64,000 bases of DNA. Source: Candidatus Altarchaeum sp. (lineage in GTDB: Archaea; Altiarchaeota; Altiarchaeia; Altiarchaeales; Altiarchaeaceae). Positions 1-64,000 of the stretch are shown one piece after another. Positions within the stretch are counted from its first letter, which is position 1. Each line of letters starts with the position of its first letter. The notes under the pieces are model-generated. The model was not told the origin of the DNA, ran no database searches, and was given only the letters and a program-made list of their open reading frames with translations. A program made the position numbers and the translations under genes. Location of the stretch: assembly GCA_018260615.1 (NCBI GenBank), contig JAGWDQ010000053.1, positions 10,898-74,897 on the forward strand, read 5' to 3'.

Positions 1-1
1 A

Positions 2-289
2 CTTGCGATAGCAGCAGCATGGATTGGATTGATGTTCGGAGGAAACTTTGCATTATTCCCTACAGCAACAAGAGAATTCTTCGGGATAAAGAACTACGGA
101 GCAAACTATGCAATGGTATTCCTTGGTTACGGTGTAGCAGGTATATTTGGTCCAATTATGGCGGGGCAAACAAAAGATCTCTTTGGAAGTTATGACATGG
201 CGTTTATTATCTGCGGAGCATTATGTGTAATTGCTGCAATACTGGCGTTTGTTACAAAAGCACCACAACATAAGCAGAAAGAGGAGTAA
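2..289 (+). CDS. MFS transporter, oxalate/formate antiporter (OFA)-like, C-terminal part (5' end outside window)
   Basis: GGNFALFPTATREFFGIKNYGANY motif and hydrophobic helices typical of the OFA-family MFS C-terminus; frame is open from the window start. Confidence 0.8.
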   Translation, partial: LAIAAAWIGLMFGGNFALFPTATREFFGIKNYGANYAMVFLGYGVAGIFGPIMAGQTKDLFGSYDMAFIICGALCVIAAILAFVTKAPQHKQKEE

Positions 290-420
290 TCTATTCACTT
301 CTTTTTTGAATTTTACTGCATTGTAGTGAACACCATTCTTTTTTATTTTTTTTCTTTTTTATTTATTTTTTTGAACTTGTCCAAACAGCGAAATTTTTAA
401 AATTTATCGTTGTTTCTCAT

Positions 421-1341
421 TTATCTATCCTTCATCCACTCATACACCTTTTTCATCCCTGTTTCTATGTCATCCGGCATGAAATTGAGCTCATTCTGTA
501 ATCGTTTTATGTCAAGATAAATTCTCTTAACCTCTCCGGGTCTTTCTTTTTCATAAATCGGAATTATTTTTTTGCTGAAAATTTTTTCCATAACACTTAC
601 AAGTTCATTTACAGATGTTTCTTTTCCTGTTCCGACATTATACTCATTATATTTTTTCAGTTTGTCAATAGCGGCAATATTTGCCTTTACAACATCGTCT
701 ACACTAACATAATCTCTTGTTTGTGTTCCGTCACCAAAAATTACAGGAATTTTGTTTTGTGAAAGTCGTCCGAAAAATATTGCTATAACTCCTGCCTCAC
801 CGAGCGGATCCTGCCTTCTTCCGTAAACATTGCCGTATCTCATTGCAGTATATTTCAGTCCGTAAATTTTACTGAATGTATGCAGATAACATTCAACGGC
901 AAATTTTGACGCACCGTAAGGCGATACCGGTTTTATATTTGTGTTTTCATCAGCCGGAAGAATTGTTGGTTCTCCATAAATAGCCCCTCCCGACGAAGAA
1001 TAAATTATTTTTTTAACATTGCTGTTTATTGCCTGCTGTATTAAATTTATTGACCCCTTGATATTTATATCCATATCATAAACCGGATTTTCAACCGACT
1101 TCCTGACATCAATTTGTGCAGCCAGATGAAATATAATTTCAACATCCTTTAAAATTTTTGTGTCAAAGTCCCTCAAATCACCTTTATAAAATTTAAATTT
1201 GCCGCTTTTTGTTGCATTGCTTAAATTTTCCATCCTTCCGGTTGTCAGATTATCCAGGACCTTTACACTATGTCCCTGCTTCAGCAATTCATCAGCAAGA
1301 TTGCTCCCTATAAAACCGGCACCGCCTGTAACGAGAATCAT
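421..1341 (-). CDS. galE: NAD-dependent epimerase/dehydratase, UDP-glucose 4-epimerase-like
   Basis: GGAGFIGS Rossmann motif, YGASK catalytic YxxxK, RYGNVYG, GDGTQTRDY. Confidence 0.85.
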   Translation of the reverse strand: MILVTGGAGFIGSNLADELLKQGHSVKVLDNLTTGRMENLSNATKSGKFKFYKGDLRDFDTKILKDVEIIFHLAAQIDVRKSVENPVYDMDINIKGSINLIQQAINSNVKKIIYSSSGGAIYGEPTILPADENTNIKPVSPYGASKFAVECYLHTFSKIYGLKYTAMRYGNVYGRRQDPLGEAGVIAIFFGRLSQNKIPVIFGDGTQTRDYVSVDDVVKANIAAIDKLKKYNEYNVGTGKETSVNELVSVMEKIFSKKIIPIYEKERPGEVKRIYLDIKRLQNELNFMPDDIETGMKKVYEWMKDR

Positions 1342-1447
1342 TTTAAAAAATTTTTATCAAATTTATTTATCAAATTTATTTATCAAATTTATATACAATT
1401 AATTTTAAAACAATTTTAATTTAATTCTAACTTTCAATAAATCAAAA

Positions 1448-1939
1448 ATGAATGCACCGGTTAACAAGGGGGAAAATAAAGTGGAACACAAGGAGGAAAA
1501 AATAAGGAAGATTAAAAACGGCACCGTAATAGATCATATTGAAGGAGGAAAGGCGTTTTCTGTTTTAAAAATTTTAAACATTGATGAAAATTATGAGAGC
1601 ATCGTTTCCGTGGTAATAAATGCAGAAAGTGAAACATACGGAAAGAAGGACATCGTAAAGATTGAAGGAAGGACATTGACAAAAGATGAAACAAATAAAA
1701 TTTCCCTGCTGTCTGCCAGAGCAACGGTAAATGTCATCGCCGATTCAAAGGTTACTGAAAAATACAAAGTTGAAGTTCCTTATGAAATAAATAACCTGCT
1801 TAAATGCCCGAATCCCGAATGCATAACAAACTCGGAATTAGAGAATATTGAAACAAAGATGTTCAGGTTCTCAAAGAAGCCGTTAAAATTCAGGTGTCAT
1901 TACTGCGAGAGGGTGTTTTCGGAGCTGGAATTTAAATGA
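1448..1939 (+). CDS. pyrI: Aspartate carbamoyltransferase regulatory subunit
   Basis: KIKNGTVIDHI, KKDIVKIE, and Zn ligands CPNPECIT / CHYC. Confidence 0.95.
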   Translation: MNAPVNKGENKVEHKEEKIRKIKNGTVIDHIEGGKAFSVLKILNIDENYESIVSVVINAESETYGKKDIVKIEGRTLTKDETNKISLLSARATVNVIADSKVTEKYKVEVPYEINNLLKCPNPECITNSELENIETKMFRFSKKPLKFRCHYCERVFSELEFK

Positions 1940-2356
1940 AATTCAGGTGGTGATAAACATGTAAGGTTGGATGTTAACATTTACATTTAAATTACAAGCA
2001 TTTTTGAAAACCTGTAATTTTCAAAAATCTCCGAGTGTAAACGAGGTGATTTATCCCGGAATTTATTTTTAAGAACCTTACTTCTTAATCACTACTGAAA
2101 TTTAAACTATTTGAAAGGGTACAAAAATTACTGAAAATCTGCAAGATTTTCAATCTTTAAAAATCCACAGGATTTTTAAATTACCCGTGAAAATTTAAAA
2201 AACATAAAAATCAAAATTTACCTATAATTTTTTGGGTGAGTGGATAGTAGAGTTGTTGCAAATTAAAAATTTTAAAGTTGGAAATTAATAAAATTTAAAC
2301 GAATTCAAAGGTGGAAAAGTTATTTTGCAACATGTATGGTTAGTAATCGTATTCTA

Positions 2357-5242
2357 TTAACAGATTTCATCTAAAATAACGGGATATATGTCCTCAATAA
2401 TCTTGTTTAAGTCGTTTTCGTTAAAACCAGCGACTTTCAATATTGTTTTATCAAGTTTGAGTCTGTAGTCCTTTTTATCTCTGATTTGAACATGTATCGG
2501 ATCAAACTCTAAATCCTCTAATTCATCTAAAAGTTCCATCAGTTCTTTTTTTTCACTGTCTTTTAATTTTTCACTGTCAATAATATCCATAAGTACTAAA
2601 TCCGATTGCGACACACCCATCCAGGAGCCGGTAGTTTCTTTCTTTATCTTAAGAAGTTGTATCCAATATAAGATGCTATTCATATACAAGCATAATATTT
2701 TAGCTTCTTCTTTACCAATGTATGGCAAAACCTCAAAAGAATGGGGAGCAATTATTTTTTCATCGCAACATATTGCTGTGACATATGTCTCATCAGAATT
2801 AAATCTAAATCTATTAGGTATTAATATGTGCGACTCTTTTTTATTTATTTCTTTATTAATGTTTTCCCAAGAAATATCTTTTCCTTTATATTTGGATGAG
2901 TCAATAATCTCCTGAATGTCCTCGGGTTTTGCTCGTATCATGTAATCAATTTTATCTTTCACATATAAGTTTTTGATGCCGGTTATTGTTCTGACAGATT
3001 TTTTTAAATAAATTTTGTCAATGGAGTACTTTTCTCTTTTGTTTTTAATCTTAAAATCTACACTTTTATCTTTATCACCGTCTAACACAAGATGTGCTCT
3101 TTTGACTCTACTTTCAGATAACGGATTATTGATAAATAAAATTTGAGAAATGCCCTTAGGTGATGCATGAAATCCCTCTAATATAATATCTTTTTCTAAT
3201 TTTTTTGTTTTATTGCTTAATTTTAACTTTTCTAATACATATTCTATCTTTTTCTTATTTGTAAGATTTTCGGTGAATATGAAAGACATCAAATTTTCTT
3301 TGGCCATTAAAAGTTCACTCTGCATTACTTTAATTATACTGAAATCACCGGTCTCTTTTTCTTTTTCCCTAACGGTCTCAAGTTCCCTGACGATTGATTC
3401 TATATCCGGGCCGGTATATGTGTCAATTGGTTTGCGAAGTGAGACGATCTTTAACTCGTGATTTGATTCATGCCGTATTTTTTTAGCAATTATCATGATG
3501 TCTGTAAAGTCAGAATCCTCACTAAACGATGTGTTCCTGTGGGGTTTGATTATATACTTAAAAGAATAATTTTCCAGATAATACTCTCTAATTTTTTTAG
3601 AATCTTCTCCACGCAAAAAGTTAATGGGGATTATTGCACCAATCATTCCCCCAATTTTTAAATTTTTATCAGACAATGCCATGAAATGTCCCCATACACC
3701 TACTCTTCGCCCGGATATCTTATACACCTGTGATTTAAGAAATTCCTCTCTAAGTTTTTCAGGAATATCTTGTATTCTTGTAAATGGAGGATTTATGACT
3801 ATTGTGTCTACTTTATCAATTTTGAACATTTTTGCAGGATATTCTTTCTTTGTTGTTTCATCACCGGGAGATTTAAAATCAGATATTGTTTTTTGCTTTC
3901 TGTTAATATGCTCCATAACATTGGAAATATCTCCATATGCTTCTTTAACTTCTATAGGAAGATTAAATAATTCCAGCGAGTTTCTGTTAGATACTCTGAC
4001 AAATTTGGTATCAGTGCTCAGGTTTTGAGCAGATAAGTTTAGTCCGGTTAAATGACAGGCAAATGGCATAATATCTGTTCCGGTTAATTGTTCTTCTAAA
4101 AAATCTCTATGAATATCTTTTTTATCCTCCGATGTTAAAATATTTTTATTCGGGTGAACTTGCAACTTTCTGTTATAACTTTCAACAAGTAATGTTCCGG
4201 AACCACAAGCCATATCCCACACCTTTTCATCCCATGCTTTTATCGTCAGGTTTGTTAATAATTTAGCAGAAGCTGGTTTTGTATAATACGATGCTAATAC
4301 CTCGCGAGTTTCCGCCGGAAGACATTTCCCTATGAGTTTTCCGTAAATGTCCTGTTTCATTTCCTCAATTCCCAAAGGATACAAAACTGTAATTATGTTA
4401 TTTATATGTTCTGTAATATCTCCGGTTATCGGAATTTTGGAAATTACATCAATATCAAAAATAGGTTCAAAATTGATTTCTTTTATCTGATTAAAATAAT
4501 TATTAAGTTCAGACATCGTCCGGATTTTTTTTATTTCATCTACCTTCCCTGTTTTTTTTGAATATAAAAAATAAAATAGTATCTGGTTTACAAGAATATA
4601 AGAAATCAGATCAATTGCCTGATTTCTAAGTAATTTATCGCTTTTTGTTCTGCTTAATGACAGGAAAAGCCCCTGATCTTTGGTAAGAAAGTTTACCAGC
4701 TCTTTTATCAGTAATTCGTCCTTGTACTCTTTGTTAATTAATTTGGATAAGGACTTTATGCTGCTTTGTAAGACCCCGGATGCCGTCTCAATATTTTTTG
4801 CAGATAATAATTTCTTTTCTATTTTTCCTTTTAACTGAGTTATGGATTCTTTCACTGAAAGGTCCACAAGTTCATCCCATTCCTTTGTCAAAAATATACA
4901 TTTACAGGTTCTCTCAATTGCTATTTTATTTATCTCTTCAATAGTGCCTTCTCTTTTTACATCATAAGGGTACACTATTACTATCATATTTTTTGTCTCA
5001 TATTTTAAAGAATACCCATACACCTGGACAATACCTCCTAATAAAGCAGGGCGCAGGTCTTCTTTTTGAGCAGATATTTTAACTTCAAGAATATATGAGT
5101 TGCCTTCATGTTCAAATAGTATGTCCAAATACCTATCTGTGTTTATCGGTTTTACTTCTGAAATTCCTGTAAAACCCAAATTCTCCAATAACCTTAAAAT
5201 AGGTGCATAAAATGAACGCTCTACCGGTCTTATTTTTGTCAT
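2357..5242 (-). CDS. Type IIG-like fused restriction endonuclease / m6A DNA methyltransferase
   Basis: N-terminal PD-(D/E)xK-like DILF...ILEVK, motif I DMACGSGTLL, motif IV NPPF, long C-terminal target-recognition region. Confidence 0.85.
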   Translation of the reverse strand: MTKIRPVERSFYAPILRLLENLGFTGISEVKPINTDRYLDILFEHEGNSYILEVKISAQKEDLRPALLGGIVQVYGYSLKYETKNMIVIVYPYDVKREGTIEEINKIAIERTCKCIFLTKEWDELVDLSVKESITQLKGKIEKKLLSAKNIETASGVLQSSIKSLSKLINKEYKDELLIKELVNFLTKDQGLFLSLSRTKSDKLLRNQAIDLISYILVNQILFYFLYSKKTGKVDEIKKIRTMSELNNYFNQIKEINFEPIFDIDVISKIPITGDITEHINNIITVLYPLGIEEMKQDIYGKLIGKCLPAETREVLASYYTKPASAKLLTNLTIKAWDEKVWDMACGSGTLLVESYNRKLQVHPNKNILTSEDKKDIHRDFLEEQLTGTDIMPFACHLTGLNLSAQNLSTDTKFVRVSNRNSLELFNLPIEVKEAYGDISNVMEHINRKQKTISDFKSPGDETTKKEYPAKMFKIDKVDTIVINPPFTRIQDIPEKLREEFLKSQVYKISGRRVGVWGHFMALSDKNLKIGGMIGAIIPINFLRGEDSKKIREYYLENYSFKYIIKPHRNTSFSEDSDFTDIMIIAKKIRHESNHELKIVSLRKPIDTYTGPDIESIVRELETVREKEKETGDFSIIKVMQSELLMAKENLMSFIFTENLTNKKKIEYVLEKLKLSNKTKKLEKDIILEGFHASPKGISQILFINNPLSESRVKRAHLVLDGDKDKSVDFKIKNKREKYSIDKIYLKKSVRTITGIKNLYVKDKIDYMIRAKPEDIQEIIDSSKYKGKDISWENINKEINKKESHILIPNRFRFNSDETYVTAICCDEKIIAPHSFEVLPYIGKEEAKILCLYMNSILYWIQLLKIKKETTGSWMGVSQSDLVLMDIIDSEKLKDSEKKELMELLDELEDLEFDPIHVQIRDKKDYRLKLDKTILKVAGFNENDLNKIIEDIYPVILDEIC

Positions 5243-5430
5243 CTTTTTCTTTTTTATATGTAAATTTTTCTTTTTTAATGAGATGAACTTGTGTTATAAC
5301 TTTTTATTTAAACAATTATGAATAAGATAAAAGATTATTGTAACCTATTAGCACATACAAATAAATACATGAAACATAAAAAATAACACACCGAAATTTT
5401 CCTTTTCAACATTTTATCCTGGTGGAATGA

Positions 5431-5920
5431 TTTTTTATCGTACAGGAAAGTTCGTTTTATTATCCTCACACCAAGACACAGTCACCTCGCTATTCACCTC
5501 GCTGTTGTTCGGAGATTTAAAAAAATCTGTTGATTTTTAAAATACTGAAAATCTGTAAGATTTTCAATCTTTAAAAATCTGTTGATTTTTAAATCACCTC
5601 ATTTCATTCGGAGATTTTCAAAACTCTCACCTCGCTGTTGCTCGGAGATTTTCAAAACTTCGCGTTTTGAAAATGCGATTTGAAAATGCTCGGAGATTTT
5701 CAAATCTCTCACCTCGCTCCTGCTCGGAGATTTTCAAAACTTCGCGTTTTGAAAATGCGTTTTGAAAATAAGTTCGCTTCGCTCTCATTTAAAAATGCTA
5801 CAAGCATTTTTAAAGATTGAAAACTTATAGTTTTCAGTATATTTTCAAAATCTTTGCGATTTTGAAAAAGACACAAAGGAGTTATATTCTGTAACTTGGT
5901 GACTTTGTGGCTTTGTGTGA
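5431..5920. repeat. Mosaic intergenic repeat: 33-bp motif plus CTCACAC...TGTGTGA palindrome with nested hairpin repeats
   Basis: Arms ctcacaccaagacac (5465) and ctttgtggctttgtgtga (ending 5920) enclose several cacctcgct..ctcggagattttcaaaa and actgaaaatc..gattttcaatctttaaaaatc units also seen elsewhere in the window. Confidence 0.85.
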
Positions 5921-6772
5921 ATATTCTTCTGATTTTTTTAAAATTTTTTCAATAATCTTTTCCGACCTTGAACCATACTGCATCGCCTTCTTTTTTCTCT
6001 TAACAATAAATTCGGGAACGCCTATATTTTCGGCCAACTTCCTCAATATAAATTTTCTGATAAATTTCTTCCCTTCAACAATATCAATTGTTTCGGCAAA
6101 TTCATCAATATATTCATCACCTTCATCACCTTTCACCTCATAAATTTTAAATTCCATCGGAATGTTCATTGCATAGTCCGAAAAATTTTTCTCCATATAA
6201 GGAAATTTCAGACAAATTTTGTTAAATGCACACATTGCTATGTCCCTGTTCAGATTCTCTTTATAAGCGATGTTTATGTCATTTTTCATCGCAATAAGCC
6301 GTTCATCTTCATTCATTCTTAAATATCTCGCATAGCCGCCAAAAATTTCATCTGCTCCCTGACCGGATAGCATAACTTTTATGCCGTCTTCGCCTGCCTT
6401 TTTTGAAGCAAAGTAAATCGGAACTGCCGTTGATAAATTTAATCTGGTTATTTCAATATTGTTGTCCTTTAAAATTTTGACTATGTTTTCAATTTCATTT
6501 TTGACATCGTTCTCTGTAATAAGGACAATTTTCGTATTCGTCAAATTTAGGGTCTTAAATTTCCGGGCAAAAATGACATCTTCGGATTCATAAGTTCCGA
6601 CGGTATAAGCAGAGACACTGGAAAATTTATTCGCTAACATTGCAATGATCGTTGAATCAATTCCGGCGGAAAATACAACTCCTGTTTTCTTTTCATCGCC
6701 GCTCGCCTGCTTAACTGCATCGTCTAATAAATTTTTTAAATTTAAATGTCTTGGAGCATAATCGTTTTTCAT
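5882..6772 (-). CDS. Asparagine synthase C-terminal (synthetase) domain protein, lacking the glutaminase domain
   Basis: VVFSAGIDST PP-loop, SGQGADEIFGGY, KKKAMQYGS; probable start is ATG 6772 rather than the ORF-track start at 7048. Confidence 0.8.
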   Translation of the reverse strand: MKNDYAPRHLNLKNLLDDAVKQASGDEKKTGVVFSAGIDSTIIAMLANKFSSVSAYTVGTYESEDVIFARKFKTLNLTNTKIVLITENDVKNEIENIVKILKDNNIEITRLNLSTAVPIYFASKKAGEDGIKVMLSGQGADEIFGGYARYLRMNEDERLIAMKNDINIAYKENLNRDIAMCAFNKICLKFPYMEKNFSDYAMNIPMEFKIYEVKGDEGDEYIDEFAETIDIVEGKKFIRKFILRKLAENIGVPEFIVKRKKKAMQYGSRSEKIIEKILKKSEEYSHKATKSPSYRI

Positions 6773-6833
6773 TTTAAATTTTTTGGCATATAACAAATTT
6801 ATTAACAAATTAATTAATTTATACTCTGCTAAA

Positions 6834-7253
6834 ATGTTTAAGAAAGTAGTTGCAGGAGGAACATTCAACAAAATCCACAAAGGACACGAAGATCTGATTA
6901 AGACAACTTTTAATATCGGCGAATATGTGTCCATCGGCTTAACTTCCGACAAATTTGCAAATTTATTCAGGGCTGAAAAGGTTCTGGAATATAAAAAAAG
7001 AGAAAAAAACCTCAAAGAAAAAATTTCCGCTTTAAATTTACACGACAATTATGAAATTTTAAAGATTGATGATATGTATGGAATTGCGACACTTAAAGAA
7101 GACCTGAATGCGATTGTCGTAAGTGAGGAAACACTTCCGAGAGCACAGGAAATAAATGCAATAAGATTTAAAAAAGGGCTGAAACGATTAATAATGGTTG
7201 TGGTTCCGTTTGCATTTAAGAATAACAGGCCGCTTTCGGCAAGTCATTTATAA
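6834..7253 (+). CDS. coaD: Archaeal phosphopantetheine adenylyltransferase
   Basis: VVAGGTFNKIHKGH (HxGH), GLTSD, AIVVSEET; probable start MFKKVV at 6834. Confidence 0.85.
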   Translation: MFKKVVAGGTFNKIHKGHEDLIKTTFNIGEYVSIGLTSDKFANLFRAEKVLEYKKREKNLKEKISALNLHDNYEILKIDDMYGIATLKEDLNAIVVSEETLPRAQEINAIRFKKGLKRLIMVVVPFAFKNNRPLSASHL

Positions 7254-7298
7254 AATATCAAAAATTTTTGTTGCCTGTATTTTGCCTGATTTTGAAAT

Positions 7299-8225
7299 TT
7301 AGTTTTCTTGTTCAGTTATAATTTCGGGTTCCGGATAATCAAAGTCCGGTTTTTCCTCAAATAGTTTCTTTTGTTTGATTACCTCGTTGATTCTTGTCAG
7401 TGCAGTTTCGCAATATTTCTTAGATATGTCTATACCTATAAATCTTCTTTTCAATTTGAAGGCGACTAATGTTGTGGTTCCGGCGCCATTAAACGGATCT
7501 AAAACTATATCTCCTTTGTAAGAAAATAATTTCAAAGCTCTTTTTGGTAGTTCTTCCGGAAACATTGCCGGATGCCCAAAGTCCTTCATTTTCGTCTCAG
7601 GAGTAAATTTCCACTTTGCATAAACACATTCTTTAAATTCTTCACCGGTTATATCAATATGTTCTTTTTTACCTGTTTTTTTATGGGTTTCTTTATCAAA
7701 AATTTCTATAAACTCCCAGGTGTATTTTAAATAAGGCATTGACGGTGATTTCCAGCTTCCCCACGCCGTGTATTTTGCATTATAATTATTTTTTTCCCAT
7801 AATACTTCAGCTTTCCATAAAAAGCCCAAATCAAGTAATTGCTTTGAAATTATATGGTGTGTCGGTACATAATCAGAAAATAACGGCTGGACATTTACTA
7901 TTATTCTTCCGCCGGGTTTTATTATCCTGTAACATTCTTTCCAGACAACAAATAATTTTTTAAAATATTCGTTCCATTCTTTTGTATCCTGTGTTGTATC
8001 GTTTGCATAACTATGACCAAAGTTATAGGGTGGTGAAGTTAATACTATATCTATAGAATTAGATGGAATCTTAGATAGTACCTTTTCAGCATCGCCTACT
8101 ATGATTTTATTGTTCAACTTTTTAATATCCGGATTTTCAACTGAAAAAATATCTTTCTTTTCTTCTTTTGTACCTTTTCTTATCTTCTCTTTTATTCCTT
8201 TATCTTTTATTTTTTCGGGGCTCAT
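7299..8225 (-). CDS. Beta-class DNA methyltransferase (SPPY, probably N4-cytosine)
   Basis: Motif IV TSPPYN, HPAMFP, motif I DPFNGAGTT; overlaps the stop of the upstream endonuclease gene. Confidence 0.9.
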   Translation of the reverse strand: MSPEKIKDKGIKEKIRKGTKEEKKDIFSVENPDIKKLNNKIIVGDAEKVLSKIPSNSIDIVLTSPPYNFGHSYANDTTQDTKEWNEYFKKLFVVWKECYRIIKPGGRIIVNVQPLFSDYVPTHHIISKQLLDLGFLWKAEVLWEKNNYNAKYTAWGSWKSPSMPYLKYTWEFIEIFDKETHKKTGKKEHIDITGEEFKECVYAKWKFTPETKMKDFGHPAMFPEELPKRALKLFSYKGDIVLDPFNGAGTTTLVAFKLKRRFIGIDISKKYCETALTRINEVIKQKKLFEEKPDFDYPEPEIITEQEN

Positions 8226-9045
8226 AATATTTTACCTTCTTTAATAAGTTTTTGTTCTATATTTGACCAGTCCCTTTCTAAGTGATTTCTAACAAATTTG
8301 AAAAGATCTTTTACTACTTCAAAATCTATGGGTTTACTATTCTTACTCTTTCTTTTTTCTTTTCTCAAAACATAAATTTGGTTAATTCTTGAATAAGCAG
8401 GATCAACATCCAAACTCACATCATAACATTCTGTAATCACGAGAAATAAACAATAAGGATTGCCATTTTTTATTTTTTCGGCAGTAGCAATTGAACCCTC
8501 AAGCATTGTTTTATCAATGTATGTTTTGCATTCAATAGAAACAACAGGAACATTAATCAATTTTTGTTCTCCATCCGCTTTTATCAAAATTGTCCGGTAA
8601 ATGGCAAAGTCCTGGTCCTTTTCATTAATCTTCATATTCGGCGTTTTGATGAAGTCCACCAAATTCTCCGGTGCAAAATATAAATTACTGTACGCCCTTG
8701 TGTCACCTAATTGTATTTTTTTAATCTCCTCGCTAAATAATATAAGAATTCTTCCGGGACAGTTGAATGAAATTTAGATTGTGCGGAAAAATCTACATTT
8801 TTAATCTCGTTTTTATAATCATTCAACCACTTGACTCTTTGATTTATCGCATCATCCGAATATTCGGTTAGGATTTCATTATTATTATTCCATTCTTTAT
8901 ATTTTTCAATAACTTTTTGCAGTTGCTTTTTTTGAGTAGTAAACAAAATAGATGATATCTGCAATTTTGCAAGTATGTTTCTTCCATGAATATGAGATTT
9001 GTTTAAATTTTCTTTAAACCAAGCAATTTCTTTTTCCATAGTCAT
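8222..9045 (-). pseudogene. Bpu10I-family type II restriction endonuclease, split by a frameshift near 8707-8740
   Basis: Upstream ORF has FSAQSKFHSTVPEEFLYY; downstream ORF has VPVVSIECKTYIDKTMLEG; the downstream frame stays open back through FSEEIKKIQLGDTRAYSNLYF, overlapping the end of the upstream ORF in the -1 frame. Confidence 0.75.
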
Positions 9046-9063
9046 TTTACCCTTTTTAAATTT

Positions 9064-9972
9064 TTATATCATATTGATTTCCTTTAAGACCTCCTTAATT
9101 TTTCCTTTTGACGCATCTGACACCTCAACCAACGGCAACCTTAAATTTCCCGCATTCATTCCGGATTTCCCGTTTTCCTTTAAGACATTCATCGCATATT
9201 TTACCGGAGCAGGATTTGTTTCAATAAACATTGTTTTTGTTAAATTTAATAATTTATAATGTATTTCTCTTGCACATTCAAAATTTCCTGATAAACAACA
9301 ATCCGTTAATGTTTTTACCTCCTTTGGCATTATGTTTGAAACAACTGAAATAACTCCTTTTCCACCCAATGCAATTATTGGCAAAGTCCATCCGTCATCT
9401 CCTGAAAGAAGGATAAAATTTTGAGCATTCCTTAATTTCAGTTTGTTTATTATTCCTGATATTTGATCCAAATCGTCCGATGCCTCTTTAACACCTATGA
9501 TGCCGTTAATCCGGCTTAATCTTATGGTTGTATCTGGTTCTATATTAATTCCTGTTCTTGATTTAATATTATACGGAATTAAAGGAATGTCAATTGTTTC
9601 GGCTATCTTTTTGTAATGCTGATAAATTCCTTCCTGTGTCGGCTTATTGTAATACGGAGTAATTAACAAACAGGCATCCGCTCCCGCATCCTTTGCATGT
9701 TTTGTTAATTCAATTGCTTCTGCTGTATTATTTGAGCCGGTTCCAGCAATTATCTTAATTTTTCCATTTGATTCATCAACTACCGTATCAATAACCTTTT
9801 CATGTTCCTCCATAGAAAGTGTTGCCGCCTCTCCTGTTGTACCGCATGGAACAACGCCGTCAATGCCATTATCAATCTGAAATTTTATATTTTCTCTTAA
9901 TCCGTCATAATCAACCTCTAAATTTTTTTTGAATGGCGTTACAATTGCCGTATAGCATCCCGTAATATTCAT
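9064..9972 (-). CDS. dapA: 4-hydroxy-tetrahydrodipicolinate synthase
   Basis: GTTGEAATLS, ITPYYNKP, YNIKSRTG, GVKEAS, ETNPAPVK. Confidence 0.95.
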   Translation of the reverse strand: MNITGCYTAIVTPFKKNLEVDYDGLRENIKFQIDNGIDGVVPCGTTGEAATLSMEEHEKVIDTVVDESNGKIKIIAGTGSNNTAEAIELTKHAKDAGADACLLITPYYNKPTQEGIYQHYKKIAETIDIPLIPYNIKSRTGINIEPDTTIRLSRINGIIGVKEASDDLDQISGIINKLKLRNAQNFILLSGDDGWTLPIIALGGKGVISVVSNIMPKEVKTLTDCCLSGNFECAREIHYKLLNLTKTMFIETNPAPVKYAMNVLKENGKSGMNAGNLRLPLVEVSDASKGKIKEVLKEINMI

Positions 9973-10132
9973 TTTAAATATTTTAAAATTTAAATTTTAA
10001 TTTTGTTAAAAATTATGATTTTTGTATAAAATTTAATTATTCTTGTAATGGGGTTGAGAATTATCTTGAATATTTTTATAAACAAAATCTTAATTCCAAT
10101 AACATAAAATTAAGAAAGATATTTATAAAATC

Positions 10133-10318
10133 ATGGACACAAAAATTAAGAGCCGTCCAAAGGAGGATTTACTGCTTTTGAAGAAAATCGAAAGTTCAAT
10201 GCTTCAGGATGATATTGCCACTTTGGAAGAAGTGAAAAAAGCGTGGAACGAAATCGAAAGGGGAAAATGTATGTCATCTTCTAAGAAGGAATTTCTTGCT
10301 GATCTTAAAAAATGGTAG
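10133..10318 (+). CDS. Small hypothetical protein, possibly antitoxin-like
   Basis: 61 aa; C-terminal LEEVKKAWNEIERGK resembles small archaeal antitoxin-like proteins (my impression only); paralogous to the C-half of the next ORF. Confidence 0.5.
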   Translation: MDTKIKSRPKEDLLLLKKIESSMLQDDIATLEEVKKAWNEIERGKCMSSSKKEFLADLKKW

Positions 10319-10358
10319 AAATTTTTGACATTTCAAATTTATCAAAGAATTTAAAAAA

Positions 10359-10541
10359 ATGGAAAACACAACTAATTTGGATGAACAGATAATTGAATCA
10401 TGGGACAATTCAAAAATATTTGAAAGCAATAAAATAACAAATTCTCTTAAAGAGTTAAAAAAAGCATGGAAAGAAATAGAATCAGGAAAATGTCAGTTAG
10501 ATTCCAAGCAGAAATTTCCTGCCGAACTTGAAAAATGGTAA
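10359..10541 (+). CDS. Chimeric small ORF: LeuRS N-terminal copy fused to a paralog of the upstream small protein
   Basis: aa 1-24 match LeuRS aa 1-25; the remainder matches the C-terminus of 10133..10318. Confidence 0.6.
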   Translation: MENTTNLDEQIIESWDNSKIFESNKITNSLKELKKAWKEIESGKCQLDSKQKFPAELEKW

Positions 10542-10586
10542 AAGTAAAATTTTTATAAGAAAGTCATAAAAAACAAGCAAACCAAA

Positions 10587-13382
10587 ATGGAAAATACAAC
10601 TAAATTTTTAGATGAACAAATAATTGAATCATGGTCTAATTCAAAAATATTTGAAAGCAATGCAGATAAGAACAAACCAAAATATTTTATTACGGTTCCG
10701 TATCCCTATACATCAGGAGCGTTGCATATCGGACATGCCCGAAGTTATACTTTGGGAGATGTGACGGCAAGATATTACCGGCTGAAGGGTTTCAATGTTC
10801 TGTTTCCAATGGCATTTCATATAACGGGAACTCCTATACTCGCGATAGCAAAAAGAATAGAAAAAAATGACGAAGGAATGCTCAAGATGCACAAGGAATA
10901 TGTTTCTATTTATGAAAAAGACGAAAGCAAAATCAATGAAATAGTTGAATCATTTAAAAATCCGGAAAATCTTGCAAATTATTATGCAGGTGTAATAATT
11001 GCCGATTTTAAAAGAATGGGTTATTGCATTGACTGGCGGAGGAAATTTAACACAGGTGAGAAATTTTACAATAAATTTGTTGAATGGCAATTCAAAAAAC
11101 TCGCAGTTCAAAATTTAATAATCAAGGGAAAGCACGCTGTGTATTTTTGCCCTTCCTGTAACAATCCCGTAACAACCGATGATATAAAAGGCGGCGATGA
11201 ATTAGACATTGAAATGAGTGAATACTATTTGCTCAAAGAAAAACTTGCCGGTGAGGACTGCTATTTGGTTGCCGCAACCTTACGTCCCGAAACAATCTTC
11301 GGTATTACAAATTTATGGGTTAATCCCGAAAAAATTTATGTCAAAGCAAAGGTAAATGACGAGACATGGCTCATTTCAAAAAAAGCAGGCGAAAAATTAA
11401 AAAAACAGGGATTTGAAGTCACCGTTATTGAAGAATTTAAAGGAGAAAATTTGAGCGGCAAAAAAGTAATAATTCCCTTAACAAACAAAGAGGTTGAAAT
11501 TTTAAGAGCAAATTTTGTTGATGACGACACGGCAACAGGGGTTGTAAATTCTGTTCCCGGGCACGCACCTTACGATTATATTGCCTTAAGGGACTTAAAA
11601 ATAAATTTTGAAATTTTAAAAATAATTGACTCAAAGATTAAGATTGAAGAAATTGTTAAAGATATAAAAGACCAAAAGGATGAAGGACTTGAAGAAGCAA
11701 CACAGGAATTATATAAGGATGAATTTTACAACGGAATTATGAATGAAAACTGCGGGGAATTCAGGGGAATGAAAGTGGCGGTTGCCAGAGAAAAGGTTGC
11801 CGAAAAACTTAAATCGCTAAATTTATTAGGCAAAATTTATGAAAATAATATTAAAGACAAGGACGGGAAAATAGTCAAAGCCACATGCCGATGCGGAACG
11901 GAATCTGAAATCAGGGTGCTTGAAGACCAGTGGTTTTTAAATTATGCCGATGAGGGATGGAAAATTTTAGCCCGAAAAATTTTGAAAAACACAGCAATTG
12001 AGCCGGAAATTTATCGGACTGCATTCATTAACTCAATTGAATGGCTTCACGAATGGTCGTGCACAAGAAACAGGGGACTTGGAACGAAATTTCCTTACGA
12101 CAACAAATGGATGATTGAAAGTTTAAGCGACAGCACAATTTACATGGCATTTTACACAATTGCACATTTATTGCGGAATTTGAGCGCTGATGAGTTGGAT
12201 GAGAAATTTTTTGACTATGTGTTTTTAGGTAAGGAGTTTGACGGATGCGAGAAGTATAAGGAAATAAGGGAAACATTTATTTATTACTATCCGATGGATG
12301 AGCGAAGGACAGGAATAGCCCATATTTCAAATCATCTGACATTCAGTTTGTTCCATCACGCAGCAATATTTCCCGAAAATTTGTGGCCAAAAAAATTTTC
12401 CCTGAACGAAATGCTCGTTGCAGAAGGAAAAAAGATGTCAAAATCACTCGGAAATGTGATTCCCATCAAAAACGCATGTGAGAAATTTGGTGCCGATACT
12501 GTCCGATTACATTTGTGTTATGCGGCAGACTCTTCCTCAACCCTTGACTGGAAAGAAAAAGAGGTAATTGCCACTAAAGCAAAGATAGAGGAATTCATAA
12601 ATTTTATAAATTTATTTCAGAATACAAATTCCGCTTGCGAAACAGAAGAAGGTAAAATCAGTGATGTGGACAGATGGCTCATTTCAAAATTTAACAGACA
12701 TTTGGAGGAATTTTTAAATTTAATGGACAAATCCGAAATACGAGAGGCAGTTCAGAAAATTTTCTATGAATTTTTTAATGATATAAAGTGGTATTTGAGG
12801 AGAACAGAACCAAACAAAAAGGTCTTGAAGGAAATTTCCGAACAGTGGGTTAAAGTTATGAGCATATTTATTCCATTTACCTGTGAAGGACTATGGAAAA
12901 AGAGCGGAAAAAGCAATTTTGTCAGTGCAGAGGATTCTTTAAAGGCAGATAAAAATGCAATTAACGAGAATGCTGAAAGTATGGAATTTATGGTAACCGA
13001 ATTGATTGATAATATCCGAAATTTTGCCGAATTAATAGGAAAATACAAAAAGCCGACTAATGTTTTCATTTACTTTGCAGAGGACTGGAAAAGGGAATTG
13101 TTTGCAAAAATTATGGGAGGAAAAAACATAAAAGATGTAATGGCTGATGAAAAATTTAAGAAACATTCAAAGGATGTTGTGGCAATAATGCAAAAGACCC
13201 ATAAAGGCGATATTAAATTTATTCCGACTATTGAAGAAGAAGTTAGAATGACTGGGGAAGCAAAGGAGTTTTTAGAGAAAGAATTAAATTTAAAGATAGA
13301 GATTGATGTTAATGCAGACTACGATCCGAAAGGCACGAGAAAGTTTGCGATGCCATTAAAGCCGGCAATTTATATTGAATAA
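10587..13382 (+). CDS. leuS: Leucine--tRNA ligase, archaeal type
   Basis: PYPYTSGALHIGH (HIGH), ATLRPET editing domain, KKMSKS, archaeal C-terminus KFAMPLKPAIYIE. Confidence 0.97.
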   Translation: MENTTKFLDEQIIESWSNSKIFESNADKNKPKYFITVPYPYTSGALHIGHARSYTLGDVTARYYRLKGFNVLFPMAFHITGTPILAIAKRIEKNDEGMLKMHKEYVSIYEKDESKINEIVESFKNPENLANYYAGVIIADFKRMGYCIDWRRKFNTGEKFYNKFVEWQFKKLAVQNLIIKGKHAVYFCPSCNNPVTTDDIKGGDELDIEMSEYYLLKEKLAGEDCYLVAATLRPETIFGITNLWVNPEKIYVKAKVNDETWLISKKAGEKLKKQGFEVTVIEEFKGENLSGKKVIIPLTNKEVEILRANFVDDDTATGVVNSVPGHAPYDYIALRDLKINFEILKIIDSKIKIEEIVKDIKDQKDEGLEEATQELYKDEFYNGIMNENCGEFRGMKVAVAREKVAEKLKSLNLLGKIYENNIKDKDGKIVKATCRCGTESEIRVLEDQWFLNYADEGWKILARKILKNTAIEPEIYRTAFINSIEWLHEWSCTRNRGLGTKFPYDNKWMIESLSDSTIYMAFYTIAHLLRNLSADELDEKFFDYVFLGKEFDGCEKYKEIRETFIYYYPMDERRTGIAHISNHLTFSLFHHAAIFPENLWPKKFSLNEMLVAEGKKMSKSLGNVIPIKNACEKFGADTVRLHLCYAADSSSTLDWKEKEVIATKAKIEEFINFINLFQNTNSACETEEGKISDVDRWLISKFNRHLEEFLNLMDKSEIREAVQKIFYEFFNDIKWYLRRTEPNKKVLKEISEQWVKVMSIFIPFTCEGLWKKSGKSNFVSAEDSLKADKNAINENAESMEFMVTELIDNIRNFAELIGKYKKPTNVFIYFAEDWKRELFAKIMGGKNIKDVMADEKFKKHSKDVVAIMQKTHKGDIKFIPTIEEEVRMTGEAKEFLEKELNLKIEIDVNADYDPKGTRKFAMPLKPAIYIE

Positions 13383-13387
13383 ACGAG

Positions 13388-13448
13388 CTCACACAAAGAC
13401 ACAGGGACACAAAGATAAGTCATCTGTGACTTTGTGGCTCTGTGTGAG
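13388..13448. repeat. Empty CTCACAC...GTGTGAG palindromic repeat
   Basis: ctcacacaaagacacagggacacaaag, short spacer, ctttgtggctctgtgtgag, directly after the leuS stop. Confidence 0.85.
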
Positions 13449-13517
13449 AGCAATATGACATAGTGTAAATAAATTCATAAATTTATTGTAATTATTCACT
13501 TCAAACTAATATTTAAG

Positions 13518-16500
13518 ATGGAGTTACTATTTCCATTTCCGGAAATCCGAAACGGACAAAAAGAACTAATAGATGATATCAAAACCGTGCTTGAAACAGG
13601 AGGCACACTGCTCGCTCACGCTCCAACGGGAATCGGTAAAACAGCAGCCGCCCTGACCCCCTCCCTTGAATATGCCTTAAACAACGACAAAATTGTCTTT
13701 TTTCTTACATCAAAACAATCCCAGCATAAGATTGTAATTGACACGCTGCGGCTTATAAAAGAAAAAAATAAAGATAATGTCAGCTTTTCGGTTGTTGACA
13801 TAATATCCAAGCAGGCAATGTGTCCGAGGGATATTGCACGGGAACATTATGCATTGTTTGATGATCTTTGTCTCCATGACCAGAAAACGAAGAAGTGCAG
13901 ATATTTCAGGAGTGATAAGAACATTACAAACCACATACTGAAGAATATCATGCATGTTGAGGAGCTGAAGGATTTTTGCGCCAGGAATGTAATCTGCCCG
14001 CACAAAACAGCAAGTGATGCGATATCCGATGCCAACATCGTTATATGTGACTACAACTACATGTTCACGGATATTCTTGAAACCGTTCTTGAGAAAACCC
14101 ATAAATCAATCGGTGACCTGATTTTAATCATTGACGAAGCTCATAATCTCCCTGACCGAATAAGAGACCAGCTTTCCGGTGAGCTCACAATAAATCTCAT
14201 TGAAGAAGCAGCGAAGGAAATAAAGTCCGTTGATGAAAAACTTTACAGGTACCTGAAAGGCATTGGCAGGTTTTTTGACGATTTCATCCGACGTATGCCC
14301 GGAAACGCAGAGAAAAACATTAACCGGGAAGATATCACGACAGGAGTTGAGCAGGTACTTCAGGAATCTATTGGCGACAGTATGAGTTACCTTGAGTTTG
14401 TTGATGCCTTAAAAGCGGCAGGAGTTGAGCTTGCTGAAAAAAAGCAGTACGAGGAAAAAAAGAAATCTTCTATAACTTCAGTAATGGAATTTCTTGAGAC
14501 CTGGAACACCCTGCTTCCGTGCTCGCGGGTTTATAAAAACAAGAACACGCCAACGCTTTCGTTTCGGCTTCTTGATCCGTCAGTACTGAGCGAGAGCATA
14601 ATCTCAAACGCTTATGCAACAGTCCTGATGAGCGGAACACTATATCCTGTGGAAATGTACGCTGACATATTGGGGGCAAAGCATTCACTACTTAAGCAAT
14701 ACGAATCACCGTTTCCTTCCGAAAACAAAATTGTTTTGGTGACAAAAAAACTCACCACGCTTTACACCGAGAGGGGTGATTCAATGTATGGCAATATTGC
14801 AGAAAAAATATCAAAAGTCCATGACACAGTTAAAGGGAACATTGCCGTGTTCTTTCCTTCATATTCTCTAATGGATGAAATATACAAAAAATTTGAAAGC
14901 AGCCCCGACTTTGAAATTCGGGACAAAACAGGCGACATCCTCCTTGAGGGGAGGTGCATGAGTAAAGCCGCTAAAGATGAATTATACCGGAAATTAAAAA
15001 TAAATTCAAATAAAATTCTGATGGGCGTGCAGGCAGGTTCTCTTTCAGAAGGCGTTGATTACAGGAACAACATTATTCGCGCGGTATTGATAGTCGGACT
15101 GCCATTGAGTCCGCCAACTCTTGAAGTAAAAAATTTGCAGGATTATTACATTAAGAAATTCGGTAAAGAAAAAGGAACGCTCTACGGATACATATATCCT
15201 GCAATAAGCAAGGTGATACAGGCGGCAGGACGCGGTATCAGGAGCGAAAACGATATCGGAGCGATAATTCTTATGGACTATCGGTTTAATTATCCTATGT
15301 ACAGGAAATGCCTGCCGCCGGATTATAAAATACAGTTTACTGACGAAGCTGAAAAACTGTGCGGGGAATTCTTTGGTAAAGACCTTGTGTTAAAAGCACT
15401 GGAAGATACAAAAAAGAGAGTCATTGAAGAGGAAGACATAAAATTGATGAAAGAAGAAAAACACATCCTTGCAGAATCAAAATCAGAAACAGAATCAAAA
15501 TCAGAAACAGAAAAACAAGAGGTTCAGGATTCAATTCCGGAAATATCAGAAGAAAAAACCGAAAATAACGACAACCCCGGATTAAATGTATTGCGTTTGA
15601 TAGAAACCATAGATTTTCCTGCTGGCAGGTCATTCTTAGCAGGTATACTAACCGGTTCCAAATCAAAGGAATTGATAAATCAGAATATTGATAAATCAGA
15701 ATATTATGGAATGCTGAAAGGATACACTCGCGATGAAGCTATTGATATTATAGACCAGATCACAGGTAAAGGTTATTTGGCAGTTAAGCAGAGTGAAACA
15801 GCAAATTTTCCGAGACCTGTTTTATATCTGACAGAGTTAGGTAAAAACGCATTGTGTAATAATGAGAAAATTGGAGTGAAATTGCCAATAAAAATAAACC
15901 TTAAAAATAGGGTTGAAACATCCAAGAATCCTGAATTATTAAATGAATTAAAATTTTGGCGTAGAAAAGTTGCCGAAGAAGAAAACATCCCGGCATATTG
16001 CATTTTCCATGATACAACACTAATTGAAATTTCAAATAGCACGCCTTTCACAAAAGAAAATTTAATGAATATTCGTGGATTTGGTGAAAAAAGAATTGAA
16101 AAATACGGGGATGCTGTGCTGGAAATTGTGAAAAAGTATGTATCAAATGTTGTTTCTGAGAGCAATGTAAAAGAAAATCAGGAAAAAGAGCAGAAAGAAG
16201 CAGAAGGACCACCAGTAAATTCCAAAATGGAATCATCTGAAAAATTAATACATGATAACAATTTAACAATGGATAGAATCAACGCAGAACATAAACTAAA
16301 AGAAATATTTGGACACGGGCATTTTTACGACACACAATGGGAAACCATTAAAAAAATTTTAAATGGTGAAAGGGTTTTATTAATAGAAAAAACCGGCTTT
16401 GGAAAATCATTGTGTTATCAGTTTCCTGCAACTCAGTTTGAAGGAACCACCGTTATTTTTTCTCCGTTAATTGCATTAATGCGCGATCAGGTTAAAAAAC

Positions 16501-18284
16501 TCAGTGAATTAGGAATCAAAGCCAAATGTATAAACAGTGAACAGACACCCGAAGAAAATTCTGAAATAATTGAAGAAGCCAAACAGAATAAGATAAAAAT
16601 CCTCTACATCGCCCCTGAAAGACAGGAAAATACCGAATGGATTGATGCCGCAAGACAAATGAATTTGTCAATGGTGGTTATTGATGAAGCACACTGCATT
16701 TCGGTCTGGGGGCATGACTTCAGACCGTCCTTCAAAAGAATAATCAATCTCGTAAACCTTTTGCCCGAAAATTTTCCAGTTCTGGCAACAACCGCAACCG
16801 CTACAAAAAGAGTTGAAGAGGATATACTTGAACAGATTGGCGGCAGGATAATTTCTCTAAGAGGAAATCTTTTAAGAGAAAATTTTTATTTAAGAGTAAT
16901 CAGGGTTGAATCGGATGATGAAAAGTTAGTATGGGTGGGTGAAAATATAAATTTAATTCAGGGCAGCGGTATTATTTATACTGGCACCAGAACAAATACC
17001 GAAATTTATTCAAGGTGGCTGCAGTCATTGGGCGTTTCATCTGTTGCATATAATGCAGGTCTGGATGCCGAATCAAGAAAACATATAGAGCAGGGTTTAA
17101 TGAACAATACATGGAAATGTGTTGTTTCTACTAACGCTCTGGGAATGGGAATTGATAAACCGGACATTCGTTTTATTATTCATACGCAAATTCCTGCTTC
17201 GCCAATACACTATTACCAGGAAATCGGGAGAGCCGGAAGAGACGGAAAACCAACAGAGATAATTCTTCTTTATAGTCCCAAAGATACAGACCTGCCAAAA
17301 TCGTTTATTGAAAATAGCAGGCCTTCAACAGATAAATATCAGCGATTCATTGATGCATTAAAATCAGAACCGTTAGGTGAACAGGATATTATGCGGAAGA
17401 CAAATCTAAATCAAACACAGGTCAGGGTTATTAAAGCTGACTTAATTGATCAGAAAATCATCAATGATGTCTATTATAATAAAAGTAAAAAATGCGAACT
17501 CAAAGTAAATGCACCGGAATTAAATTTTCATTCCTTTGAAGAACTTATAAAGACAAAATTTGCCGAATTATATCAGATGGTAGCATACTCAGAAACCACC
17601 GGGTGCAGAATGAAATTTCTTTGTGATTATTTGGGTGATATCCTAGAAAAAGATTGTGGGAAATGCGATAATGACCGGACAGAACATATCTGTGTAAAGT
17701 TAACTGATTACTGGAATAATAAAACTGAAGAATTCAATAATAATTATTTTCCTGAATTGTCTGTAGAATCCAAAGGAACTAATATGGTTGACGGGGTCGC
17801 GGCTTCATATTATGGATTTTCAAATGTCGGCTCGGTGATCCACAGATGTAAATATGAAAACGGGGGTGATTTTCCGGATTTCCTGTTAAAACAAACACTG
17901 AAAGCATTTAGAAAAAAAATTAGTAAAGATAAATTTGATTTGCTTGTTTATGTTCCTCCTACGGAGTCAGGTGATTTGGTTAAAAATTTTGCTGAAAAGA
18001 TTTCTTACGCCTTAAAGATTCCTGTTTCCCACAAACTCAAAAAAATAAGGGCTATAAAACCACAAAAGATTTTTCAAAACAGTATTTTAAAAAGAGATAA
18101 TGTAAAAGATGCATTTGAGTATGAACATCCGGGGGATATTGAAGGAAAGTCAATTCTGATAGTGGACGATATATTTGACAGCGGACACACCATAAAAGAA
18201 ATTGGCAGATATTTTACTAAATTTGGGGCGGTAAAAATAGCTCCTTTAACAATAGCTAAAACAATCGGAGGTGATTTATCATGA
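13518..18284 (+). CDS. Fusion protein: XPD/Rad3 Fe-S helicase + RQC + HRDC + RecQ helicase + ComF-like phosphoribosyltransferase
   Basis: APTGIGKT, Cys cluster, DEAH, QAAGRGIR (XPD); RQC and HRDC signatures; KTGFGKSLCYQ, DEAHCISVWGHDFRP, QEIGRAGRDG, CGKCD (RecQ); ILIVDDIFDSGHT (PRTase). Confidence 0.85.
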   Translation: MELLFPFPEIRNGQKELIDDIKTVLETGGTLLAHAPTGIGKTAAALTPSLEYALNNDKIVFFLTSKQSQHKIVIDTLRLIKEKNKDNVSFSVVDIISKQAMCPRDIAREHYALFDDLCLHDQKTKKCRYFRSDKNITNHILKNIMHVEELKDFCARNVICPHKTASDAISDANIVICDYNYMFTDILETVLEKTHKSIGDLILIIDEAHNLPDRIRDQLSGELTINLIEEAAKEIKSVDEKLYRYLKGIGRFFDDFIRRMPGNAEKNINREDITTGVEQVLQESIGDSMSYLEFVDALKAAGVELAEKKQYEEKKKSSITSVMEFLETWNTLLPCSRVYKNKNTPTLSFRLLDPSVLSESIISNAYATVLMSGTLYPVEMYADILGAKHSLLKQYESPFPSENKIVLVTKKLTTLYTERGDSMYGNIAEKISKVHDTVKGNIAVFFPSYSLMDEIYKKFESSPDFEIRDKTGDILLEGRCMSKAAKDELYRKLKINSNKILMGVQAGSLSEGVDYRNNIIRAVLIVGLPLSPPTLEVKNLQDYYIKKFGKEKGTLYGYIYPAISKVIQAAGRGIRSENDIGAIILMDYRFNYPMYRKCLPPDYKIQFTDEAEKLCGEFFGKDLVLKALEDTKKRVIEEEDIKLMKEEKHILAESKSETESKSETEKQEVQDSIPEISEEKTENNDNPGLNVLRLIETIDFPAGRSFLAGILTGSKSKELINQNIDKSEYYGMLKGYTRDEAIDIIDQITGKGYLAVKQSETANFPRPVLYLTELGKNALCNNEKIGVKLPIKINLKNRVETSKNPELLNELKFWRRKVAEEENIPAYCIFHDTTLIEISNSTPFTKENLMNIRGFGEKRIEKYGDAVLEIVKKYVSNVVSESNVKENQEKEQKEAEGPPVNSKMESSEKLIHDNNLTMDRINAEHKLKEIFGHGHFYDTQWETIKKILNGERVLLIEKTGFGKSLCYQFPATQFEGTTVIFSPLIALMRDQVKKLSELGIKAKCINSEQTPEENSEIIEEAKQNKIKILYIAPERQENTEWIDAARQMNLSMVVIDEAHCISVWGHDFRPSFKRIINLVNLLPENFPVLATTATATKRVEEDILEQIGGRIISLRGNLLRENFYLRVIRVESDDEKLVWVGENINLIQGSGIIYTGTRTNTEIYSRWLQSLGVSSVAYNAGLDAESRKHIEQGLMNNTWKCVVSTNALGMGIDKPDIRFIIHTQIPASPIHYYQEIGRAGRDGKPTEIILLYSPKDTDLPKSFIENSRPSTDKYQRFIDALKSEPLGEQDIMRKTNLNQTQVRVIKADLIDQKIINDVYYNKSKKCELKVNAPELNFHSFEELIKTKFAELYQMVAYSETTGCRMKFLCDYLGDILEKDCGKCDNDRTEHICVKLTDYWNNKTEEFNNNYFPELSVESKGTNMVDGVAASYYGFSNVGSVIHRCKYENGGDFPDFLLKQTLKAFRKKISKDKFDLLVYVPPTESGDLVKNFAEKISYALKIPVSHKLKKIRAIKPQKIFQNSILKRDNVKDAFEYEHPGDIEGKSILIVDDIFDSGHTIKEIGRYFTKFGAVKIAPLTIAKTIGGDLS

Positions 18285-19234
18285 TTAACAGACCGGAAAT
18301 ACCCTGCCTGATGGCATTAACCCACACCCAGGGATGGAAATATGAACAAATTAATAACATCATCGCAAAAATTAAAGGTAATTCAAAATGCAGCATTGCA
18401 GAATTCTTTGGTTTATCTCCTGATAACTGGATGGATAATTTCGGATTAAGCAAAAAAGAAACACTCCATTTGGAAAATGTTAAAAAAGAAATACCCAAAT
18501 ACTCTTTTCTGGCAGAAGATTTATTTGCGCAGGGATATGAAATAATACCTGTAAATTCTCCTGAATATCCTGAAACATTAAAACAAAATTTAGGATTCAG
18601 GTCACCACCCATTCTTTATGTGAAAGGAAATAAAAATTTATTAAAAGAAAAATCTGTCGCAATTGTTGGCTCAAGGGACGCATCGGAAATTGCATTGAAA
18701 TTTACTGACAACATCGCAATGCTAGCGTCAGGAGAACACAAAGTCGTAGTAAGCGGATTTGCCAGAGGTGTAGATAGGCAGGCACTGGACTCCGCACTTA
18801 AATATAAAGGTAAAGGTCTTATTGTATTGCCGCAGGGAATAATGACTTTTTATTCTGGATTTAAGGCATATTACAGACAAATTGTTGAAGGAAATGTTCT
18901 GGTCTTAAGCACATTTTTTCCAAAAGCACCGTGGAGTGTGGAACTAGCAATGGCAAGGAATTCTGTAATATATGGTCTGGCAGGAGAAATTTATGTGGCG
19001 GAATCGAATGAAACAGGCGGAACATGGTCGGGAGTCATGGATGGCATGAGAAAGGGAAGAAAGATATATATCAGAAAACCCGAACCGTATGAAAATAATG
19101 CAAATAATAAATTAATGGACATAGGAGTTATTCCTGTCAGCTTTGAGGGACAGCCAGTTTTAGGATATAAATCATTGTCCCCTGAAATTTACCTGGTTAA
19201 AGAAAAACATGAAAAAATAAGTAAGCTGATGTGA
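18281..19234 (+). CDS. dprA: DNA-processing protein DprA/Smf family
   Basis: YPETL..PPILYVKGN, VAIVGSR, VVSGFARGVD, ARNSVIYGL, GGTWSG; ATGA overlap with the upstream gene. Confidence 0.9.
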   Translation: MINRPEIPCLMALTHTQGWKYEQINNIIAKIKGNSKCSIAEFFGLSPDNWMDNFGLSKKETLHLENVKKEIPKYSFLAEDLFAQGYEIIPVNSPEYPETLKQNLGFRSPPILYVKGNKNLLKEKSVAIVGSRDASEIALKFTDNIAMLASGEHKVVVSGFARGVDRQALDSALKYKGKGLIVLPQGIMTFYSGFKAYYRQIVEGNVLVLSTFFPKAPWSVELAMARNSVIYGLAGEIYVAESNETGGTWSGVMDGMRKGRKIYIRKPEPYENNANNKLMDIGVIPVSFEGQPVLGYKSLSPEIYLVKEKHEKISKLM

Positions 19235-19388
19235 GACGATGATTAAGAAGAATAAATTAATTAAATCTTTTAAATATAATTATCCTGAAATTTTTAATTT
19301 ATTATTTATTTAAATTTAAAAACATAAATTTAATACAAAATTTAATACAAAATTTAATACAAATTTAACAAATTTAACTAAATTTCAA

Positions 19389-20519
19389 ATGTACGCATTT
19401 ATCGGTATCGGACAGGGCGGCTGCGGATTACTTGATTCCGCATTTTATGACAAGGACTTATTCAAGGTAGTAAAACCAATAGCAATAAATTCCACTGCCA
19501 AGGATTTGAAAAATTTAAAGAATATAAAACCACAATACTGGCTTGGAATGAGTAAGGATAAGGGATTTATTGACGGAACGACAAAAAATTTAGAAAGTTA
19601 TTTAGTTGGCGGATACGGACAGGACAGAACAAAATCAAAAGACGACGCCGAAAGACAATATTCCGATTTACAGGAAAAAATAAGATACTATCTTGAAACA
19701 CGAACGGCAAAGGGAAAAGAAATGGCAGTCCAGTTTGCATTTTTGATGACATCCCTTGGCGGAGGAACCGGAAGCGGATTAAGTCCGGCAATTGCAAAAA
19801 TTTTAAAGGATTTGGGAATATGTGTAATTGCCGTTCTGATTACTCCTGCAAAAAGCGAGGGCTCACTGACTGCAAAAAATGCCGTTGAGGCATTGAATGA
19901 AATTTATAATTATGCTGACTCAATAATCCTCGCAAGTAATGAAAAAATTTCCTATGCCCAGAATATAGAAGCACTATTTTCCCACTATAATGATTACATA
20001 GCAAGAAGTTTGGTTGATATTTGTGAAGGAATGACACTTGAACAGATTGACCCGGCAAAATTTGAAGGAAACCCGCCTGTAATAGATATGAAGGACTTCA
20101 TTACCGCAACTTCATTTCTTGATACCCATAAGCCCGGATTTTCAGTTATAGGAAGGGCAAGCGACAATGTCAGGGATATGCTGCATTATATTTTTCCGGT
20201 CGGGGGCTATAAAGAGATTGATGCCATTGGTTTGATTCAGCAGGCGATGCTTAAATTATCTGCCGACATTGATGATAATGCCAGGAAAAATTTATGCTTA
20301 CTCCGCCTTCCGCACAGGTATTTAACATCCGAAAGCAGAATGATAAATACAGAGGTTGTGAGAAATTTCCTGCTTGAGAAAACAGAGTTGAACGAAACAC
20401 ATTTTGGAATATCCTTAACAAAAAGAAATTTAGCAACTGCAACATTGATTTCATGCCATTCCAAAAAGCCAAGGGATTTTGAAATGCTTGAAGAATCAGC
20501 GGAGAAATATAAGGGATAA
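19389..20519 (+). CDS. Tubulin/FtsZ-superfamily GTPase, CetZ-like or divergent
   Basis: N-terminal GIGQGG, AINST, tubulin signature GGGTGSG; no recognisable FtsZ C-terminal tail. Confidence 0.8.
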   Translation: MYAFIGIGQGGCGLLDSAFYDKDLFKVVKPIAINSTAKDLKNLKNIKPQYWLGMSKDKGFIDGTTKNLESYLVGGYGQDRTKSKDDAERQYSDLQEKIRYYLETRTAKGKEMAVQFAFLMTSLGGGTGSGLSPAIAKILKDLGICVIAVLITPAKSEGSLTAKNAVEALNEIYNYADSIILASNEKISYAQNIEALFSHYNDYIARSLVDICEGMTLEQIDPAKFEGNPPVIDMKDFITATSFLDTHKPGFSVIGRASDNVRDMLHYIFPVGGYKEIDAIGLIQQAMLKLSADIDDNARKNLCLLRLPHRYLTSESRMINTEVVRNFLLEKTELNETHFGISLTKRNLATATLISCHSKKPRDFEMLEESAEKYKG

Positions 20520-20560
20520 ATAAAGTTGTAGTACTGGAAAGTTTGTTTTATTTTATGAGC

Positions 20561-20616
20561 CTCACACGGAGACACGGAGACACAAAGGGGAAATACACTC
20601 TGTGACTTTGTGTGAG
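20561..20616. repeat. Empty CTCACAC...GTGTGAG palindromic repeat between convergent genes
   Basis: ctcacacggagacacggagacacaaag ... ctctgtgactttgtgtgag. Confidence 0.85.
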
Positions 20617-20623
20617 CATTCTT

Positions 20624-22579
20624 TTATTTTTTAACCGCACCTGCCCAAATCCGTATAAGTCCCTTTGCCTGATTTCTCACATCGCTCTTTGTCATTCCTG
20701 TCTTCAATGCATTAAACGCGAGAATTCCGTAATTTTCTGACTTGTAATCATTGCACGCTTCGTCTATCTTTTCAGCAAGGGAAATTTTATCCGGCATGAC
20801 TTCTCCGTTTTGCGACGGGAAATTTTCATATTCAACCATATACCCGTTTCCTTCAACAACATTGCCATTTTCATCCCTTTTTGCCGGATTTAGACGCTCC
20901 GGAATTACACCGTCAGCCGTTGCTATTGTAGGTGCTCCGTTTTGCTGTGCTTTTGCATAGCCCGTAGGTCCGGCTTCTTTTCCTTTCCATGATAACATTC
21001 CGCTAAAATCAGTTCCCTGATTAAGTATGCTGGAATTAAATATATCGTAATTTTTAATAAATACAATGTGTTCTTTCATTCCGGAATCCCTGCTTATAAT
21101 TTCTTTAACCCTCTCTTCCTGTCTATTTCCATAATCGTCAAATTTTCTCCCGCCGATAAATATTACAGCATTGTTTTTAATTATTTTCTCGTTAAATTTT
21201 GCATCGCTAATAACATCTAAAACTATATCTACACATTTATAACTAACCAATCTTCTGACAAATGTGAAAAATGGCATACCTAAAAGGTCAATATTGTTAG
21301 TCCTTAATTCATCGCCGGTAAAATTTATTTTTCCGTAAGTTCCTTTGAGCAGTTCGGCAATAAAATTTTCCTTTTGTTGTCTTTTTGCATTCATCAGTTC
21401 GGCAATAAAATTTTTTTTAAATGAAGGATTATCCTCTAAACTGTTAAATAGCGATTCGTAATTTTTTGAGTCCGTTTTATTCATATAACTTTCAATAAGC
21501 CCTTTAATTTCTTCTCCCTGCCATCTGTCAATATACGCACCTTCGCTGTTTCCAAATATGTCATCGTAAGCAACCTTTTCTTTAAATTTTTTAAATATAT
21601 CATCTTTGAGAACATTTGTATGCATGACGGAACATCCGGTAATCACATCGCTAACCCTTCCGGTAATTTCTGTCAAATCCACAATTTTGTCATGGACAGT
21701 ATCACTAAACTCTTCGGATATATTCAATCCGGAAAACATATTAGCATGATAATGAGGAATTCCGGCAGGAACTATTGTGTGGTTGTAGTGATGAACAATT
21801 ATATTTTTGAATACCGGATCAGATTTGTATTCATCCTCAACAACAGACGGAATTGCCAGTGTTGTATTTACCTCGCTTGTAGAAAACAGCAAAACATTAT
21901 TGTTCGCGTTTTTGTTGTCATCTGATCTTTTTATATGTCCCTCTTTTATTTGTTCTTCAATAAACCTTAAAATAACCTTTCTGTAAAGCAAACTTTGAAC
22001 CGCCCTGAAATCATCATCCGAAGTTCCGCAGTATGCCTCGTGAAAAATTTCCGGACAGTAAAGCCAGTACTCTTTTAATTCCGAAAACGGATTCATATAA
22101 ATTTCTACATTTACTTTTTTAATTCCTTTTAAATTTATTTCTACATCTTTATAGACCTTTACTTTATCAAGGGATTCCTTTACTATCTCAACAATGTCTT
22201 TTTTAATTCCTTTTGAAACGATATTACCTTCGCCTTTTATGTATTTTGCATAAAGCACACCGAATACATGCAAATGTCTTCTGGCTTCAATACTTCCCCA
22301 GTATGTGCTCATCACATCATACCAACCTCTGACCAGATCCGGCTTAAAACTACCCAAACCCCCTGCCATAAGAAGTTTTGAAAATTCCCCGGTGTTGTAT
22401 CTCGCATCCTCATCGGAACATGTCTTAAATTTAATAAGTTTGTTGTAAAGTTCATTTAAAAATTTCATTGAAAGTTCATATTCCATTTGAAGTACAAATA
22501 TGTTTATAGCTCTTATTTTTTCCAGGGCATCAGTTAATGATTTTTCTTTTTCCGCACTGCATGCATCAGCATCATACAT
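20624..22579 (-). CDS. Alpha-glucan phosphorylase-like protein (GT35), divergent
   Basis: MEY..AGGLG, HTIVPAG, VRRLVSYK (cf. RRFATYKR), EAGPTGYAKAQQNG (cf. EASGTSGMKAAxNG). Confidence 0.7.
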   Translation of the reverse strand: MYDADACSAEKEKSLTDALEKIRAINIFVLQMEYELSMKFLNELYNKLIKFKTCSDEDARYNTGEFSKLLMAGGLGSFKPDLVRGWYDVMSTYWGSIEARRHLHVFGVLYAKYIKGEGNIVSKGIKKDIVEIVKESLDKVKVYKDVEINLKGIKKVNVEIYMNPFSELKEYWLYCPEIFHEAYCGTSDDDFRAVQSLLYRKVILRFIEEQIKEGHIKRSDDNKNANNNVLLFSTSEVNTTLAIPSVVEDEYKSDPVFKNIIVHHYNHTIVPAGIPHYHANMFSGLNISEEFSDTVHDKIVDLTEITGRVSDVITGCSVMHTNVLKDDIFKKFKEKVAYDDIFGNSEGAYIDRWQGEEIKGLIESYMNKTDSKNYESLFNSLEDNPSFKKNFIAELMNAKRQQKENFIAELLKGTYGKINFTGDELRTNNIDLLGMPFFTFVRRLVSYKCVDIVLDVISDAKFNEKIIKNNAVIFIGGRKFDDYGNRQEERVKEIISRDSGMKEHIVFIKNYDIFNSSILNQGTDFSGMLSWKGKEAGPTGYAKAQQNGAPTIATADGVIPERLNPAKRDENGNVVEGNGYMVEYENFPSQNGEVMPDKISLAEKIDEACNDYKSENYGILAFNALKTGMTKSDVRNQAKGLIRIWAGAVKK

Positions 22580-22679
22580 TTTGTTAAATTTCGGCTTTAT
22601 TTTTTTGTTAAATTTTGCTTAATGAATTAAAATTTCATGGTTTATTTTGGATATTATTCCTGAATCTGTAACTACAGCA

Positions 22680-23035
22680 AGATTTTGAAATTTTTGAAAT
22701 ATCCGAACGATTTTAAAATCCTCAAAGGATTTTTAAATACACGATTTTCAAAACTGCGGTTTTCAAATCGCATTTTCAAAACGCAGAGTTTTGAAAATCT
22801 CCGAGCAAGAGCGAGGTGAGAGTTTTGAAAATCTCCGAACGATTTTCAAAATCGCAGAGTTTTGAAAATACACGAACGAAGTGAGCGTAAGTGAGGTGAA
22901 GTTTTGAAAAGACACGAACAAAGTGAGCGGAACGAAGTGAGCGTAAGTGAGGTTATTTTTAAAATTGCAGAAATTTTAAAAATGCACGATTTACAAACGA
23001 AGTGAGTGGAATGGCAGTGAGCGTAAGTGAAGTGA
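22680..23035. repeat. Mosaic of REP-like hairpin repeats (reverse orientation of the 5480-5870 units)
   Basis: gttttgaaaatctccgagcaagagcgaggtgag and three gaacgaagtgagcg(taagtgaggt)-like units. Confidence 0.8.
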
Positions 23036-23040
23036 CATTA

Positions 23041-25245
23041 AACATGGATTTATACTTTCTTAAATAACATAACAAAAAATACATTGTAATGTAATAATTA
23101 TAGCTTCTGATTAGATTTTTAATTTTGTTCAAATAAAGTGTGTATAAGTTATTTCTTTTATAAAATATTATATTTGGTAGAATATCCTCCTCAATAATTA
23201 GTTATTCATCAAAGAATGTATTATTTGAATTCTATAAATTTTATTATTAATAGTTGATTCCTTTTTTCTTGAAAATAGTATTTAATTACATCTTTTTTTT
23301 AGAAATTACAAAAAATCTATAAAACTTTTTATTTTTAAGTATGTAAATGTAATATAATAATACAAAAATAAATTCTTAAATAAATAACAAAAATAAAATG
23401 AATTCCGAAACGAAAAAATAGATAAAGAATTGTTAAATGCTGTGGACTTGAATGAGATTGCCGAAGGGAATGAGGAGCACACAACCTTATTAGATATAGC
23501 AATGAGAAGAATATCCCTCAAAGAAGGGGCAAAACAATTAAATATTAGATATGGTGCTATCAGAGGAAGGATTTACAGAATTAAACATCGTAGCGACAAA
23601 TCAAAACCTTACAGTAAAAAACCAGGACCAAAATCAAGATATAAGATATCAGAACACAAAGATCTGATAAGAGAATATAGGAAAAAAGGCTTAACTTCAG
23701 AAGAGATAAGTAATGTGTTGAGGGAAACTATCAATGTAGATATATCTTCAATCACTATCGGCAGATTTTTAAGTGAAGAAGGATTCCTTAGACAGTACAA
23801 TAGAACCTCACGACAAAAAGAAGATACACTAATGGACATTAAAGATATCATCATAAGTTACAAAACAAAATATCATCATAAGTTACAAAACAAAAAATAG
23901 AAAAGACATTAATCAACTGATTAGGGACAAATTCGAGTCATTGTATGCAGGACTCGGTATATTCATGGCATTAATTGAAGAGTTGAATATCTTAAAAATA
24001 ATAAGAGATTCATACTTATCTAATGCAAGACTGATAGAAAGTTATGTTCTAACCATTCTCGGTTTAAAGCTTATCCAGAAGAAAAGACGTTCAGATATAG
24101 AATACTTAAGTGAGGAAGAAATGATTGCTTTATTCAGTGGCAGAGATAAAGTTTTGAGTTGCACGGCTTTGCACAGATTCGATTATGATATGAGAAAAGA
24201 CATGATGGAGAAAATGAAAATAATCTACATTCAAGTGTTAAGGAAATACCTAGATATGAGTGTGCTTAACATAGATTTCCATATAATCCCACATTTTGGA
24301 GAATCTGATGTGCTTGAAATTAATCACGTCTCTTCCAGAGGAAAGAATATGAAAGGGGCATTGGTTTTTCTTGTGCAAGATAGGGAAAGTAAAATATTCT
24401 CATACAGTCATGCAAATATAAAAAGAAGCGAAGCAAGTGATGAAACCATAAAGTTTTTAGAAAAAATTGAAAAGATAAAAATAAAACCAGAATGGCTGGT
24501 TATCGATTCAAAAGTGACCAAATACAAAAATATAGCAAAGATAAAGGCACGGGGAGTTGATGTAGTCACTATACGGCGTAGGGGTGAGAAGATGATCGAA
24601 GAGGTCGAGAATGCAAAAAAGGATCCAAACGTCTGGACAACAGTAAGAATTAAACGCACAAAAGGAGGATGGGAAAAAATAAAGGTTTGGACAAAAACGA
24701 TAACTGTTGGTTATCGCGACGATGACAAAAAGTGAAAAAAAATAAAAATGCGGCAATTAGCAGTTATCAATAGTCACGAAAAGCCGATGTTCATAATAAC
24801 CACGGATTTCAAACATTCTATAAAAGATATTGTTGAAATGTATCCTCCTCGCTGGTTAATAGAACTTGGAATAAAAACACAGACAAAATTTTTTGATCTT
24901 AATCAATTAGCATCCGACCTTGATGTAAAAATGGATTTCGATACTTTTTTAACACAAATCGCACATATGCTTTATCAGATACTGGCAAAAAATTTATATT
25001 GTCATGAAAATTCGGAGCCTGAAAAAATATATCAAAAATTTATTGAAGGCGCTGGAAAAATAAATGTATATGATGATAAAGTGGTTGTACGGTTAAAGAA
25101 GAAAAGATCAACGGGTTATTTGATTAATGCACCTATTTTAGAGGGGTGGGTTGATGGAGGAAAAAATATCTCGTGGTTAGGAAAGAAACTAGAGATTATC
25201 TGGGAATAAAATGTTATGGAAATTATGAAAGTATAAATCCATGTT
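23041..25245 (+). mobile_element. Insertion sequence with 19-bp terminal inverted repeats
   Basis: aacatggatttatactttc at 23041-23059 and its exact reverse complement gaaagtataaatccatgtt at 25227-25245 bracket transposase fragments. Confidence 0.85.
23398..25209 (+). pseudogene. HTH + DDE transposase pseudogene (IS4-superfamily-like; exact family not assigned)
   Basis: HTH ORF 23430-23900, catalytic ORFs with IDFH / VIDS / YPPRWLIE; 25-bp tandem duplication at 23845-23894 and in-frame TGA at 24733-24735 split the gene. Confidence 0.8.
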
Positions 25246-25742
25246 CAATATATGATGATGTTTTGTTTAGTGTGAATGAGAAAGGAATTTCTGTAAATGT
25301 GGTATTTTGAGCTCCTGAAAAATGTTATTTTTAAGATTTTGTGAAAAATCTTGTGAAGAAAAATGGCTGATCATAAATTTTTGAGATTTTTTATCAAATA
25401 TTTCTAAACGTAAAACAAATAATTAACCATATTTTTGCGAAATGGGAAACTTTTGTAAAAAGTTAATTTATAAAGCACTAATTATTAAAGTTATTGTAAT
25501 TAAATTTAATATAATTAATTACTCGAAAAAACCATTTAGTTTTGAGTATATAAATATTAGAATTGCTATAGTAACATTTATAGAGTGATGAAAATGTCCC
25601 AAATTAAGCAAATTTCAAATTTTTGTGTCGCCCGATTATATTGATTTTGAAAATGCGATTTTCCAAAAAAAAAATAGGGTTTTTCAACACTCTTAACAAA
25701 TCAGAAAATTAAATGATTTTTTAAAATAATTAGTTTTGTATA

Positions 25743-26378
25743 GTGAAAAATATCAAAATGAAACCGTACATAATATTAAATACCGCAATGAGTTTGGATG
25801 GAAGAATTGCGAGGAAAGGGGAAAGAGTTGTGTTTTCCAATGAGTTGGATAAAGCGAGAAGAGATGAAATAAGGAAGAGTGTTGACGGAATAATGGTGGG
25901 AATAAATACGGTCTTAATAGACAATCCCAAATTAACCGTTAGCGAAAAAAGAGAAGAAAATCCGGCGAGAATAATAATAGATAGTCATGGAAAAGTTCCG
26001 GACGATGCTAATGTCCTGAATGACAAAGCAAAAAACATAGTAGTTGTATCAATGGATGCGGAGCCATACAGAATAGAAGAATTAGCAGGAAAGGCGTCTG
26101 TAATTGTATGCGGAGATGACGAGGTTGATGTTGTCAAACTGATGGATGAACTTTATAAAAGAGGAATAAAAAGAATTTTGTTAGAAGGAGGGGGACATCT
26201 GAATAAAAGTATGCTGGAAGCAAATTTAATTGATGAAATTTATGTTTCGGTTGCTCCGGTTGTTATCGGTGACGGAGTAAATTTAGTTGAAGGAGTAATG
26301 GACGAAAGAAAATTAACCCTTGCAGGCATAAGACAGATTGGAGATATGGTTGTATTGAAGTATTTTCCAAAAAAGTAG
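25743..26378 (+). CDS. arfC: 2,5-diamino-6-(ribosylamino)-4(3H)-pyrimidinone 5'-phosphate reductase (RibD C-terminal domain, archaeal)
   Basis: AMSLDGRIA, MVGINTVLIDNPKL, LLEGGGHLN. Confidence 0.85.
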   Translation: MKNIKMKPYIILNTAMSLDGRIARKGERVVFSNELDKARRDEIRKSVDGIMVGINTVLIDNPKLTVSEKREENPARIIIDSHGKVPDDANVLNDKAKNIVVVSMDAEPYRIEELAGKASVIVCGDDEVDVVKLMDELYKRGIKRILLEGGGHLNKSMLEANLIDEIYVSVAPVVIGDGVNLVEGVMDERKLTLAGIRQIGDMVVLKYFPKK

Positions 26379-26430
26379 GCAAACATAACTTTTGTTGTTA
26401 AATTTACAAATTTTGCATTTCATTAAATTT

Positions 26431-27438
26431 TTATTCGCCTTTATTTTTTAAATTTTTTATTGCCTCTGCCGCTTCATTCCTGACAATTTGTACCTGATCA
26501 TTTAAGGCATCATTAACTGCATGCAATGCACTTTTATCACCTATTTGTCCAAGAGATCTTATTGCCCTCCATCTGACTTGCACATCTTCGTCTTTTAGTG
26601 TTTTAATTATATGAGGTACGGCATCGGGGTTTTGCATATCTCCGAGAATTTCACACGCTCTCCATCTTATTGTACTATCTTCATCCGAAAGTAATTTTAT
26701 TAATCTGCTCATACATTTCTCCGCTCCTGTTCTTATTAATGCATCGGCAGCACCTCTCCACACATACCAATTCGTATCTTTTAGCATATCAATCAGGGGT
26801 TTTATGGCTCTATCATCTCCTATTTTTCCCAATGCCAATGCCGCTTCTCTTATAACATATTCTTTACCATCATGTAATGTTCTAATGAGCGGCTCAACTG
26901 CTTTTACACATCCGATATTTCCCAATGCCAGTGCCGCTTCTCTTCTAACATACCACTCGGAATTTTTTAATTCGGCGATAAGAGCATCAACTGACTTTTC
27001 GTCCTGAATTTTTCCAAGTGCTTCTATTATGTCCCTTTTAAGATACACATCTCTTTCTTCTTTTAATAATTTTACAAGTGCTTCCGTTGCCTTTTTGCTA
27101 CCTATCTTTCCTAATACATGGATTGCCTCTTTTTTTACACACCAATCACTATCACATAGTTTTTCAATTAATGACTTTATAGATATTATCTCACTTGTTC
27201 CATCTTTTATTTTTCCAATTGCAATTACCGCATCTTTCCTTACACTCCATTCGTGGTCATTTAGTGCTTCTATTAAATATTTCAGATATTTGACCTGCAT
27301 TCTTTCTCCGATAGAAGATATAGCTGCGCGTCTTATATCACAATCCCTGTGCTTAAGAATAGTAATTGTCTTTTGTTCGTCTTCCATTATTCCGTCTATT
27401 GCCAAATTATTTAAATTTTCCTTTGGTAAATTTCCCAT
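26431..27438 (-). CDS. HEAT-repeat (PBS lyase-like) protein
   Basis: About nine VRxxAxxALGxIGDxxAVxxL repeats. Confidence 0.9.
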   Translation of the reverse strand: MGNLPKENLNNLAIDGIMEDEQKTITILKHRDCDIRRAAISSIGERMQVKYLKYLIEALNDHEWSVRKDAVIAIGKIKDGTSEIISIKSLIEKLCDSDWCVKKEAIHVLGKIGSKKATEALVKLLKEERDVYLKRDIIEALGKIQDEKSVDALIAELKNSEWYVRREAALALGNIGCVKAVEPLIRTLHDGKEYVIREAALALGKIGDDRAIKPLIDMLKDTNWYVWRGAADALIRTGAEKCMSRLIKLLSDEDSTIRWRACEILGDMQNPDAVPHIIKTLKDEDVQVRWRAIRSLGQIGDKSALHAVNDALNDQVQIVRNEAAEAIKNLKNKGE

Positions 27439-27793
27439 TTGTTAATTAATAATAAAATATATATATATATATTTCAACCAGATATATTATAACAACTTGA
27501 TGTAAATAATTACATTTCAAAAATATATTTAAATTGATACTAAAAAATACATTGTGAAATATTACGGATGATTACTACAATTAAATAAATAGTAATGAAC
27601 AGCATATATTTTACACATTGAACTCGTGTTCAAAATTTTCAGGTTCATACATAATCCACCTGTGAACTCAACAGGTTGTAAGAAAAAATATAAATTTTAA
27701 AATTTAAGGTAACTCTTTAGTCGCCCTGAAAAAAATACACAAACGACATTGCGTTAGCGAGGTTAAATTTTCTATCCTCCAAATGGTTACAAT

Positions 27794-29185
27794 TTAATTG
27801 CTTCCTATCATTACATTTCTTATCCTCACAGGCGGATTTATCCCGTCAACAGGAACATCCTGCCCTCCTTTTCCACACATACCCGGCGATAAAGCAGCAT
27901 ACTTTTTCTTCCCGACTGCTTCTATATTCTTCAGGACATCAAATATATTTCCCATGAGCGAGACGCCTTTCAGGATTTCGCCAACCTCTCCGTTCTTAAT
28001 TTTATAGCACTCCTTTGCATAGAACTGAAATGTTCCTTTTGTTATATCTACCTCGCCACCCCGGCTTCCTTTTAAGTAAAATCCGTCTTTAATTTCTGAA
28101 ATCATATCATCTAACTCATAATCCTGTGGCTCAATAAAGGTATTTGACATCCTGACCAATGGCATTGAATTTCCCTGAGCCCGTGCATTTCCGGGTTTGG
28201 ATTCACTCTTATTTCCAAGTGTTGCCGATGTTTCCCGCGAATGTAAAAAATTTTCCAAAATGCCGTTTTTTATTATGTACTTCTTTTTTGCTTTTATTCC
28301 TTCATCATCGTAAAAGAAACTTCCGAACAGCCCTTCAATTGTAGGGTCATCAACAACATTTATTGATGTGGAAATTTTCTTTTTAATTAAATTTTCCAGA
28401 CAGGACTCTCCATGAATTATAGCATCTCCTTCTGCCGCATGCCCGAGTGCTTCGTGAATTATTACGCCTGTCAGGTCTCCGTCAGCAACAACAGGAAAAT
28501 TTCCGCCATGAACATTTTTTCCGGTAAGCATTTTAATAACATCATGTGCGGCTTTATCAACCTCTTCTTCAAAATGAGCGGTTGTTTCAAATCCGGCTGT
28601 TTTTGCATATTTTGAAAAATTTGTTTCTCTTCTGTTGTTTTCTTCCGCCATCATTTCCGTGCCGACAATAACTTTGACCTCTTTCTGTTCTATTTCACTT
28701 CCTTCGGAGTTCATAAATTTCTTTTCCGCTTCAACATCGGAATATGAAAAAAATTTGCTCTTTATTCTTCTGTCATCTATCTTTTTATCATAATCAAAAA
28801 GTAAATTTATTTTTTGCTCAAGCGGAATATCGGATGGCAAAATTTTGACATTTGTTTGCACGGAGTCCTTTACTGCCCTTCCCGTCCAAATTTTAATATC
28901 TCTTTTTGAAAACAGATGCGAAATTTTTGCATTTTTTAAAGCCGTCTTTGCTGTGTTCTCAATATTCTCAATTGTCTTGCCGGCAGGTTGTAAGGAACTG
29001 CTTGCGAATCCCCATCCGTTTTTATACAACACTCTTATTGAAAACGAAGATGTTGCCGAATTGGCAATTTTGTGAATTTTTCCGTTCCACACCGAAATAC
29101 CGTTTGTTTCTCCGCTTATCGTTTTAAATTCCCAATATCTTACATTATGATTTAAAATTTTTTCAATCACATTTATTGTTTCCAT
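27794..29185 (-). CDS. tldD: TldD/PmbA-family metalloprotease (TldD type)
   Basis: HEALGH metal motif, FYDDEG, PGNARAQ, VRMSNTFIEP, CGKGGQDVPV. Confidence 0.9.
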   Translation of the reverse strand: METINVIEKILNHNVRYWEFKTISGETNGISVWNGKIHKIANSATSSFSIRVLYKNGWGFASSSLQPAGKTIENIENTAKTALKNAKISHLFSKRDIKIWTGRAVKDSVQTNVKILPSDIPLEQKINLLFDYDKKIDDRRIKSKFFSYSDVEAEKKFMNSEGSEIEQKEVKVIVGTEMMAEENNRRETNFSKYAKTAGFETTAHFEEEVDKAAHDVIKMLTGKNVHGGNFPVVADGDLTGVIIHEALGHAAEGDAIIHGESCLENLIKKKISTSINVVDDPTIEGLFGSFFYDDEGIKAKKKYIIKNGILENFLHSRETSATLGNKSESKPGNARAQGNSMPLVRMSNTFIEPQDYELDDMISEIKDGFYLKGSRGGEVDITKGTFQFYAKECYKIKNGEVGEILKGVSLMGNIFDVLKNIEAVGKKKYAALSPGMCGKGGQDVPVDGINPPVRIRNVMIGSN

Positions 29186-29222
29186 AATTATAAATTAAAA
29201 TTTCATTTGAAATATTAGGAAA

Positions 29223-29816
29223 GTGTTAAATCCGACAATTTTTGCGGTAATGCCAATGGGAAAAAGTAAAAGAATAGAAAATAAGCCGTTTGTTAAATTT
29301 AACAGCAAATTTCTTTTTATGCACGGCTATGAAATTTTGAGCAAAATTTTTCCGACATTCCTCGTTTGCCACCCTGATGTTGAAGGAAAAGTAAAGGAAA
29401 TTTTGAAGGATAGAAATATTATAAGTGATACTCTAAACATCGGACCTCTCGGAGCATTATATCTTGCGGCAAAAGGCATGACCTGCGATTATATATTTTT
29501 TGTCGGATGCGATATGCCTTTTCTGAATAGAGAAGTTATTAAATTTATGTGCGGACAGATTGATAACAATATTGGCGGTGTCGTTTTAAAAAGAGAAAAA
29601 TTTGAGCCGCTGCACGCGATATACGGAAGAAAATTTGTTCTTGAGACAGCCGGGAAAATGATTAAAAACAATGAAAGAAAAATTTCAGGCATGATAGAAA
29701 AAAACACAGACAGATTTAACATTATTGACATTGATAATTCCGAACTGAAAAAATTTGACCCGGAAATTAAATTTTTAAATGATATAGATACTGCCGATGA
29801 CCTGAAAAAATTTTAA
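29223..29816 (+). CDS. MobA-like NTP transferase (molybdenum cofactor guanylyltransferase-like), degenerate N-terminal motif
   Basis: GPLGALY, VGCDMPFL, EPLHAIY, NDIDTADDL; the usual LAGGxSxRMG is replaced by MPMGKSKRI. Confidence 0.7.
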   Translation: MLNPTIFAVMPMGKSKRIENKPFVKFNSKFLFMHGYEILSKIFPTFLVCHPDVEGKVKEILKDRNIISDTLNIGPLGALYLAAKGMTCDYIFFVGCDMPFLNREVIKFMCGQIDNNIGGVVLKREKFEPLHAIYGRKFVLETAGKMIKNNERKISGMIEKNTDRFNIIDIDNSELKKFDPEIKFLNDIDTADDLKKF

Positions 29817-29855
29817 TTTTTTACTATTCTATAATGTCTGTGTTTTTCATTGGTC

Positions 29856-30062
29856 ACTCACACGAGACACAGTCACCTCACTTACACTCATTTTTCAAAC
29901 GATTTCGTTTGAAAAATCCACGAACAAAAGTGAGCGGACTTCGTTCATGTATTTTAAATTTTCTACAAATTTAAAATCGTTCGGAGATTTTCAAAATACT
30001 CTGTGGCTTTGTGTGATTTCAAAATCTTGCAGATTTTGAAATCTCCGAACGAAGTGAGGTGA
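29856..30062. repeat. Mosaic palindromic repeat upstream of tRNA-Ser
   Basis: ctcacacgagacacagtcacctcac ... ctctgtggctttgtgtga enclosing ttcggagattttcaaaa units. Confidence 0.75.
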
Positions 30063-30128
30063 ATATTTTATTATTTTTTATCACAATATTAATTTTTAAT
30101 GTTAGTTTTTAATAGTTATCTTATTTGT

Positions 30129-30212
30129 GCCGAGGTGGCAGAGTGGTTTAATGCGCCAGCCTTGAGAGCTGGTTCCTGCGAAGGTGCCTGAGTTCGAATC
30201 TCAGCCTCGGCG
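30129..30212 (+). tRNA. tRNA-Ser(UGA)
   Basis: Acceptor GCCGAGG/CCTCGGC, discriminator G, anticodon arm ccagc-CTTGAGA-gctgg, long variable arm, TTCGAAT loop. Confidence 0.92.
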
Positions 30213-30554
30213 AATTTATGTATTTAAATTTATTCTCATCGGATAAAAATTTGGTTCTTATTTTTGATAGCGAAGTGCTATTTTAAATTTTACAAGTTTA
30301 AATCACACCTTGCAATATGAAAATCAATATAATTTAATTTATACCTGAGTTTGAAAGATATTTAAAAAATGTCTAAAAACACCTTTAAAATTGTCTTTTT
30401 GTTGCCATGTCAATTTTACAATTTTAAAGGTCAAAACCCCATAACTTTCAAAGACAGGTTATACTTAAAATTAATATGGTGTATTTATTTACCTTTATTG
30501 GTTAATTAATATTTAATTAAAAAAATAAAAAAGTTTAAATCACACTATGTAAAG

Positions 30555-31229
30555 ATGGAAACAGGATTTAACAACACGGAAAATTTGGAGATGGGAAAAG
30601 ATAATAACAGTGAAATTGAAAAGATAATAGAGAATGCGTGGAAAATGTTTTGTGAATATTATGATGGTAAGGTATCCGAATATGCAAAACAATTGAAGGA
30701 TGACAAAAAAAGGGCTAATTCACATTGGATATGCTGGAACGAATCTGATTTAATGCTTCAATTCGGGCGATTCTTTTACAAAGAATTAGATAAGATTGAT
30801 TCTAAAATTGAAATACACTTTGATAAAAATTTAAATAAGAATAATTTTAAGCCTGGTGACTATACCTTTGCTAATAAATTACCAGAATTAAAAAACAATC
30901 TCGGCAGATGCCCCAAAGTAGATTTAATAATTACGCCGGAAGATGATTACGTTCAGTTTTTAATATGCGGAGAAGCAAAATATTTTCATTGTTCAGAAGA
31001 ATCTATATCTCGGGGTGGACGAACTGCGGAAGAATCTATAGAAAAGGACTTTAAAACCTTGTCAGCAATAAAAAAATTAGGTATTGCAAAGAATGTTGTA
31101 TTTATTATCTTTGATGATTATTATTACTATAAAGAGCCTGAAAAATCTAAAAATATTGAAAATTTATTAGAGAAATACAATAAAGAAATAAAAATATTGT
31201 ACCACGATTCCCATGCAAAAACGAAGTAA
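30555..31229 (+). CDS. Hypothetical PD-(D/E)xK nuclease-fold protein
   Basis: PKVDLII...CGEAKY pattern; lies just downstream of a tRNA. Confidence 0.55.
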   Translation: METGFNNTENLEMGKDNNSEIEKIIENAWKMFCEYYDGKVSEYAKQLKDDKKRANSHWICWNESDLMLQFGRFFYKELDKIDSKIEIHFDKNLNKNNFKPGDYTFANKLPELKNNLGRCPKVDLIITPEDDYVQFLICGEAKYFHCSEESISRGGRTAEESIEKDFKTLSAIKKLGIAKNVVFIIFDDYYYYKEPEKSKNIENLLEKYNKEIKILYHDSHAKTK

Positions 31230-31357
31230 ATGTTTAAAGGATGGTTTTTAAACAGCAGATTTTGACATAGTGTTATATATTTTGCTGTCACGAAAAATTG
31301 CGGCGGTGAAATTGGTTTAAATTGCAATATGTAGTATGGGAATGCAATAACGCTTTT

Positions 31358-32020
31358 CTATATATGAGCGATTTCTTTTTCCATAAAATTAAAAATTTCT
31401 CCTGCAATTGCTATTTTACTACCTTTTACATGTCTAATTTCATCCTTACTTATCAAAAACACCTCTGCTTTATCACTTCCGAATTTACTCTTTGCCACAT
31501 CATTAGCAACAACCATATCTAAATTTTCAGCCCTTAATTTTTCAATCGCAGAATTTTTTAGGGCATCATCACTTACATCATATTCTGCTTTAAACGCAAC
31601 AACGAATACATCGGGAAATTTTTGTTTAGCTAATTTAACAAGCTTTTCTGTTGGCTTTAATTTTAGCAAAATTTCGCTGTTTGACTTTATCTTAAAATTT
31701 TTCCTTTCAACTGTCCAGTCGGAAATTGCAGCGGGACAAATAAAAATTTCGCAGTCGGAAATTTCGCTTAAAACCGCCTCTCTGAAATGAGCATAAGTAA
31801 TTGCATTAATAACTTTTTCAACTCCGTCTGTGTCTGAAATTTTTTTTATTGTTCTTTTTGTTAATGCACTTCCGGAACCATAAATAAATTTAACCGTATG
31901 TTTTCTCTTTATCGCTTCTTTAAGCAAAGCAATTCCCATCTTTCCCGAACTGTCATTTGAAATAAATCTTATTGCGTCAATATATTCCTTTGTTGCCCCT
32001 GCGGCGATTAAAATTTTCAT
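31358..32020 (-). CDS. coaB: Phosphopantothenate--cysteine ligase domain (stand-alone CoaB)
   Basis: AGATKEYIDAIRFISNDSSGKMG, AAISDW, VAFKAE, VVANDV; no CoaC flavoprotein domain; probable start MKILIA at 32020. Confidence 0.8.
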   Translation of the reverse strand: MKILIAAGATKEYIDAIRFISNDSSGKMGIALLKEAIKRKHTVKFIYGSGSALTKRTIKKISDTDGVEKVINAITYAHFREAVLSEISDCEIFICPAAISDWTVERKNFKIKSNSEILLKLKPTEKLVKLAKQKFPDVFVVAFKAEYDVSDDALKNSAIEKLRAENLDMVVANDVAKSKFGSDKAEVFLISKDEIRHVKGSKIAIAGEIFNFMEKEIAHI

Positions 32021-32153
32021 ATTAAATTTCGTAAAATAAATTTCCTTCAAAATTTTAAAAATAAATAGGAAATTTCAGCATGTGCAATTGCCTGTTTACT
32101 TATAACTTCTTTACTTCAAGAGTATGAGAGGTTATGTTGCTCTTGGAATACAT

Positions 32154-33725
32154 TTAAATGCGGGTAAGGATAGATACCACTTTGTTTGGTTTAAGATTAT
32201 TTTTTATGATGCGTCCTTTTACCGGGTGGGAAGATGCGTCTACTATCACGCTACCTGCTAAATTTTCTATGTCGCCTCTTTGCTCCCCGTAAAATTCTAT
32301 ATACCAAACATAGTGAGGAAGAAAAACAGAATTAATATCAACACCCGCTTCATAAAGCTTTTCTTTCATATATCGCGAGTCAACCAATAAAATACGATGA
32401 TACTTTAAATTTTTGTATATGTTTATCTCGTCGTTCTCTTTTTTAACAATATATTTATTAGTTTTGCCACTGCTCGTTTTTAAGATTACTTCATATTCTT
32501 TCTCATCAAGCTTTAGTTCAAGTGAGTTTTCATCTTTTATAACAGTTATAGTTTTACCATCATTGCTTTTTTTAATTTCCGCATTCCCCACCCAATCTAT
32601 TTTCAAATTCTTTATGAGATAATCTATGAATCGCTTACTATTGTTTCCCGGTATATCTGCCCAGTTAAACAAATACAAATTATCAGATACCATTTTATTT
32701 ATTGACTCCCCTGGAAAATACACCCTCTCAAATTCTATTGAAAAAAGAAATACTGATTTATCTTCTTCCCTTAATTTCTTCCCTAATTTTTCCTTTTCTA
32801 TTTTGACACTATATTTTTCTCCTTTTCCAAATGTCTCTTTAATATGATATCCCGAATCATCAAATATTATGTAGTTATCAACAACACCATTTTTCAAAGT
32901 ATGTCCACAAACAACTATCACATGATTTTTAAATGCTATGATACAGGGAATCCCGCTTTCAATGTAGGTATCAATATATTTTAGAACATTTTTAATGTCA
33001 CCATTTCCTATAACCCTGACAAAATATCCATTCTCTAATAATGAGATGGCCATATCTTGAATGGTAAGTTCCTTAACCGAAGGTATTTTTCTACCATACA
33101 TAGATGGTGGCGCTCTTGAAATTATTTTTTCTATTGTAGGAGGATTCATATTGTGCTTTATGTGCATTAATTCCGATATCATGTAAAGGTCTGCATGAGC
33201 ACATCGGGTAACGGCACCGTCTTGAGAAAAGAAAGGAAATGTTTCTATTTTTAAGTGTTTGTTTCCAATGTGTATGTTGTATTCTCCTGTTACCATGTAT
33301 AACTCTTCACCTTCTTTAATCTCATAGAAATCTTTATTTGGTTTTAGAACTATTTTTGAGATTACACATTGTGAAGGAAGAAGCAGCGGACGTAATGTGA
33401 AATACCCCTGGTAAGAACCAGAGTCAATTTCATTTATGTTATTTATATCTTCGGATATCAGATGGATTCTAAAAGCAAAAGGAGTGCTAAAATATACTGT
33501 TTTGCTATAATGTAACGCGTACAATTCCCTCCACTCTTTTTCAACATAAGGATACTCTAGTATATATGTCTTTGTTATTTCAGTAAATTTTCCCAATCGC
33601 CCTTTTATTCTTTCTACTAATTCATTTCCATCGTGAGAATTTTTCTCCAAATCAGAGATATGCTTATTATATGATAGTATTACATCCTTTAAATTTTTCC
33701 CTATTTCATAGTTTATAACATCCAA
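32154..33725 (-). CDS. Hypothetical protein with papain/C39-like Cys-His-Asp region and an inserted ~87-aa module
   Basis: TRCAHADL ... HVIVVCG ... IFDDSG spacing; YLFNW.DIPG ... NIY insert. Confidence 0.55.
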   Translation of the reverse strand: MDVINYEIGKNLKDVILSYNKHISDLEKNSHDGNELVERIKGRLGKFTEITKTYILEYPYVEKEWRELYALHYSKTVYFSTPFAFRIHLISEDINNINEIDSGSYQGYFTLRPLLLPSQCVISKIVLKPNKDFYEIKEGEELYMVTGEYNIHIGNKHLKIETFPFFSQDGAVTRCAHADLYMISELMHIKHNMNPPTIEKIISRAPPSMYGRKIPSVKELTIQDMAISLLENGYFVRVIGNGDIKNVLKYIDTYIESGIPCIIAFKNHVIVVCGHTLKNGVVDNYIIFDDSGYHIKETFGKGEKYSVKIEKEKLGKKLREEDKSVFLFSIEFERVYFPGESINKMVSDNLYLFNWADIPGNNSKRFIDYLIKNLKIDWVGNAEIKKSNDGKTITVIKDENSLELKLDEKEYEVILKTSSGKTNKYIVKKENDEINIYKNLKYHRILLVDSRYMKEKLYEAGVDINSVFLPHYVWYIEFYGEQRGDIENLAGSVIVDASSHPVKGRIIKNNLKPNKVVSILTRI

Positions 33726-33843
33726 TTTAATATCTCTTTAAAAATAGATTTGATATTTAAAAATAAAATCAACAAAACGAAATATCCTTTCCATAAAGAA
33801 TTCGGGACCTCTAAAAAGCCATAAGATGGGTCTTTTTAAACAA

Positions 33844-34002
33844 TTAAAACACATAATAAGTGGCTGCCCGGGTCCAACACTCAGCCTCTTTTCTCTCTCT
33901 TTCCCAACCCTCTTCTTGCGTTTCTTCCCAATTCGAATCCATTATTAAATCCTCGCATAATAAGTCCTTAACGGCATTCGTTTTTTTGTTTTTTATCTTC
34001 AT
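33844..34002 (-). CDS. Small hypothetical protein, 52 aa (not in the supplied ORF track)
   Basis: ATG to TAA open frame MKIKNKKTNAVKDLLCEDLIMDSNWEETQEEGWERERKEAECWTRAATYYVF; purine-rich coding-like composition in an AT-rich intergenic gap. Confidence 0.4.
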   Translation of the reverse strand: MKIKNKKTNAVKDLLCEDLIMDSNWEETQEEGWERERKEAECWTRAATYYVF

Positions 34003-34429
34003 TTTATTTTAGTAAATTTAAGTAAAAAGTTGATAAATTTACTATGATAGTAATTAGTTTTATAACTAATTAATTAGTGTTCATCCGCAAAGTATAAAAT
34101 TTTGAAAAAATTTTAACTTTTAAACGGTAATTTAAAAATCGCAAAGATTTTTAAAGATTAAAAACTTATAGTTTTTTAGTAATTATTATGTTTTTAACCT
34201 CGCTTATGCTCGGATATTTACTCATTTCATTCGTAAATGGCAAAAATTGTTCGTTTATGGATAGACACTAATTAAATTGGCTCTTATTTTTTAATTCGTG
34301 ATTTAGATAGTGAAATGACTTCGGATATATCGCTCCGGCAAAGATAAAAATAAGAGCCATTATTTTTAATGTGATATTAATTTATAATATTAATAATGTG
34401 AGCTTAATTTAAATTTTAACCAAATTTTT

Positions 34430-34837
34430 ATGGACGAATATGATTCAATGTTGGAAAGAGCAATGAATAAACTCCCCCGGATGGCATTAAGACACCAGAG
34501 ATTTGAAATTCCGAAAATATCCTCGTTTATAGAGGGGTCAAGAACTATAATAAAAAATTTAGGGGATGTGGCAAGCGTTTTGCATCGCCCTCAGGAGGAA
34601 ATTTTTACATTTTTGCTTAAAGAACTGGCATCAAGAGGAGATATAGAAAAAGGAAGGGCAATAATTGAAAGGCCTATGAAGGATGAGATGATAAACGATA
34701 AAATAAAAAAATACACGAATGAATTTGTATTGTGTAAGGAATGCGGAAAGCCGGACACGAAAATAGATGTAATTGAAGGACATACTGCTTTGAGATGTAT
34801 GGCATGCGGCGCGTGGAGATTTGTCAGAAAGATATAA
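34430..34837 (+). CDS. eif2b: Translation initiation factor aIF-2 beta subunit
   Basis: YDSMLERAM, RFEIP, TIIKN, zinc ribbon CKECGKPDT...CMACGA. Confidence 0.92.
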   Translation: MDEYDSMLERAMNKLPRMALRHQRFEIPKISSFIEGSRTIIKNLGDVASVLHRPQEEIFTFLLKELASRGDIEKGRAIIERPMKDEMINDKIKKYTNEFVLCKECGKPDTKIDVIEGHTALRCMACGAWRFVRKI

Positions 34838-34842
34838 AAAAA

Positions 34843-36027
34843 ATGGAAAATAATGCTAATGTTAATGGAGGAGTTAACTGGGGAAATATAAGCATTTCCG
34901 GAAGCGACATTTCCCGGATTTTGCAGGAGAATATTCTTTTACGGCTAGAAAACAAGAAATTAATAGAGGAAACAAACATTCTGGCTGCGGAGATTAAAAA
35001 ATTTAAAGATAATCCACAAAAATATCCTTTTCCCGTTGCTACTGTCAGAGATGTGCTTGAAGACGGAAGGATTATCGTTACGATAAATTTCGGGAGTGAA
35101 ATTGTTGTAACAAACGGAGCTGACAAAAAAGCAGAAATAACTGATAAAGTTGTGCTGGCAAATGATTTCGGAGCGATTACGGAAATTTTACCGAAGTCGC
35201 ATCAAATTTCACTTATGAATATGGATGAAAAGCCGAATGTAACTTATACGGATATAGGCGGGTTGCAGGAACAAAAAAGAGCGATAAAAGAGGTTGTTGA
35301 ACTGCCGCTGAAAAATCCGGAAATTTTCAGAAAAGTAGGGATAAGTCCTCCGAAAGGAATTTTGCTTTATGGTCCTCCCGGAACGGGAAAGACCATGCTT
35401 GCCAAAGCAGTAGCAAATGCCACGGATGCAAAATTTATAGAAGTTGTTGCTTCCGAACTGGCACAAAAATATCTCGGAGAAGGAGGCAAGTTAGTCAGGG
35501 AAATTTTCAGATATGCAAAAGAAAATGCTCCGGCCATAATATTCATCGACGAAATTGACGGAATTGCACATTCGCGCTCGGGCGAGGTGCAGGGTGCGGA
35601 CAGAGAGGTTCAGAGAACACTTACACAATTACTTGCGGAAATGGACGGATTTACGCCCCTGGACAGGGTCAAGGTTATAGGAGCAACAAACCGGCTGGAT
35701 ATAGTTGATGCCGCATTACTTCGTCCGGGAAGGTTTGACCGGCTTATTGAGATTCCTCTGTGTGATTACGAAGGAAGAAGGGAAATTTTTAAAATATACA
35801 TGAATAAGATGAATAGTCCTGATATAAACACCGATGAACTATCAAGGACGGAAAATTTAAGCGGTGCACAAATCAAAGGAATATGCACGGAAGCCGGACT
35901 GAACGCAATAAGACAGGGAAGGGACTTTGTTGTCCGGGATGATTTCGTAATTGCAATAGAAAAGGCAGAAAGCAGCAAAAAGACAAATGGGTTTGTCATT
36001 CCGGTTGTGCAGGAGTTGTATGTGTGA
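34843..36027 (+). CDS. pan: Proteasome-activating nucleotidase
   Basis: N-terminal coiled coil and OB region, YTDIGGL, GPPGTGKT, IFIDEID, RPGRFDR, C-terminal HbYX (LYV). Confidence 0.85.
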   Translation: MENNANVNGGVNWGNISISGSDISRILQENILLRLENKKLIEETNILAAEIKKFKDNPQKYPFPVATVRDVLEDGRIIVTINFGSEIVVTNGADKKAEITDKVVLANDFGAITEILPKSHQISLMNMDEKPNVTYTDIGGLQEQKRAIKEVVELPLKNPEIFRKVGISPPKGILLYGPPGTGKTMLAKAVANATDAKFIEVVASELAQKYLGEGGKLVREIFRYAKENAPAIIFIDEIDGIAHSRSGEVQGADREVQRTLTQLLAEMDGFTPLDRVKVIGATNRLDIVDAALLRPGRFDRLIEIPLCDYEGRREIFKIYMNKMNSPDINTDELSRTENLSGAQIKGICTEAGLNAIRQGRDFVVRDDFVIAIEKAESSKKTNGFVIPVVQELYV

Positions 36028-36071
36028 AATTTTTCCGTAAATTTAAATAAATTTTAAAATTTAATTCAGAG

Positions 36072-36473
36072 ATGGACGACGAAAGAAAAAACAGGTACGG
36101 GGACAAGATAAATTTTATAATAGAAAGGACTGAAGGCATCCCCAGGACAAATTTTGATGACGATATTATCCGGGATGCGGCATTTTATAAAATTCAAACC
36201 GCAATTGAATGTGTTACAGATATTGTCGCGATGCTCGTCAGAGATATGGGCAAAGATGTAGGTGATGATTATCATAATCTGGAGATACTGAAAGATAAGG
36301 ACATAATAGATGAAGAAATGTATGAGAAATTAAAAAAGTTAAACGGAATGAGAAATATAATTGTTCACAGATACAATAAGATAGAAGAAGATCTTATATT
36401 TAACAACATTGACGAAATAAGGAAAAATATTCTAAATTTTATTGAAATTGCTGAAAATGTTATCAACAGATAA
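36072..36473 (+). CDS. HEPN/DUF86 RNase toxin
   Basis: GMRNIIVHRY (RxxxxH) motif. Confidence 0.85.
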   Translation: MDDERKNRYGDKINFIIERTEGIPRTNFDDDIIRDAAFYKIQTAIECVTDIVAMLVRDMGKDVGDDYHNLEILKDKDIIDEEMYEKLKKLNGMRNIIVHRYNKIEEDLIFNNIDEIRKNILNFIEIAENVINR

Positions 36474-36885
36474 ATTGCCTGATGAAATAAAAAATGACTT
36501 AAAGGACTTAAGAACTTATGAGGTTATAATATATGGCAGTTATGTTAAAGAAAAGAGCATAAGAGATATTGATATTGCAGTAATAACAAAAATCAAAAAT
36601 AAAGATGAAAATTTAAAAATATGGTATGACCTTATAGGCAGGTTTCCTCCGCTCTACGACATAAAAATTTTTGAACTCTTACCTTTGACTATAAAAGCCA
36701 CAATAATCAACAATTACAAAGTAATATTTGGAAATTCGCCTGATATTTCAGAATATTTTTATTTTTACCGGAAATTGTGGGATGACCAGAAGCACAGAAT
36801 AGAGGAAAACAGGTTCAAAAGTTATAAAGACAAAATTTGTGCAATGGAAAGATGGAAAAAGTTGAGGACTGAAAGGTTTAAGTAA
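36457..36885 (+). CDS. Minimal nucleotidyltransferase (MNT) antitoxin
   Basis: YGSYV...RDIDIAV motif; overlaps the HEPN gene; probable start ATG 36457. Confidence 0.85.
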   Translation: MLSTDKLPDEIKNDLKDLRTYEVIIYGSYVKEKSIRDIDIAVITKIKNKDENLKIWYDLIGRFPPLYDIKIFELLPLTIKATIINNYKVIFGNSPDISEYFYFYRKLWDDQKHRIEENRFKSYKDKICAMERWKKLRTERFK

Positions 36886-36919
36886 ATTTAAATAAGTTAA
36901 AATAAAAATTTTAAGCAAA

Positions 36920-37312
36920 ATGAGGAGTATGAGTTTTTTTGGGCCGCCTGTATCACAAGGCAGATTAGTCAAAATGATGGTAGAAAAACTTTTAAATCTT
37001 CCGAAAGGAACTTCAGACATTAAAGGCAGTGCCATTGCGAATCTCGGAATAATTGGTGATGCGTGCACAACCCGTTATCTTACAGAAGCGTGGAATAAAG
37101 CAAAAAAGATTGCTGCGCGGGATTATCCTGACAGATTTATATTGGATAACAGAAGCACATTGCAATGGAAAGAAGAGGATGTAAAAATTTTAGACAAAAA
37201 TATTTCGCAGGCAAACTATAAAAAACTGAACGAACTGGCTGATAACGAAAATTTAAATGTTGATGAAATGGTTTCATTGTTAATCGGGAACTACAAAAAA
37301 GGCAGGAAATAA
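36920..37312 (+). CDS. Hypothetical protein
   Basis: 130-aa ATG ORF with normal codon style; no family recognised. Confidence 0.55.
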   Translation: MRSMSFFGPPVSQGRLVKMMVEKLLNLPKGTSDIKGSAIANLGIIGDACTTRYLTEAWNKAKKIAARDYPDRFILDNRSTLQWKEEDVKILDKNISQANYKKLNELADNENLNVDEMVSLLIGNYKKGRK

Positions 37313-37376
37313 ATGAATTTAAATTTCAAAATTTAATTATTTCTATAAGTTAAGAAAATCAAACAGAAAAATTTAA

Positions 37377-38780
37377 ATGGACAGAAAAATCATCGTGTTA
37401 AAATTCGGGGGATTTGCCGTTTCAACGGGAGAAAATATAAAGAAAATTTGCGAAATAGTCAAAAAAGAAAGAGAAAAACATAAGGTCGTTGTTACCGTAT
37501 CGGCACTATACGGAGTTACGGATAAACTCGTGGAAATTTCGGAAAAAATTTCAGACACTCCTGCAATAGCGGTTGAAGTTGCGGCAAAAAATTTTTATGA
37601 CGAAATACTCGCGCTGCACTATAAAACGGCGAAAGAGTGTATCGTAAATGAGAAAATTTTAACCGGAGTTATGGAAAAAATAAAGGCATTGCTTGAAAAA
37701 TTAAGAATTACTCTGATTGGTGTCGGATATTTAGAAGAAATTAATCCCAAATTTATGGATTATGTCATATCCTTCGGAGAAAAGATGTCGGTTTATGTCG
37801 TAAGCGGAGCATTGAATGATACAAATATTAAAGCGGTTCCATTGACGGGCTATGAGGCGGGAATTATTACCGACTCAAATTTTTCACACGCAAAACCGCT
37901 GCCAGTAATTAATGAAACAATAAGGAAAAATTTAATGCCCATAATAGAAGAAGATAGTGTTCCGGTCGTTGCGGGTTTTATTGCCGCGGATATAAAAGGA
38001 ACTGCAACAACCTTGGGAAGAGGCGGCTCCGATTATACTGCTGCATTACTTGCAAAGCATCTGAATGCCGTTGAGGTACAGATAATAAAAGATGTTGAAG
38101 GTGTATTATCAGCGGATCCGAAGATTACAAAAAATGCAAAACTTATAAGGCAGTTATCTTATGCCGAAGCAATGGATTTGGCATTATTCGGGGCAAAGGT
38201 TATGTATTCAAAGATGATAGAGCCGGCAATGGACGCAAAAATTCCCGTAAGGGTTAAAAGCATATTCATGCCGGATGACGAGGGAACGGTAATTGTTAAA
38301 AATGAAGAAATTATAGACAGGATAGTCAAAGCAGTTACGATGATGAAGGATGTTGCGGTGGTAAATATTAAAGGTGTCGGGATGGCAGAAACACCGGGAA
38401 TTATTGGAAAAATTTTTTCCGAACTGGGAAATAAAGGAATAAATATTATAATGGTATCCGGCTCTTCCGAATCAAATTTGTCAATAGTTGTAAAGAAAAG
38501 CAACGTTGAAAATACCCTGGAAATAATAAATCAGCTCTCAAACTCAGGGATAAGAAAGATTGAAGTAATGGAAGATGTCAGAATTATTGCTGTAATCGGT
38601 GCAGGTATGGCCGGGAGCAAAGGGGTTGCGGCAAAGCTCTTTAAAATAGTTGCGGACAATGATGCGAGCATAATTATGATTGCACAGGGCTCATCGGAAG
38701 TTAATATATCATTTGTTGTTGAAGAAAAATTTAGCGAGGATATTGTTAAGGCGATACATAGAGAATTTATTGAAAAATAA
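37377..38780 (+). CDS. lysC: Aspartate kinase
   Basis: VLKFGG, TTLGRGGSDYTA, DVEGVLSADP, two ACT domains. Confidence 0.95.
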   Translation: MDRKIIVLKFGGFAVSTGENIKKICEIVKKEREKHKVVVTVSALYGVTDKLVEISEKISDTPAIAVEVAAKNFYDEILALHYKTAKECIVNEKILTGVMEKIKALLEKLRITLIGVGYLEEINPKFMDYVISFGEKMSVYVVSGALNDTNIKAVPLTGYEAGIITDSNFSHAKPLPVINETIRKNLMPIIEEDSVPVVAGFIAADIKGTATTLGRGGSDYTAALLAKHLNAVEVQIIKDVEGVLSADPKITKNAKLIRQLSYAEAMDLALFGAKVMYSKMIEPAMDAKIPVRVKSIFMPDDEGTVIVKNEEIIDRIVKAVTMMKDVAVVNIKGVGMAETPGIIGKIFSELGNKGINIIMVSGSSESNLSIVVKKSNVENTLEIINQLSNSGIRKIEVMEDVRIIAVIGAGMAGSKGVAAKLFKIVADNDASIIMIAQGSSEVNISFVVEEKFSEDIVKAIHREFIEK

Positions 38781-38796
38781 AAAAATCAGAAGAATA

Positions 38797-39055
38797 CTCA
38801 CACAAAGTCACAAAGCCACCAGGTTACAAAATATAACTCCTCTGTGTCTCTGCGTCCTGGTGTGAGAGGACAATAAAATTAGAATACTACTCACACAAAG
38901 CCACAAAGCCACAGAGTATTTTAAAATCAAGAGATTTTAAAAGATTGAAAATCTCACAGATTTTCAGTATTTAAAAAATCTCACAGATTTTTTAAAGATT
39001 GAAATCTCAAAGTTTTCAGTATAACATCTTTTGTGTCTCTGTGTCTTGGTGTGAG
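38797..39055. repeat. Two tandem CTCACAC...GTGTGAG palindromes, the second with nested hairpin repeats
   Basis: Unit 1 at 38797-38866; unit 2 at 38890-39055 encloses aagattgaaaatctc..agattttcagtat units. Confidence 0.85.
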
Positions 39056-39117
39056 GAACTAATAAAAAACTTATACTTTATAGAATAGTAAAAAATAATA
39101 AAATATTCACACAAAGA

Positions 39118-39504
39118 ATGATGAATGAAAATGAAATTGGAAAAATTATAGTTAATGCAGCAGTTGAAATACATAAAGAATTTGGACCCGGACTACTTGA
39201 AACGGTTTATGAGGTCATGCTCGCGTATAAACTTGAAAAACAAGGATTATCAGTCAAGCGACAAGTATCCGTTCCGATAGAATATGAAGGAATGAAATTT
39301 GACGAAGCTTTCAGAGTGGATATTTTTGTTGAGAATAAGGTGCTCATTGAGTTAAAGTCAGTTGAAGTAGTCAATAAAGCACATAAGAAACAAGTTTTGA
39401 CTTATTTACGGTTGACAGGATGTAAGCTCGGATATCTGCTTAATTTTGGTGAGTTCTTGATGAAAGATGGAATATCAAGAATAATCAATGGAGAAATAAA
39501 TTAA
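39118..39504 (+). CDS. GxxExxY protein (PD-(D/E)xK nuclease superfamily)
   Basis: GPGLLETVY, FRVDIFVENKVLIELKSV, QVLTYL, GYLLNFG. Confidence 0.92.
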   Translation: MMNENEIGKIIVNAAVEIHKEFGPGLLETVYEVMLAYKLEKQGLSVKRQVSVPIEYEGMKFDEAFRVDIFVENKVLIELKSVEVVNKAHKKQVLTYLRLTGCKLGYLLNFGEFLMKDGISRIINGEIN

Positions 39505-39595
39505 ATATTTTTCACATCTTTGTGCCTTTGTGTCTCTGTGTGAGAATGTAATAAAACAAGAATCATAAAGTTTATAAAAAAATAAAAAACAAATT

Positions 39596-40639
39596 ATGGA
39601 AAATAATTCAAGAAAAAAGGAACACATAAGACATGCTTTACACGAAAATGTAGAACATGGAAGTGCCGGATTTGAAAAAATTTTGTTAAAGCATAAAGCA
39701 CTTCCCGAAATTGACTTTGACGAAATAAATTTGGAAACAAATTTTCTTGGAAAACAACTAAAATTTCCAATAATAATTGAAGCAATTACAGGCGGATTTG
39801 ACGAAGGGGGAAAAATCAATGAAATCCTTTCTGAAACTGCATCCGAATTCGGAATCGGATTTATGGTTGGAAGTCAAAGACCTATGCTTGAAAATTTCGC
39901 ATTAGCAGAGACATATAAAATTTTAAAACATCCTCCGCTCATTATCGGAAATATCGGTGCGGTTCAGCTAAATTACGGAATAACTTATGAAGATTGTATG
40001 AAAGCAATAAATTACATTAAGGCAGATGCTCTCGCTTTTCATCTGAATCCTTTGCAGGAATGTTTTCAGCCCGCAGGAAACAGAAATTTTAAAAATTTAA
40101 AGAAACAAATAAATGAAATTTCATCAAAGCTAAGAATTGCAGGGATAAAGGTTATCGTAAAAGAAGTAGGAGGGGGATTAAATTATGATGATGTCGCAAA
40201 TTTGGAGGTGGATTGTCTTGATGTTGCCGGTTTTGGCGGAACAAACTGGGCGATAATTGAAGGAAAAAGAGCTCCGAATAAGCCAGCAGGGACTTTTTAC
40301 AACTGGGGAATTCCGACCATTGAATCCGTCAAAAGCATTAGAGCTTTGAAAGACAAAAGAAATTTAGAGCTCGTTGCAAGCGGCGGGATACGGAATGGTA
40401 CTGATGCGGCAAAGTGCTTTGCATTAGGTGCTGATGTGAGCGGAATGGCTCTGCCGTTTTTAAGGGAAATTTATAAAGATGACGAAGGAAAAATTTCGGA
40501 CAGCATAAACAAAGAAATAGCAAAACAAAATTTAAGGAAATTTTTAAATAAATTTATTGAAGAGTTGAAGATTGCGTTATTTCTGACGGGAAGTAAGAAT
40601 ATTAAGGAGATAAAGGGAAAATATTCTGTAAAGGAATGA
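39596..40639 (+). CDS. fni: Type 2 isopentenyl-diphosphate delta-isomerase
   Basis: RKKEHI, AITGG, GSQR, HLNPLQE, VKEVG, AGFGGTNW, ASGGIRNG. Confidence 0.93.
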   Translation: MENNSRKKEHIRHALHENVEHGSAGFEKILLKHKALPEIDFDEINLETNFLGKQLKFPIIIEAITGGFDEGGKINEILSETASEFGIGFMVGSQRPMLENFALAETYKILKHPPLIIGNIGAVQLNYGITYEDCMKAINYIKADALAFHLNPLQECFQPAGNRNFKNLKKQINEISSKLRIAGIKVIVKEVGGGLNYDDVANLEVDCLDVAGFGGTNWAIIEGKRAPNKPAGTFYNWGIPTIESVKSIRALKDKRNLELVASGGIRNGTDAAKCFALGADVSGMALPFLREIYKDDEGKISDSINKEIAKQNLRKFLNKFIEELKIALFLTGSKNIKEIKGKYSVKE

Positions 40640-40680
40640 AACGGCTAAATTTAGCTAAATTTAAATAAATCAGAAGAATA

Positions 40681-40825
40681 CTCACACATACTGAAACCTT
40701 CGGTTTCAATCTTTAAAAAACTACAAGTTTTTTAAAAAGCCACAAAGCCACAGAGCAACATTGCCCTTTGTGTCTCCTTGTCTTGGTGTGAGAGAACAAT
40801 AAAACGAACTTTCCTGTACGATAAA
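40681..40825. repeat. Mosaic palindromic repeat plus the 33-bp motif in reverse orientation
   Basis: ctcacac..atactgaaaccttcggtttcaatcttt..ccacaaagccacagag..tttgtgtctccttgtcttggtgtgag followed by aataaaacgaactttcctgtacgataaa. Confidence 0.8.
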
Positions 40826-40874
40826 TAAATTTTTGTCCGGGTCATTTGGCAATCAGCCCGGTAAAATCCGGGTT

Positions 40875-41105
40875 TTATATGTATCCTTTTATGTTCTTAT
40901 GAGGAGGGAGTATTCCTGTAATGTTATTGCCTTCGGGTTCCGGTGATGAGGCATCGTCGCCTTCATAATCATCCTCTTCAATATCTTCATACATAGAATT
41001 CATCGCACTTTCTATATTGTCTAATTTTTCCTCAATATTCTTCAATTTTTTTCCAATTTCTTCAAATTTATTCAGAACCTTTTTTTGAAATTCTTCTTCT
41101 TTCAT
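40875..41105 (-). CDS. Small coiled-coil/acidic hypothetical protein
   Basis: 76-aa ATG ORF with heptad pattern followed by an acidic tail. Confidence 0.5.
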   Translation of the reverse strand: MKEEEFQKKVLNKFEEIGKKLKNIEEKLDNIESAMNSMYEDIEEDDYEGDDASSPEPEGNNITGILPPHKNIKGYI

Positions 41106-41162
41106 TTTTTTATAGTTTATTTGTAGTTTAAATTAAATTTAATAAAAATTCAGATATAAATT

Positions 41163-41705
41163 TTATGGAACAAATACCGCAGTAGCAATCACCGTTGTCC
41201 ACAGTCCGTTTTTATCAACTTTTGCCGATTGTGTAATGTTCGTTGTTTTCACAATTTTTCCGCTCATCTTCCAGATTTCCTTCTTCTCGTCGTAATTTTT
41301 ATTTACATCAAATTCAATTCCGAGCGTTGAAGCGAGCATTGAGGCAGCTAAATCCTCGGCATATTCTCCGGCTGATTCGTCTGTCTGTCCGTAAGAATGA
41401 TGCTCACTTAAATAACCATAAGTTGTGCGGTCGGCCGGAACAGCGCATCCGACAGAAGCGGCAATCATCCTGTTCGGTTCATTGGAAGAATTCCTGGACA
41501 TTACTACAAAAACAATTTGTCCGGGCATTAACTCCTTTAAGCCATCTTCACTTGAAACAATTTTGCATTTCGGGGGCAGAATACTTGACACAGTTACAAG
41601 ATTAAATTTTTCTATTCCCGCATCCCGCAACGCCGCTTCAAAAGACGCAAGCTGCTCTTTAGCCCTTCCAACCCCCTTTGTAAAAAATACTTTTCTCGGT
41701 ACCAA
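41163..41705 (-). CDS. pdaD: Pyruvoyl-dependent arginine decarboxylase
   Basis: [36 protein letters not shown] (SS self-cleavage site), GYLSEHH. Confidence 0.92.
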
Positions 41706-41721
41706 TTTAAAAATTTAACAT

Positions 41722-42198
41722 TTAATGCAAATTTACATTTACCGAAGATGTGTTTGATAAGGTAAAATTTATCGCTTTATCTTCGTATTTTATTTCTGCA
41801 TATAGAGGATAATCGCCGGCATAATATGCTCTTCCGCAGCCATGTGTGCATTGAGGTGCAGTTACGTTGTAATTGAACGTTGTTGTGCCTTCTGTCAAAT
41901 TCAAAATTTTTACATTGTCTATTAAATTACTTCCCTGTCTTGATGCAATTCCATACACACGAAGAGAAACATTATCTACATTCATATTTGACTTAACCGT
42001 AACATTAAAATTTATCAGTTCATTTGCCGTGTAACTCGGCTTTTCCAGAGAAATGTTTTCAACAGTTAAATTTAAATTTTTCATATTGCTTGTACTCATA
42101 TTGCCTGTTTGTTCAACGCATCCGCTCAATAAGAACATTGCTATAATTGCCGCACTGATGCCTATACCCACACCTAATGATATAATTCCTTTTTTCAT
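41722..42198 (-). CDS. Secreted or lipid-anchored protein of unknown function
   Basis: Signal-like N-terminus ending LLSGC, Asn/Thr/Val-rich beta-sandwich-like body. Confidence 0.6.
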   Translation of the reverse strand: MKKGIISLGVGIGISAAIIAMFLLSGCVEQTGNMSTSNMKNLNLTVENISLEKPSYTANELINFNVTVKSNMNVDNVSLRVYGIASRQGSNLIDNVKILNLTEGTTTFNYNVTAPQCTHGCGRAYYAGDYPLYAEIKYEDKAINFTLSNTSSVNVNLH

Positions 42199-42367
42199 TT
42201 TGTTTGTCTTGTTTTTGATGTTATTTATTAAAATTTTGTTTTTAAATTAAGATTTTTAAATTAAGATGTTTTTAAATTAAGATGCTCAAACTTAAACTTT
42301 AATAATTATCAATTATCCGAAATATTTTTTAATAATTTAAATTTATAAGAATTAACTTTAACATAAG

Positions 42368-42970
42368 GTGGCATTCAAAAAGGACTACATCTACGAAGTA
42401 ATCATAGAAATTGATACGGGAGGTGAAAAAAATTTTGCTCCGATGGGAATGAAATATCTCGGAACAAAAGACGGAACGAAAAAATTTGAAATTTCTGTAT
42501 TTAAAGGCACAAACACGGCACGCCTTTTGACTGAAAATTTAAATAAAAATCCGACCGATAAAAGAAATTTCACATTTGCATGTATTTGGACATCTGATAT
42601 GGATTGCTTTTATGAGTGCATCACAAAAAAATTTTCCGGTGAATTTATCCGCAAAACTGAAAAATTTCCGAAAGTTGTGTTTAAAGCGGAAAAGATTGAT
42701 GATTCGGGGGAGAAATTAAGGATAACCTGTGCAACTGCTATGGAAAAAAGGACCGAAAGAAAAATTGAAAAAAATCTGCTCAACAGGGCAAAATACCTTA
42801 CATTGGAAGCATTAATTTGTTACACAAAGCCAATAAGTTATGATGCGAAAAAAAACAAAATTTCCGAAATGTTGAGAGTAATAAAGAAGGTTGCTCCGGA
42901 TTCGGAATATGAAAGAAATGTCTCTGATTTGCTGATGAATATTGATGATAAGATAAATATAAACAAATAA
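42368..42970 (+). CDS. DUF447-family protein
   Basis: IYEVII...NFAPMG, FKGTNTARLL, LLNRAKYLTLEALI. Confidence 0.65.
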   Translation: MAFKKDYIYEVIIEIDTGGEKNFAPMGMKYLGTKDGTKKFEISVFKGTNTARLLTENLNKNPTDKRNFTFACIWTSDMDCFYECITKKFSGEFIRKTEKFPKVVFKAEKIDDSGEKLRITCATAMEKRTERKIEKNLLNRAKYLTLEALICYTKPISYDAKKNKISEMLRVIKKVAPDSEYERNVSDLLMNIDDKININK

Positions 42971-43032
42971 AGGGCTAAATTTATAATTCATAATGAAATT
43001 TTATATGTTAAATTTTAGGTTAATAAAATAAC

Positions 43033-43680
43033 ATGGATAATAATGTTAATGCACATAAGGACAAGGCAGATGTAAGACAAATGGAATATATCTTCTCAAT
43101 TAAGCCCGAAACATTACGGGCTCTGATTATAAAGAAACATGAGAAATTTTTGGAGAATTACAGAAAGGACCTGGGAGGTGTGAAAGAAAAAAGGGGGCAG
43201 GAAGTTTTATTAAAAAAAATGGTTGAAATTTTGCCCGACAAAACAGACCTGCTGGATTACTGGAGCAAAGATCTTGAAGAAAATTTAAATAAAGTAAGCG
43301 ATGACGCACTTGCACAGGAGATAAGAGAAAAAATTACAAAATTTAAAAAGGAAAAACAGGATTCCGAAATAGAGTTTCAGATGAAACTGAGCGAACTGGA
43401 GGAAATAGAAAAAGAAATAGACAAAAACGATATGCAAAACAGGGAAGAATGGCTGGCAGGAAAGGTTGAATCACACGAAAAATCACTGAACTTCTGGAAA
43501 ATTTATAAGACAGATGAAGAGAAAAAGGCAGATGATGAAATAAAAAAGAAAGAAGAGTTAGCAAAAAAGGCAGAGGAAGAAAGAAAAAGAAAGGAGTCGG
43601 AGAAAAAGGCAGAGGAAGAAAGAAAAAGAAAGGAGTCGGAGAAAAAAGTAACAAAAAGAAAATTGAAGGTAAAAAAATAA
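43033..43680 (+). CDS. Hypothetical charged coiled-coil protein with an exact 39-bp tandem repeat
   Basis: KAEEERKRKESEK twice; DNA repeat at about 43564-43641. Confidence 0.6.
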   Translation: MDNNVNAHKDKADVRQMEYIFSIKPETLRALIIKKHEKFLENYRKDLGGVKEKRGQEVLLKKMVEILPDKTDLLDYWSKDLEENLNKVSDDALAQEIREKITKFKKEKQDSEIEFQMKLSELEEIEKEIDKNDMQNREEWLAGKVESHEKSLNFWKIYKTDEEKKADDEIKKKEELAKKAEEERKRKESEKKAEEERKRKESEKKVTKRKLKVKK

Positions 43681-43795
43681 GGCTCTTATTTTTAATAGCG
43701 TGAGGTTGCTGTAAAATTTCAAAATATTTGCCCATTATCACGGATTTGTAAATATGAGCCGAGCCAAAAAATTTAAATAAAATTGGGTTTAAGGT

Positions 43796-44677
43796 GTGAA
43801 AATGGAAGAAAATCAATTAGTGTTAAGCACAGAGAGTATCAAAAGTAAAATTTATACGATAAGGGACATACAAGTGATGCTTGATAAAGATTTAGCTGAA
43901 CTTTATAGTGTAGAAACAAGAACTTTAAATCAGGCTGTTAGGAGAAACATTGAACGGTTTCCCGAAGATTTTATGTTTTCACTAACAAGAGAGGAGATAA
44001 GGAACTTATCACAATTTGTGATAGGTTCAAAAATAAAGCATGCTCCCAACGTATTTGTTTTTACAGAGCAGGGAGTAGCTATGCTGTCGGGTGTCTTGAA
44101 AAGTGATACTGCTACAAGAATTAATATTCAGATAATGAGGGCGTTTGTCTCCATGAGAAAATTTATCTCCTCAAACACATGGATAGTTCACCGATTAGAA
44201 AGTGTAGAAGAAAAACAAATTGAATACGATAAAAAGTTTGAACTGGTATTTGATGCAATACAAAGCAAATACATCAAGCCGGAAAAAGGCATATTTTTTG
44301 ACGGCCAGATATTTGACGCATACAAATTCGTTTCGGATATAATCAGAACCGCTGATAAATCATTGGTCCTCATTGACAATTACATTGATGATTCGGTTTT
44401 GACGCTGTTTAGCAAGAGAAATAAAAATGTGCGGGTTACGATATTCACCAAAGATGTCTCCAAACAATTATCACTTGATTTGGCTAAATACAATTCGCAA
44501 TATCCGTCTGTTGAAGTAAAAGAATTTAAGCAGTCCCACGACCGATTTCTCATAATAGACGATAAAGAGGTGTATCATTTTGGAGCATCATTAAAGGATC
44601 TGGGTAAAAAATGGTTTGCATTTTCAAAATTTGACAAAGAAGCGTTTAATCTGCTTGATAAACTGGGGCTGAAATGA
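43796..44677 (+). CDS. ORF6N-domain DNA-binding protein with C-terminal PLD-like (HDRF) region
   Basis: VMLDKDLAELYSVET..LNQAVRRNIERFPEDFMF, FTEQGVAMLSGVL; SHDRFLIID...GASL. Confidence 0.85.
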   Translation: MKMEENQLVLSTESIKSKIYTIRDIQVMLDKDLAELYSVETRTLNQAVRRNIERFPEDFMFSLTREEIRNLSQFVIGSKIKHAPNVFVFTEQGVAMLSGVLKSDTATRINIQIMRAFVSMRKFISSNTWIVHRLESVEEKQIEYDKKFELVFDAIQSKYIKPEKGIFFDGQIFDAYKFVSDIIRTADKSLVLIDNYIDDSVLTLFSKRNKNVRVTIFTKDVSKQLSLDLAKYNSQYPSVEVKEFKQSHDRFLIIDDKEVYHFGASLKDLGKKWFAFSKFDKEAFNLLDKLGLK

Positions 44678-44763
44678 AATCAAAAATTAAAACAAAACAA
44701 AATTCAAAAATACATAAAATTTTAATAATAAGTTAAATTTCATATATTATAATACAATTAAAA

Positions 44764-45684
44764 ATGAATGAACCCGAGTTAAAGGAAAAATTAAATTTGC
44801 TGCGCGATGAAATCGGAATGAAAAGTAAGGAAATTAAGGATAATTATGACGATATAAATTTTTGTCGCGATGGAATAGCAAAGGCAAAAGATGCAAGGAA
44901 TCAGCTTCAGGAAGAAATCAGGAAAAAGCTTGAAGGAATGGATGACTTCAAAAAAAAGAAGGATGCAAGTAAAACAATACTGGATGACTTAAAAAATCAG
45001 AGGGGGCATTTAATAAACGAATCAAAGGAATTAGCAAAGATAGTAAAAGAAAAAAAGATAGAAAGGGACTCGCTTAACAAACTCTCAAGAGCACCGTATG
45101 GTATCCTTGAAGAACATCTGGAGAAAACCTATGAAAAATTATTGACTTATGATATATCCGTTGATTATGAAAAGGACTTATTTGACAGGATATTTCAGCT
45201 GAGGGAAAGAGTAATAAAAGCGAAAAATGCCAACGACGCACATATTACAGTTACGGAAATTTATAACTCGTTAAAACAGATAGACGGCAAAATTATTGAT
45301 GTTCAGACAAAATTAACGGATGAATGGACAAATTTAAAGAAAATGTATGACAGCGTGAAGGACGCTTATGAAAGTATAAAAAAAATGAGGGAAAGTGCTG
45401 ATGTGCAGCACGAAATTGTTCTTCAGAATTACGCAAAATTAATTCAGCATAAAGATATAGTTGCCAAATTAAGAAACGAAATACAGCAGATTGACGGGCA
45501 GATGACTCTGCTTGAAGAGGACCTGGAAAAAATAAAGGCAGACAAAGAAAAAGCAAAAATGAAGGAAAAATACGAAGAGGTTAAGACAAAACTCTCAGGT
45601 AAGAAACACAGATTTACACTTGATGAAATGCGGATTTTGATGGGAGCGGGAGGAGAAGTCGGAATAAGTGAGAAAACAGTATAA
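44764..45684 (+). CDS. Archaeal coiled-coil protein (COG1340-like)
   Basis: Continuous heptads; C-terminal KLSGKKHRFTLDEMRIL. Confidence 0.65.
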   Translation: MNEPELKEKLNLLRDEIGMKSKEIKDNYDDINFCRDGIAKAKDARNQLQEEIRKKLEGMDDFKKKKDASKTILDDLKNQRGHLINESKELAKIVKEKKIERDSLNKLSRAPYGILEEHLEKTYEKLLTYDISVDYEKDLFDRIFQLRERVIKAKNANDAHITVTEIYNSLKQIDGKIIDVQTKLTDEWTNLKKMYDSVKDAYESIKKMRESADVQHEIVLQNYAKLIQHKDIVAKLRNEIQQIDGQMTLLEEDLEKIKADKEKAKMKEKYEEVKTKLSGKKHRFTLDEMRILMGAGGEVGISEKTV

Positions 45685-45692
45685 CATAAAAT

Positions 45693-47177
45693 TTGAAAAT
45701 GGATTTCAATTTTCATCCGAACGAGCTCAAAATTTTAAAAATTTTGGAAGGAAAGCAGAATATTAAGGAAATTTCGGAAAGGGCAAATTTAAACATAGAT
45801 GCAGTAGCGAGAACGATCGACTGGCTTAAAACAAAAAATTTAGTTAATGTTGAGGAAAAAATTCAGGCATTTGTTTTTCTGAATGACGAAGGAAAGGAAT
45901 ACTTAAATGCGGGACTTCCGGAAAGACAAATATTAAATTTAATGAAAGCAAAAAATATTTCTGAAATAAATATTGATGACTTAAACAAAATCATAAATGA
46001 AAACAACCTCAAAGTTAATGTAAATCTGACAATCGGATGGCTTCGGAAAAAGAAACACATTACCTTTAAAGATAAGGTTATGGCAATTTCCGATTTCGCT
46101 GTGCAGGATGATGAAATTTTATTGAAATGTCTTGACGGAAATGACTTAAGTATGCTCACAAGTGCGAAAAGAAAAAGTTATGAAATTTTAAACAGCAGGA
46201 AAATACTTAACCTGAAGGAAACAAAAGAAATTTTTGCCTCGCTGACAGATGAAGGAAGAAAGGTTAAGGAAAATATTGCCGACTTAAAGGAGCAAATTTC
46301 CCAACTGACTCCCGAAATGCTCGCAAAAAAATCATGGAAGGGTGCGGAATTCAGAAAATACGATGTCAATGTCTTCGTTGAGCCGCAATATCCTGCAAAA
46401 TTTCACCCCCTGACAAATTTAATAAACCAGATAAGGGAAATTTTTGTCGGAATGGGATTCAAAGAGATGCAGGGAGATTTAACTGAGCCGACATTCTGGG
46501 ATTTTGATGCGTTATTTCAGCCGCAGGACCATCCCGCAAGAGATATGCAGGATACATTTTATCTGAAAAATTTTAAGGGTGAAATTTACGGGTTTGAGAA
46601 ATTTAAGAATGCAGTAAAGGATGCACACGAAAAGGGATGGAAATATAAATGGAATGAAGAAGAGGCAAAAAAATTTATTCTTCGCACACACACAACTGCT
46701 GTTTCCGCACATTATTTAACTACGCTCAAAAAACAGGACTTGCCCGCTAAAATTTTTACCATCGGAAAGGTATTCAGGAATGAGACAATTGACTTTAAAC
46801 ACCTTCCGGAATTTTATCAGGTTGAGGGAATTATCGTCGGCGAAGATGTCAGTTTCAGGAATCTGCTTGGAATATTAAAAAATTTTTACAATTCGCTTGG
46901 ATTTGAAAAAATCAGATTCAGGCCGGGATACTTTCCTTATACGGAGATGAGCGTTGAGCCGGAAATTTATCTTGAAAGCAAAGGGCAGTGGATGGAACTG
47001 GGAGGGGCTGGAATTTTCAGGCCCGAGGTTGTTAAGCCATTGCTCGGATTTGAATGTCCCGTATTGGCGTGGGGACTGGGATTAGACAGGATTGCTGCGT
47101 TACGGCTAAATTTAAGCGATATCAGGGATTTATATATTAGCGATATTGAGTGGCTGAGGAAGAATAACAAAGGATAA
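45693..47177 (+). CDS. pheS: Phenylalanine--tRNA ligase alpha subunit, archaeal long form
   Basis: FDALFQPQDHPARDMQDTF, LRTHTT, FRNETID..HLPEFYQVEG, YFPYTEMS, AWGLGLDR. Confidence 0.96.
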   Translation: MKMDFNFHPNELKILKILEGKQNIKEISERANLNIDAVARTIDWLKTKNLVNVEEKIQAFVFLNDEGKEYLNAGLPERQILNLMKAKNISEINIDDLNKIINENNLKVNVNLTIGWLRKKKHITFKDKVMAISDFAVQDDEILLKCLDGNDLSMLTSAKRKSYEILNSRKILNLKETKEIFASLTDEGRKVKENIADLKEQISQLTPEMLAKKSWKGAEFRKYDVNVFVEPQYPAKFHPLTNLINQIREIFVGMGFKEMQGDLTEPTFWDFDALFQPQDHPARDMQDTFYLKNFKGEIYGFEKFKNAVKDAHEKGWKYKWNEEEAKKFILRTHTTAVSAHYLTTLKKQDLPAKIFTIGKVFRNETIDFKHLPEFYQVEGIIVGEDVSFRNLLGILKNFYNSLGFEKIRFRPGYFPYTEMSVEPEIYLESKGQWMELGGAGIFRPEVVKPLLGFECPVLAWGLGLDRIAALRLNLSDIRDLYISDIEWLRKNNKG

Positions 47178-47192
47178 AATTAAAAATTTAAT

Positions 47193-49904
47193 ATGACTGA
47201 AATATACGGGAGGTATGATTATCCTGCTGTTTTGGCCTTAATTTTTGCAGTAATATTTGGCTGTCTGAGTGCATCATCTGCGACAACAGAAAACGGACAA
47301 CAAGAGCCATCATTCTATACATCGGACATTAAAAATATTCCGGATTTTGTTTTATCCCCGGAATATCCTGACTATGGCAGCGATGGCTGGCAAAGAAACA
47401 CAACCGGAAACCAGAAAATTCTAGTAATTCCCGTAATGTTTTCAGATGTCAAAAATTCAACAACATTGAGCGATTTAAACAATACACTTAAAAATTTAAC
47501 TGATTATTATTACAATGTTTCTTACGGGAAATTAAATTTAAGTTATGAGATAGTTGACCGGATTACATTGTCAAAGCCAATGGCTTTTTATGGTGCTGAC
47601 GGCGGATTTGAAAATACAACATATAAGCGAATTGATAAACTGAATGTTATGTACAATCAATTTGCAAATGATACTATAAGAGCGGTTGATTCAAAAATTA
47701 ATTTCTCAAAATATGATCATGTAATCATACTTCATGCAGGCAATGATCAGGCAAATGATCCGGAATGCGGAGATTGTATCTGGTCAATGCGACTTCCTTA
47801 TGTGGGGGTTGAAACAAATGATAGTTGTATAACTTATTCAAACGGGGTTTTTTGTGACAATGTGGATTATGCAATAGTGGTTTCAGAAACAGATACTTTT
47901 GGTGTTTATGCACATGAATTTGGCCATGAACTGGGACTTCCTGATTTGTATGATACAAATAACGGGAGCAGCGTTGTCGGTGCTTACGAACTGATGGATT
48001 CAGGAGCATGGTTTAACGCACATCCGGGAGCATTTAGTAAATCAAAATTAAATTTTGTTGATGAAATTGTGATTTATAATGAAACGATAAATTTAACAGT
48101 TTTTCCCGCTGAAAATAAGGACACAATTGTTAAAATTTTAAGGGGAAGCCATGATTCATGGCAGTATTATCTTATTGAAATGCGAAAAAAGATCGGATAT
48201 GATGCAAATCTTCCGATATCTTATCCTGATAATGCATTACTTGTATGGAAGATTGATGAAAGCTGGCCCGATAATAAAGTAAGCAGGCATAAACCAATGG
48301 TTGAACTCCTTTTATTTAATGAAAGCGGAAATTTTCAAGATGAAGAAGGTGGAATTTTCATAAATTTCACCTTAAATTTAAATAATGTTACCTTATCGGT
48401 TTCCCAAATTCCGACAAATTTAAACATAACAAACAGGATTTTGGATAACGATATTGTAAAACCAGAGACATGCAAATCACTTGATATTTATGCTGGCTGG
48501 CCCGAAAATAATCCGCAAACATTTATATTTGCAGAGAATGAGACAGATTATTTCACATTGAACGATAAAAAAGTTATAGTGTGGGCAAAAATAATGGGAA
48601 ATGTTAATGATACCTTTACTTTTGAATTTATAAACACTTCAAACGGGATCAATAAGTTTTATAAAAATATATCTGTAACCATAACAAAAAATATATCCCG
48701 CAACATTTATAACTACTGGAACTGGTTTATTGATACCTCTAATATAAGCTTTAAAATAAATTCTTCTGTAACTGAAAACTGGAGTGTAAAAATTTTAGTT
48801 GATGGTGTTTATACTAATCATTCGCTAAACCTGACAATTTCCGATAAGATGGATACAAAACCCCCGAAAGTAAATTTACTTCCGCCGCAAAATATAACCG
48901 AAAATACAGCACTGATTTTGTGGAATGCTTCTGACACAGGAATTAATGCATCCGGACTCAAAAAATACAAAATTTATTACTACGATGCAGATACTGTTTT
49001 TGGAATTTATAATTTGACACATACAATTGATAAAAAAGAAGAGGTAAATGAATTTATGAACAGGACATTTTACGGAACTCCGGGACATACTTATTGTTTT
49101 TGGGTTGAGGCGTATGACAGAGCGGGAAATTATGGCGTTTCAAATACGGAATGTGTAATATTGCTAACCGTATGTAATTGTTCAACCTGTGACGAATGTA
49201 ATACTCAACTGAACAATGCAACATGCAACATAGTATATTTAAAGACAAACATAATAAATTATTCCGAAACCTGTATTAATTCGTTAAATTTCAGCAATAA
49301 AATTTTTGACTGCCGGGAACACACAATAGACGGCGATGACAGCGGAGGGGACTATGGAATTTATCTAAATAACAATCAAAATAACACAATAAGAAATTGT
49401 ATAATCAGCGACTTTCATCGCGGAATTTATTTGGTGGATTCAAATAACAATAACCTAATTAACAACACACTAATTTCAAATACATGGAGCGGCAGTTGCC
49501 TGTGGAATTCAGATAATAATACATTTATAAGCAATCTCATAACTTCAAATGCGTGGGGAATTCGTTTTAGGTTGGATTCAAATTCAAACAACCTGATACA
49601 AAATAGAATCTGTGGCAATCCAAGTAATGATGTGAATGATTTGGGTTCAAATCCTGCAGGTAGTAATAATACTTGTAATAACACGAACGGATGGGGCGAT
49701 AACAATATAACTCCGGGAACAACAGGATGTATGAACAAATGTGTAGTGGAAAAAGCAACTGATATCTTTGATGCGGTTGAAATGCTTGAATATTTAAGCG
49801 GAGAGAAAAATTTGAGCCGTGGAACAGATTATTACAATTTAAATAATGACAAAATAGTAAATTTACCTGATGTCCTTGCTTTAATTGCTCAAATTGTTAC
49901 TTAA
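47193..49904 (+). CDS. Secreted M6-family (immune inhibitor A-like) metalloprotease with FN3-like, beta-helix and dockerin-like domains
   Basis: Signal peptide, HEFGHELGLPDLY, ELMDSGAW, YLIEMR; W...YKIY...VEAYDRAGN; GIYL/NN repeats; NLNNDKIVNLPDVL. Confidence 0.8.
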   Translation: MTEIYGRYDYPAVLALIFAVIFGCLSASSATTENGQQEPSFYTSDIKNIPDFVLSPEYPDYGSDGWQRNTTGNQKILVIPVMFSDVKNSTTLSDLNNTLKNLTDYYYNVSYGKLNLSYEIVDRITLSKPMAFYGADGGFENTTYKRIDKLNVMYNQFANDTIRAVDSKINFSKYDHVIILHAGNDQANDPECGDCIWSMRLPYVGVETNDSCITYSNGVFCDNVDYAIVVSETDTFGVYAHEFGHELGLPDLYDTNNGSSVVGAYELMDSGAWFNAHPGAFSKSKLNFVDEIVIYNETINLTVFPAENKDTIVKILRGSHDSWQYYLIEMRKKIGYDANLPISYPDNALLVWKIDESWPDNKVSRHKPMVELLLFNESGNFQDEEGGIFINFTLNLNNVTLSVSQIPTNLNITNRILDNDIVKPETCKSLDIYAGWPENNPQTFIFAENETDYFTLNDKKVIVWAKIMGNVNDTFTFEFINTSNGINKFYKNISVTITKNISRNIYNYWNWFIDTSNISFKINSSVTENWSVKILVDGVYTNHSLNLTISDKMDTKPPKVNLLPPQNITENTALILWNASDTGINASGLKKYKIYYYDADTVFGIYNLTHTIDKKEEVNEFMNRTFYGTPGHTYCFWVEAYDRAGNYGVSNTECVILLTVCNCSTCDECNTQLNNATCNIVYLKTNIINYSETCINSLNFSNKIFDCREHTIDGDDSGGDYGIYLNNNQNNTIRNCIISDFHRGIYLVDSNNNNLINNTLISNTWSGSCLWNSDNNTFISNLITSNAWGIRFRLDSNSNNLIQNRICGNPSNDVNDLGSNPAGSNNTCNNTNGWGDNNITPGTTGCMNKCVVEKATDIFDAVEMLEYLSGEKNLSRGTDYYNLNNDKIVNLPDVLALIAQIVT

Positions 49905-49969
49905 AAAACAGAAACTAAATTTTTGAGAAAATTTTAATTGATAATAAATTTTGATTAAAATTTAAAAGA

Positions 49970-50062
49970 ATGACTAACGATGCCTTAAATGACGCAGTAG
50001 ATGCCTTACAAAAAGGAAATTTTATAATAATTCACGATGCAGACAGCAGAGAAAACGAATGC
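49970..50062 (+). pseudogene. Diverged duplicate of the ribB 5' end
   Basis: MTNDALNDAVDALQKGNFIIIHDADSRENEC versus RibB MLNKAIKSLREGNFIIIHDADSRENEC. Confidence 0.85.
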
Positions 50063-50174
50063 TATCCGCCTTTTCTTTGAAAGAAAATCACCTCACTTCG
50101 TTCGGAGATTTTCAAAATTTCATTTTGAAAATGCGGGCGAAAAGAATAAATTTAACCAATGAATAAATTTAAAA

Positions 50175-50846
50175 ATGCTCAATAAAGCCATAAAATCATT
50201 AAGGGAAGGAAATTTCATAATCATCCACGATGCCGACAGCAGAGAAAACGAATGCGATTTTGTAATTGCAGCGGAATTTATAAAGCCGGAACATGTAGCG
50301 AGAATGAGAACCGAAGGGGGAGGAATGATTTGCCTTGCTGTGTCAGGAGAAATTGCCGAAATGACAGGAATGCCTTTCTTTTCAGAGATTCGTGATTTTG
50401 CATCTGAAAAATTTAAAGTGCTTGAAAAAATGACAGATAATGATTTGAAATATGATAAAAAGTCGGCGTTTTCAATAAATATAAATTTCAGGGGTGTATT
50501 TACAGGAATCAGTGACTTTGACAGGGCATTGACGATTAAAAAATTTGCGGATTTCGCAAGAAATTTAAAAGAGGAGAAAAACCAGAATATGAATGAATTT
50601 GCGAAAAATTTCAGAACTCCTGGGCATGTTCATTTACTGATTTCAAGGGGGATTGAAAACAGAGCGGGACATACGGAATTAGCAACGGAAATCTTGAAAA
50701 TTGCCGGATTAACTCCTGTTGCGGCTATTTGTGAAATTTTAGACGGTGAGATATTTAAGGCAAAAAGCAAAGAGAAGGTGTTTGAGTATGCGAATAGACA
50801 TAACATTCCGGTTGTTGAAGGGAGGGAAATTTTGAAAAATTTATAA
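50175..50846 (+). CDS. ribB: 3,4-dihydroxy-2-butanone-4-phosphate synthase
   Basis: DADSRENECD, AFSININ, TGISDFDRALTI, FRTPGHV, GHTELA. Confidence 0.93.
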   Translation: MLNKAIKSLREGNFIIIHDADSRENECDFVIAAEFIKPEHVARMRTEGGGMICLAVSGEIAEMTGMPFFSEIRDFASEKFKVLEKMTDNDLKYDKKSAFSININFRGVFTGISDFDRALTIKKFADFARNLKEEKNQNMNEFAKNFRTPGHVHLLISRGIENRAGHTELATEILKIAGLTPVAAICEILDGEIFKAKSKEKVFEYANRHNIPVVEGREILKNL

Positions 50847-50872
50847 TTAATGAGGGGAAATTTATACTTAAA

Positions 50873-51295
50873 ATGAAAAAGAAAATTTTTTTGGTAATTT
50901 CATATACAAAAAAACAAAAGGTTGAGAATGCGATAAGAAAATTTTTTGGGGAAAAAGGATTTGAAGTTATAATAGGAAGAAATTGCCAATCCGGACAACC
51001 TATTGATACGGAAATTGAAAGATTGATTAAAGAATCTTATTTCAGCGTGGTTGTTTATAATGAATTAAGGCACAATATTTCTTATGAATGGGGCCTTATG
51101 GACGGATTGAGAAAAAAGTGTTTTCTACTAAAGGACGATAACATCCATCTTGATTTAGACAAAGAACTTTCTGATAAAAAACACAGGGTATTTACACCTT
51201 TTTGCGGCGAGGATAATGAAGAATAAATTATAAATAGTTTGAAAAAAGATGAAGGATTAAATTCTGCAATAGAGAATAGACCAGTTGCGAAATAA
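50873..51295 (+). pseudogene. TIR-like / nucleotide-binding domain fragment, nonsense at 51224 with frame continuing to 51295
   Basis: KIFLVISY...IDTEIERLIKESYFSVVVYNELRHNISYEWG resembles TIR/DUF4062-type domains. Confidence 0.5.
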
Positions 51296-51472
51296 TTTTC
51301 AATCTATTGTTATTTTAAATTTATTTAAAATCTCCGAACAGAGTGAGGTGACAATATATTTACAACAATTATGAATTTTTTCCCTCATTTTAAATTTATT
51401 TAAAATCTCCGAGCAACAGCGAGGTGATAAAAAAATAAATTTTAAGAGGGTTAATCTATTGTCATAGTATAA

Positions 51473-52444
51473 AATAGCTCATATAAACTATTTCGCAACA
51501 ACTCTAATGCAATATCCAACCAAATAAGTGAGACGCCATATGAAGATGTAACAAAAAATGCAGCAAATATATTAACAAAAACAGATATTCCCATTGCAAC
51601 TTTTGAAAAAGATATAAAAGTAGAAGATAAAGAAGTAAATAAAATAATAGATGTATTAAACGAGATTAAAAATTTAAGGGCTGAAGGTCATTTCTATAAA
51701 GCAAATGCTTATGTTTATGCTAAAAAATTTGACGACGCAGAGAAAGAATACAGAGAAGCAATAAAGATAAATCCGAATCTTGCTGATGCACATAATAATT
51801 TAGGAAATTTATTAAGTGATTTAAACCGCTACGAAGAAGCAGAGAAAGAATACAGAGAAGCAATACGGATAAATCCAAATTATGCTGAAGCACATTATAA
51901 TTTAGGTGGCTCATTGCAAAATTTAAAACGCTATGTGGAAGCAGAGAAAGAACTTAGGGAAGCAATACGACTAAATCCAAATCTTGCGGAAGCACATAAT
52001 AATTTAGGGTTTTTATTGTATAATTTAAACCACTACAAAGAAGCAGAGAAAGAATACAGAGAAGCAATAAAGCTCAATCCGAATCTTGCTGATGCACATA
52101 ATAATTTAGGAATTTTATTAGTAAATTTAAAAAACTATGAAGAAGCAGAGAAAGAGTATAGGGAAGCAATACGCATAAATCCAAATTATGCTTATGCACA
52201 TAGTAATTTAGGAGCTTTATTGAAAAATTTAAAACGCTATGAAGAAGCAGAGAAAGAATATAGAGAAGCAATACGACTAAATCCAAATTATGCAGAAGTC
52301 ATTTATAATTTGGGAATGTTGTATATAATCACAGAAAGATTAAACGATGCCAAGAGAGAAATTTTAAAAGCAAAGGAATTATTTGAAAAACAAGGACGAA
52401 GTAATGAGGTTAAATATTGTAATGAAATTTTGAAGAATTTATAG
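51473..52444 (+). pseudogene. TPR-repeat protein, 5'-truncated (frame open from 51473, no start codon until TTG 51914)
   Basis: About six to seven AEKEYREAIxxNPNxAxAHxNLG repeats; open frame extends 147 codons upstream of the ORF-track start. Confidence 0.75.
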
Positions 52445-52476
52445 ATAATTAATGTATAAAATTTAATTTATACAAA

Positions 52477-53094
52477 CTACAAAAATTTCAAAATTTCCCT
52501 TAAATCCTTGTTGCGAATTACCGCATCTGCATTTTCCACAACGCTGTCATGTTTCGGATTAAATGCAATACTGAATCCCGCCTTTTTAAACATAGGAATA
52601 TCATTGATAAAGTCGCCTACTGCAATACATTCACTTAAATCAATATTTTCCGATTTTGCTATTTTCTCTAAAATTTCTCCTTTATTTTCAAAATTTACCT
52701 TCATATTGACATCAAAAATTTTTTCATCCTTAACTATTATTTCATTTGCATAACAGTGGCTGAAGGTGTATTTTTCAAAAATTTTATTTGCCATCTGTTT
52801 TATGCCGCCGCTTATAATTGCCAGCTTATAATTTTTACTTAAATTTTTAATTACTTCTATCCCTTTCATTACTTCAACTTTTTTACCTGCTTCAAAAATT
52901 TTGTTTGCATCAATTCCCTTCCATAATCCGATATCCCGCCTTACCCATTCATCAAAGGATATATTGCCAGAATAGTATTGCCTTCCGTTCTCTTCGGAAA
53001 ATTTTTCCGTGCCTATAAATTTGTGCAGTTCCATCCAGCTTCCTTTTCCGTCAAGGAGGACGCCGTCAAGGTCAAATGCGATTAAATTTGCCAA
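52477..53094 (-). CDS. serB: HAD-family phosphoserine phosphatase
   Basis: FDLDGVL, ISGG, KGEIL, VGDFINDIPMFKKAGFSIAFNP. Confidence 0.8.
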   Translation of the reverse strand: MANLIAFDLDGVLLDGKGSWMELHKFIGTEKFSEENGRQYYSGNISFDEWVRRDIGLWKGIDANKIFEAGKKVEVMKGIEVIKNLSKNYKLAIISGGIKQMANKIFEKYTFSHCYANEIIVKDEKIFDVNMKVNFENKGEILEKIAKSENIDLSECIAVGDFINDIPMFKKAGFSIAFNPKHDSVVENADAVIRNKDLREILKFL

Positions 53095-53388
53095 TTTTAG
53101 AAAAATTTTAAGTTAAAAAATTTTAAGTTAGAAATTAAAAGCAATTTAAAATCTTTTTAATGTTTGCTTTTTTCTTTTTTCGGCGTATTTTTTCTTTTTC
53201 TAAAAGAAAAAAGTGCGTCACAATGCGATTAAATTTGCCAATTTTAGAAAAATTTTAAGTTAAAAAATTTTAAGTTAGAAATTAAAAGCAATTTAAAATC
53301 TTTTTAATGTTTGCTTTTTTCTTTTTTCGGCGTATTTTTTCTTTTTCTAAAAGAAAAAAGTGCGTCACAATGCGATTAAATTTTTCAT
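53075..53388. repeat. 147-bp tandem duplication at the serB start, with three copies of a 15-bp junction
   Basis: aatgcgattaaattt at 53075, 53222 and 53369; intervening 132-bp segments appear identical. Confidence 0.9.
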
Positions 53389-53456
53389 TTCAAATTTAAA
53401 AGAATTAATTTAAAAGAATTAATTTTTAACATCTAATTTATTACATGAATTTATTA

Positions 53457-53724
53457 TGTGAGCTAGATTGGGTGGTCAGGCGTCACCTGTAACTCCAAAC
53501 CGTCTAAAGGAGAATCGAAGTGCAGAAAAATAGATCTTTTGTTATCTGTGATCCGTAATTCAGACAATGAATTTTCGTCCTGCGAGGCAGTTTGTATGAG
53601 AATCTGGTCAGACCTTGATCGGAGCAGCCATAATCATGTGAATTGTGCTTGCAGGGTAGCGGGGAGGAGGAAGGTTGCGGGTAGTCACTCTTAGCAAAAG
53701 GTTTAGATTCCTGCACGCGCTCAT
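53457..53724 (+). ncRNA. ffs: Archaeal SRP RNA (7S)
   Basis: Alu-domain-like GCTAGATTGGGTGGTCAGGCGTCACCTGTAACTCCAAACCG, helix-8-like CAGACC..GGAGCAG, terminal GTGAGC/GCTCAT pairing; srp54 lies just downstream; ends approximate. Confidence 0.8.
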
Positions 53725-53750
53725 TTAAAATTACAGAAATTTAATTATGT

Positions 53751-53834
53751 GCGGGAGTTCCCAAGCGGTCAACGGGGGTAGGCTCAAGACCTACCGTGTG
53801 AAAACCTTCGTGGGTTCGAATCCCCCCTCCCGCA
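53751..53834 (+). tRNA. tRNA-Leu(CAA)
   Basis: Acceptor GCGGGAG/CTCCCGC, discriminator A, anticodon arm gtagg-CTCAAGA-cctac, variable arm, TTCGAAT loop. Confidence 0.92.
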
Positions 53835-53904
53835 TCAAAATTTTAACAGCAGGACATTATTTTAAATTTTTCAGTCATAAATATTTTTCAGTCATAAATT
53901 TAAG

Positions 53905-55230
53905 GTGTTTGATAAACTAAGCGACGGATTAAGGAATGCAATTACATCATTAAGAAAGGCAGTTGTTGTAGATAAGAAAGTTATAAAGGAATTTATAAAA
54001 GAAGTTCAAAAAGCTCTGATTTCATCAGATGTGAATGTAAATTTAGTGCTTGAAATTTCAAAGAGAATAGAAGACAGAGGACTACTTGAAAAACCGCCCG
54101 GACTTTTAGACAGAAAAGAGCATATAATTAAAATAACTTATGATGAATTAACATCCCTGCTTGGAAAAGGAGAAAAAATAAATTTAAAGAAAGGTGATAA
54201 AATTTTGCTTGTCGGAATTCAGGGAAGCGGAAAGACCACAACAGCAGCAAAGCTGGCAAGATATTATAACAAAAAGGGATTTAAGGTTGGACTTATATGT
54301 GCAGATACATTCAGGGCGGGAGCTTACACACAATTGATGCAATTAGCAGAAGAAATAAAGGCACCTTTCTACGGGGACCGGAATGAAAAAATTTCCCTTA
54401 ATATTATCAGAAAAGGGCTCGAAATTTTGAAAGACAAGGATGTCATTATAATTGACAGCGAAGGAAGAAATAAATTGGATGATGATTTAATGAGAGATAT
54501 AAATATTGTGTATAAAGAGATAAAGCCGCAACATGTTTTGCTTGTTTTGGACGGAACAATAGGCCAATTAGCAGGAGAGCAGGCAGAGGCGTTTAAGAGA
54601 GCATGCAATGTTACGGGAGTTATATTAACAAAATTAGACGGGACTGCAAAAGGAGGGGGTGCGATTTCCGCGTGTAAAACAACTAATGCAAAGGTCTATT
54701 TTATCGGTGTCGGAGAACATAACGATGAATTTGAGGAATTTGATGCTCCGAGATTTGTCTCAAAAATTTTAGGGTTCGGAGATATTGAAGGGCTGCTTGA
54801 AAAGGCGCAGGAAATGGAGATTACCGATGAGATGACAAACCGGCTTATCAAAGGAAAATTTACCCTGAATGATTTGTATGTTCAGATTCAGGAGATAAAG
54901 AAACTGGGCTCTTTGAACAAGATCGTTGAAATGCTTCCGACCGGAGGAATTAAGATTCCTAAGGAAGTTATGGAAATGCAGGATGAAAAATTAAAATTTT
55001 ATAAATTTATGATGGATTCAATGACAAAAAAAGAGAAAGAAAATCCTGAAATTATTGAGTCAAAAAGAGTAGCGAGAATCGCATGCGGCTCGGGAAGAAA
55101 AGAGCAGGAGGTATATGAGTTGCTTAAACAGTATAAAGTAATGAAAAGATATGTGAAAACAATGAATGACGAGAGAAAACTGGCGAGTTTTATGAAGAAA
55201 TTAGGAATGGGAAAAATGGCAAATATGTAG
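53905..55230 (+). CDS. srp54: Signal recognition particle protein SRP54
   Basis: GIQGSGKTT, DTFRAGA, DSEGR, TKLDGTAKGGG, M-domain FTLNDL...RVARIACGSG. Confidence 0.96.
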   Translation: MFDKLSDGLRNAITSLRKAVVVDKKVIKEFIKEVQKALISSDVNVNLVLEISKRIEDRGLLEKPPGLLDRKEHIIKITYDELTSLLGKGEKINLKKGDKILLVGIQGSGKTTTAAKLARYYNKKGFKVGLICADTFRAGAYTQLMQLAEEIKAPFYGDRNEKISLNIIRKGLEILKDKDVIIIDSEGRNKLDDDLMRDINIVYKEIKPQHVLLVLDGTIGQLAGEQAEAFKRACNVTGVILTKLDGTAKGGGAISACKTTNAKVYFIGVGEHNDEFEEFDAPRFVSKILGFGDIEGLLEKAQEMEITDEMTNRLIKGKFTLNDLYVQIQEIKKLGSLNKIVEMLPTGGIKIPKEVMEMQDEKLKFYKFMMDSMTKKEKENPEIIESKRVARIACGSGRKEQEVYELLKQYKVMKRYVKTMNDERKLASFMKKLGMGKMANM

Positions 55231-55442
55231 AAATTTAAAAACCTTTTATTTAAAAATTTGAGACATTTATGAGACAATTTAATTATGTGTTCCCGTATTC
55301 TTTCTTTATGTTCTTTTAGATTAGAAAAATACAAAATTTATTTGATTATTATATCTGTATTTATATTTGTATTTTTAATTTAGCATAATTATTTTAACTT
55401 AATATAATCTTATTATTTAATATTTTAAATATTCGTATAAAG

Positions 55443-55736
55443 ATGGGTAAAAAGGTGGTTGTTGTAGAACACAAAGTCAGAACTCCGAAAATGGGTGAGG
55501 TTGCCGGCGAAGTGTTGCAGGTCCTGGGATATACAAGAATGAGAGTCAAATGTTCCGATGGAAAAGAACGATTGTGCAGAATTCCTGGAAAGGTGAGATG
55601 GAGAATGCGAATTCATGACGGGGATTTCGTACTTGTTGAACCGTGGGAGATAGAAAAGGACAAAAAAGGAGATGTTATATGGAGATATGTTCCTAACGAT
55701 GTGGACTGGTTAAGGGCAAGGGGTTATGTAAAATAA
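55443..55736 (+). CDS. eif1a: Translation initiation factor aIF-1A
   Basis: VLGYTRMRVKCSDGKERLCRIPGK, GDFVLVEPW, KGDVIWRY. Confidence 0.95.
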   Translation: MGKKVVVVEHKVRTPKMGEVAGEVLQVLGYTRMRVKCSDGKERLCRIPGKVRWRMRIHDGDFVLVEPWEIEKDKKGDVIWRYVPNDVDWLRARGYVK

Positions 55737-55824
55737 GTTCGCTACTGCCCGTAGATTTAAAATTTCTATGAAAAATTTAAAATAAATCAAATCAGGTAAA
55801 TTTTTAGGCCTTAAATTTTTTGAA

Positions 55825-55917
55825 ATGCAGATTCTTATAATTGCAGAGAAACCAAGTGTTGCCGAAAGAATTGCAGGTTCATTTGGAAATGCATCTAAAT
55901 TAAGGAATGGAAAGGTA
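55825..55917 (+). pseudogene. Diverged duplicate of the topA 5' end
   Basis: MQILIIAEKPSVAERIAGSFGNASKLRNGKV versus TopA MSILIIAEKPSVAERIAGSFGSASKLRNGKV. Confidence 0.88.
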
Positions 55918-55979
55918 CCACAACCCTTCCTTTTTGGAAAAGCGCGGACGGAAAAAAATTTTAAATTTAAATTTTTAAA

Positions 55980-58115
55980 ATGTCAATTCTGATAATTGCA
56001 GAGAAACCAAGCGTTGCCGAAAGAATTGCAGGTTCGTTCGGAAGTGCATCCAAATTAAGGAATGGAAAGGTATCCTACTTTGAAATAAATTTGAAAGACA
56101 ACAAGGACAATAAAGAAAATAACGAGAAAATTTATGTTTGTTCGGCTGTCGGACATTTATACGGAGTAGCACAGAAAAATAGGGATTATAGTTATCCCGT
56201 ATTTGATGTTGAATGGCGGGCAACTTATGAAACAGATAAGAATGCCGACTACACGAAGGATTACATAAAAACAATAGAAAATTTATCAAAAATTTTAAAA
56301 AAAGAAAAAAACAACATTTTTATAAATTCCTGCGATTACGATATTGAAGGAGAAATTATCGGATTCAATGCCATAAAATTTGCCTGCAATGTTGATCCGT
56401 TCAAAGAAAATGTAAAGAGGATGAAATTTTCAACTTTAACAAAATCCGCAATATTAAACGCATATAAAAATTTAGAACCCACAAATAAAGGAATGGCTTA
56501 TGCGGGAATGACCCGCCATATTTTGGACTGGTTCTGGGGAATAAATTTATCAAAGGCATTGTCGTCTTCTTTATATAAGATATTGCGCAAATTTCAGGCG
56601 ATGAGTATCGGAAGAGTTCAGGGACCAACTCTAAAAATTTTAACCGACAAAGAAAGAGAAATTAAAAATTTTATCTCCCGGAAATATTGGGAAATTTCTA
56701 TGTTGTGCAAAAAGAACGAGATATCTAAAGAAAAATTTTTGGCACAACATAAAGAGGGAAAAATTTTTGATATAGAAACAGCGACAAAGATCAAAGAAAA
56801 ATGTAAATCCGGAAAAGATGCGGCAATTGTTGAGGATGTGAAGAAGAGGAAGAATAAAATTTCCCCGCCGCCGGCATTTGATTTGACCGAATTACAAACA
56901 GAGGCGTATGCCAAATTAAAGACAGACCCGAGAAGGACACTTGAATTATCGCAGGACTTATATACATCAGGAATAATTTCTTATCCGAGAACTGCAAGCA
57001 ACCAGTTAACAGATCCAATCGGATATTACCTTGACATAATTATGAACCTTTCAGGGAACTATAATGAGGAATGTAAAATTTTATTAGAGAAAAACAAAAA
57101 GCAAAAAATTTCCCCGAACAACGGAAAGAAGGTAGATCCAGCACATCCGGCCATACATCCGACGGGAGAAGATAAGGAGCTAGGAAAATTTAGTGCAGAG
57201 CACAAAAACCTGTATGACTTGATTGTCAGAAGATTTCTGGCAACATTCGGAGATGATGCAATAAGGGAAATCGTTACCGCTACCCTCAACAATAACAGCG
57301 AAATTTTTATCGCAAAGGGCTCAACGACATTAGAGGAAGGTTGGCTCAAAATTTATAAATATACAAAGCCGGAGGAAGAGGAATTGCCCGAACTGAAAAA
57401 AGGAGAAAAACTGTTTGTTGAAAGTGTAAATATGGATGAAAAGGAAACACAGCCGCCAAAAAGGTATAATGTCAGTTCAATTATAGCGGAATTAGAGCGA
57501 AAAAATCTGGGAACAAAGGCAACAAGAGCAAACATAGTTGATACTTTGTTCAAGAGAAATTATGTTAAGACAAAAGATAAAGCAATTGAGGTAACTCCTT
57601 TTGGAATTGCGGTTGTTGATACATTGGAAAAACACTGCAGCGACATTATAGATGAAAATTTAACGAGAAAATTTGAGGAGGATATGGAGAACATACAAAA
57701 TTTAAAGACAACGAGCGATAATGTAATAGATGAAGCAAAAAAGACACTGACTGAAATTTCTAACAAATTTAAAAAGGAGGAATTTGCAATAGGGAAGGCG
57801 TTACTTTCGGGAATGAAAGCAGAGGAATATAACAAAAGAAATGAGGAAATTTTGTTTAAATGTCCGAAATGCGAGGGAAATATGACAGTCAGGAAAGGAC
57901 CTTACGGAAATTTTGCAGGATGCAGCAATTATCCGAAATGTAATAATACGGTAAAATTGCCTGCGGGAATGTTAATAATAAAGGGAAAATGTACTCACTG
58001 CGAGGCGGCAAAAATTATTGCGACAATAAATAAAAAGAAGATAGCAATTTGTCCGAATCCTTTGTGCCCGAGTAAAAATAGGGATAATAAAACGAATAAT
58101 AACAACAGCAAATAA
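55980..58115 (+). CDS. topA: DNA topoisomerase I (type IA)
   Basis: IAEKPS, DYDIEGE, SIGRVQGP, ISYPRT catalytic Tyr, HPAIHPT, LGTKATR, C-terminal zinc ribbons. Confidence 0.96.
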   Translation: MSILIIAEKPSVAERIAGSFGSASKLRNGKVSYFEINLKDNKDNKENNEKIYVCSAVGHLYGVAQKNRDYSYPVFDVEWRATYETDKNADYTKDYIKTIENLSKILKKEKNNIFINSCDYDIEGEIIGFNAIKFACNVDPFKENVKRMKFSTLTKSAILNAYKNLEPTNKGMAYAGMTRHILDWFWGINLSKALSSSLYKILRKFQAMSIGRVQGPTLKILTDKEREIKNFISRKYWEISMLCKKNEISKEKFLAQHKEGKIFDIETATKIKEKCKSGKDAAIVEDVKKRKNKISPPPAFDLTELQTEAYAKLKTDPRRTLELSQDLYTSGIISYPRTASNQLTDPIGYYLDIIMNLSGNYNEECKILLEKNKKQKISPNNGKKVDPAHPAIHPTGEDKELGKFSAEHKNLYDLIVRRFLATFGDDAIREIVTATLNNNSEIFIAKGSTTLEEGWLKIYKYTKPEEEELPELKKGEKLFVESVNMDEKETQPPKRYNVSSIIAELERKNLGTKATRANIVDTLFKRNYVKTKDKAIEVTPFGIAVVDTLEKHCSDIIDENLTRKFEEDMENIQNLKTTSDNVIDEAKKTLTEISNKFKKEEFAIGKALLSGMKAEEYNKRNEEILFKCPKCEGNMTVRKGPYGNFAGCSNYPKCNNTVKLPAGMLIIKGKCTHCEAAKIIATINKKKIAICPNPLCPSKNRDNKTNNNNSK

Positions 58116-58129
58116 ATTTTAAATTTTGA

Positions 58130-58245
58130 TTATCGGATTTTCCTCATGCTGTATTTAATCCTGCTTAAATCCTCGTCTTTTTTTGGTTTTCTGAAAACAA
58201 ATAAATGTTCGTGCATTATCATTAGAAAATTATACTGCTCAATCT
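58130..58245 (-). pseudogene. C-terminal remnant of a DNA methyltransferase-like gene
   Basis: YNFLMIMHEHLFVFRKP resembles the C-terminus of archaeal methylase-family proteins; no upstream methylase motifs. Confidence 0.5.
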
Positions 58246-58250
58246 TATTT

Positions 58251-58979
58251 TTAGTGCATAAATTGTTTAAATTTAAAAGGGTTTGAGTAATAGTTTTCCA
58301 AGTATTCATAATCATAAAATTTAATTCTATCTTTTATGTCTTTGTAAACACTCAAATTTAAAACAGAATAAAACTGGGATGTTCTTTTCTTATCCGAAAC
58401 GATACACATACGAGTATTAAAATCCATCACTTCATGAAATCTGGTTAGAGAATCTTTAAAATTGGTTGAATATTCTACCTCAAAAAGGGCGTGTGGAAAA
58501 TTCCGTTCATTTACCCAAATGACATCTATGCTTTTTATTGTTTTGATAATGTAATCATAGGTGAAAGAAGGAAGCGTCTCCAATGTGGTTACGTCTTTTA
58601 ATTGTTTGTTTAGGTAAGGTCTATTCTTGTCTTGAGCGGGAATGTAAACCCTATAATTACTCAAAGTCCCAATTTCGGCTAAGATTCCCTGATAATAGTA
58701 ATGGGTATATTTTTGTTCCTTTTCAGGTTCTTTGGATTCTTCAATTATTTCTAAAATGCTATTTGGAAGTTTATTTTCATGGCTTTTTAATGCCCACAGT
58801 CCGGGTTTTATTTTAAAGAAAAATCTGGAGTCCTGAACAATTCTTCTGATGGAAGCAAAAGGGGTTTTTGTTCTCCATTCAATACCCTCTACTTTAAAAA
58901 CTTTCTCATTTAGATATTTCAGAGTTGAAAAACCCCCATTTTCCTCCATTACTTTTATTACTGCTTCATGTTGTTTCAT
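58251..58979 (-). CDS. HTH plus restriction-endonuclease-like (PD-(D/E)xK) protein
   Basis: N-terminal TPFASIRRIVQ..FFKIKPGLWAL HTH, HYYYQGILAEIG, IDVIW...FEVEYST. Confidence 0.75.
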   Translation of the reverse strand: MKQHEAVIKVMEENGGFSTLKYLNEKVFKVEGIEWRTKTPFASIRRIVQDSRFFFKIKPGLWALKSHENKLPNSILEIIEESKEPEKEQKYTHYYYQGILAEIGTLSNYRVYIPAQDKNRPYLNKQLKDVTTLETLPSFTYDYIIKTIKSIDVIWVNERNFPHALFEVEYSTNFKDSLTRFHEVMDFNTRMCIVSDKKRTSQFYSVLNLSVYKDIKDRIKFYDYEYLENYYSNPFKFKQFMH

Positions 58980-59292
58980 AATCCTCATCTAAAATTAAAT
59001 CTTCAAATTGATTGTTTTTTATAAACAAAGTGCCATGTATATTATTCAATTCTGTTTTCATAGAAATCGGACTCATGTTATCAGCGTAAATCAATTTTTC
59101 CTCTATGAAATTCCCTATAAAATCAATTTCTGTGGTGTCAAATATCTTTTTTTCATTTAATATTTTAATCTCGCTTTTTTTATTATAACTGATTGCCGTA
59201 TCCTGTATGGGACCTGCTTTCAAACAGTATTTTTGAGATAATCCTTCATCCAAAAATTCATAAAATATTCTCTTTTTTAAATTCGGTTTCAT
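58966..59292 (-). CDS. Hypothetical protein
   Basis: 108-aa ATG ORF overlapping both neighbours. Confidence 0.5.
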   Translation of the reverse strand: MKPNLKKRIFYEFLDEGLSQKYCLKAGPIQDTAISYNKKSEIKILNEKKIFDTTEIDFIGNFIEEKLIYADNMSPISMKTELNNIHGTLFIKNNQFEDLILDEDYETT

Positions 59293-59461
59293 TTTCTATT
59301 TGATTTTTACTTTCAAATGCCTTTATTGCTTCTTCTACGCTTCCAAAAGCAAATTCTGTAAGTTCCTCTAATGTTGAATTTGAAGCAACAGAATCAAATT
59401 CTTCATTAACAAACTCCCAAAATTTAATGTCATCAATATATTTTTTGTTCAAATCAACCAT
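59258..59461 (-). CDS. Small acidic hypothetical protein
   Basis: 67-aa ATG ORF overlapping the downstream ORF. Confidence 0.45.
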   Translation of the reverse strand: MVDLNKKYIDDIKFWEFVNEEFDSVASNSTLEELTEFAFGSVEEAIKAFESKNQIENETEFKKENIL

Positions 59462-59536
59462 TTTTTATCGTACAGGAAAGTTCGTTTTATTATATACAAT
59501 TTAACTTTTAATATTAAATATTTACAATTTACTAAT

Positions 59537-59690
59537 TAAATTTTTAACAAATTATATCTTGCCCACAAAATCATTATCCTTTCTTTTGCCACCCAACATA
59601 AAAATTTCCCGTTCTTTACTCATAAACGCTCCTCGTTGTTTCAATCGTCAGTCCGATTAAATCGCTCGCCTTTGTAATAAAATAAATTTT
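59537..59690. repeat. Direct-repeat copy flanking the RM cassette, including 85 bp identical to the VWA gene 3' end
   Basis: 59606-59690 = 61818-61902 (identical); 59537-59617 is similar to 61538-61618. Confidence 0.9.
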
Positions 59691-59771
59691 AAATTTAAAG
59701 AAATTTACAAAATTTTAAGGTTAATTTTTTATGCCCCCTCAATAAAACATAGTAAATTAAGTTATATTGTT

Positions 59772-60626
59772 TTACTTTTCAGTGAAAAATGTTAAATTTT
59801 TATATTTTGCCACAAAATTTTGAGTGAATACTTTTTTCTGTTGAATGAAGTCAGGGCGATATTCGTTTTTGATTTTACCTTTATTCTTAAACCTGTCTAA
59901 AATCATTTGATAATATTCAGGATGAAGTTCGCAACTTATAAAGTTGCGTTTTAAATTTTTACAAAGCACTAATTCACTACCGCTACCTCCGAACAAAATA
60001 AAACAGTCGTCATTTTCCCGGGTGCATGATTTAATTAGCATTTCAACAAGTGGCAAAGGAATTTGACAGGAATGAAAGGTCTTATCCTTGCTTACATTTT
60101 TCACAAGATCAAAGTAAAACCAACTGTAAGGCATACGGCCCAAATGTCCGCCTTCAATTCGTCCTCGTATTCTTTTGTCTGTTGGGTTTTGATATGGAAC
60201 AGCAACATTATCCTTGTAAAAATTATTCTCTTTTGATTTTGTCGCATGAAGTATTGAACGATGTCCAGTCGTAAAGTGCTTTGGGCTATGTCCAATATTG
60301 GTGTTGTAAACCCAAACATATTCATGCACATCATAAGCTGCCTCATCCAAATACTTAACTCGCAGATAAGCATTCTGCTTTGGATAGTTGATCATAAATA
60401 AATTTCCTGTCGGCTTCAATACACGCATACTTTCTCTTGTCAATTCAATATACCAAGCAATATAATCGTTCCATTTTGTAGTGTAATTTTTACCTGCGTA
60501 ATTGATACCTACATTATAGTCAGGATCGCCATAAACCATATCCAAACTTCCACCAGGAAGTTTTTTTAAGACATTTAAAACATCTTCGTTGAAGACCTTA
60601 TTTCTGAAATTGTTTAGGGGTTCCAT
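59772..60626 (-). CDS. Beta-class DNA methyltransferase with DPDY motif IV
   Basis: YGDPDYNV, HSCQIPLPL, LFGGSGSE...SCELHPEY. Confidence 0.85.
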   Translation of the reverse strand: MEPLNNFRNKVFNEDVLNVLKKLPGGSLDMVYGDPDYNVGINYAGKNYTTKWNDYIAWYIELTRESMRVLKPTGNLFMINYPKQNAYLRVKYLDEAAYDVHEYVWVYNTNIGHSPKHFTTGHRSILHATKSKENNFYKDNVAVPYQNPTDKRIRGRIEGGHLGRMPYSWFYFDLVKNVSKDKTFHSCQIPLPLVEMLIKSCTRENDDCFILFGGSGSELVLCKNLKRNFISCELHPEYYQMILDRFKNKGKIKNEYRPDFIQQKKVFTQNFVAKYKNLTFFTEK

Positions 60627-61434
60627 TTTCTAAATAAGGGTTTAAGTATTTTTGTAATTCTGTATGGGATAAAACACAAATGCCTCTTGACTTGCTCAAC
60701 TTCTGCATGGTAGAAAGAATAAGTCGCACATTGATTTTCTCAATGTAGTTCACATTCTCAATAATATTTGAAAGGAAATCGTTAATCATTAGCGGAACGC
60801 TAATGATGCTGATAATTGTGTTGGTTCTTCCAACATTTTTTTTCGTTCTGTCGTCAAAATCGGGTTTAAAATTCGTGATGTGATATTTTACATCTTCGTT
60901 CCAACCGAGTAAATCAATGAAGTGCAAAAATTCTAACAATCCAATTTCATCTTTCTTGAACTTGTCTTTGAAGCCGTCTCTTAAAGCAAAGTCAAGTTTA
61001 GAAATGTAATCCAAAATTTCTTTTGAAGGAGCATATCTGATTTTCCCTTTTTTGATTTCCTGATGGTCAAGTAAAAAGCAGACACGATATATTAGCACCA
61101 AGACCTTTTTGAATGTCAGTTGATTGATGATTGAAATTTGTATAAGGTATTCCCAAACGATTTCAAAAGTGTAACCATCTGTTTCACTTTTGTTGTTGCT
61201 GCCAACATTTGGAAACATATCATGAATGTTGGGATTTGCCCGGATTGTTTCTTTTCCCGGTTTGAAAAAGTATGATTGTTTTCCATTTGGCAGATTTGAA
61301 ATCAGATGTTTTTTGGGTTTCACAATTGTCCCGCTTTCAAAAGCAATTGCCTCTGCAATTCTTGTTGCTCGTTTCAAAATAAAGTCGTCATTACTCCTAA
61401 ATATTTTTGTAGTTATTATATCCGGTTCAACCAT
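60598..61434 (-). CDS. Putative type II restriction endonuclease
   Basis: Overlaps the methyltransferase gene in an RM-like pair; no sequence family recognised. Confidence 0.55.
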   Translation of the reverse strand: MVEPDIITTKIFRSNDDFILKRATRIAEAIAFESGTIVKPKKHLISNLPNGKQSYFFKPGKETIRANPNIHDMFPNVGSNNKSETDGYTFEIVWEYLIQISIINQLTFKKVLVLIYRVCFLLDHQEIKKGKIRYAPSKEILDYISKLDFALRDGFKDKFKKDEIGLLEFLHFIDLLGWNEDVKYHITNFKPDFDDRTKKNVGRTNTIISIISVPLMINDFLSNIIENVNYIEKINVRLILSTMQKLSKSRGICVLSHTELQKYLNPYLENGTPKQFQK

Positions 61435-61827
61435 TTTGTTTCTTTAAAATTATCTGGTCAAATGTAGCCAAAAAAGTGTTTTATGCTCTTGATTTTATTT
61501 TAATTTTTTTAACAATTATGTATTTAAGTAAATTTTTTAAATTTTTAACAAATTATATCCTGCCGATAAAATTGTTATCCTTTCTTTTGCCACTCAACAT
61601 AAAAATTTCCCGTTCTTTGGTGCTGACCCACTAAAATTGGGATAATTAATGTTTGTCTATAAACTCACAATTTTTGTCATTTACGAATGAAATGAGTAAA
61701 TATCCGAACGGAGTGAGGTTAAAAACATAATGATTTACCTTGCTTAAAAAATATAATTTTTAAGCAGATTTTTAAAAAATCTCTCACAAAATAATTATCT
61801 CAATTTAAAGGGATGAGTTCCCGTTCT

Positions 61828-63633
61828 TTACTCATAAACGCTCCTCGTTGTTTCAATCGTCAGTCCGATTAAATCGCTCGCCTTTGTAATAAAATAAATT
61901 TTCCCGATTTTTTGAAGTTCTTCAACCGCCGGATTTTCTTTTGCCTGTCCCTCGTTATAAGCAGTACACATTATAACCAAAAAATTTTCCCTTGCCGCAT
62001 CTTTCAGATATTCAATCTCGTTCCAAAAATTTTGTATTTGCGTATCTGTGAGAATTATGATGAGTGCATTTTTTGCCTTTGAAATTTCCTCTATCGCCTT
62101 TCCGGGAATACATGTATATAATCCATAGTGATAAATTATGTGGTTTTCTATCTTTTCAGCATCATCAGTCCAGTCCTGCCGGATATATAGCGGCTTGTTG
62201 TCTTTTCCGGAAAAATTTATTACCGCAACCTTTGCACCTTTGTCAATTGCATATCGGTATGCTTTAAATGCGGCAAGTGTCGCGAAAAATGTCTTCGTTC
62301 CTCTTATATGTTCGCCCATAGAATACGAAGAATCAATAACGATGAGCAAATCAGGAACCTTCTTTTCTTTCGGAGTGATGTTTCCTTCTTCAAACTGTCT
62401 TTTAAAGGTAGTCAGTCCGGGAATCAGATAATTTGATAAAGAAAGGGAATATGTAAAATCCAGTTCGGATACAGGGTCTTCTATTCTCCATTTTGTCGGC
62501 GATATGGCATATTCCGTCTTATCAAATTTTTCTGTGTGCTGAATTTCTATTCCATACGCCTGATCTTTATACCACCTCTTAATACCTTCGCTCTCATCAT
62601 TCGTAATTCCCAATGCCTTCAGGACATCTCTGTATTCTTTAAGAGCATTCTTTTCGGCAATTTTTTGTAATGCGACATTGTCCTTCTTCTGTTGTATTTC
62701 TTCTAATGAGTGATAAAAATAATAGTCATAAATTTCATTTTCGGTTTGCCCTTCTTCATGAGCTCTTTGAGCGTTTTTCTTTCCCCCACCCCTGCCACTT
62801 TTTTTATTTTCACTCTCTTTCTTGCCGTCATCTCCGATTTTGCTGATCTTTGATGAAAGTTCTTTAAGAAACATTGGAAATATGCCTTTTTTTTCTTTTT
62901 TCTCTTTCTTTTCCTTTTCTTTTTTATTTGCCTCTTCATCCAAAAATTTTGCGATGTCCAGGGTTGTACGATAGCAGTAAGCATTCCATAAATTTCGATT
63001 GGAAAAATTTCTCATCTTGCCGAGCAAATCGCCTGCTTCCTTTATCTCTTCGGGAAATGAAAATTTAAACCGGTAATTCCATAAATTTCCCAAGGTCTGA
63101 ATAAGAATAAGATAAATTTTTGGTATTTGTGAGGTTGTGCTTTCATTCTTATCTTCATTTTGAATTTTTTGAAGTTTTAATTCGTGATAAGAAATATTTC
63201 TGTTCTTTTCATTTGCATTTTTTGCTTTTTCATATCTGAAATTTTCAGCAACCAAATCAGTGAAGAAATTTACCGCCAAATTTATTTCCTTAATATCAAC
63301 TTCATCGGAATTGTGATATTTTTGTAGTGCTTTTCTTGCAGATAATATTAACTCTCCGACTGTTTCAATTCTTCCCGGACAAAAAGTATAATGGCAAATT
63401 TCGTGTTCAAAAAAATTTTCAATAAAAATTTGTCGGTTTTCATAATCAGCTGGCAAATCAGCAATGTTGAATCCGATTTTGTAATTCTCCACAAAAACCC
63501 TGCCGACATTTTTTACCTCTCCGCTGCCTTCATCACTTATAATTATTGGTTCGGGAATCTGGGGATAATGCCATTTTTTTCTTAAATTTTTCCATATATT
63601 TTTTATTTCCGAATTTATGTTTAAATTTTCCAT
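61828..63633 (-). CDS. VWA-domain protein with N-terminal HExxH metallopeptidase-like region
   Basis: FEHEICHY; MIDAS DSSYS; ILTDTQI. Confidence 0.8.
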   Translation of the reverse strand: MENLNINSEIKNIWKNLRKKWHYPQIPEPIIISDEGSGEVKNVGRVFVENYKIGFNIADLPADYENRQIFIENFFEHEICHYTFCPGRIETVGELILSARKALQKYHNSDEVDIKEINLAVNFFTDLVAENFRYEKAKNANEKNRNISYHELKLQKIQNEDKNESTTSQIPKIYLILIQTLGNLWNYRFKFSFPEEIKEAGDLLGKMRNFSNRNLWNAYCYRTTLDIAKFLDEEANKKEKEKKEKKEKKGIFPMFLKELSSKISKIGDDGKKESENKKSGRGGGKKNAQRAHEEGQTENEIYDYYFYHSLEEIQQKKDNVALQKIAEKNALKEYRDVLKALGITNDESEGIKRWYKDQAYGIEIQHTEKFDKTEYAISPTKWRIEDPVSELDFTYSLSLSNYLIPGLTTFKRQFEEGNITPKEKKVPDLLIVIDSSYSMGEHIRGTKTFFATLAAFKAYRYAIDKGAKVAVINFSGKDNKPLYIRQDWTDDAEKIENHIIYHYGLYTCIPGKAIEEISKAKNALIIILTDTQIQNFWNEIEYLKDAARENFLVIMCTAYNEGQAKENPAVEELQKIGKIYFITKASDLIGLTIETTRSVYE

Positions 63634-63733
63634 ATATTTATTAATTATCTTTTCATCTTAATTTTATACACTCACTATTGTTCGTGTATTTTAAAATTTT
63701 TTAAATTTTAAAATGAACTAAATTTCATAAAAA

Positions 63734-64000
63734 TTTTTTATCGTACAGGAAAGTTCGTTTTATTATCCTCACACGGAGACACCGTCACCTCGCTCTTGCT
63801 CGGAGATTTTCAAAACTCCGCGTTTTGAAAAAGACACAAAGGAGAAATATACTGAAAATTCTTTGAGAATTTTCAATCTTTAAAAAATCTGTGAGATTTT
63901 TTAAATACTGAAACCTTCGGTTTCAATCTTTAAAAACATGTGAGGTTTTTAAATACTGAAAATTCTTTGAGAATTTTCAATCTTTAAAAATCTGCTGATT
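63734..64000. repeat. Mosaic repeat (33-bp motif, CTCACAC arm, nested hairpins), runs off the window end
   Basis: Same unit order as 5431-5920. Confidence 0.85.

Follow-up and report, generated by a model that had tools for sequence, protein, structure and literature searches.

A PsyrTA toxin gene in frame with an XPD-RQC-HRDC helicase gene in Candidatus Altarchaeum: a probable strain-specific read-through fusion

PsyrTA, identical to RqlHI, is a phage-defensive pair with a DprA-like antitoxin (10.1101/2022.05.11.491447). The toxicity of RqlH maps to its PRTase domain, where the acidic loop in the D663 region plays a role, and is countered by RqlI; the resemblance of the pair to ComF and DprA has been discussed in the same work (PMC4670107). 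RqlH of Mycobacterium smegmatis is a 3'-5' translocase/helicase, a 691-aa monomer devoid of HRDC (PMC3378886). For the toxin of the ShosTA pair, PRPP binding is needed for toxicity (PMC12961424).

The locus described here lies in a window of 64,000 nt from the genome (G000) of the uncultivated groundwater organism Candidatus Altarchaeum. Positions 13518-18284 of the plus strand form one uninterrupted 1588-aa ORF with zero internal stops, in which Fe-S XPD helicase, RQC, HRDC, RecQ-like helicase and PRTase modules follow each other, the Pfam domains all scoring above the gathering score (Table 1). The catalytic motifs of both motors are intact. This single five-module frame, already reported by the initial annotation, was confirmed. 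Judged from its genes, the locus appears to be a known system, PsyrTA, plus a read-through fusion found in a single genome.

Table 1. Features of the locus (window coordinates) and Pfam domains of the 1588-aa protein (residues)
Feature	Position	Strand	Support or remark
leuS (leucyl-tRNA synthetase), left neighbour	10587..13382	+	Pfam tRNA-synt_1 and Anticodon_1
XPD/Rad3-type Fe-S helicase core	13518..15380	+	residues 1 to ~620; DEAD_2, HBB, Helicase_C_2
Low-complexity acidic/serine linker with 18-nt tandem repeat	15381..15584	+	repeat search
RQC winged-helix domain of XPD gene	15585..15887	+	PF09382, 49 bits
HRDC domain of XPD gene	15933..16130	+	PF00570, 69 bits; matches E. coli RecQ HRDC 1wud
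Former intergenic spacer, now in-frame linker (fusion junction)	16131..16226	+	G001 homology ends at 16130
PsyrTA insertion/deletion relative to cassette-free G001 locus	16131..19311	+	blastn; ~3.2 kb
PsyrT/RqlH toxin: RecQ-like helicase, Zn-binding domain, PRTase	16227..18284	+	alternative start ATG 16269
PsyrA/RqlI antitoxin, DprA-like	18281..19234	+	PADLOC PsyrA (PDLC03927) E 6.7e-74; DNA_processg_A 133 bits
Tubulin/CetZ-like GTPase, right neighbour	19389..20519	+	PF00091; dN/dS 0.05
DEAD_2	residues 67-224		Pfam
HBB/Arch	residues 278-418		Pfam
Helicase_C_2	residues 433-600		Pfam
RQC	residues 690-790		Pfam
HRDC	residues 806-871		Pfam
DEAD	residues 938-1100		Pfam
Helicase_C	residues 1147-1243		Pfam
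RecQ_Zn_bind	residues 1344-1386		Pfam
Pribosyltran	residues 1491-1574		Pfam

The resident XPD-RQC-HRDC gene

The XPD half scored 264 bits against TIGR00604 rad3 (cut-off 247), and the best solved relatives of its core were 9kqh_A and the XPD of T. acidophilum (4a15). The Fe-S cysteines C102, C118, C127, C154 and C160 as well as Walker A (GIGKT) and DEAH were invariant in an alignment with six XPD relatives. Since a canonical XPD of 666 aa, 42% identical to the window XPD, is encoded elsewhere in G000 (contig C44), the window gene is a paralogue, for which 5'-3' unwinding is presumed from family membership only. The label of a type IV CRISPR CasDinG was rejected, as the model matches the generic XPD core and cas genes are absent nearby.

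The initial annotation had placed RQC and HRDC ahead of the RecQ core. The order was correct, but the two domains are part of the XPD gene and not of the RecQ-PRTase gene. G001, a cassette-free genome, also has the RQC domain of the XPD gene, and two copies occur in G003 and the A. hamiconexum protein P0007. The RQC-HRDC part of the window protein is ~60% identical to P0016 and 85% identical to the G001 gene, and the latter value led to rejection of the idea that RQC-HRDC was brought in with PsyrT. Altarchaeum has genes of the XPD-RQC-HRDC type in three sampled genomes, and a further one belongs to a genome from another family; the Altarchaeum products range from 874 to 1216 aa with variable RQC/HRDC copy number, and a literature search gave no description of such an architecture. 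The locus documents an undescribed Altiarchaeota XPD paralogue in which the copy number of these domains varies.

Two parts of the gene differ between relatives. The linker preceding RQC, in which two copies of the 18-nt repeat (15472-15489 and 15490-15507) are identical, had no alignable counterpart in G003, where an additional RQC copy is located. The last ~14 HRDC codons (from ~16089) are of the allele type linked to the cassette: in the C-terminal alignment G000 follows P0003, a stand-alone 877-aa N half with 97% overall identity and a few substitutions in the stretch before ~residue 857, up to that residue, and then takes the ending common to G003 and P0004.

The PsyrTA cassette and its distribution

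The C-terminal half of the frame matched the PADLOC PsyrT profile (PDLC03928) with an E value of 1.4e-267, residues 920-1586 covering profile positions 5-688 of 689, and scored 340 bits against recQ_fam (cut-off 220). RecQ_Zn_bind, a tetracysteine domain, and Pribosyltran both exceeded the gathering score, and the acidic PRPP-binding loop of the PRTase is intact (VDDIFDSGHT-type, residues 1549-1558, the region of RqlH D663). A canonical RecQ was rejected on the scores for TIGR01389 (487 bits, cut-off 640) and PRK11057 (381 versus 1015) and on the position of RQC/HRDC upstream, in the XPD gene. The DpdF label was likewise discarded: the best DpdF matches extend mainly over the RecQ core and dpd genes are absent nearby.

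The internal ATG 16269, originally taken as the RecQ start, corresponds to the start in bacterial homologues, whereas the Altarchaeum gene calls (G003 and P0285) use the ATG equivalent to 16227. The stand-alone size of ~670-690 aa was found in G003, P0285 and P0286, but not in the window, where the toxin is fused.

The antitoxin gene product (317 aa) matches the PsyrA profile, 398 positions long, at 37-292 only and thus appears to be without the C-terminal portion. Its ATG overlaps the TGA of the toxin frame by 4 nt (ATGA), as had been noticed before, with the Shine-Dalgarno-like GGAGGTGA just upstream. A 4-nt overlap of the toxin and antitoxin genes is present also in G003, and PsyrA is predicted to be translationally coupled to the toxin frame. 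Both profile matches assign the cassette to PsyrTA (RqlHI), already described as a toxin-antitoxin pair active against phages. The initial annotation missed this and pointed to the DprA/PRTase pairs of competence loci and of the ShosTA-type defence module; the ShosTA profiles matched the pair more weakly (ShosA E 2e-33, ShosT E 2e-7).

In blastn the G001 sequence matched the window up to 16130 and resumed at 19312, PsyrTA being absent from this syntenic locus, and the flanks were colinear with both G001 and G003. Target-site duplications and terminal direct or inverted repeats were looked for at the cassette ends and none were found. The leuS gene is syntenic in G001 and G003, in G021, which belongs to a different family, a leuS-like gene lies near an XPD-RQC gene, and in G001 the CetZ-like gene directly follows the 3' end of the XPD-RQC-HRDC gene; in G002 the PsyrT gene has another downstream neighbourhood. 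Besides leuS and the CetZ-like gene, the window neighbours comprise dapA, R-M genes and a glycosyl-transferase/phosphorylase-like gene, with neither dpd nor cas genes among them.

Only 3 of the 61 genomes from the class gave strong PsyrT matches, a single additional hit being weak (35%), and the named close homologues (66-70% identity) are bacterial: KSB1, Ignavibacterium, Calditrichaeota, Bacteroidetes and Smithella. In metagenomes the RecQ-like core was found in 80/80 PsyrTA loci, and in ~65/80 (~38-72% identity) the RecQ core, PRTase and DprA-like gene were adjacent, the incomplete loci being mostly cut by contig ends. None of the 80 loci had an XPD gene in its flanks, and the metagenome scan returned bacterial-type PsyrTA loci only, with no Altarchaeum junction. 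A scan of genome contigs matched G001 and distant bacterial DinG genes only. PsyrTA is thus best regarded as an accessory insert at the Altarchaeum XPD locus, which documents a bacterial defence pair that moved into Altiarchaeota and a presence/absence polymorphism at one chromosomal slot.

The fusion junction and its possible origins

At the position corresponding to the junction, the XPD gene of G003 ends with TAG, more stops are present, and a spacer of 89 nt precedes the PsyrT gene. Compared with G003, the window misses 27 nt including the TAG and has 1 extra nt, plus several substitutions; the loss of the stop with the 1-nt difference puts the spacer in frame. The chance expectation of a 32-codon open stretch is ~8%. 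The linker showed a pN/pS of ~1.5 versus G003, as for a spacer without purifying selection, and dN/dS was 0.14 for PsyrT and 0.25 for PsyrA. Joining of the RecQ-PRTase/DprA cassette in frame to an XPD-RQC-HRDC gene, as first proposed, was borne out. The sampled relatives largely agree with what had been named as refuting the initial proposal, namely halves encoded separately in related genomes and a fusion that is an accident of one strain: G003 is split, with a PsyrT gene 89% identical to the window C half, and at the protein level stand-alone forms exist of the N half (P0003) and of PsyrT (P0285, 685 aa, 96% identity; P0286, 687 aa, 17 member sequences). In A. hamiconexum the N-half cluster has the same ending as the G003 protein. 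No second protein joining XPD to PsyrT was returned by a word-indexed search of a 5.8-billion-protein collection (maximum coverage 60%; the window protein itself was not among the entries returned) or found among the best 150 matches from 1.84 billion representatives, in line with the earlier remark that the architecture is not known from any described protein.

With a probability of about 0.7, read-through specific to this strain has fused two normally separate genes into the 1588-aa frame. One partner would be the chromosomal XPD paralogue beside leuS, whose DNA-binding domains RQC and HRDC lie at the C terminus; the other would be PsyrT (RqlH), toxin of the PsyrTA abortive-infection defence pair, which joins a RecQ-like 3'-5' helicase to a PRTase. 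PsyrTA was probably acquired horizontally by the genus Altarchaeum, with bacteria as the likeliest source, and occupies ~3.2 kb immediately behind the 3' end of the XPD gene; in this MAG the 27-nt deletion including the stop and the 1-nt difference may have opened the ~90-nt spacer. Studies of E. coli RqlHI and of the PsyrTA and ShosTA pairs suggest by analogy a PRTase domain that would be genotoxic, bound and restrained by PsyrA and released upon infection. PsyrT relatives naturally bear many kinds of N-terminal extension (RQC-HRDC, HEAT, TPR, LRR, HhH or pentapeptide), which may explain why the fusion is tolerated, and free PsyrT may still arise from the internal ATGs 16227 or 16269. Nothing indicates selection for the fusion. 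The giant protein has the look of an oddity of one strain and not of a new system, for which the case is weak: there is one MAG, the linker is unconstrained and the relatives are split. Two proteins suggest that read-through at the junction may be recurrent or even ancestral and not a one-off: in P0004 (N half, 85% identity) the spacer frame is open for ~41 codons with a stop only at the PsyrT start, and P0008 (PsyrT, 80% identity) carries in frame at its N terminus HRDC of the XPD-gene type and HEAT.

The same observations could reflect an assembly or sequencing artefact, the true genome having a stop or frameshift in the spacer and the fusion existing only in the MAG consensus. G000 is a MAG of 148 contigs with 87% completeness, separate gene products 96-97% identical to each half exist, a P0004-like allele would need only a very small change beside the PsyrT ATG to become fused, and the change of allele type near residue 857 could come from a strain mixture. 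Such a strain switch within HRDC, however, leaves the frame unchanged, and the difference from G003 at the junction is no single homopolymer slip but consists of a clean deletion of 27 nt, an indel of 1 nt and several substitutions. A search of the MAG for a second contig with an alternative junction found none, and the flanks are colinear with both related genomes, so an artefact is considered unlikely. It was also asked of the data whether the domain likeness to ComF and DprA could mark a competence/DNA-uptake module for natural transformation, with a ComFA/ComFC-like helicase-PRTase and DprA. This is very improbable: TIGR00732 dprA reached 103 bits (cut-off 191) and TIGR00201 comF 39 bits (cut-off 234), whereas the PsyrT profile was matched end to end and that of PsyrA as well, and the distribution is patchy and accessory.

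A selected dual-motor enzyme would be a true partnership of XPD-RQC-HRDC and PsyrTA, in which the XPD (5'-3') and RecQ-like (3'-5') motors share RQC-HRDC, sense or process invading DNA and deliver the PRTase toxin. Consistent with it, the XPD and PsyrT genes of both G000 and G003 lie in tight succession on the same strand, the P0004 tail abuts the PsyrT start, HRDC or RQC-HRDC precedes PsyrT in P0008 and the P0009 family, and two motors with intact motifs are kept in halves that are both under purifying selection (dN/dS 0.14-0.25). Yet the fusion is confined to one MAG and its linker evolves neutrally, G001 keeps XPD-RQC-HRDC and other families keep XPD-RQC paralogues without PsyrT(A), the 80 PsyrTA loci elsewhere are free of a nearby XPD gene, and the RQC-HRDC of the RQC-HRDC-PsyrT family is only ~30-40% identical to that of the window, which argues that the two arrangements arose independently. 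Selection for such an enzyme is therefore rather improbable, and the bipolar helicase for incoming DNA put forward by the initial annotation depends on one MAG and an unconstrained former spacer. It is similarly doubtful, though conceivable, that the Altarchaeum XPD-RQC-HRDC protein is a DNA-sensing partner of PsyrT in a three-gene defence operon, a "Rosetta stone" case whose fused form would have two motors of opposite polarity sharing one RQC-HRDC and delivering the PRTase toxin. RQC-HRDC or HRDC before PsyrT elsewhere, the P0004 tail and P0008 would then all point to the same functional need.

If the junction of the read-through fusion is real, the product would be the sole protein found in the searched databases that joins XPD-type and RecQ-type motors. 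It would also be a natural construct for the tolerance of PsyrT to N-terminal cargo and for the question whether PsyrT needs DNA recognition of the RQC/HRDC type, absent in canonical RqlH.

Comparison with known systems

Archaeal XPD proteins (T. acidophilum 4a15/2vsf, S. acidocaldarius 3crv, and 9kqh_A, a "DNA 5'-3' helicase") share with the N-terminal half the Fe-S and Arch (HBB) domains and the two RecA lobes, but the paralogue in the window adds RecQ-type RQC and HRDC in variable copy number. ShosTA follows the same toxin-antitoxin logic with homologous PRTase and DprA-like domains; ShosT, however, is without a helicase, and the PsyrT and PsyrA profiles fit the window far better.

The long PsyrT variants (P0009/P0023 family, ~890 aa) combine RQC-HRDC, a linker of similar length, the RecQ-like core and PRTase in one polypeptide, P0009 being 54% identical to query residues 691-1587. 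P0008, with the layout HRDC-HEAT-PsyrT, likewise has HRDC ahead of PsyrT in one chain. Both differ from the window protein in having no XPD motor, and the ~890-aa family hints that RQC-HRDC may be useful to PsyrT. M. smegmatis RqlH has the same clade-defining layout of ATPase, linker, Zn domain and ComF-like PRTase, whereas the window protein carries RQC and HRDC in cis at the N-terminal side and a second motor.

The closest systems are P. syringae PsyrTA and RqlH-RqlI of E. coli F11, with the same toxin domains and VDD..SG PRPP loop and a matching antitoxin gene downstream; gene order and coupling agree with those of the ~65 complete metagenome loci. The window toxin differs from them in the absence of a stop-delimited start and in ~900 residues of XPD-RQC-HRDC at its N terminus. 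Toxicity, neutralisation and phage protection are described for the bacterial members, whereas the pair in this archaeal host is known from its genes.

The fused frame and its coupled partner

The C-terminal half of the 1588-aa frame and the DprA-like protein encoded next to it constitute a PsyrTA pair, the same system as RqlHI, and the locus is an already known defence pair carrying a read-through fusion in a single genome. Residues 920-1586 matched the PADLOC PsyrT profile end to end (positions 5-688 of 689, E 1.4e-267) and the DprA-like protein matched PsyrA (E 6.7e-74). The equivalog cut-offs for canonical RecQ were not reached, and the competence labels failed, with dprA scoring 103 bits against a cut-off of 191 and comF 39 bits against 234. 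The initial annotation (uptake, recombination or defence) is thus partly supported: the pair reads as PsyrTA instead of a competence module, and the fused architecture it described is confirmed.

The fused frame and the overlapping DprA-like gene are indeed present in the sequence. The domain order is DEAD_2, HBB (Arch), Helicase_C_2, RQC, HRDC, DEAD, Helicase_C, RecQ_Zn_bind and Pribosyltran, every Pfam match exceeding the gathering score. The XPD part scored above the rad3 subfamily cut-off and, in an alignment with six relatives, has kept the Fe-S cysteines, Walker A and DEAH. The start ATG of the DprA-like ORF, preceded by a GGAGGTGA motif, overlaps the TGA stop of the frame (ATGA). Homology shows that both SF2 motors and the PRTase loop are intact and that the antitoxin is coupled. 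Other features of the window, including restriction-modification genes 5' of the locus, are listed in the table.

Coordinates of the features (in the window unless a locus is named)
Feature	Position	Strand	Remark
Single open frame	13518-18284	+	1588 codons
DprA-like ORF	18281-19234	+	directly after the 1588-aa frame
XPD-RQC-HRDC paralogue	13518-16130		
XPD-RQC-HRDC paralogue	L013:7379-10381	-	
XPD-RQC-HRDC paralogue	L014:1350-3974	-	
Exact 18-nt duplication	15472-15507		in acidic linker joining XPD core to RQC
Restriction-modification genes	2357-9045	-	
Eco57I/MmeI-like fused methylase	within 2357-9045	-	961 aa
N6/N4 DNA methylase	within 2357-9045	-	
Bpu10I-like endonuclease	8222-8662 and 8707-9045	-	apparently split into two ORFs
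ORFs without Pfam match	23430-25209		e.g. 23941-24735
18-nt inverted repeat	13387-13404 and 20600-20617		94% complementary
14-nt direct repeat	13423-13436 and 20599-20612		
12-nt tandem unit	19326-19366		~3 copies, PsyrA/CetZ spacer
PsyrTA, third Altarchaeum species	L015 (G002:C21) 1-5596		
Metagenomic PsyrT	L105:7001-9586		861 aa, HRDC after PRTase, just 5' of PsyrA

The resident helicase gene and the junction

The XPD-RQC-HRDC gene is flanked by leuS and a CetZ-like gene in the window's Candidatus Altarchaeum MAG (G000) and in the Altarchaeum genomes G001 and G003, and a genome from another family (G021) has a leuS-like gene close to an XPD-RQC gene. Since G000 also encodes a canonical 666-aa XPD, the gene is a paralogue. 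Its C-terminal array varies among relatives in RQC/HRDC copy number. The G001 protein is 874 aa long, that of G003 carries RQC twice (1000 aa), and in A. hamiconexum RQC and HRDC each occur twice (1106 aa), next to a 1216-aa variant in the same species. Some relatives add HTH_40, HEAT or N-terminal DuOB domains. The closest solved relative is 9kqh_A ('DNA 5'-3' helicase'), and public records label the protein merely 'DEAD/DEAH box helicase'. The literature search found no paper on XPD or DinG helicases with HRDC, and the architecture of the paralogue itself looks undescribed.

In G003 the helicase gene is ended by a TAG, followed by an 89-nt spacer with further stops and then the PsyrT start. 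The window lacks 27 nt of this junction, that TAG included, and has 1 nt extra, and the spacer is therefore in frame with both genes. Each half also has a stand-alone counterpart, as judged at protein level: P0003 (877 aa) shares 97% identity with the N-terminal half, and P0285 (685 aa), which begins at the counterpart of the ATG at 16227, shares 96% with the C-terminal half. In P0004 (85% identity to the N-terminal half), judged from the protein end only, the spacer frame is read as in the window and stays open as far as the PsyrT start, where it stops. Bar a few substitutions G000 follows P0003 to approximately residue 857 and beyond it has the ending common to G003 and P0004, a switch that places a putative recombination boundary near window position 16089.

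Purifying selection acts on each of the two halves and on PsyrA (dN/dS 0.14-0.25). The 19 alignable codons of the linker showed 7 non-synonymous versus 1 synonymous change (pN/pS 1.5), and an open stretch of 32 codons has a chance expectation of approximately 8% at this base composition. The linker is unconstrained. The fusion may instead, less probably, be an error in the sequence at the junction, absent from the real genome, but the multi-event nature of the difference from G003 and the failure to find an alternative-junction contig in the MAG (148 contigs) speak against a trivial slip.

PsyrTA as an accessory insert

G001 aligns with the window to 16130 and resumes from 19312; the PsyrTA stretch is missing and the CetZ-like gene directly follows the helicase gene. 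Of the 61 genomes of the class, no more than three (G000, G002 and G003) matched PsyrT strongly, and one further match was weak (35%). In G002, a third Altarchaeum species, the genes downstream of PsyrA encode a TPR/metallo-beta-lactamase-fold protein and 3-dehydroquinate synthase II (DHQS) in place of the CetZ-like protein, the upstream side being cut off by the contig end; either the cassette or the surrounding genes have moved. The close homologues bearing names (66-70% identity) are bacterial, and PsyrTA in Altarchaeum was most likely acquired horizontally from bacteria. The 18-nt and 14-nt repeats, located in the spacers 5' of the helicase gene and 3' of the CetZ-like gene, bracket conserved genes too and are therefore no marker of the insert.

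The junction query recovered 80 metagenome loci, every one with a RecQ-like core; in about 65 of them this core was adjacent to PRTase and a DprA-like gene (~38-72% identity), the others being mostly broken off by contig ends. None of the 80 carried an XPD gene in its flanks.

Partial precedents and known systems

The best coverage of the 1588-aa protein among proteins of 873-2779 aa was 60%, and an exhaustive HMMER search of 1.84 billion representatives with residues 430-1588 gave no protein joining an XPD C-lobe to PsyrT in the best 150 matches. The extensions of long PsyrT relatives are of HhH, pentapeptide or HEAT type, and TPR and LRR too in precomputed domain lists; a second helicase was absent from all those found. 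A family of ~890-aa proteins is ordered RQC, HRDC, PsyrT (54% identity across residues 691-1587); its RQC-HRDC is only ~30-40% identical to that of the window, so the arrangement arose independently. In P0008 (PsyrT at 80% identity) the N-terminal HRDC-HEAT closely resembles the tail of the XPD-family protein P0016. These two partial precedents temper the reading of the fusion as an accident. HRDC also follows PRTase in some metagenomic PsyrT genes (L105 and also L090, L107, L108, L128 and L129), and the HRDC-PsyrT association therefore recurs at either protein end.

The proposed bipolar helicase for incoming DNA is possible but unsupported, because the fusion occurs in one MAG, the linker is under no constraint and relatives have the XPD gene without PsyrTA. 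The locus would operate as PsyrTA does, with PsyrA holding back the genotoxic PRTase until infection and the N-terminal helicase borne as cargo by PsyrT, free PsyrT perhaps still arising from internal ATGs. RqlH of M. smegmatis is a 3'-5' helicase without an HRDC domain (PMC3378886). PsyrTA was described as a toxin-antitoxin pair in which the antitoxin is DprA-like and the toxin bears a PRTase, its role in phage resistance being shown later (10.1101/2022.05.11.491447). The RqlH of E. coli F11 has its genotoxicity located in the PRTase domain and kept in check by RqlI (PMC4670107).

Follow-up and report, generated by a model that had tools for sequence, protein, structure and literature searches.

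The window, by which we mean the whole 64,000-nt stretch of Altiarchaeum DNA analysed here, contains an intact gene for a GxxExxY protein in the spacer between lysC and fni, framed by the two arms of an inverted repeat. On the left, TCACACAAAGA at 39107-39117 runs without a gap into the ATG of the gene at 39118. On the right, the stop codon (39502-39504) is followed by CTTTGTGCCTTTGTGTCTCTGTGTGAG at 39518-39544, which consists of three 8-nt units and carries GTGTGAG at its end. The gene-bearing element (39107-39543) measures 437 bp, and the arms of such cassettes are built from up to three 8-nt units each (NCACAAAG). The gene occupies the loop exactly, and its ATG touches the inner unit both in archaeal and in bacterial copies. 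Further elements with arms of the same type, some gene-less and some with other fillings, lie elsewhere in the window (Table 1). The original prediction had described one arm adjoining the ATG and a complementary arm past the stop, and these coordinates proved exact on recheck; the gene-less palindromes and the cargo-filled elements that it had assigned to the same family all carry cassette-type arms.

Table 1. The gene-bearing cassette, related elements and the second PF13366 gene of the genome (positions are those of the window unless a contig is named)
Feature	Position	Strand	Remarks
Filled element, 455 bp	5465..5920	-	Cassette-type arms; nested non-coding repeat modules
Gene-less hairpin	13388..13448	.	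Cassette-type arms
Gene-less hairpin, 54-56 bp	20561..20616	-	Cassette-type arms
Filled element	29856..30017	.	Left arm degenerate, right arm intact, non-coding filling
Gene-less hairpin, 70 bp	38797..38866	+	Arms as in cassette; 240 bp upstream of cassette
Element with cassette-type arms	38890..39055	+	Other repeat modules nested in loop, no ORF
Left arm of gene-bearing cassette	39107..39117	+	Single TCACACAAAG unit touching ATG
GxxExxY / PDDEXK_3 gene	39118..39504	+	128 aa, intact
Right arm of gene-bearing cassette	39518..39544	+	3 units, complementary to left-arm type
Element downstream of fni	40681..40792	+	Cassette-type right arm, then AATAAAACGAACTTTCCTGTACGATAAAAAA flank module
Element cut by window and contig end	63768..64000	-	Left arm and filling
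Second PF13366 gene of genome	C109:144-500		39% identical to window protein

The window protein matches PF13366 (E = 7e-41, 139.7 bits where the cut-off is 22, aligned over profile positions 2-117 of 117) and the corresponding TIGR04256 (1.6e-40, 138.1 bits, cut-off 35), and these are its only Pfam or NCBIfam matches. The GxxExxY motif reads G25-L-L-E28-T-V-Y31. In an alignment of 47 sequences, E28, D68, E78 and K80 are invariant, the last three being the predicted catalytic residues. The AF2 model (pLDDT 96.3) displays a restriction-endonuclease-like core, and its closest matches among solved structures are Cas4, Hjc, 3ijm and nuclease domains of restriction enzymes such as BpuSI. Against solved nucleases the model scores a Foldseek E of about 1e-3 and a VIA Z of 6-8.5, Z values that place the protein in the range of a shared fold only. 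Profile matches, catalytic residues and modelled fold agree with one another, and GxxExxY can be kept, as originally stated, among the proteins of the PD-(D/E)xK fold. Sequence searches, PDB included, returned no solved structure or characterised relative of the window protein, and PADLOC and PHROGs searches gave nothing but weak Cas4-like matches. Comparison of the window gene with bacterial homologs indicates that the protein is under strong purifying selection (dN/dS 0.08-0.12, with dS about 1-1.4). The function of PF13366 has been given as unknown (PMC3424549), and a 2012 superfamily survey entered the GxxExxY family as 'Unknown' and with 'multiple transfers'. The family is large, comprising 18,546 clusters at 50% identity (E <= 0.001).

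Contamination of the MAG could be ruled out as the source of the cassette. The 74.9-kb contig that carries it has flanking genes 84-90% identical to those of congeners, the GC content of the cassette (34%) is close to that of the genome (33%), and arms like those of the cassette are found on many further contigs of the same assembly. Proteins 99-100% identical to the window protein exist on other contigs (P0002-P0004).

The closest homologs of the window protein cross the boundary between domains. Sequences 80-85% identical to it are found in Nitrospinota, Armatimonadota, Planctomycetota (anammox bacteria), Pseudomonadota, Deltaproteobacteria, Bacillota and Pacearchaeota. For comparison of the arms, 29 homolog loci were fetched from species genomes, and in these the homologs with 79-84% identity carry cassette-type arms at the same positions. 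Their gene starts read aaTCAC(A/G)CAAAG-ACACGAAG-CCGCAAAG-A followed directly by ATGATG, the first unit being of the TCACACAAAG type, and past the stop TAAAT is followed by CTTTGTGTCTTGGTGGCTTTGTGTGAGG. The left arm has three units in the bacterial relatives versus one in the window, and because the 79-84% homologs carry three there, the window copy looks like a bacterial-type cassette minus two left-arm units. Even the bases just outside the arms are alike between Brocadia cassettes and Altiarchaeum hairpins (AGAAG-A/T-A ... TCACAC, and GTGTGAGGAA). The right arm in the window agrees with the right arms of bacterial cassettes at 23 of 27 bases (85%), whereas fourfold-degenerate sites of the gene are 57% identical, and so the arm, too, is under constraint. 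Gene and arms are thereby shown to be a single unit of inheritance, which has passed horizontally between bacterial phyla and into this archaeon. With dS as high as about 1-1.4, the transfer was not very recent. A viral vector is unsupported, as the viral contigs searched for GxxExxY relatives held two distant ones only, and a metagenome scan for relatives found bacterial-type sequences and none from Altiarchaeum strains.

Framing by arms extends well beyond the closest homologs. With a score of at least 14 for the flanking inverted repeat as the criterion, 26 of the 41 distinct PF13366 genes in the fetched loci (63%) are framed, compared with 4 of 157 neighbouring ORFs (2.5%), and all four of these control ORFs are antisense or adjacent to cassettes. 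Inverted arms had been anticipated at GxxExxY genes of other genomes, and they are present at this frequency, with arms of the CACAAAG type at the closest homologs. More distant homologs keep the layout with different units (GCCAAG, CGCTAAG, CGCAGAG, CACGGAA, CACAGAT). PF13366 paralogs reach 13 per genome, each with its own arms, and in one Nitrospinota genome four paralogs have four distinct arm types. Among 32 cassettes, arm similarity rises from 0.27 below 45% protein identity to 0.74 at 75% or more, and the divergences of arm and protein are correlated with a Mantel r of 0.63, a value reached in 0 of 2000 permutations. Across these cassettes the arm sequence is shown to co-diverge with the protein sequence, a pattern that would follow equally from simple co-inheritance.

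An unrelated gene might have come to lie next to a common intergenic repeat by chance, and the spacer is indeed repeat-rich, with four repeat elements within 2 kb around it. However, homologs in other phyla are flanked by the same arms, and the difference in framing between PF13366 genes and control ORFs would be left without a cause. In addition, the probability that arms in the right orientation fall by chance no farther than 15 nt from the start and 45 nt from the stop is about 2e-6. This estimate is based on a genome of 2.23 Mb with about 121 arm ends in each orientation and does not allow for clustering. Chance juxtaposition is therefore scarcely credible.

The second PF13366 gene of the genome carries arms of another type. 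They read TCACCGCAGAG-ACACAGAG-GACGCAGAG and CTCTGCGCCTCTGCGGTGA, i.e. the CACCGCAGAG type, and both are translated as extensions of the ORF. The closest fetched relative of this paralog (Planctomycetota, 67% identity) has arms of the CACCGCAGAG type as well, and one gene-less partner of such arms lies at C60:63488-63583. Elsewhere in the family, some PF13366 representatives (P0121, P0122, P0126, P0127 and others) are tandem two-domain proteins of about 260-295 aa, and many others have N-terminal extensions of 10-60 aa. The extensions probably derive from left arms that are translated, which is also the case at C109 (MNNITAETQRTQR...).

Arms of the window type are abundant in this genome. Within the window, TCACACAAAG with at most one mismatch occurs 16 times versus 4.0 expected, and this count was reached in 0 of 100 shuffles. 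Genome-wide there are 242 TCACACNNAG ends, compared with 9-23 for scrambled controls, and the strict pattern TCACACNNAGNCACNNAG has 147 matches versus none for the reversed control. The 242 ends correspond to about 120 elements in the Altiarchaeum genome (G000). When the arms were paired, 75 clean elements resulted, whose lengths span 46-455 bp and peak at 54, 62 and 68 bp, while 92 ends stay unpaired, several of them near contig ends (e.g. contigs C2, C15 and C68). Only 9 of the 75 lie inside long open frames, though such frames make up 81% of the genome. The largest set of identical hairpin copies numbers four, and an Rfam search gave no family match.

The gene-less copies are oriented, usually with AAAAAATCAGAAGAATAC or AAAAAATGC on one side and a AATAAAACGAACTTTCCTGTACGATAAAAAA module on the other. 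The module is 31 nt long and has 97 copies genome-wide, some of which stand alone; in the window it is found at 40793-40830, and a stand-alone copy lies near 59487 (C53:70384). It marks the constant right-hand edge of most CACAAAG hairpins, and also that of a different hairpin type (…GCGAGGTTAG…). Elements may land preferentially at this module, or the module may act as a portable promoter or terminator. The GxxExxY cassette supplies a gene-bearing partner for one module of this Altiarchaeum hairpin mosaic. In Nitrospinota, gene-less hairpins are packed on both sides of a gene-bearing cassette (G041:C338:3400-4160; L020 / L052), as they are in the window. Such packing suggests local duplication, or preferential insertion beside existing copies.

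In the long elements inspected, other than the GxxExxY cassette itself, the loops hold non-coding repeat modules. This unrelated cargo between cassette-type arms, together with hairpin families that are orphaned from any cognate gene (see below), is what one would expect if the gene were a passenger, that is, if foldback or MITE-like hairpins were moved by replication or repair in the host or by an unrelated transposase, and GxxExxY were cargo with no action on the arms, perhaps an addiction or defence module. Several observations speak against it. GxxExxY is the sole protein-coding cargo seen between such arms across phyla, the arms switch along with the protein clade, no Y1 transposase was found in the genome, and the fit of the gene in the loop is exact, the ATG adjoining the inner unit in archaea and bacteria. 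We consider it quite improbable that the gene is a mere passenger.

Relative to the congeners, the alignments identify both cassettes as insertions between housekeeping genes. The hairpin at 13388 is missing from the orthologous spacers of two congeners (G001 and G003), which are 33-36 bp long. The alignment breaks right after the upstream stop codon, and comparison with the congeners revealed neither a target-site duplication nor a clean excision scar at this site, where the downstream spacer aligns poorly. In the lysC-fni spacer, G001 has other repeats and G003 an extra gene of 1.3 kb, and the cassette is in neither; with its spacer occupied in both, the orthologous locus was rejected as a clean empty site. 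The extra gene of G003 (L012, G003:C217) encodes a secreted protein of about 400 aa rich in Asn/Thr repeats; in G001 a remnant of its 3' end alone is left, and in G000 repeats and the cassette have replaced it. The second cassette lies between fwdB and fwdA, a gap of 45-60 bp in all three congeners. In G000 this spacer exceeds 700 bp, since it contains a CACAAAG hairpin and further repeat modules besides the cassette (C109:102-538 (L001) and C75:1-260). These sequences also break the assembly at this point, and the C terminus of fwdB at the junction is unlike that of the congeners. A comparison of filled and empty sites between strains had been proposed, and in the congeners, in line with the prediction, the orthologous sites lack the 13388 hairpin and both cassettes.

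The number of arms can be compared with the presence of the gene in several lineages. Altiarchaeum G000 combines its 147 strict arms with the gene, whereas its three congeners have 0, 5 and 1 strict arms and a PF13366 gene in none, and 37 other relatives from the class have 0-1. In Nitrospinota, 56 arms accompany an 84%-identical gene in G041, and arm counts are 0-2 in 58 of its 60 relatives. Among the Nitrospinota compared (n = 61), only two genomes exceed 10 arms, G041 and G055. In the latter, with 49 arms, the most similar PF13366 protein has 37% identity and carries other arms. Its gene-less hairpins with TCACACAAAG arms number about 25 (e.g. L127, L128 and L124:130-240), and it has four PF13366 paralogs, all of other arm types. 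These hairpins are either an orphan family or one whose cognate gene is unassembled.

In Planctomycetota (n = 81), at least 10 arms are present in 12 genomes, of which 8 have the cognate gene and 4 do not; with fewer than 10 arms the gene occurs in 18 of 69. The association has an odds ratio of 5.7 (Fisher p 0.015, Mann-Whitney p 4e-5), significance values that are overstated because of kinship and incomplete genomes. Many gene-bearing genomes have no arms beyond those of the gene itself. The original prediction supposed that repeat copy number would go with GxxExxY presence, and it was right in direction: arm counts rise with the cognate gene, but 5 of the 15 repeat-rich genomes, a third, have no such gene. 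On these counts arm number tracks gene presence clearly in direction, though imperfectly.

The arms might instead act at the level of RNA. Once transcribed, they would base-pair into a stem for processing or termination and so insulate the inserted ORF from the host operon, and the gene-less hairpins would be terminators or stabilisers. The intervening sequences of rRNA, which are cut by RNase III, provide a model for such a stem. Both cassettes do lie in operon or intergenic spacers. One strand folds better than the other in 31 of 33 oriented gene-less copies, with G-T-compatible mismatches numbering 79 versus 25, and the favoured strand continues into GCATTTTTT or a similar T-run that resembles a terminator. 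In the cassettes, wobble-compatible mismatches favour the sense strand, 51 versus 24. However, the cassette arms form imperfect stems, in which 122 of 197 mismatches are unpairable on either strand and 75 are wobble-compatible. In the gene-less copies the better-folding strand runs antisense to the cassette gene, the copies are related by descent so that their counts are not independent, and Rfam yielded no match. The co-variation of arm and protein would also be left unexplained. Because the wobble-compatible bias points to the sense strand in cassettes and to the antisense strand in gene-less copies, and because the copies are not independent, the mismatches do not permit a conclusion on DNA versus RNA; the one-strand folding bias of the gene-less hairpins may be inherited rather than selected. 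Overall, a device acting through RNA seems very unlikely.

We conclude that the best explanation for the locus is a nuclease-plus-arms cassette whose gene-less hairpins are served in trans, to which we assign a probability of roughly 0.6. As the genome comparisons show, about 120 gene-less hairpins carry arms of the type found with the clade of the window gene, and the congeners, in which PF13366 is missing, are nearly without them. Under the proposed mechanism, the segment 39107-39544 would be one copy of a compact cassette in which the nuclease recognises the repeated 8-nt units of the arms flanking its gene and cleaves the DNA there or close by, the substrate probably being folded or single-stranded. 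The gene-less hairpins would be non-autonomous derivatives that the single resident gene serves, spreads or maintains in trans, in the way that RAYT serves REPINs or Ssn recognises NTS repeats. Since a PD-(D/E)xK enzyme only hydrolyses DNA and is never covalently joined to it, new copies would have to arise through repair or replication by the host rather than through the reaction of a classical transposase.

This mechanism could be taken further. GxxExxY cassettes might constitute an undescribed class of autonomous selfish element, in which the arms are cut, host repair or replication copies them with or without the gene to intergenic sites, and an element that crossed between bacteria and archaea seeded the burst of about 120 hairpins. 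We regard this extended version as unlikely.

The proposed trans-acting cassette would have consequences for the family as a whole. Each PF13366 member is predicted to target its own flanking units, and because a specific DNA target is thereby predicted for each member, the function of the family becomes directly testable. The prediction also suggests that PF13366 is a rich natural source of small nucleases or binders whose specificities look programmable, as recently demonstrated for the unrelated Ssn family. The Altiarchaeum genome offers a convenient test bed, with one cognate gene and about 120 hairpins. The C109 paralog with its different arms allows a cross-specificity control, and the congeners are nearly without repeats, with no PF13366 gene found in them. 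A full-text literature search found no description of repeat-framed PF13366 genes.

The system with which the cassette was originally compared is REP/RAYT, in which palindromes surround the gene thought to spread them. The parallel holds for the layout. As in REP/REPIN-RAYT systems, there is usually a single gene copy between palindromes and many gene-less intergenic copies, with lineage-specific bursts and orphan repeat families lacking a gene, and the ratio of one gene copy to many gene-less palindromes recurs here, with one cognate gene and about 120 elements. It does not hold for the machinery. RAYTs are Y1 HUH transposases (PF01797) with mostly vertical inheritance (PMC3333891, PMC3733652, PMC5581495), and REP palindromes are headed by a conserved tetranucleotide, GTAG or CGTC (PMC3733652). 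No match to PF01797 was found in the 87%-complete genome, and the flanked gene is a PF13366 gene of a different fold. The arm ends are (C)TCACAC ... GTGTGA(G), with neither tetranucleotide at the head. Of three REP/RAYT features examined, the cassette thus lacks two, and since no Y1 transposase was found, membership in REP/RAYT was rejected. The cassette differs further in its multi-unit arms with TCAC...GTGA ends, and in being 80-85% identical across domains where RAYTs are mostly vertical.

IS-derived MITEs and foldback elements resemble the hairpins in being short, bounded by inverted repeats, intergenic, nested and mostly non-coding (PMC10969869). Unlike these, the cassette hairpins have no DDE or other known transposase as a parent; the sole coding parent seen is a 128-aa nuclease of predicted hydrolytic type. 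Nor was a target-site duplication visible at 13388, the one site with a usable congener alignment, albeit one with a poorly aligned downstream spacer. Minimal PD-(D/E)xK nucleases (Cas4, 4r5q and 4ic1; archaeal Hjc, 1gef and 2wiw; 3ijm) share the alpha-beta-beta-beta-alpha-beta core and the E...D...ExK catalytic layout with the GxxExxY protein. However, they are only 14-21% identical to it in sequence and have an unrelated gene context, and the Fe-S cluster module of Cas4 is missing from it.

Judged by analogy of layout, the closest published analogue is Ssn/NTS (SRM), closer than REP/RAYT. The Ssn proteins are GIY-YIG site-specific ssDNA nucleases of Neisseria and many other bacteria, which cut beside the repeat (Chenal et al. 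2025, PMC11893778). Of their homologs, 42% are flanked on both sides by their own hairpin repeat, 81% of repeat-rich genomes have an Ssn gene, and Ssn modulates transformation (PMC11893778). Both systems have a small single-domain nuclease gene with its own hairpin repeat on both sides, a repeat dispersed in tens to hundreds of copies whose variants track those of the nuclease, and an imperfect association of gene and repeat across genomes. Two-sided framing by a cognate dispersed hairpin, with variants that follow the nuclease, is thus found in the GxxExxY cassette as well.

This likeness raises the possibility that GxxExxY is a resident nuclease of the Ssn kind, one that targets dispersed hairpins for a host-level function (incoming DNA, recombination or repair) while the repeats spread by other means. 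The published system has the same layout, hundreds of copies, the gene in 81% of repeat-rich genomes and an effect on transformation, and such a role would also fit the presence of one cognate gene for about 120 hairpins and the strong purifying selection on the protein. On the other hand, insertion in operon spacers and cross-domain transfer together with the arms at 80-85% identity are more typical of a selfish unit, and up to 13 paralogs per genome, each with its own arms, are likewise at odds with a host function. A purely host-level role is in our estimation improbable, and we continue to favour a cassette whose nuclease serves the gene-less hairpins in trans.

The two systems also differ in their parts. 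The nuclease is of the GIY-YIG type (cd10448) in Ssn and of the PD-(D/E)xK type (PF13366) in the cassette. The Ssn repeat is a single short hairpin, whereas a cassette arm has up to three 8-nt units and the gene sits inside the foldback. Ssn comes from bacteria, whereas the GxxExxY cassette described here is from an archaeon and has relatives in the other domain. The activity of Ssn was demonstrated in vitro (PMC11893778), whereas that of GxxExxY is a prediction. The analogy is one of arrangement, in which two unrelated small nucleases are each enclosed by the dispersed hairpin repeat that they recognise, in the case of Ssn, or are predicted to recognise, in that of GxxExxY.
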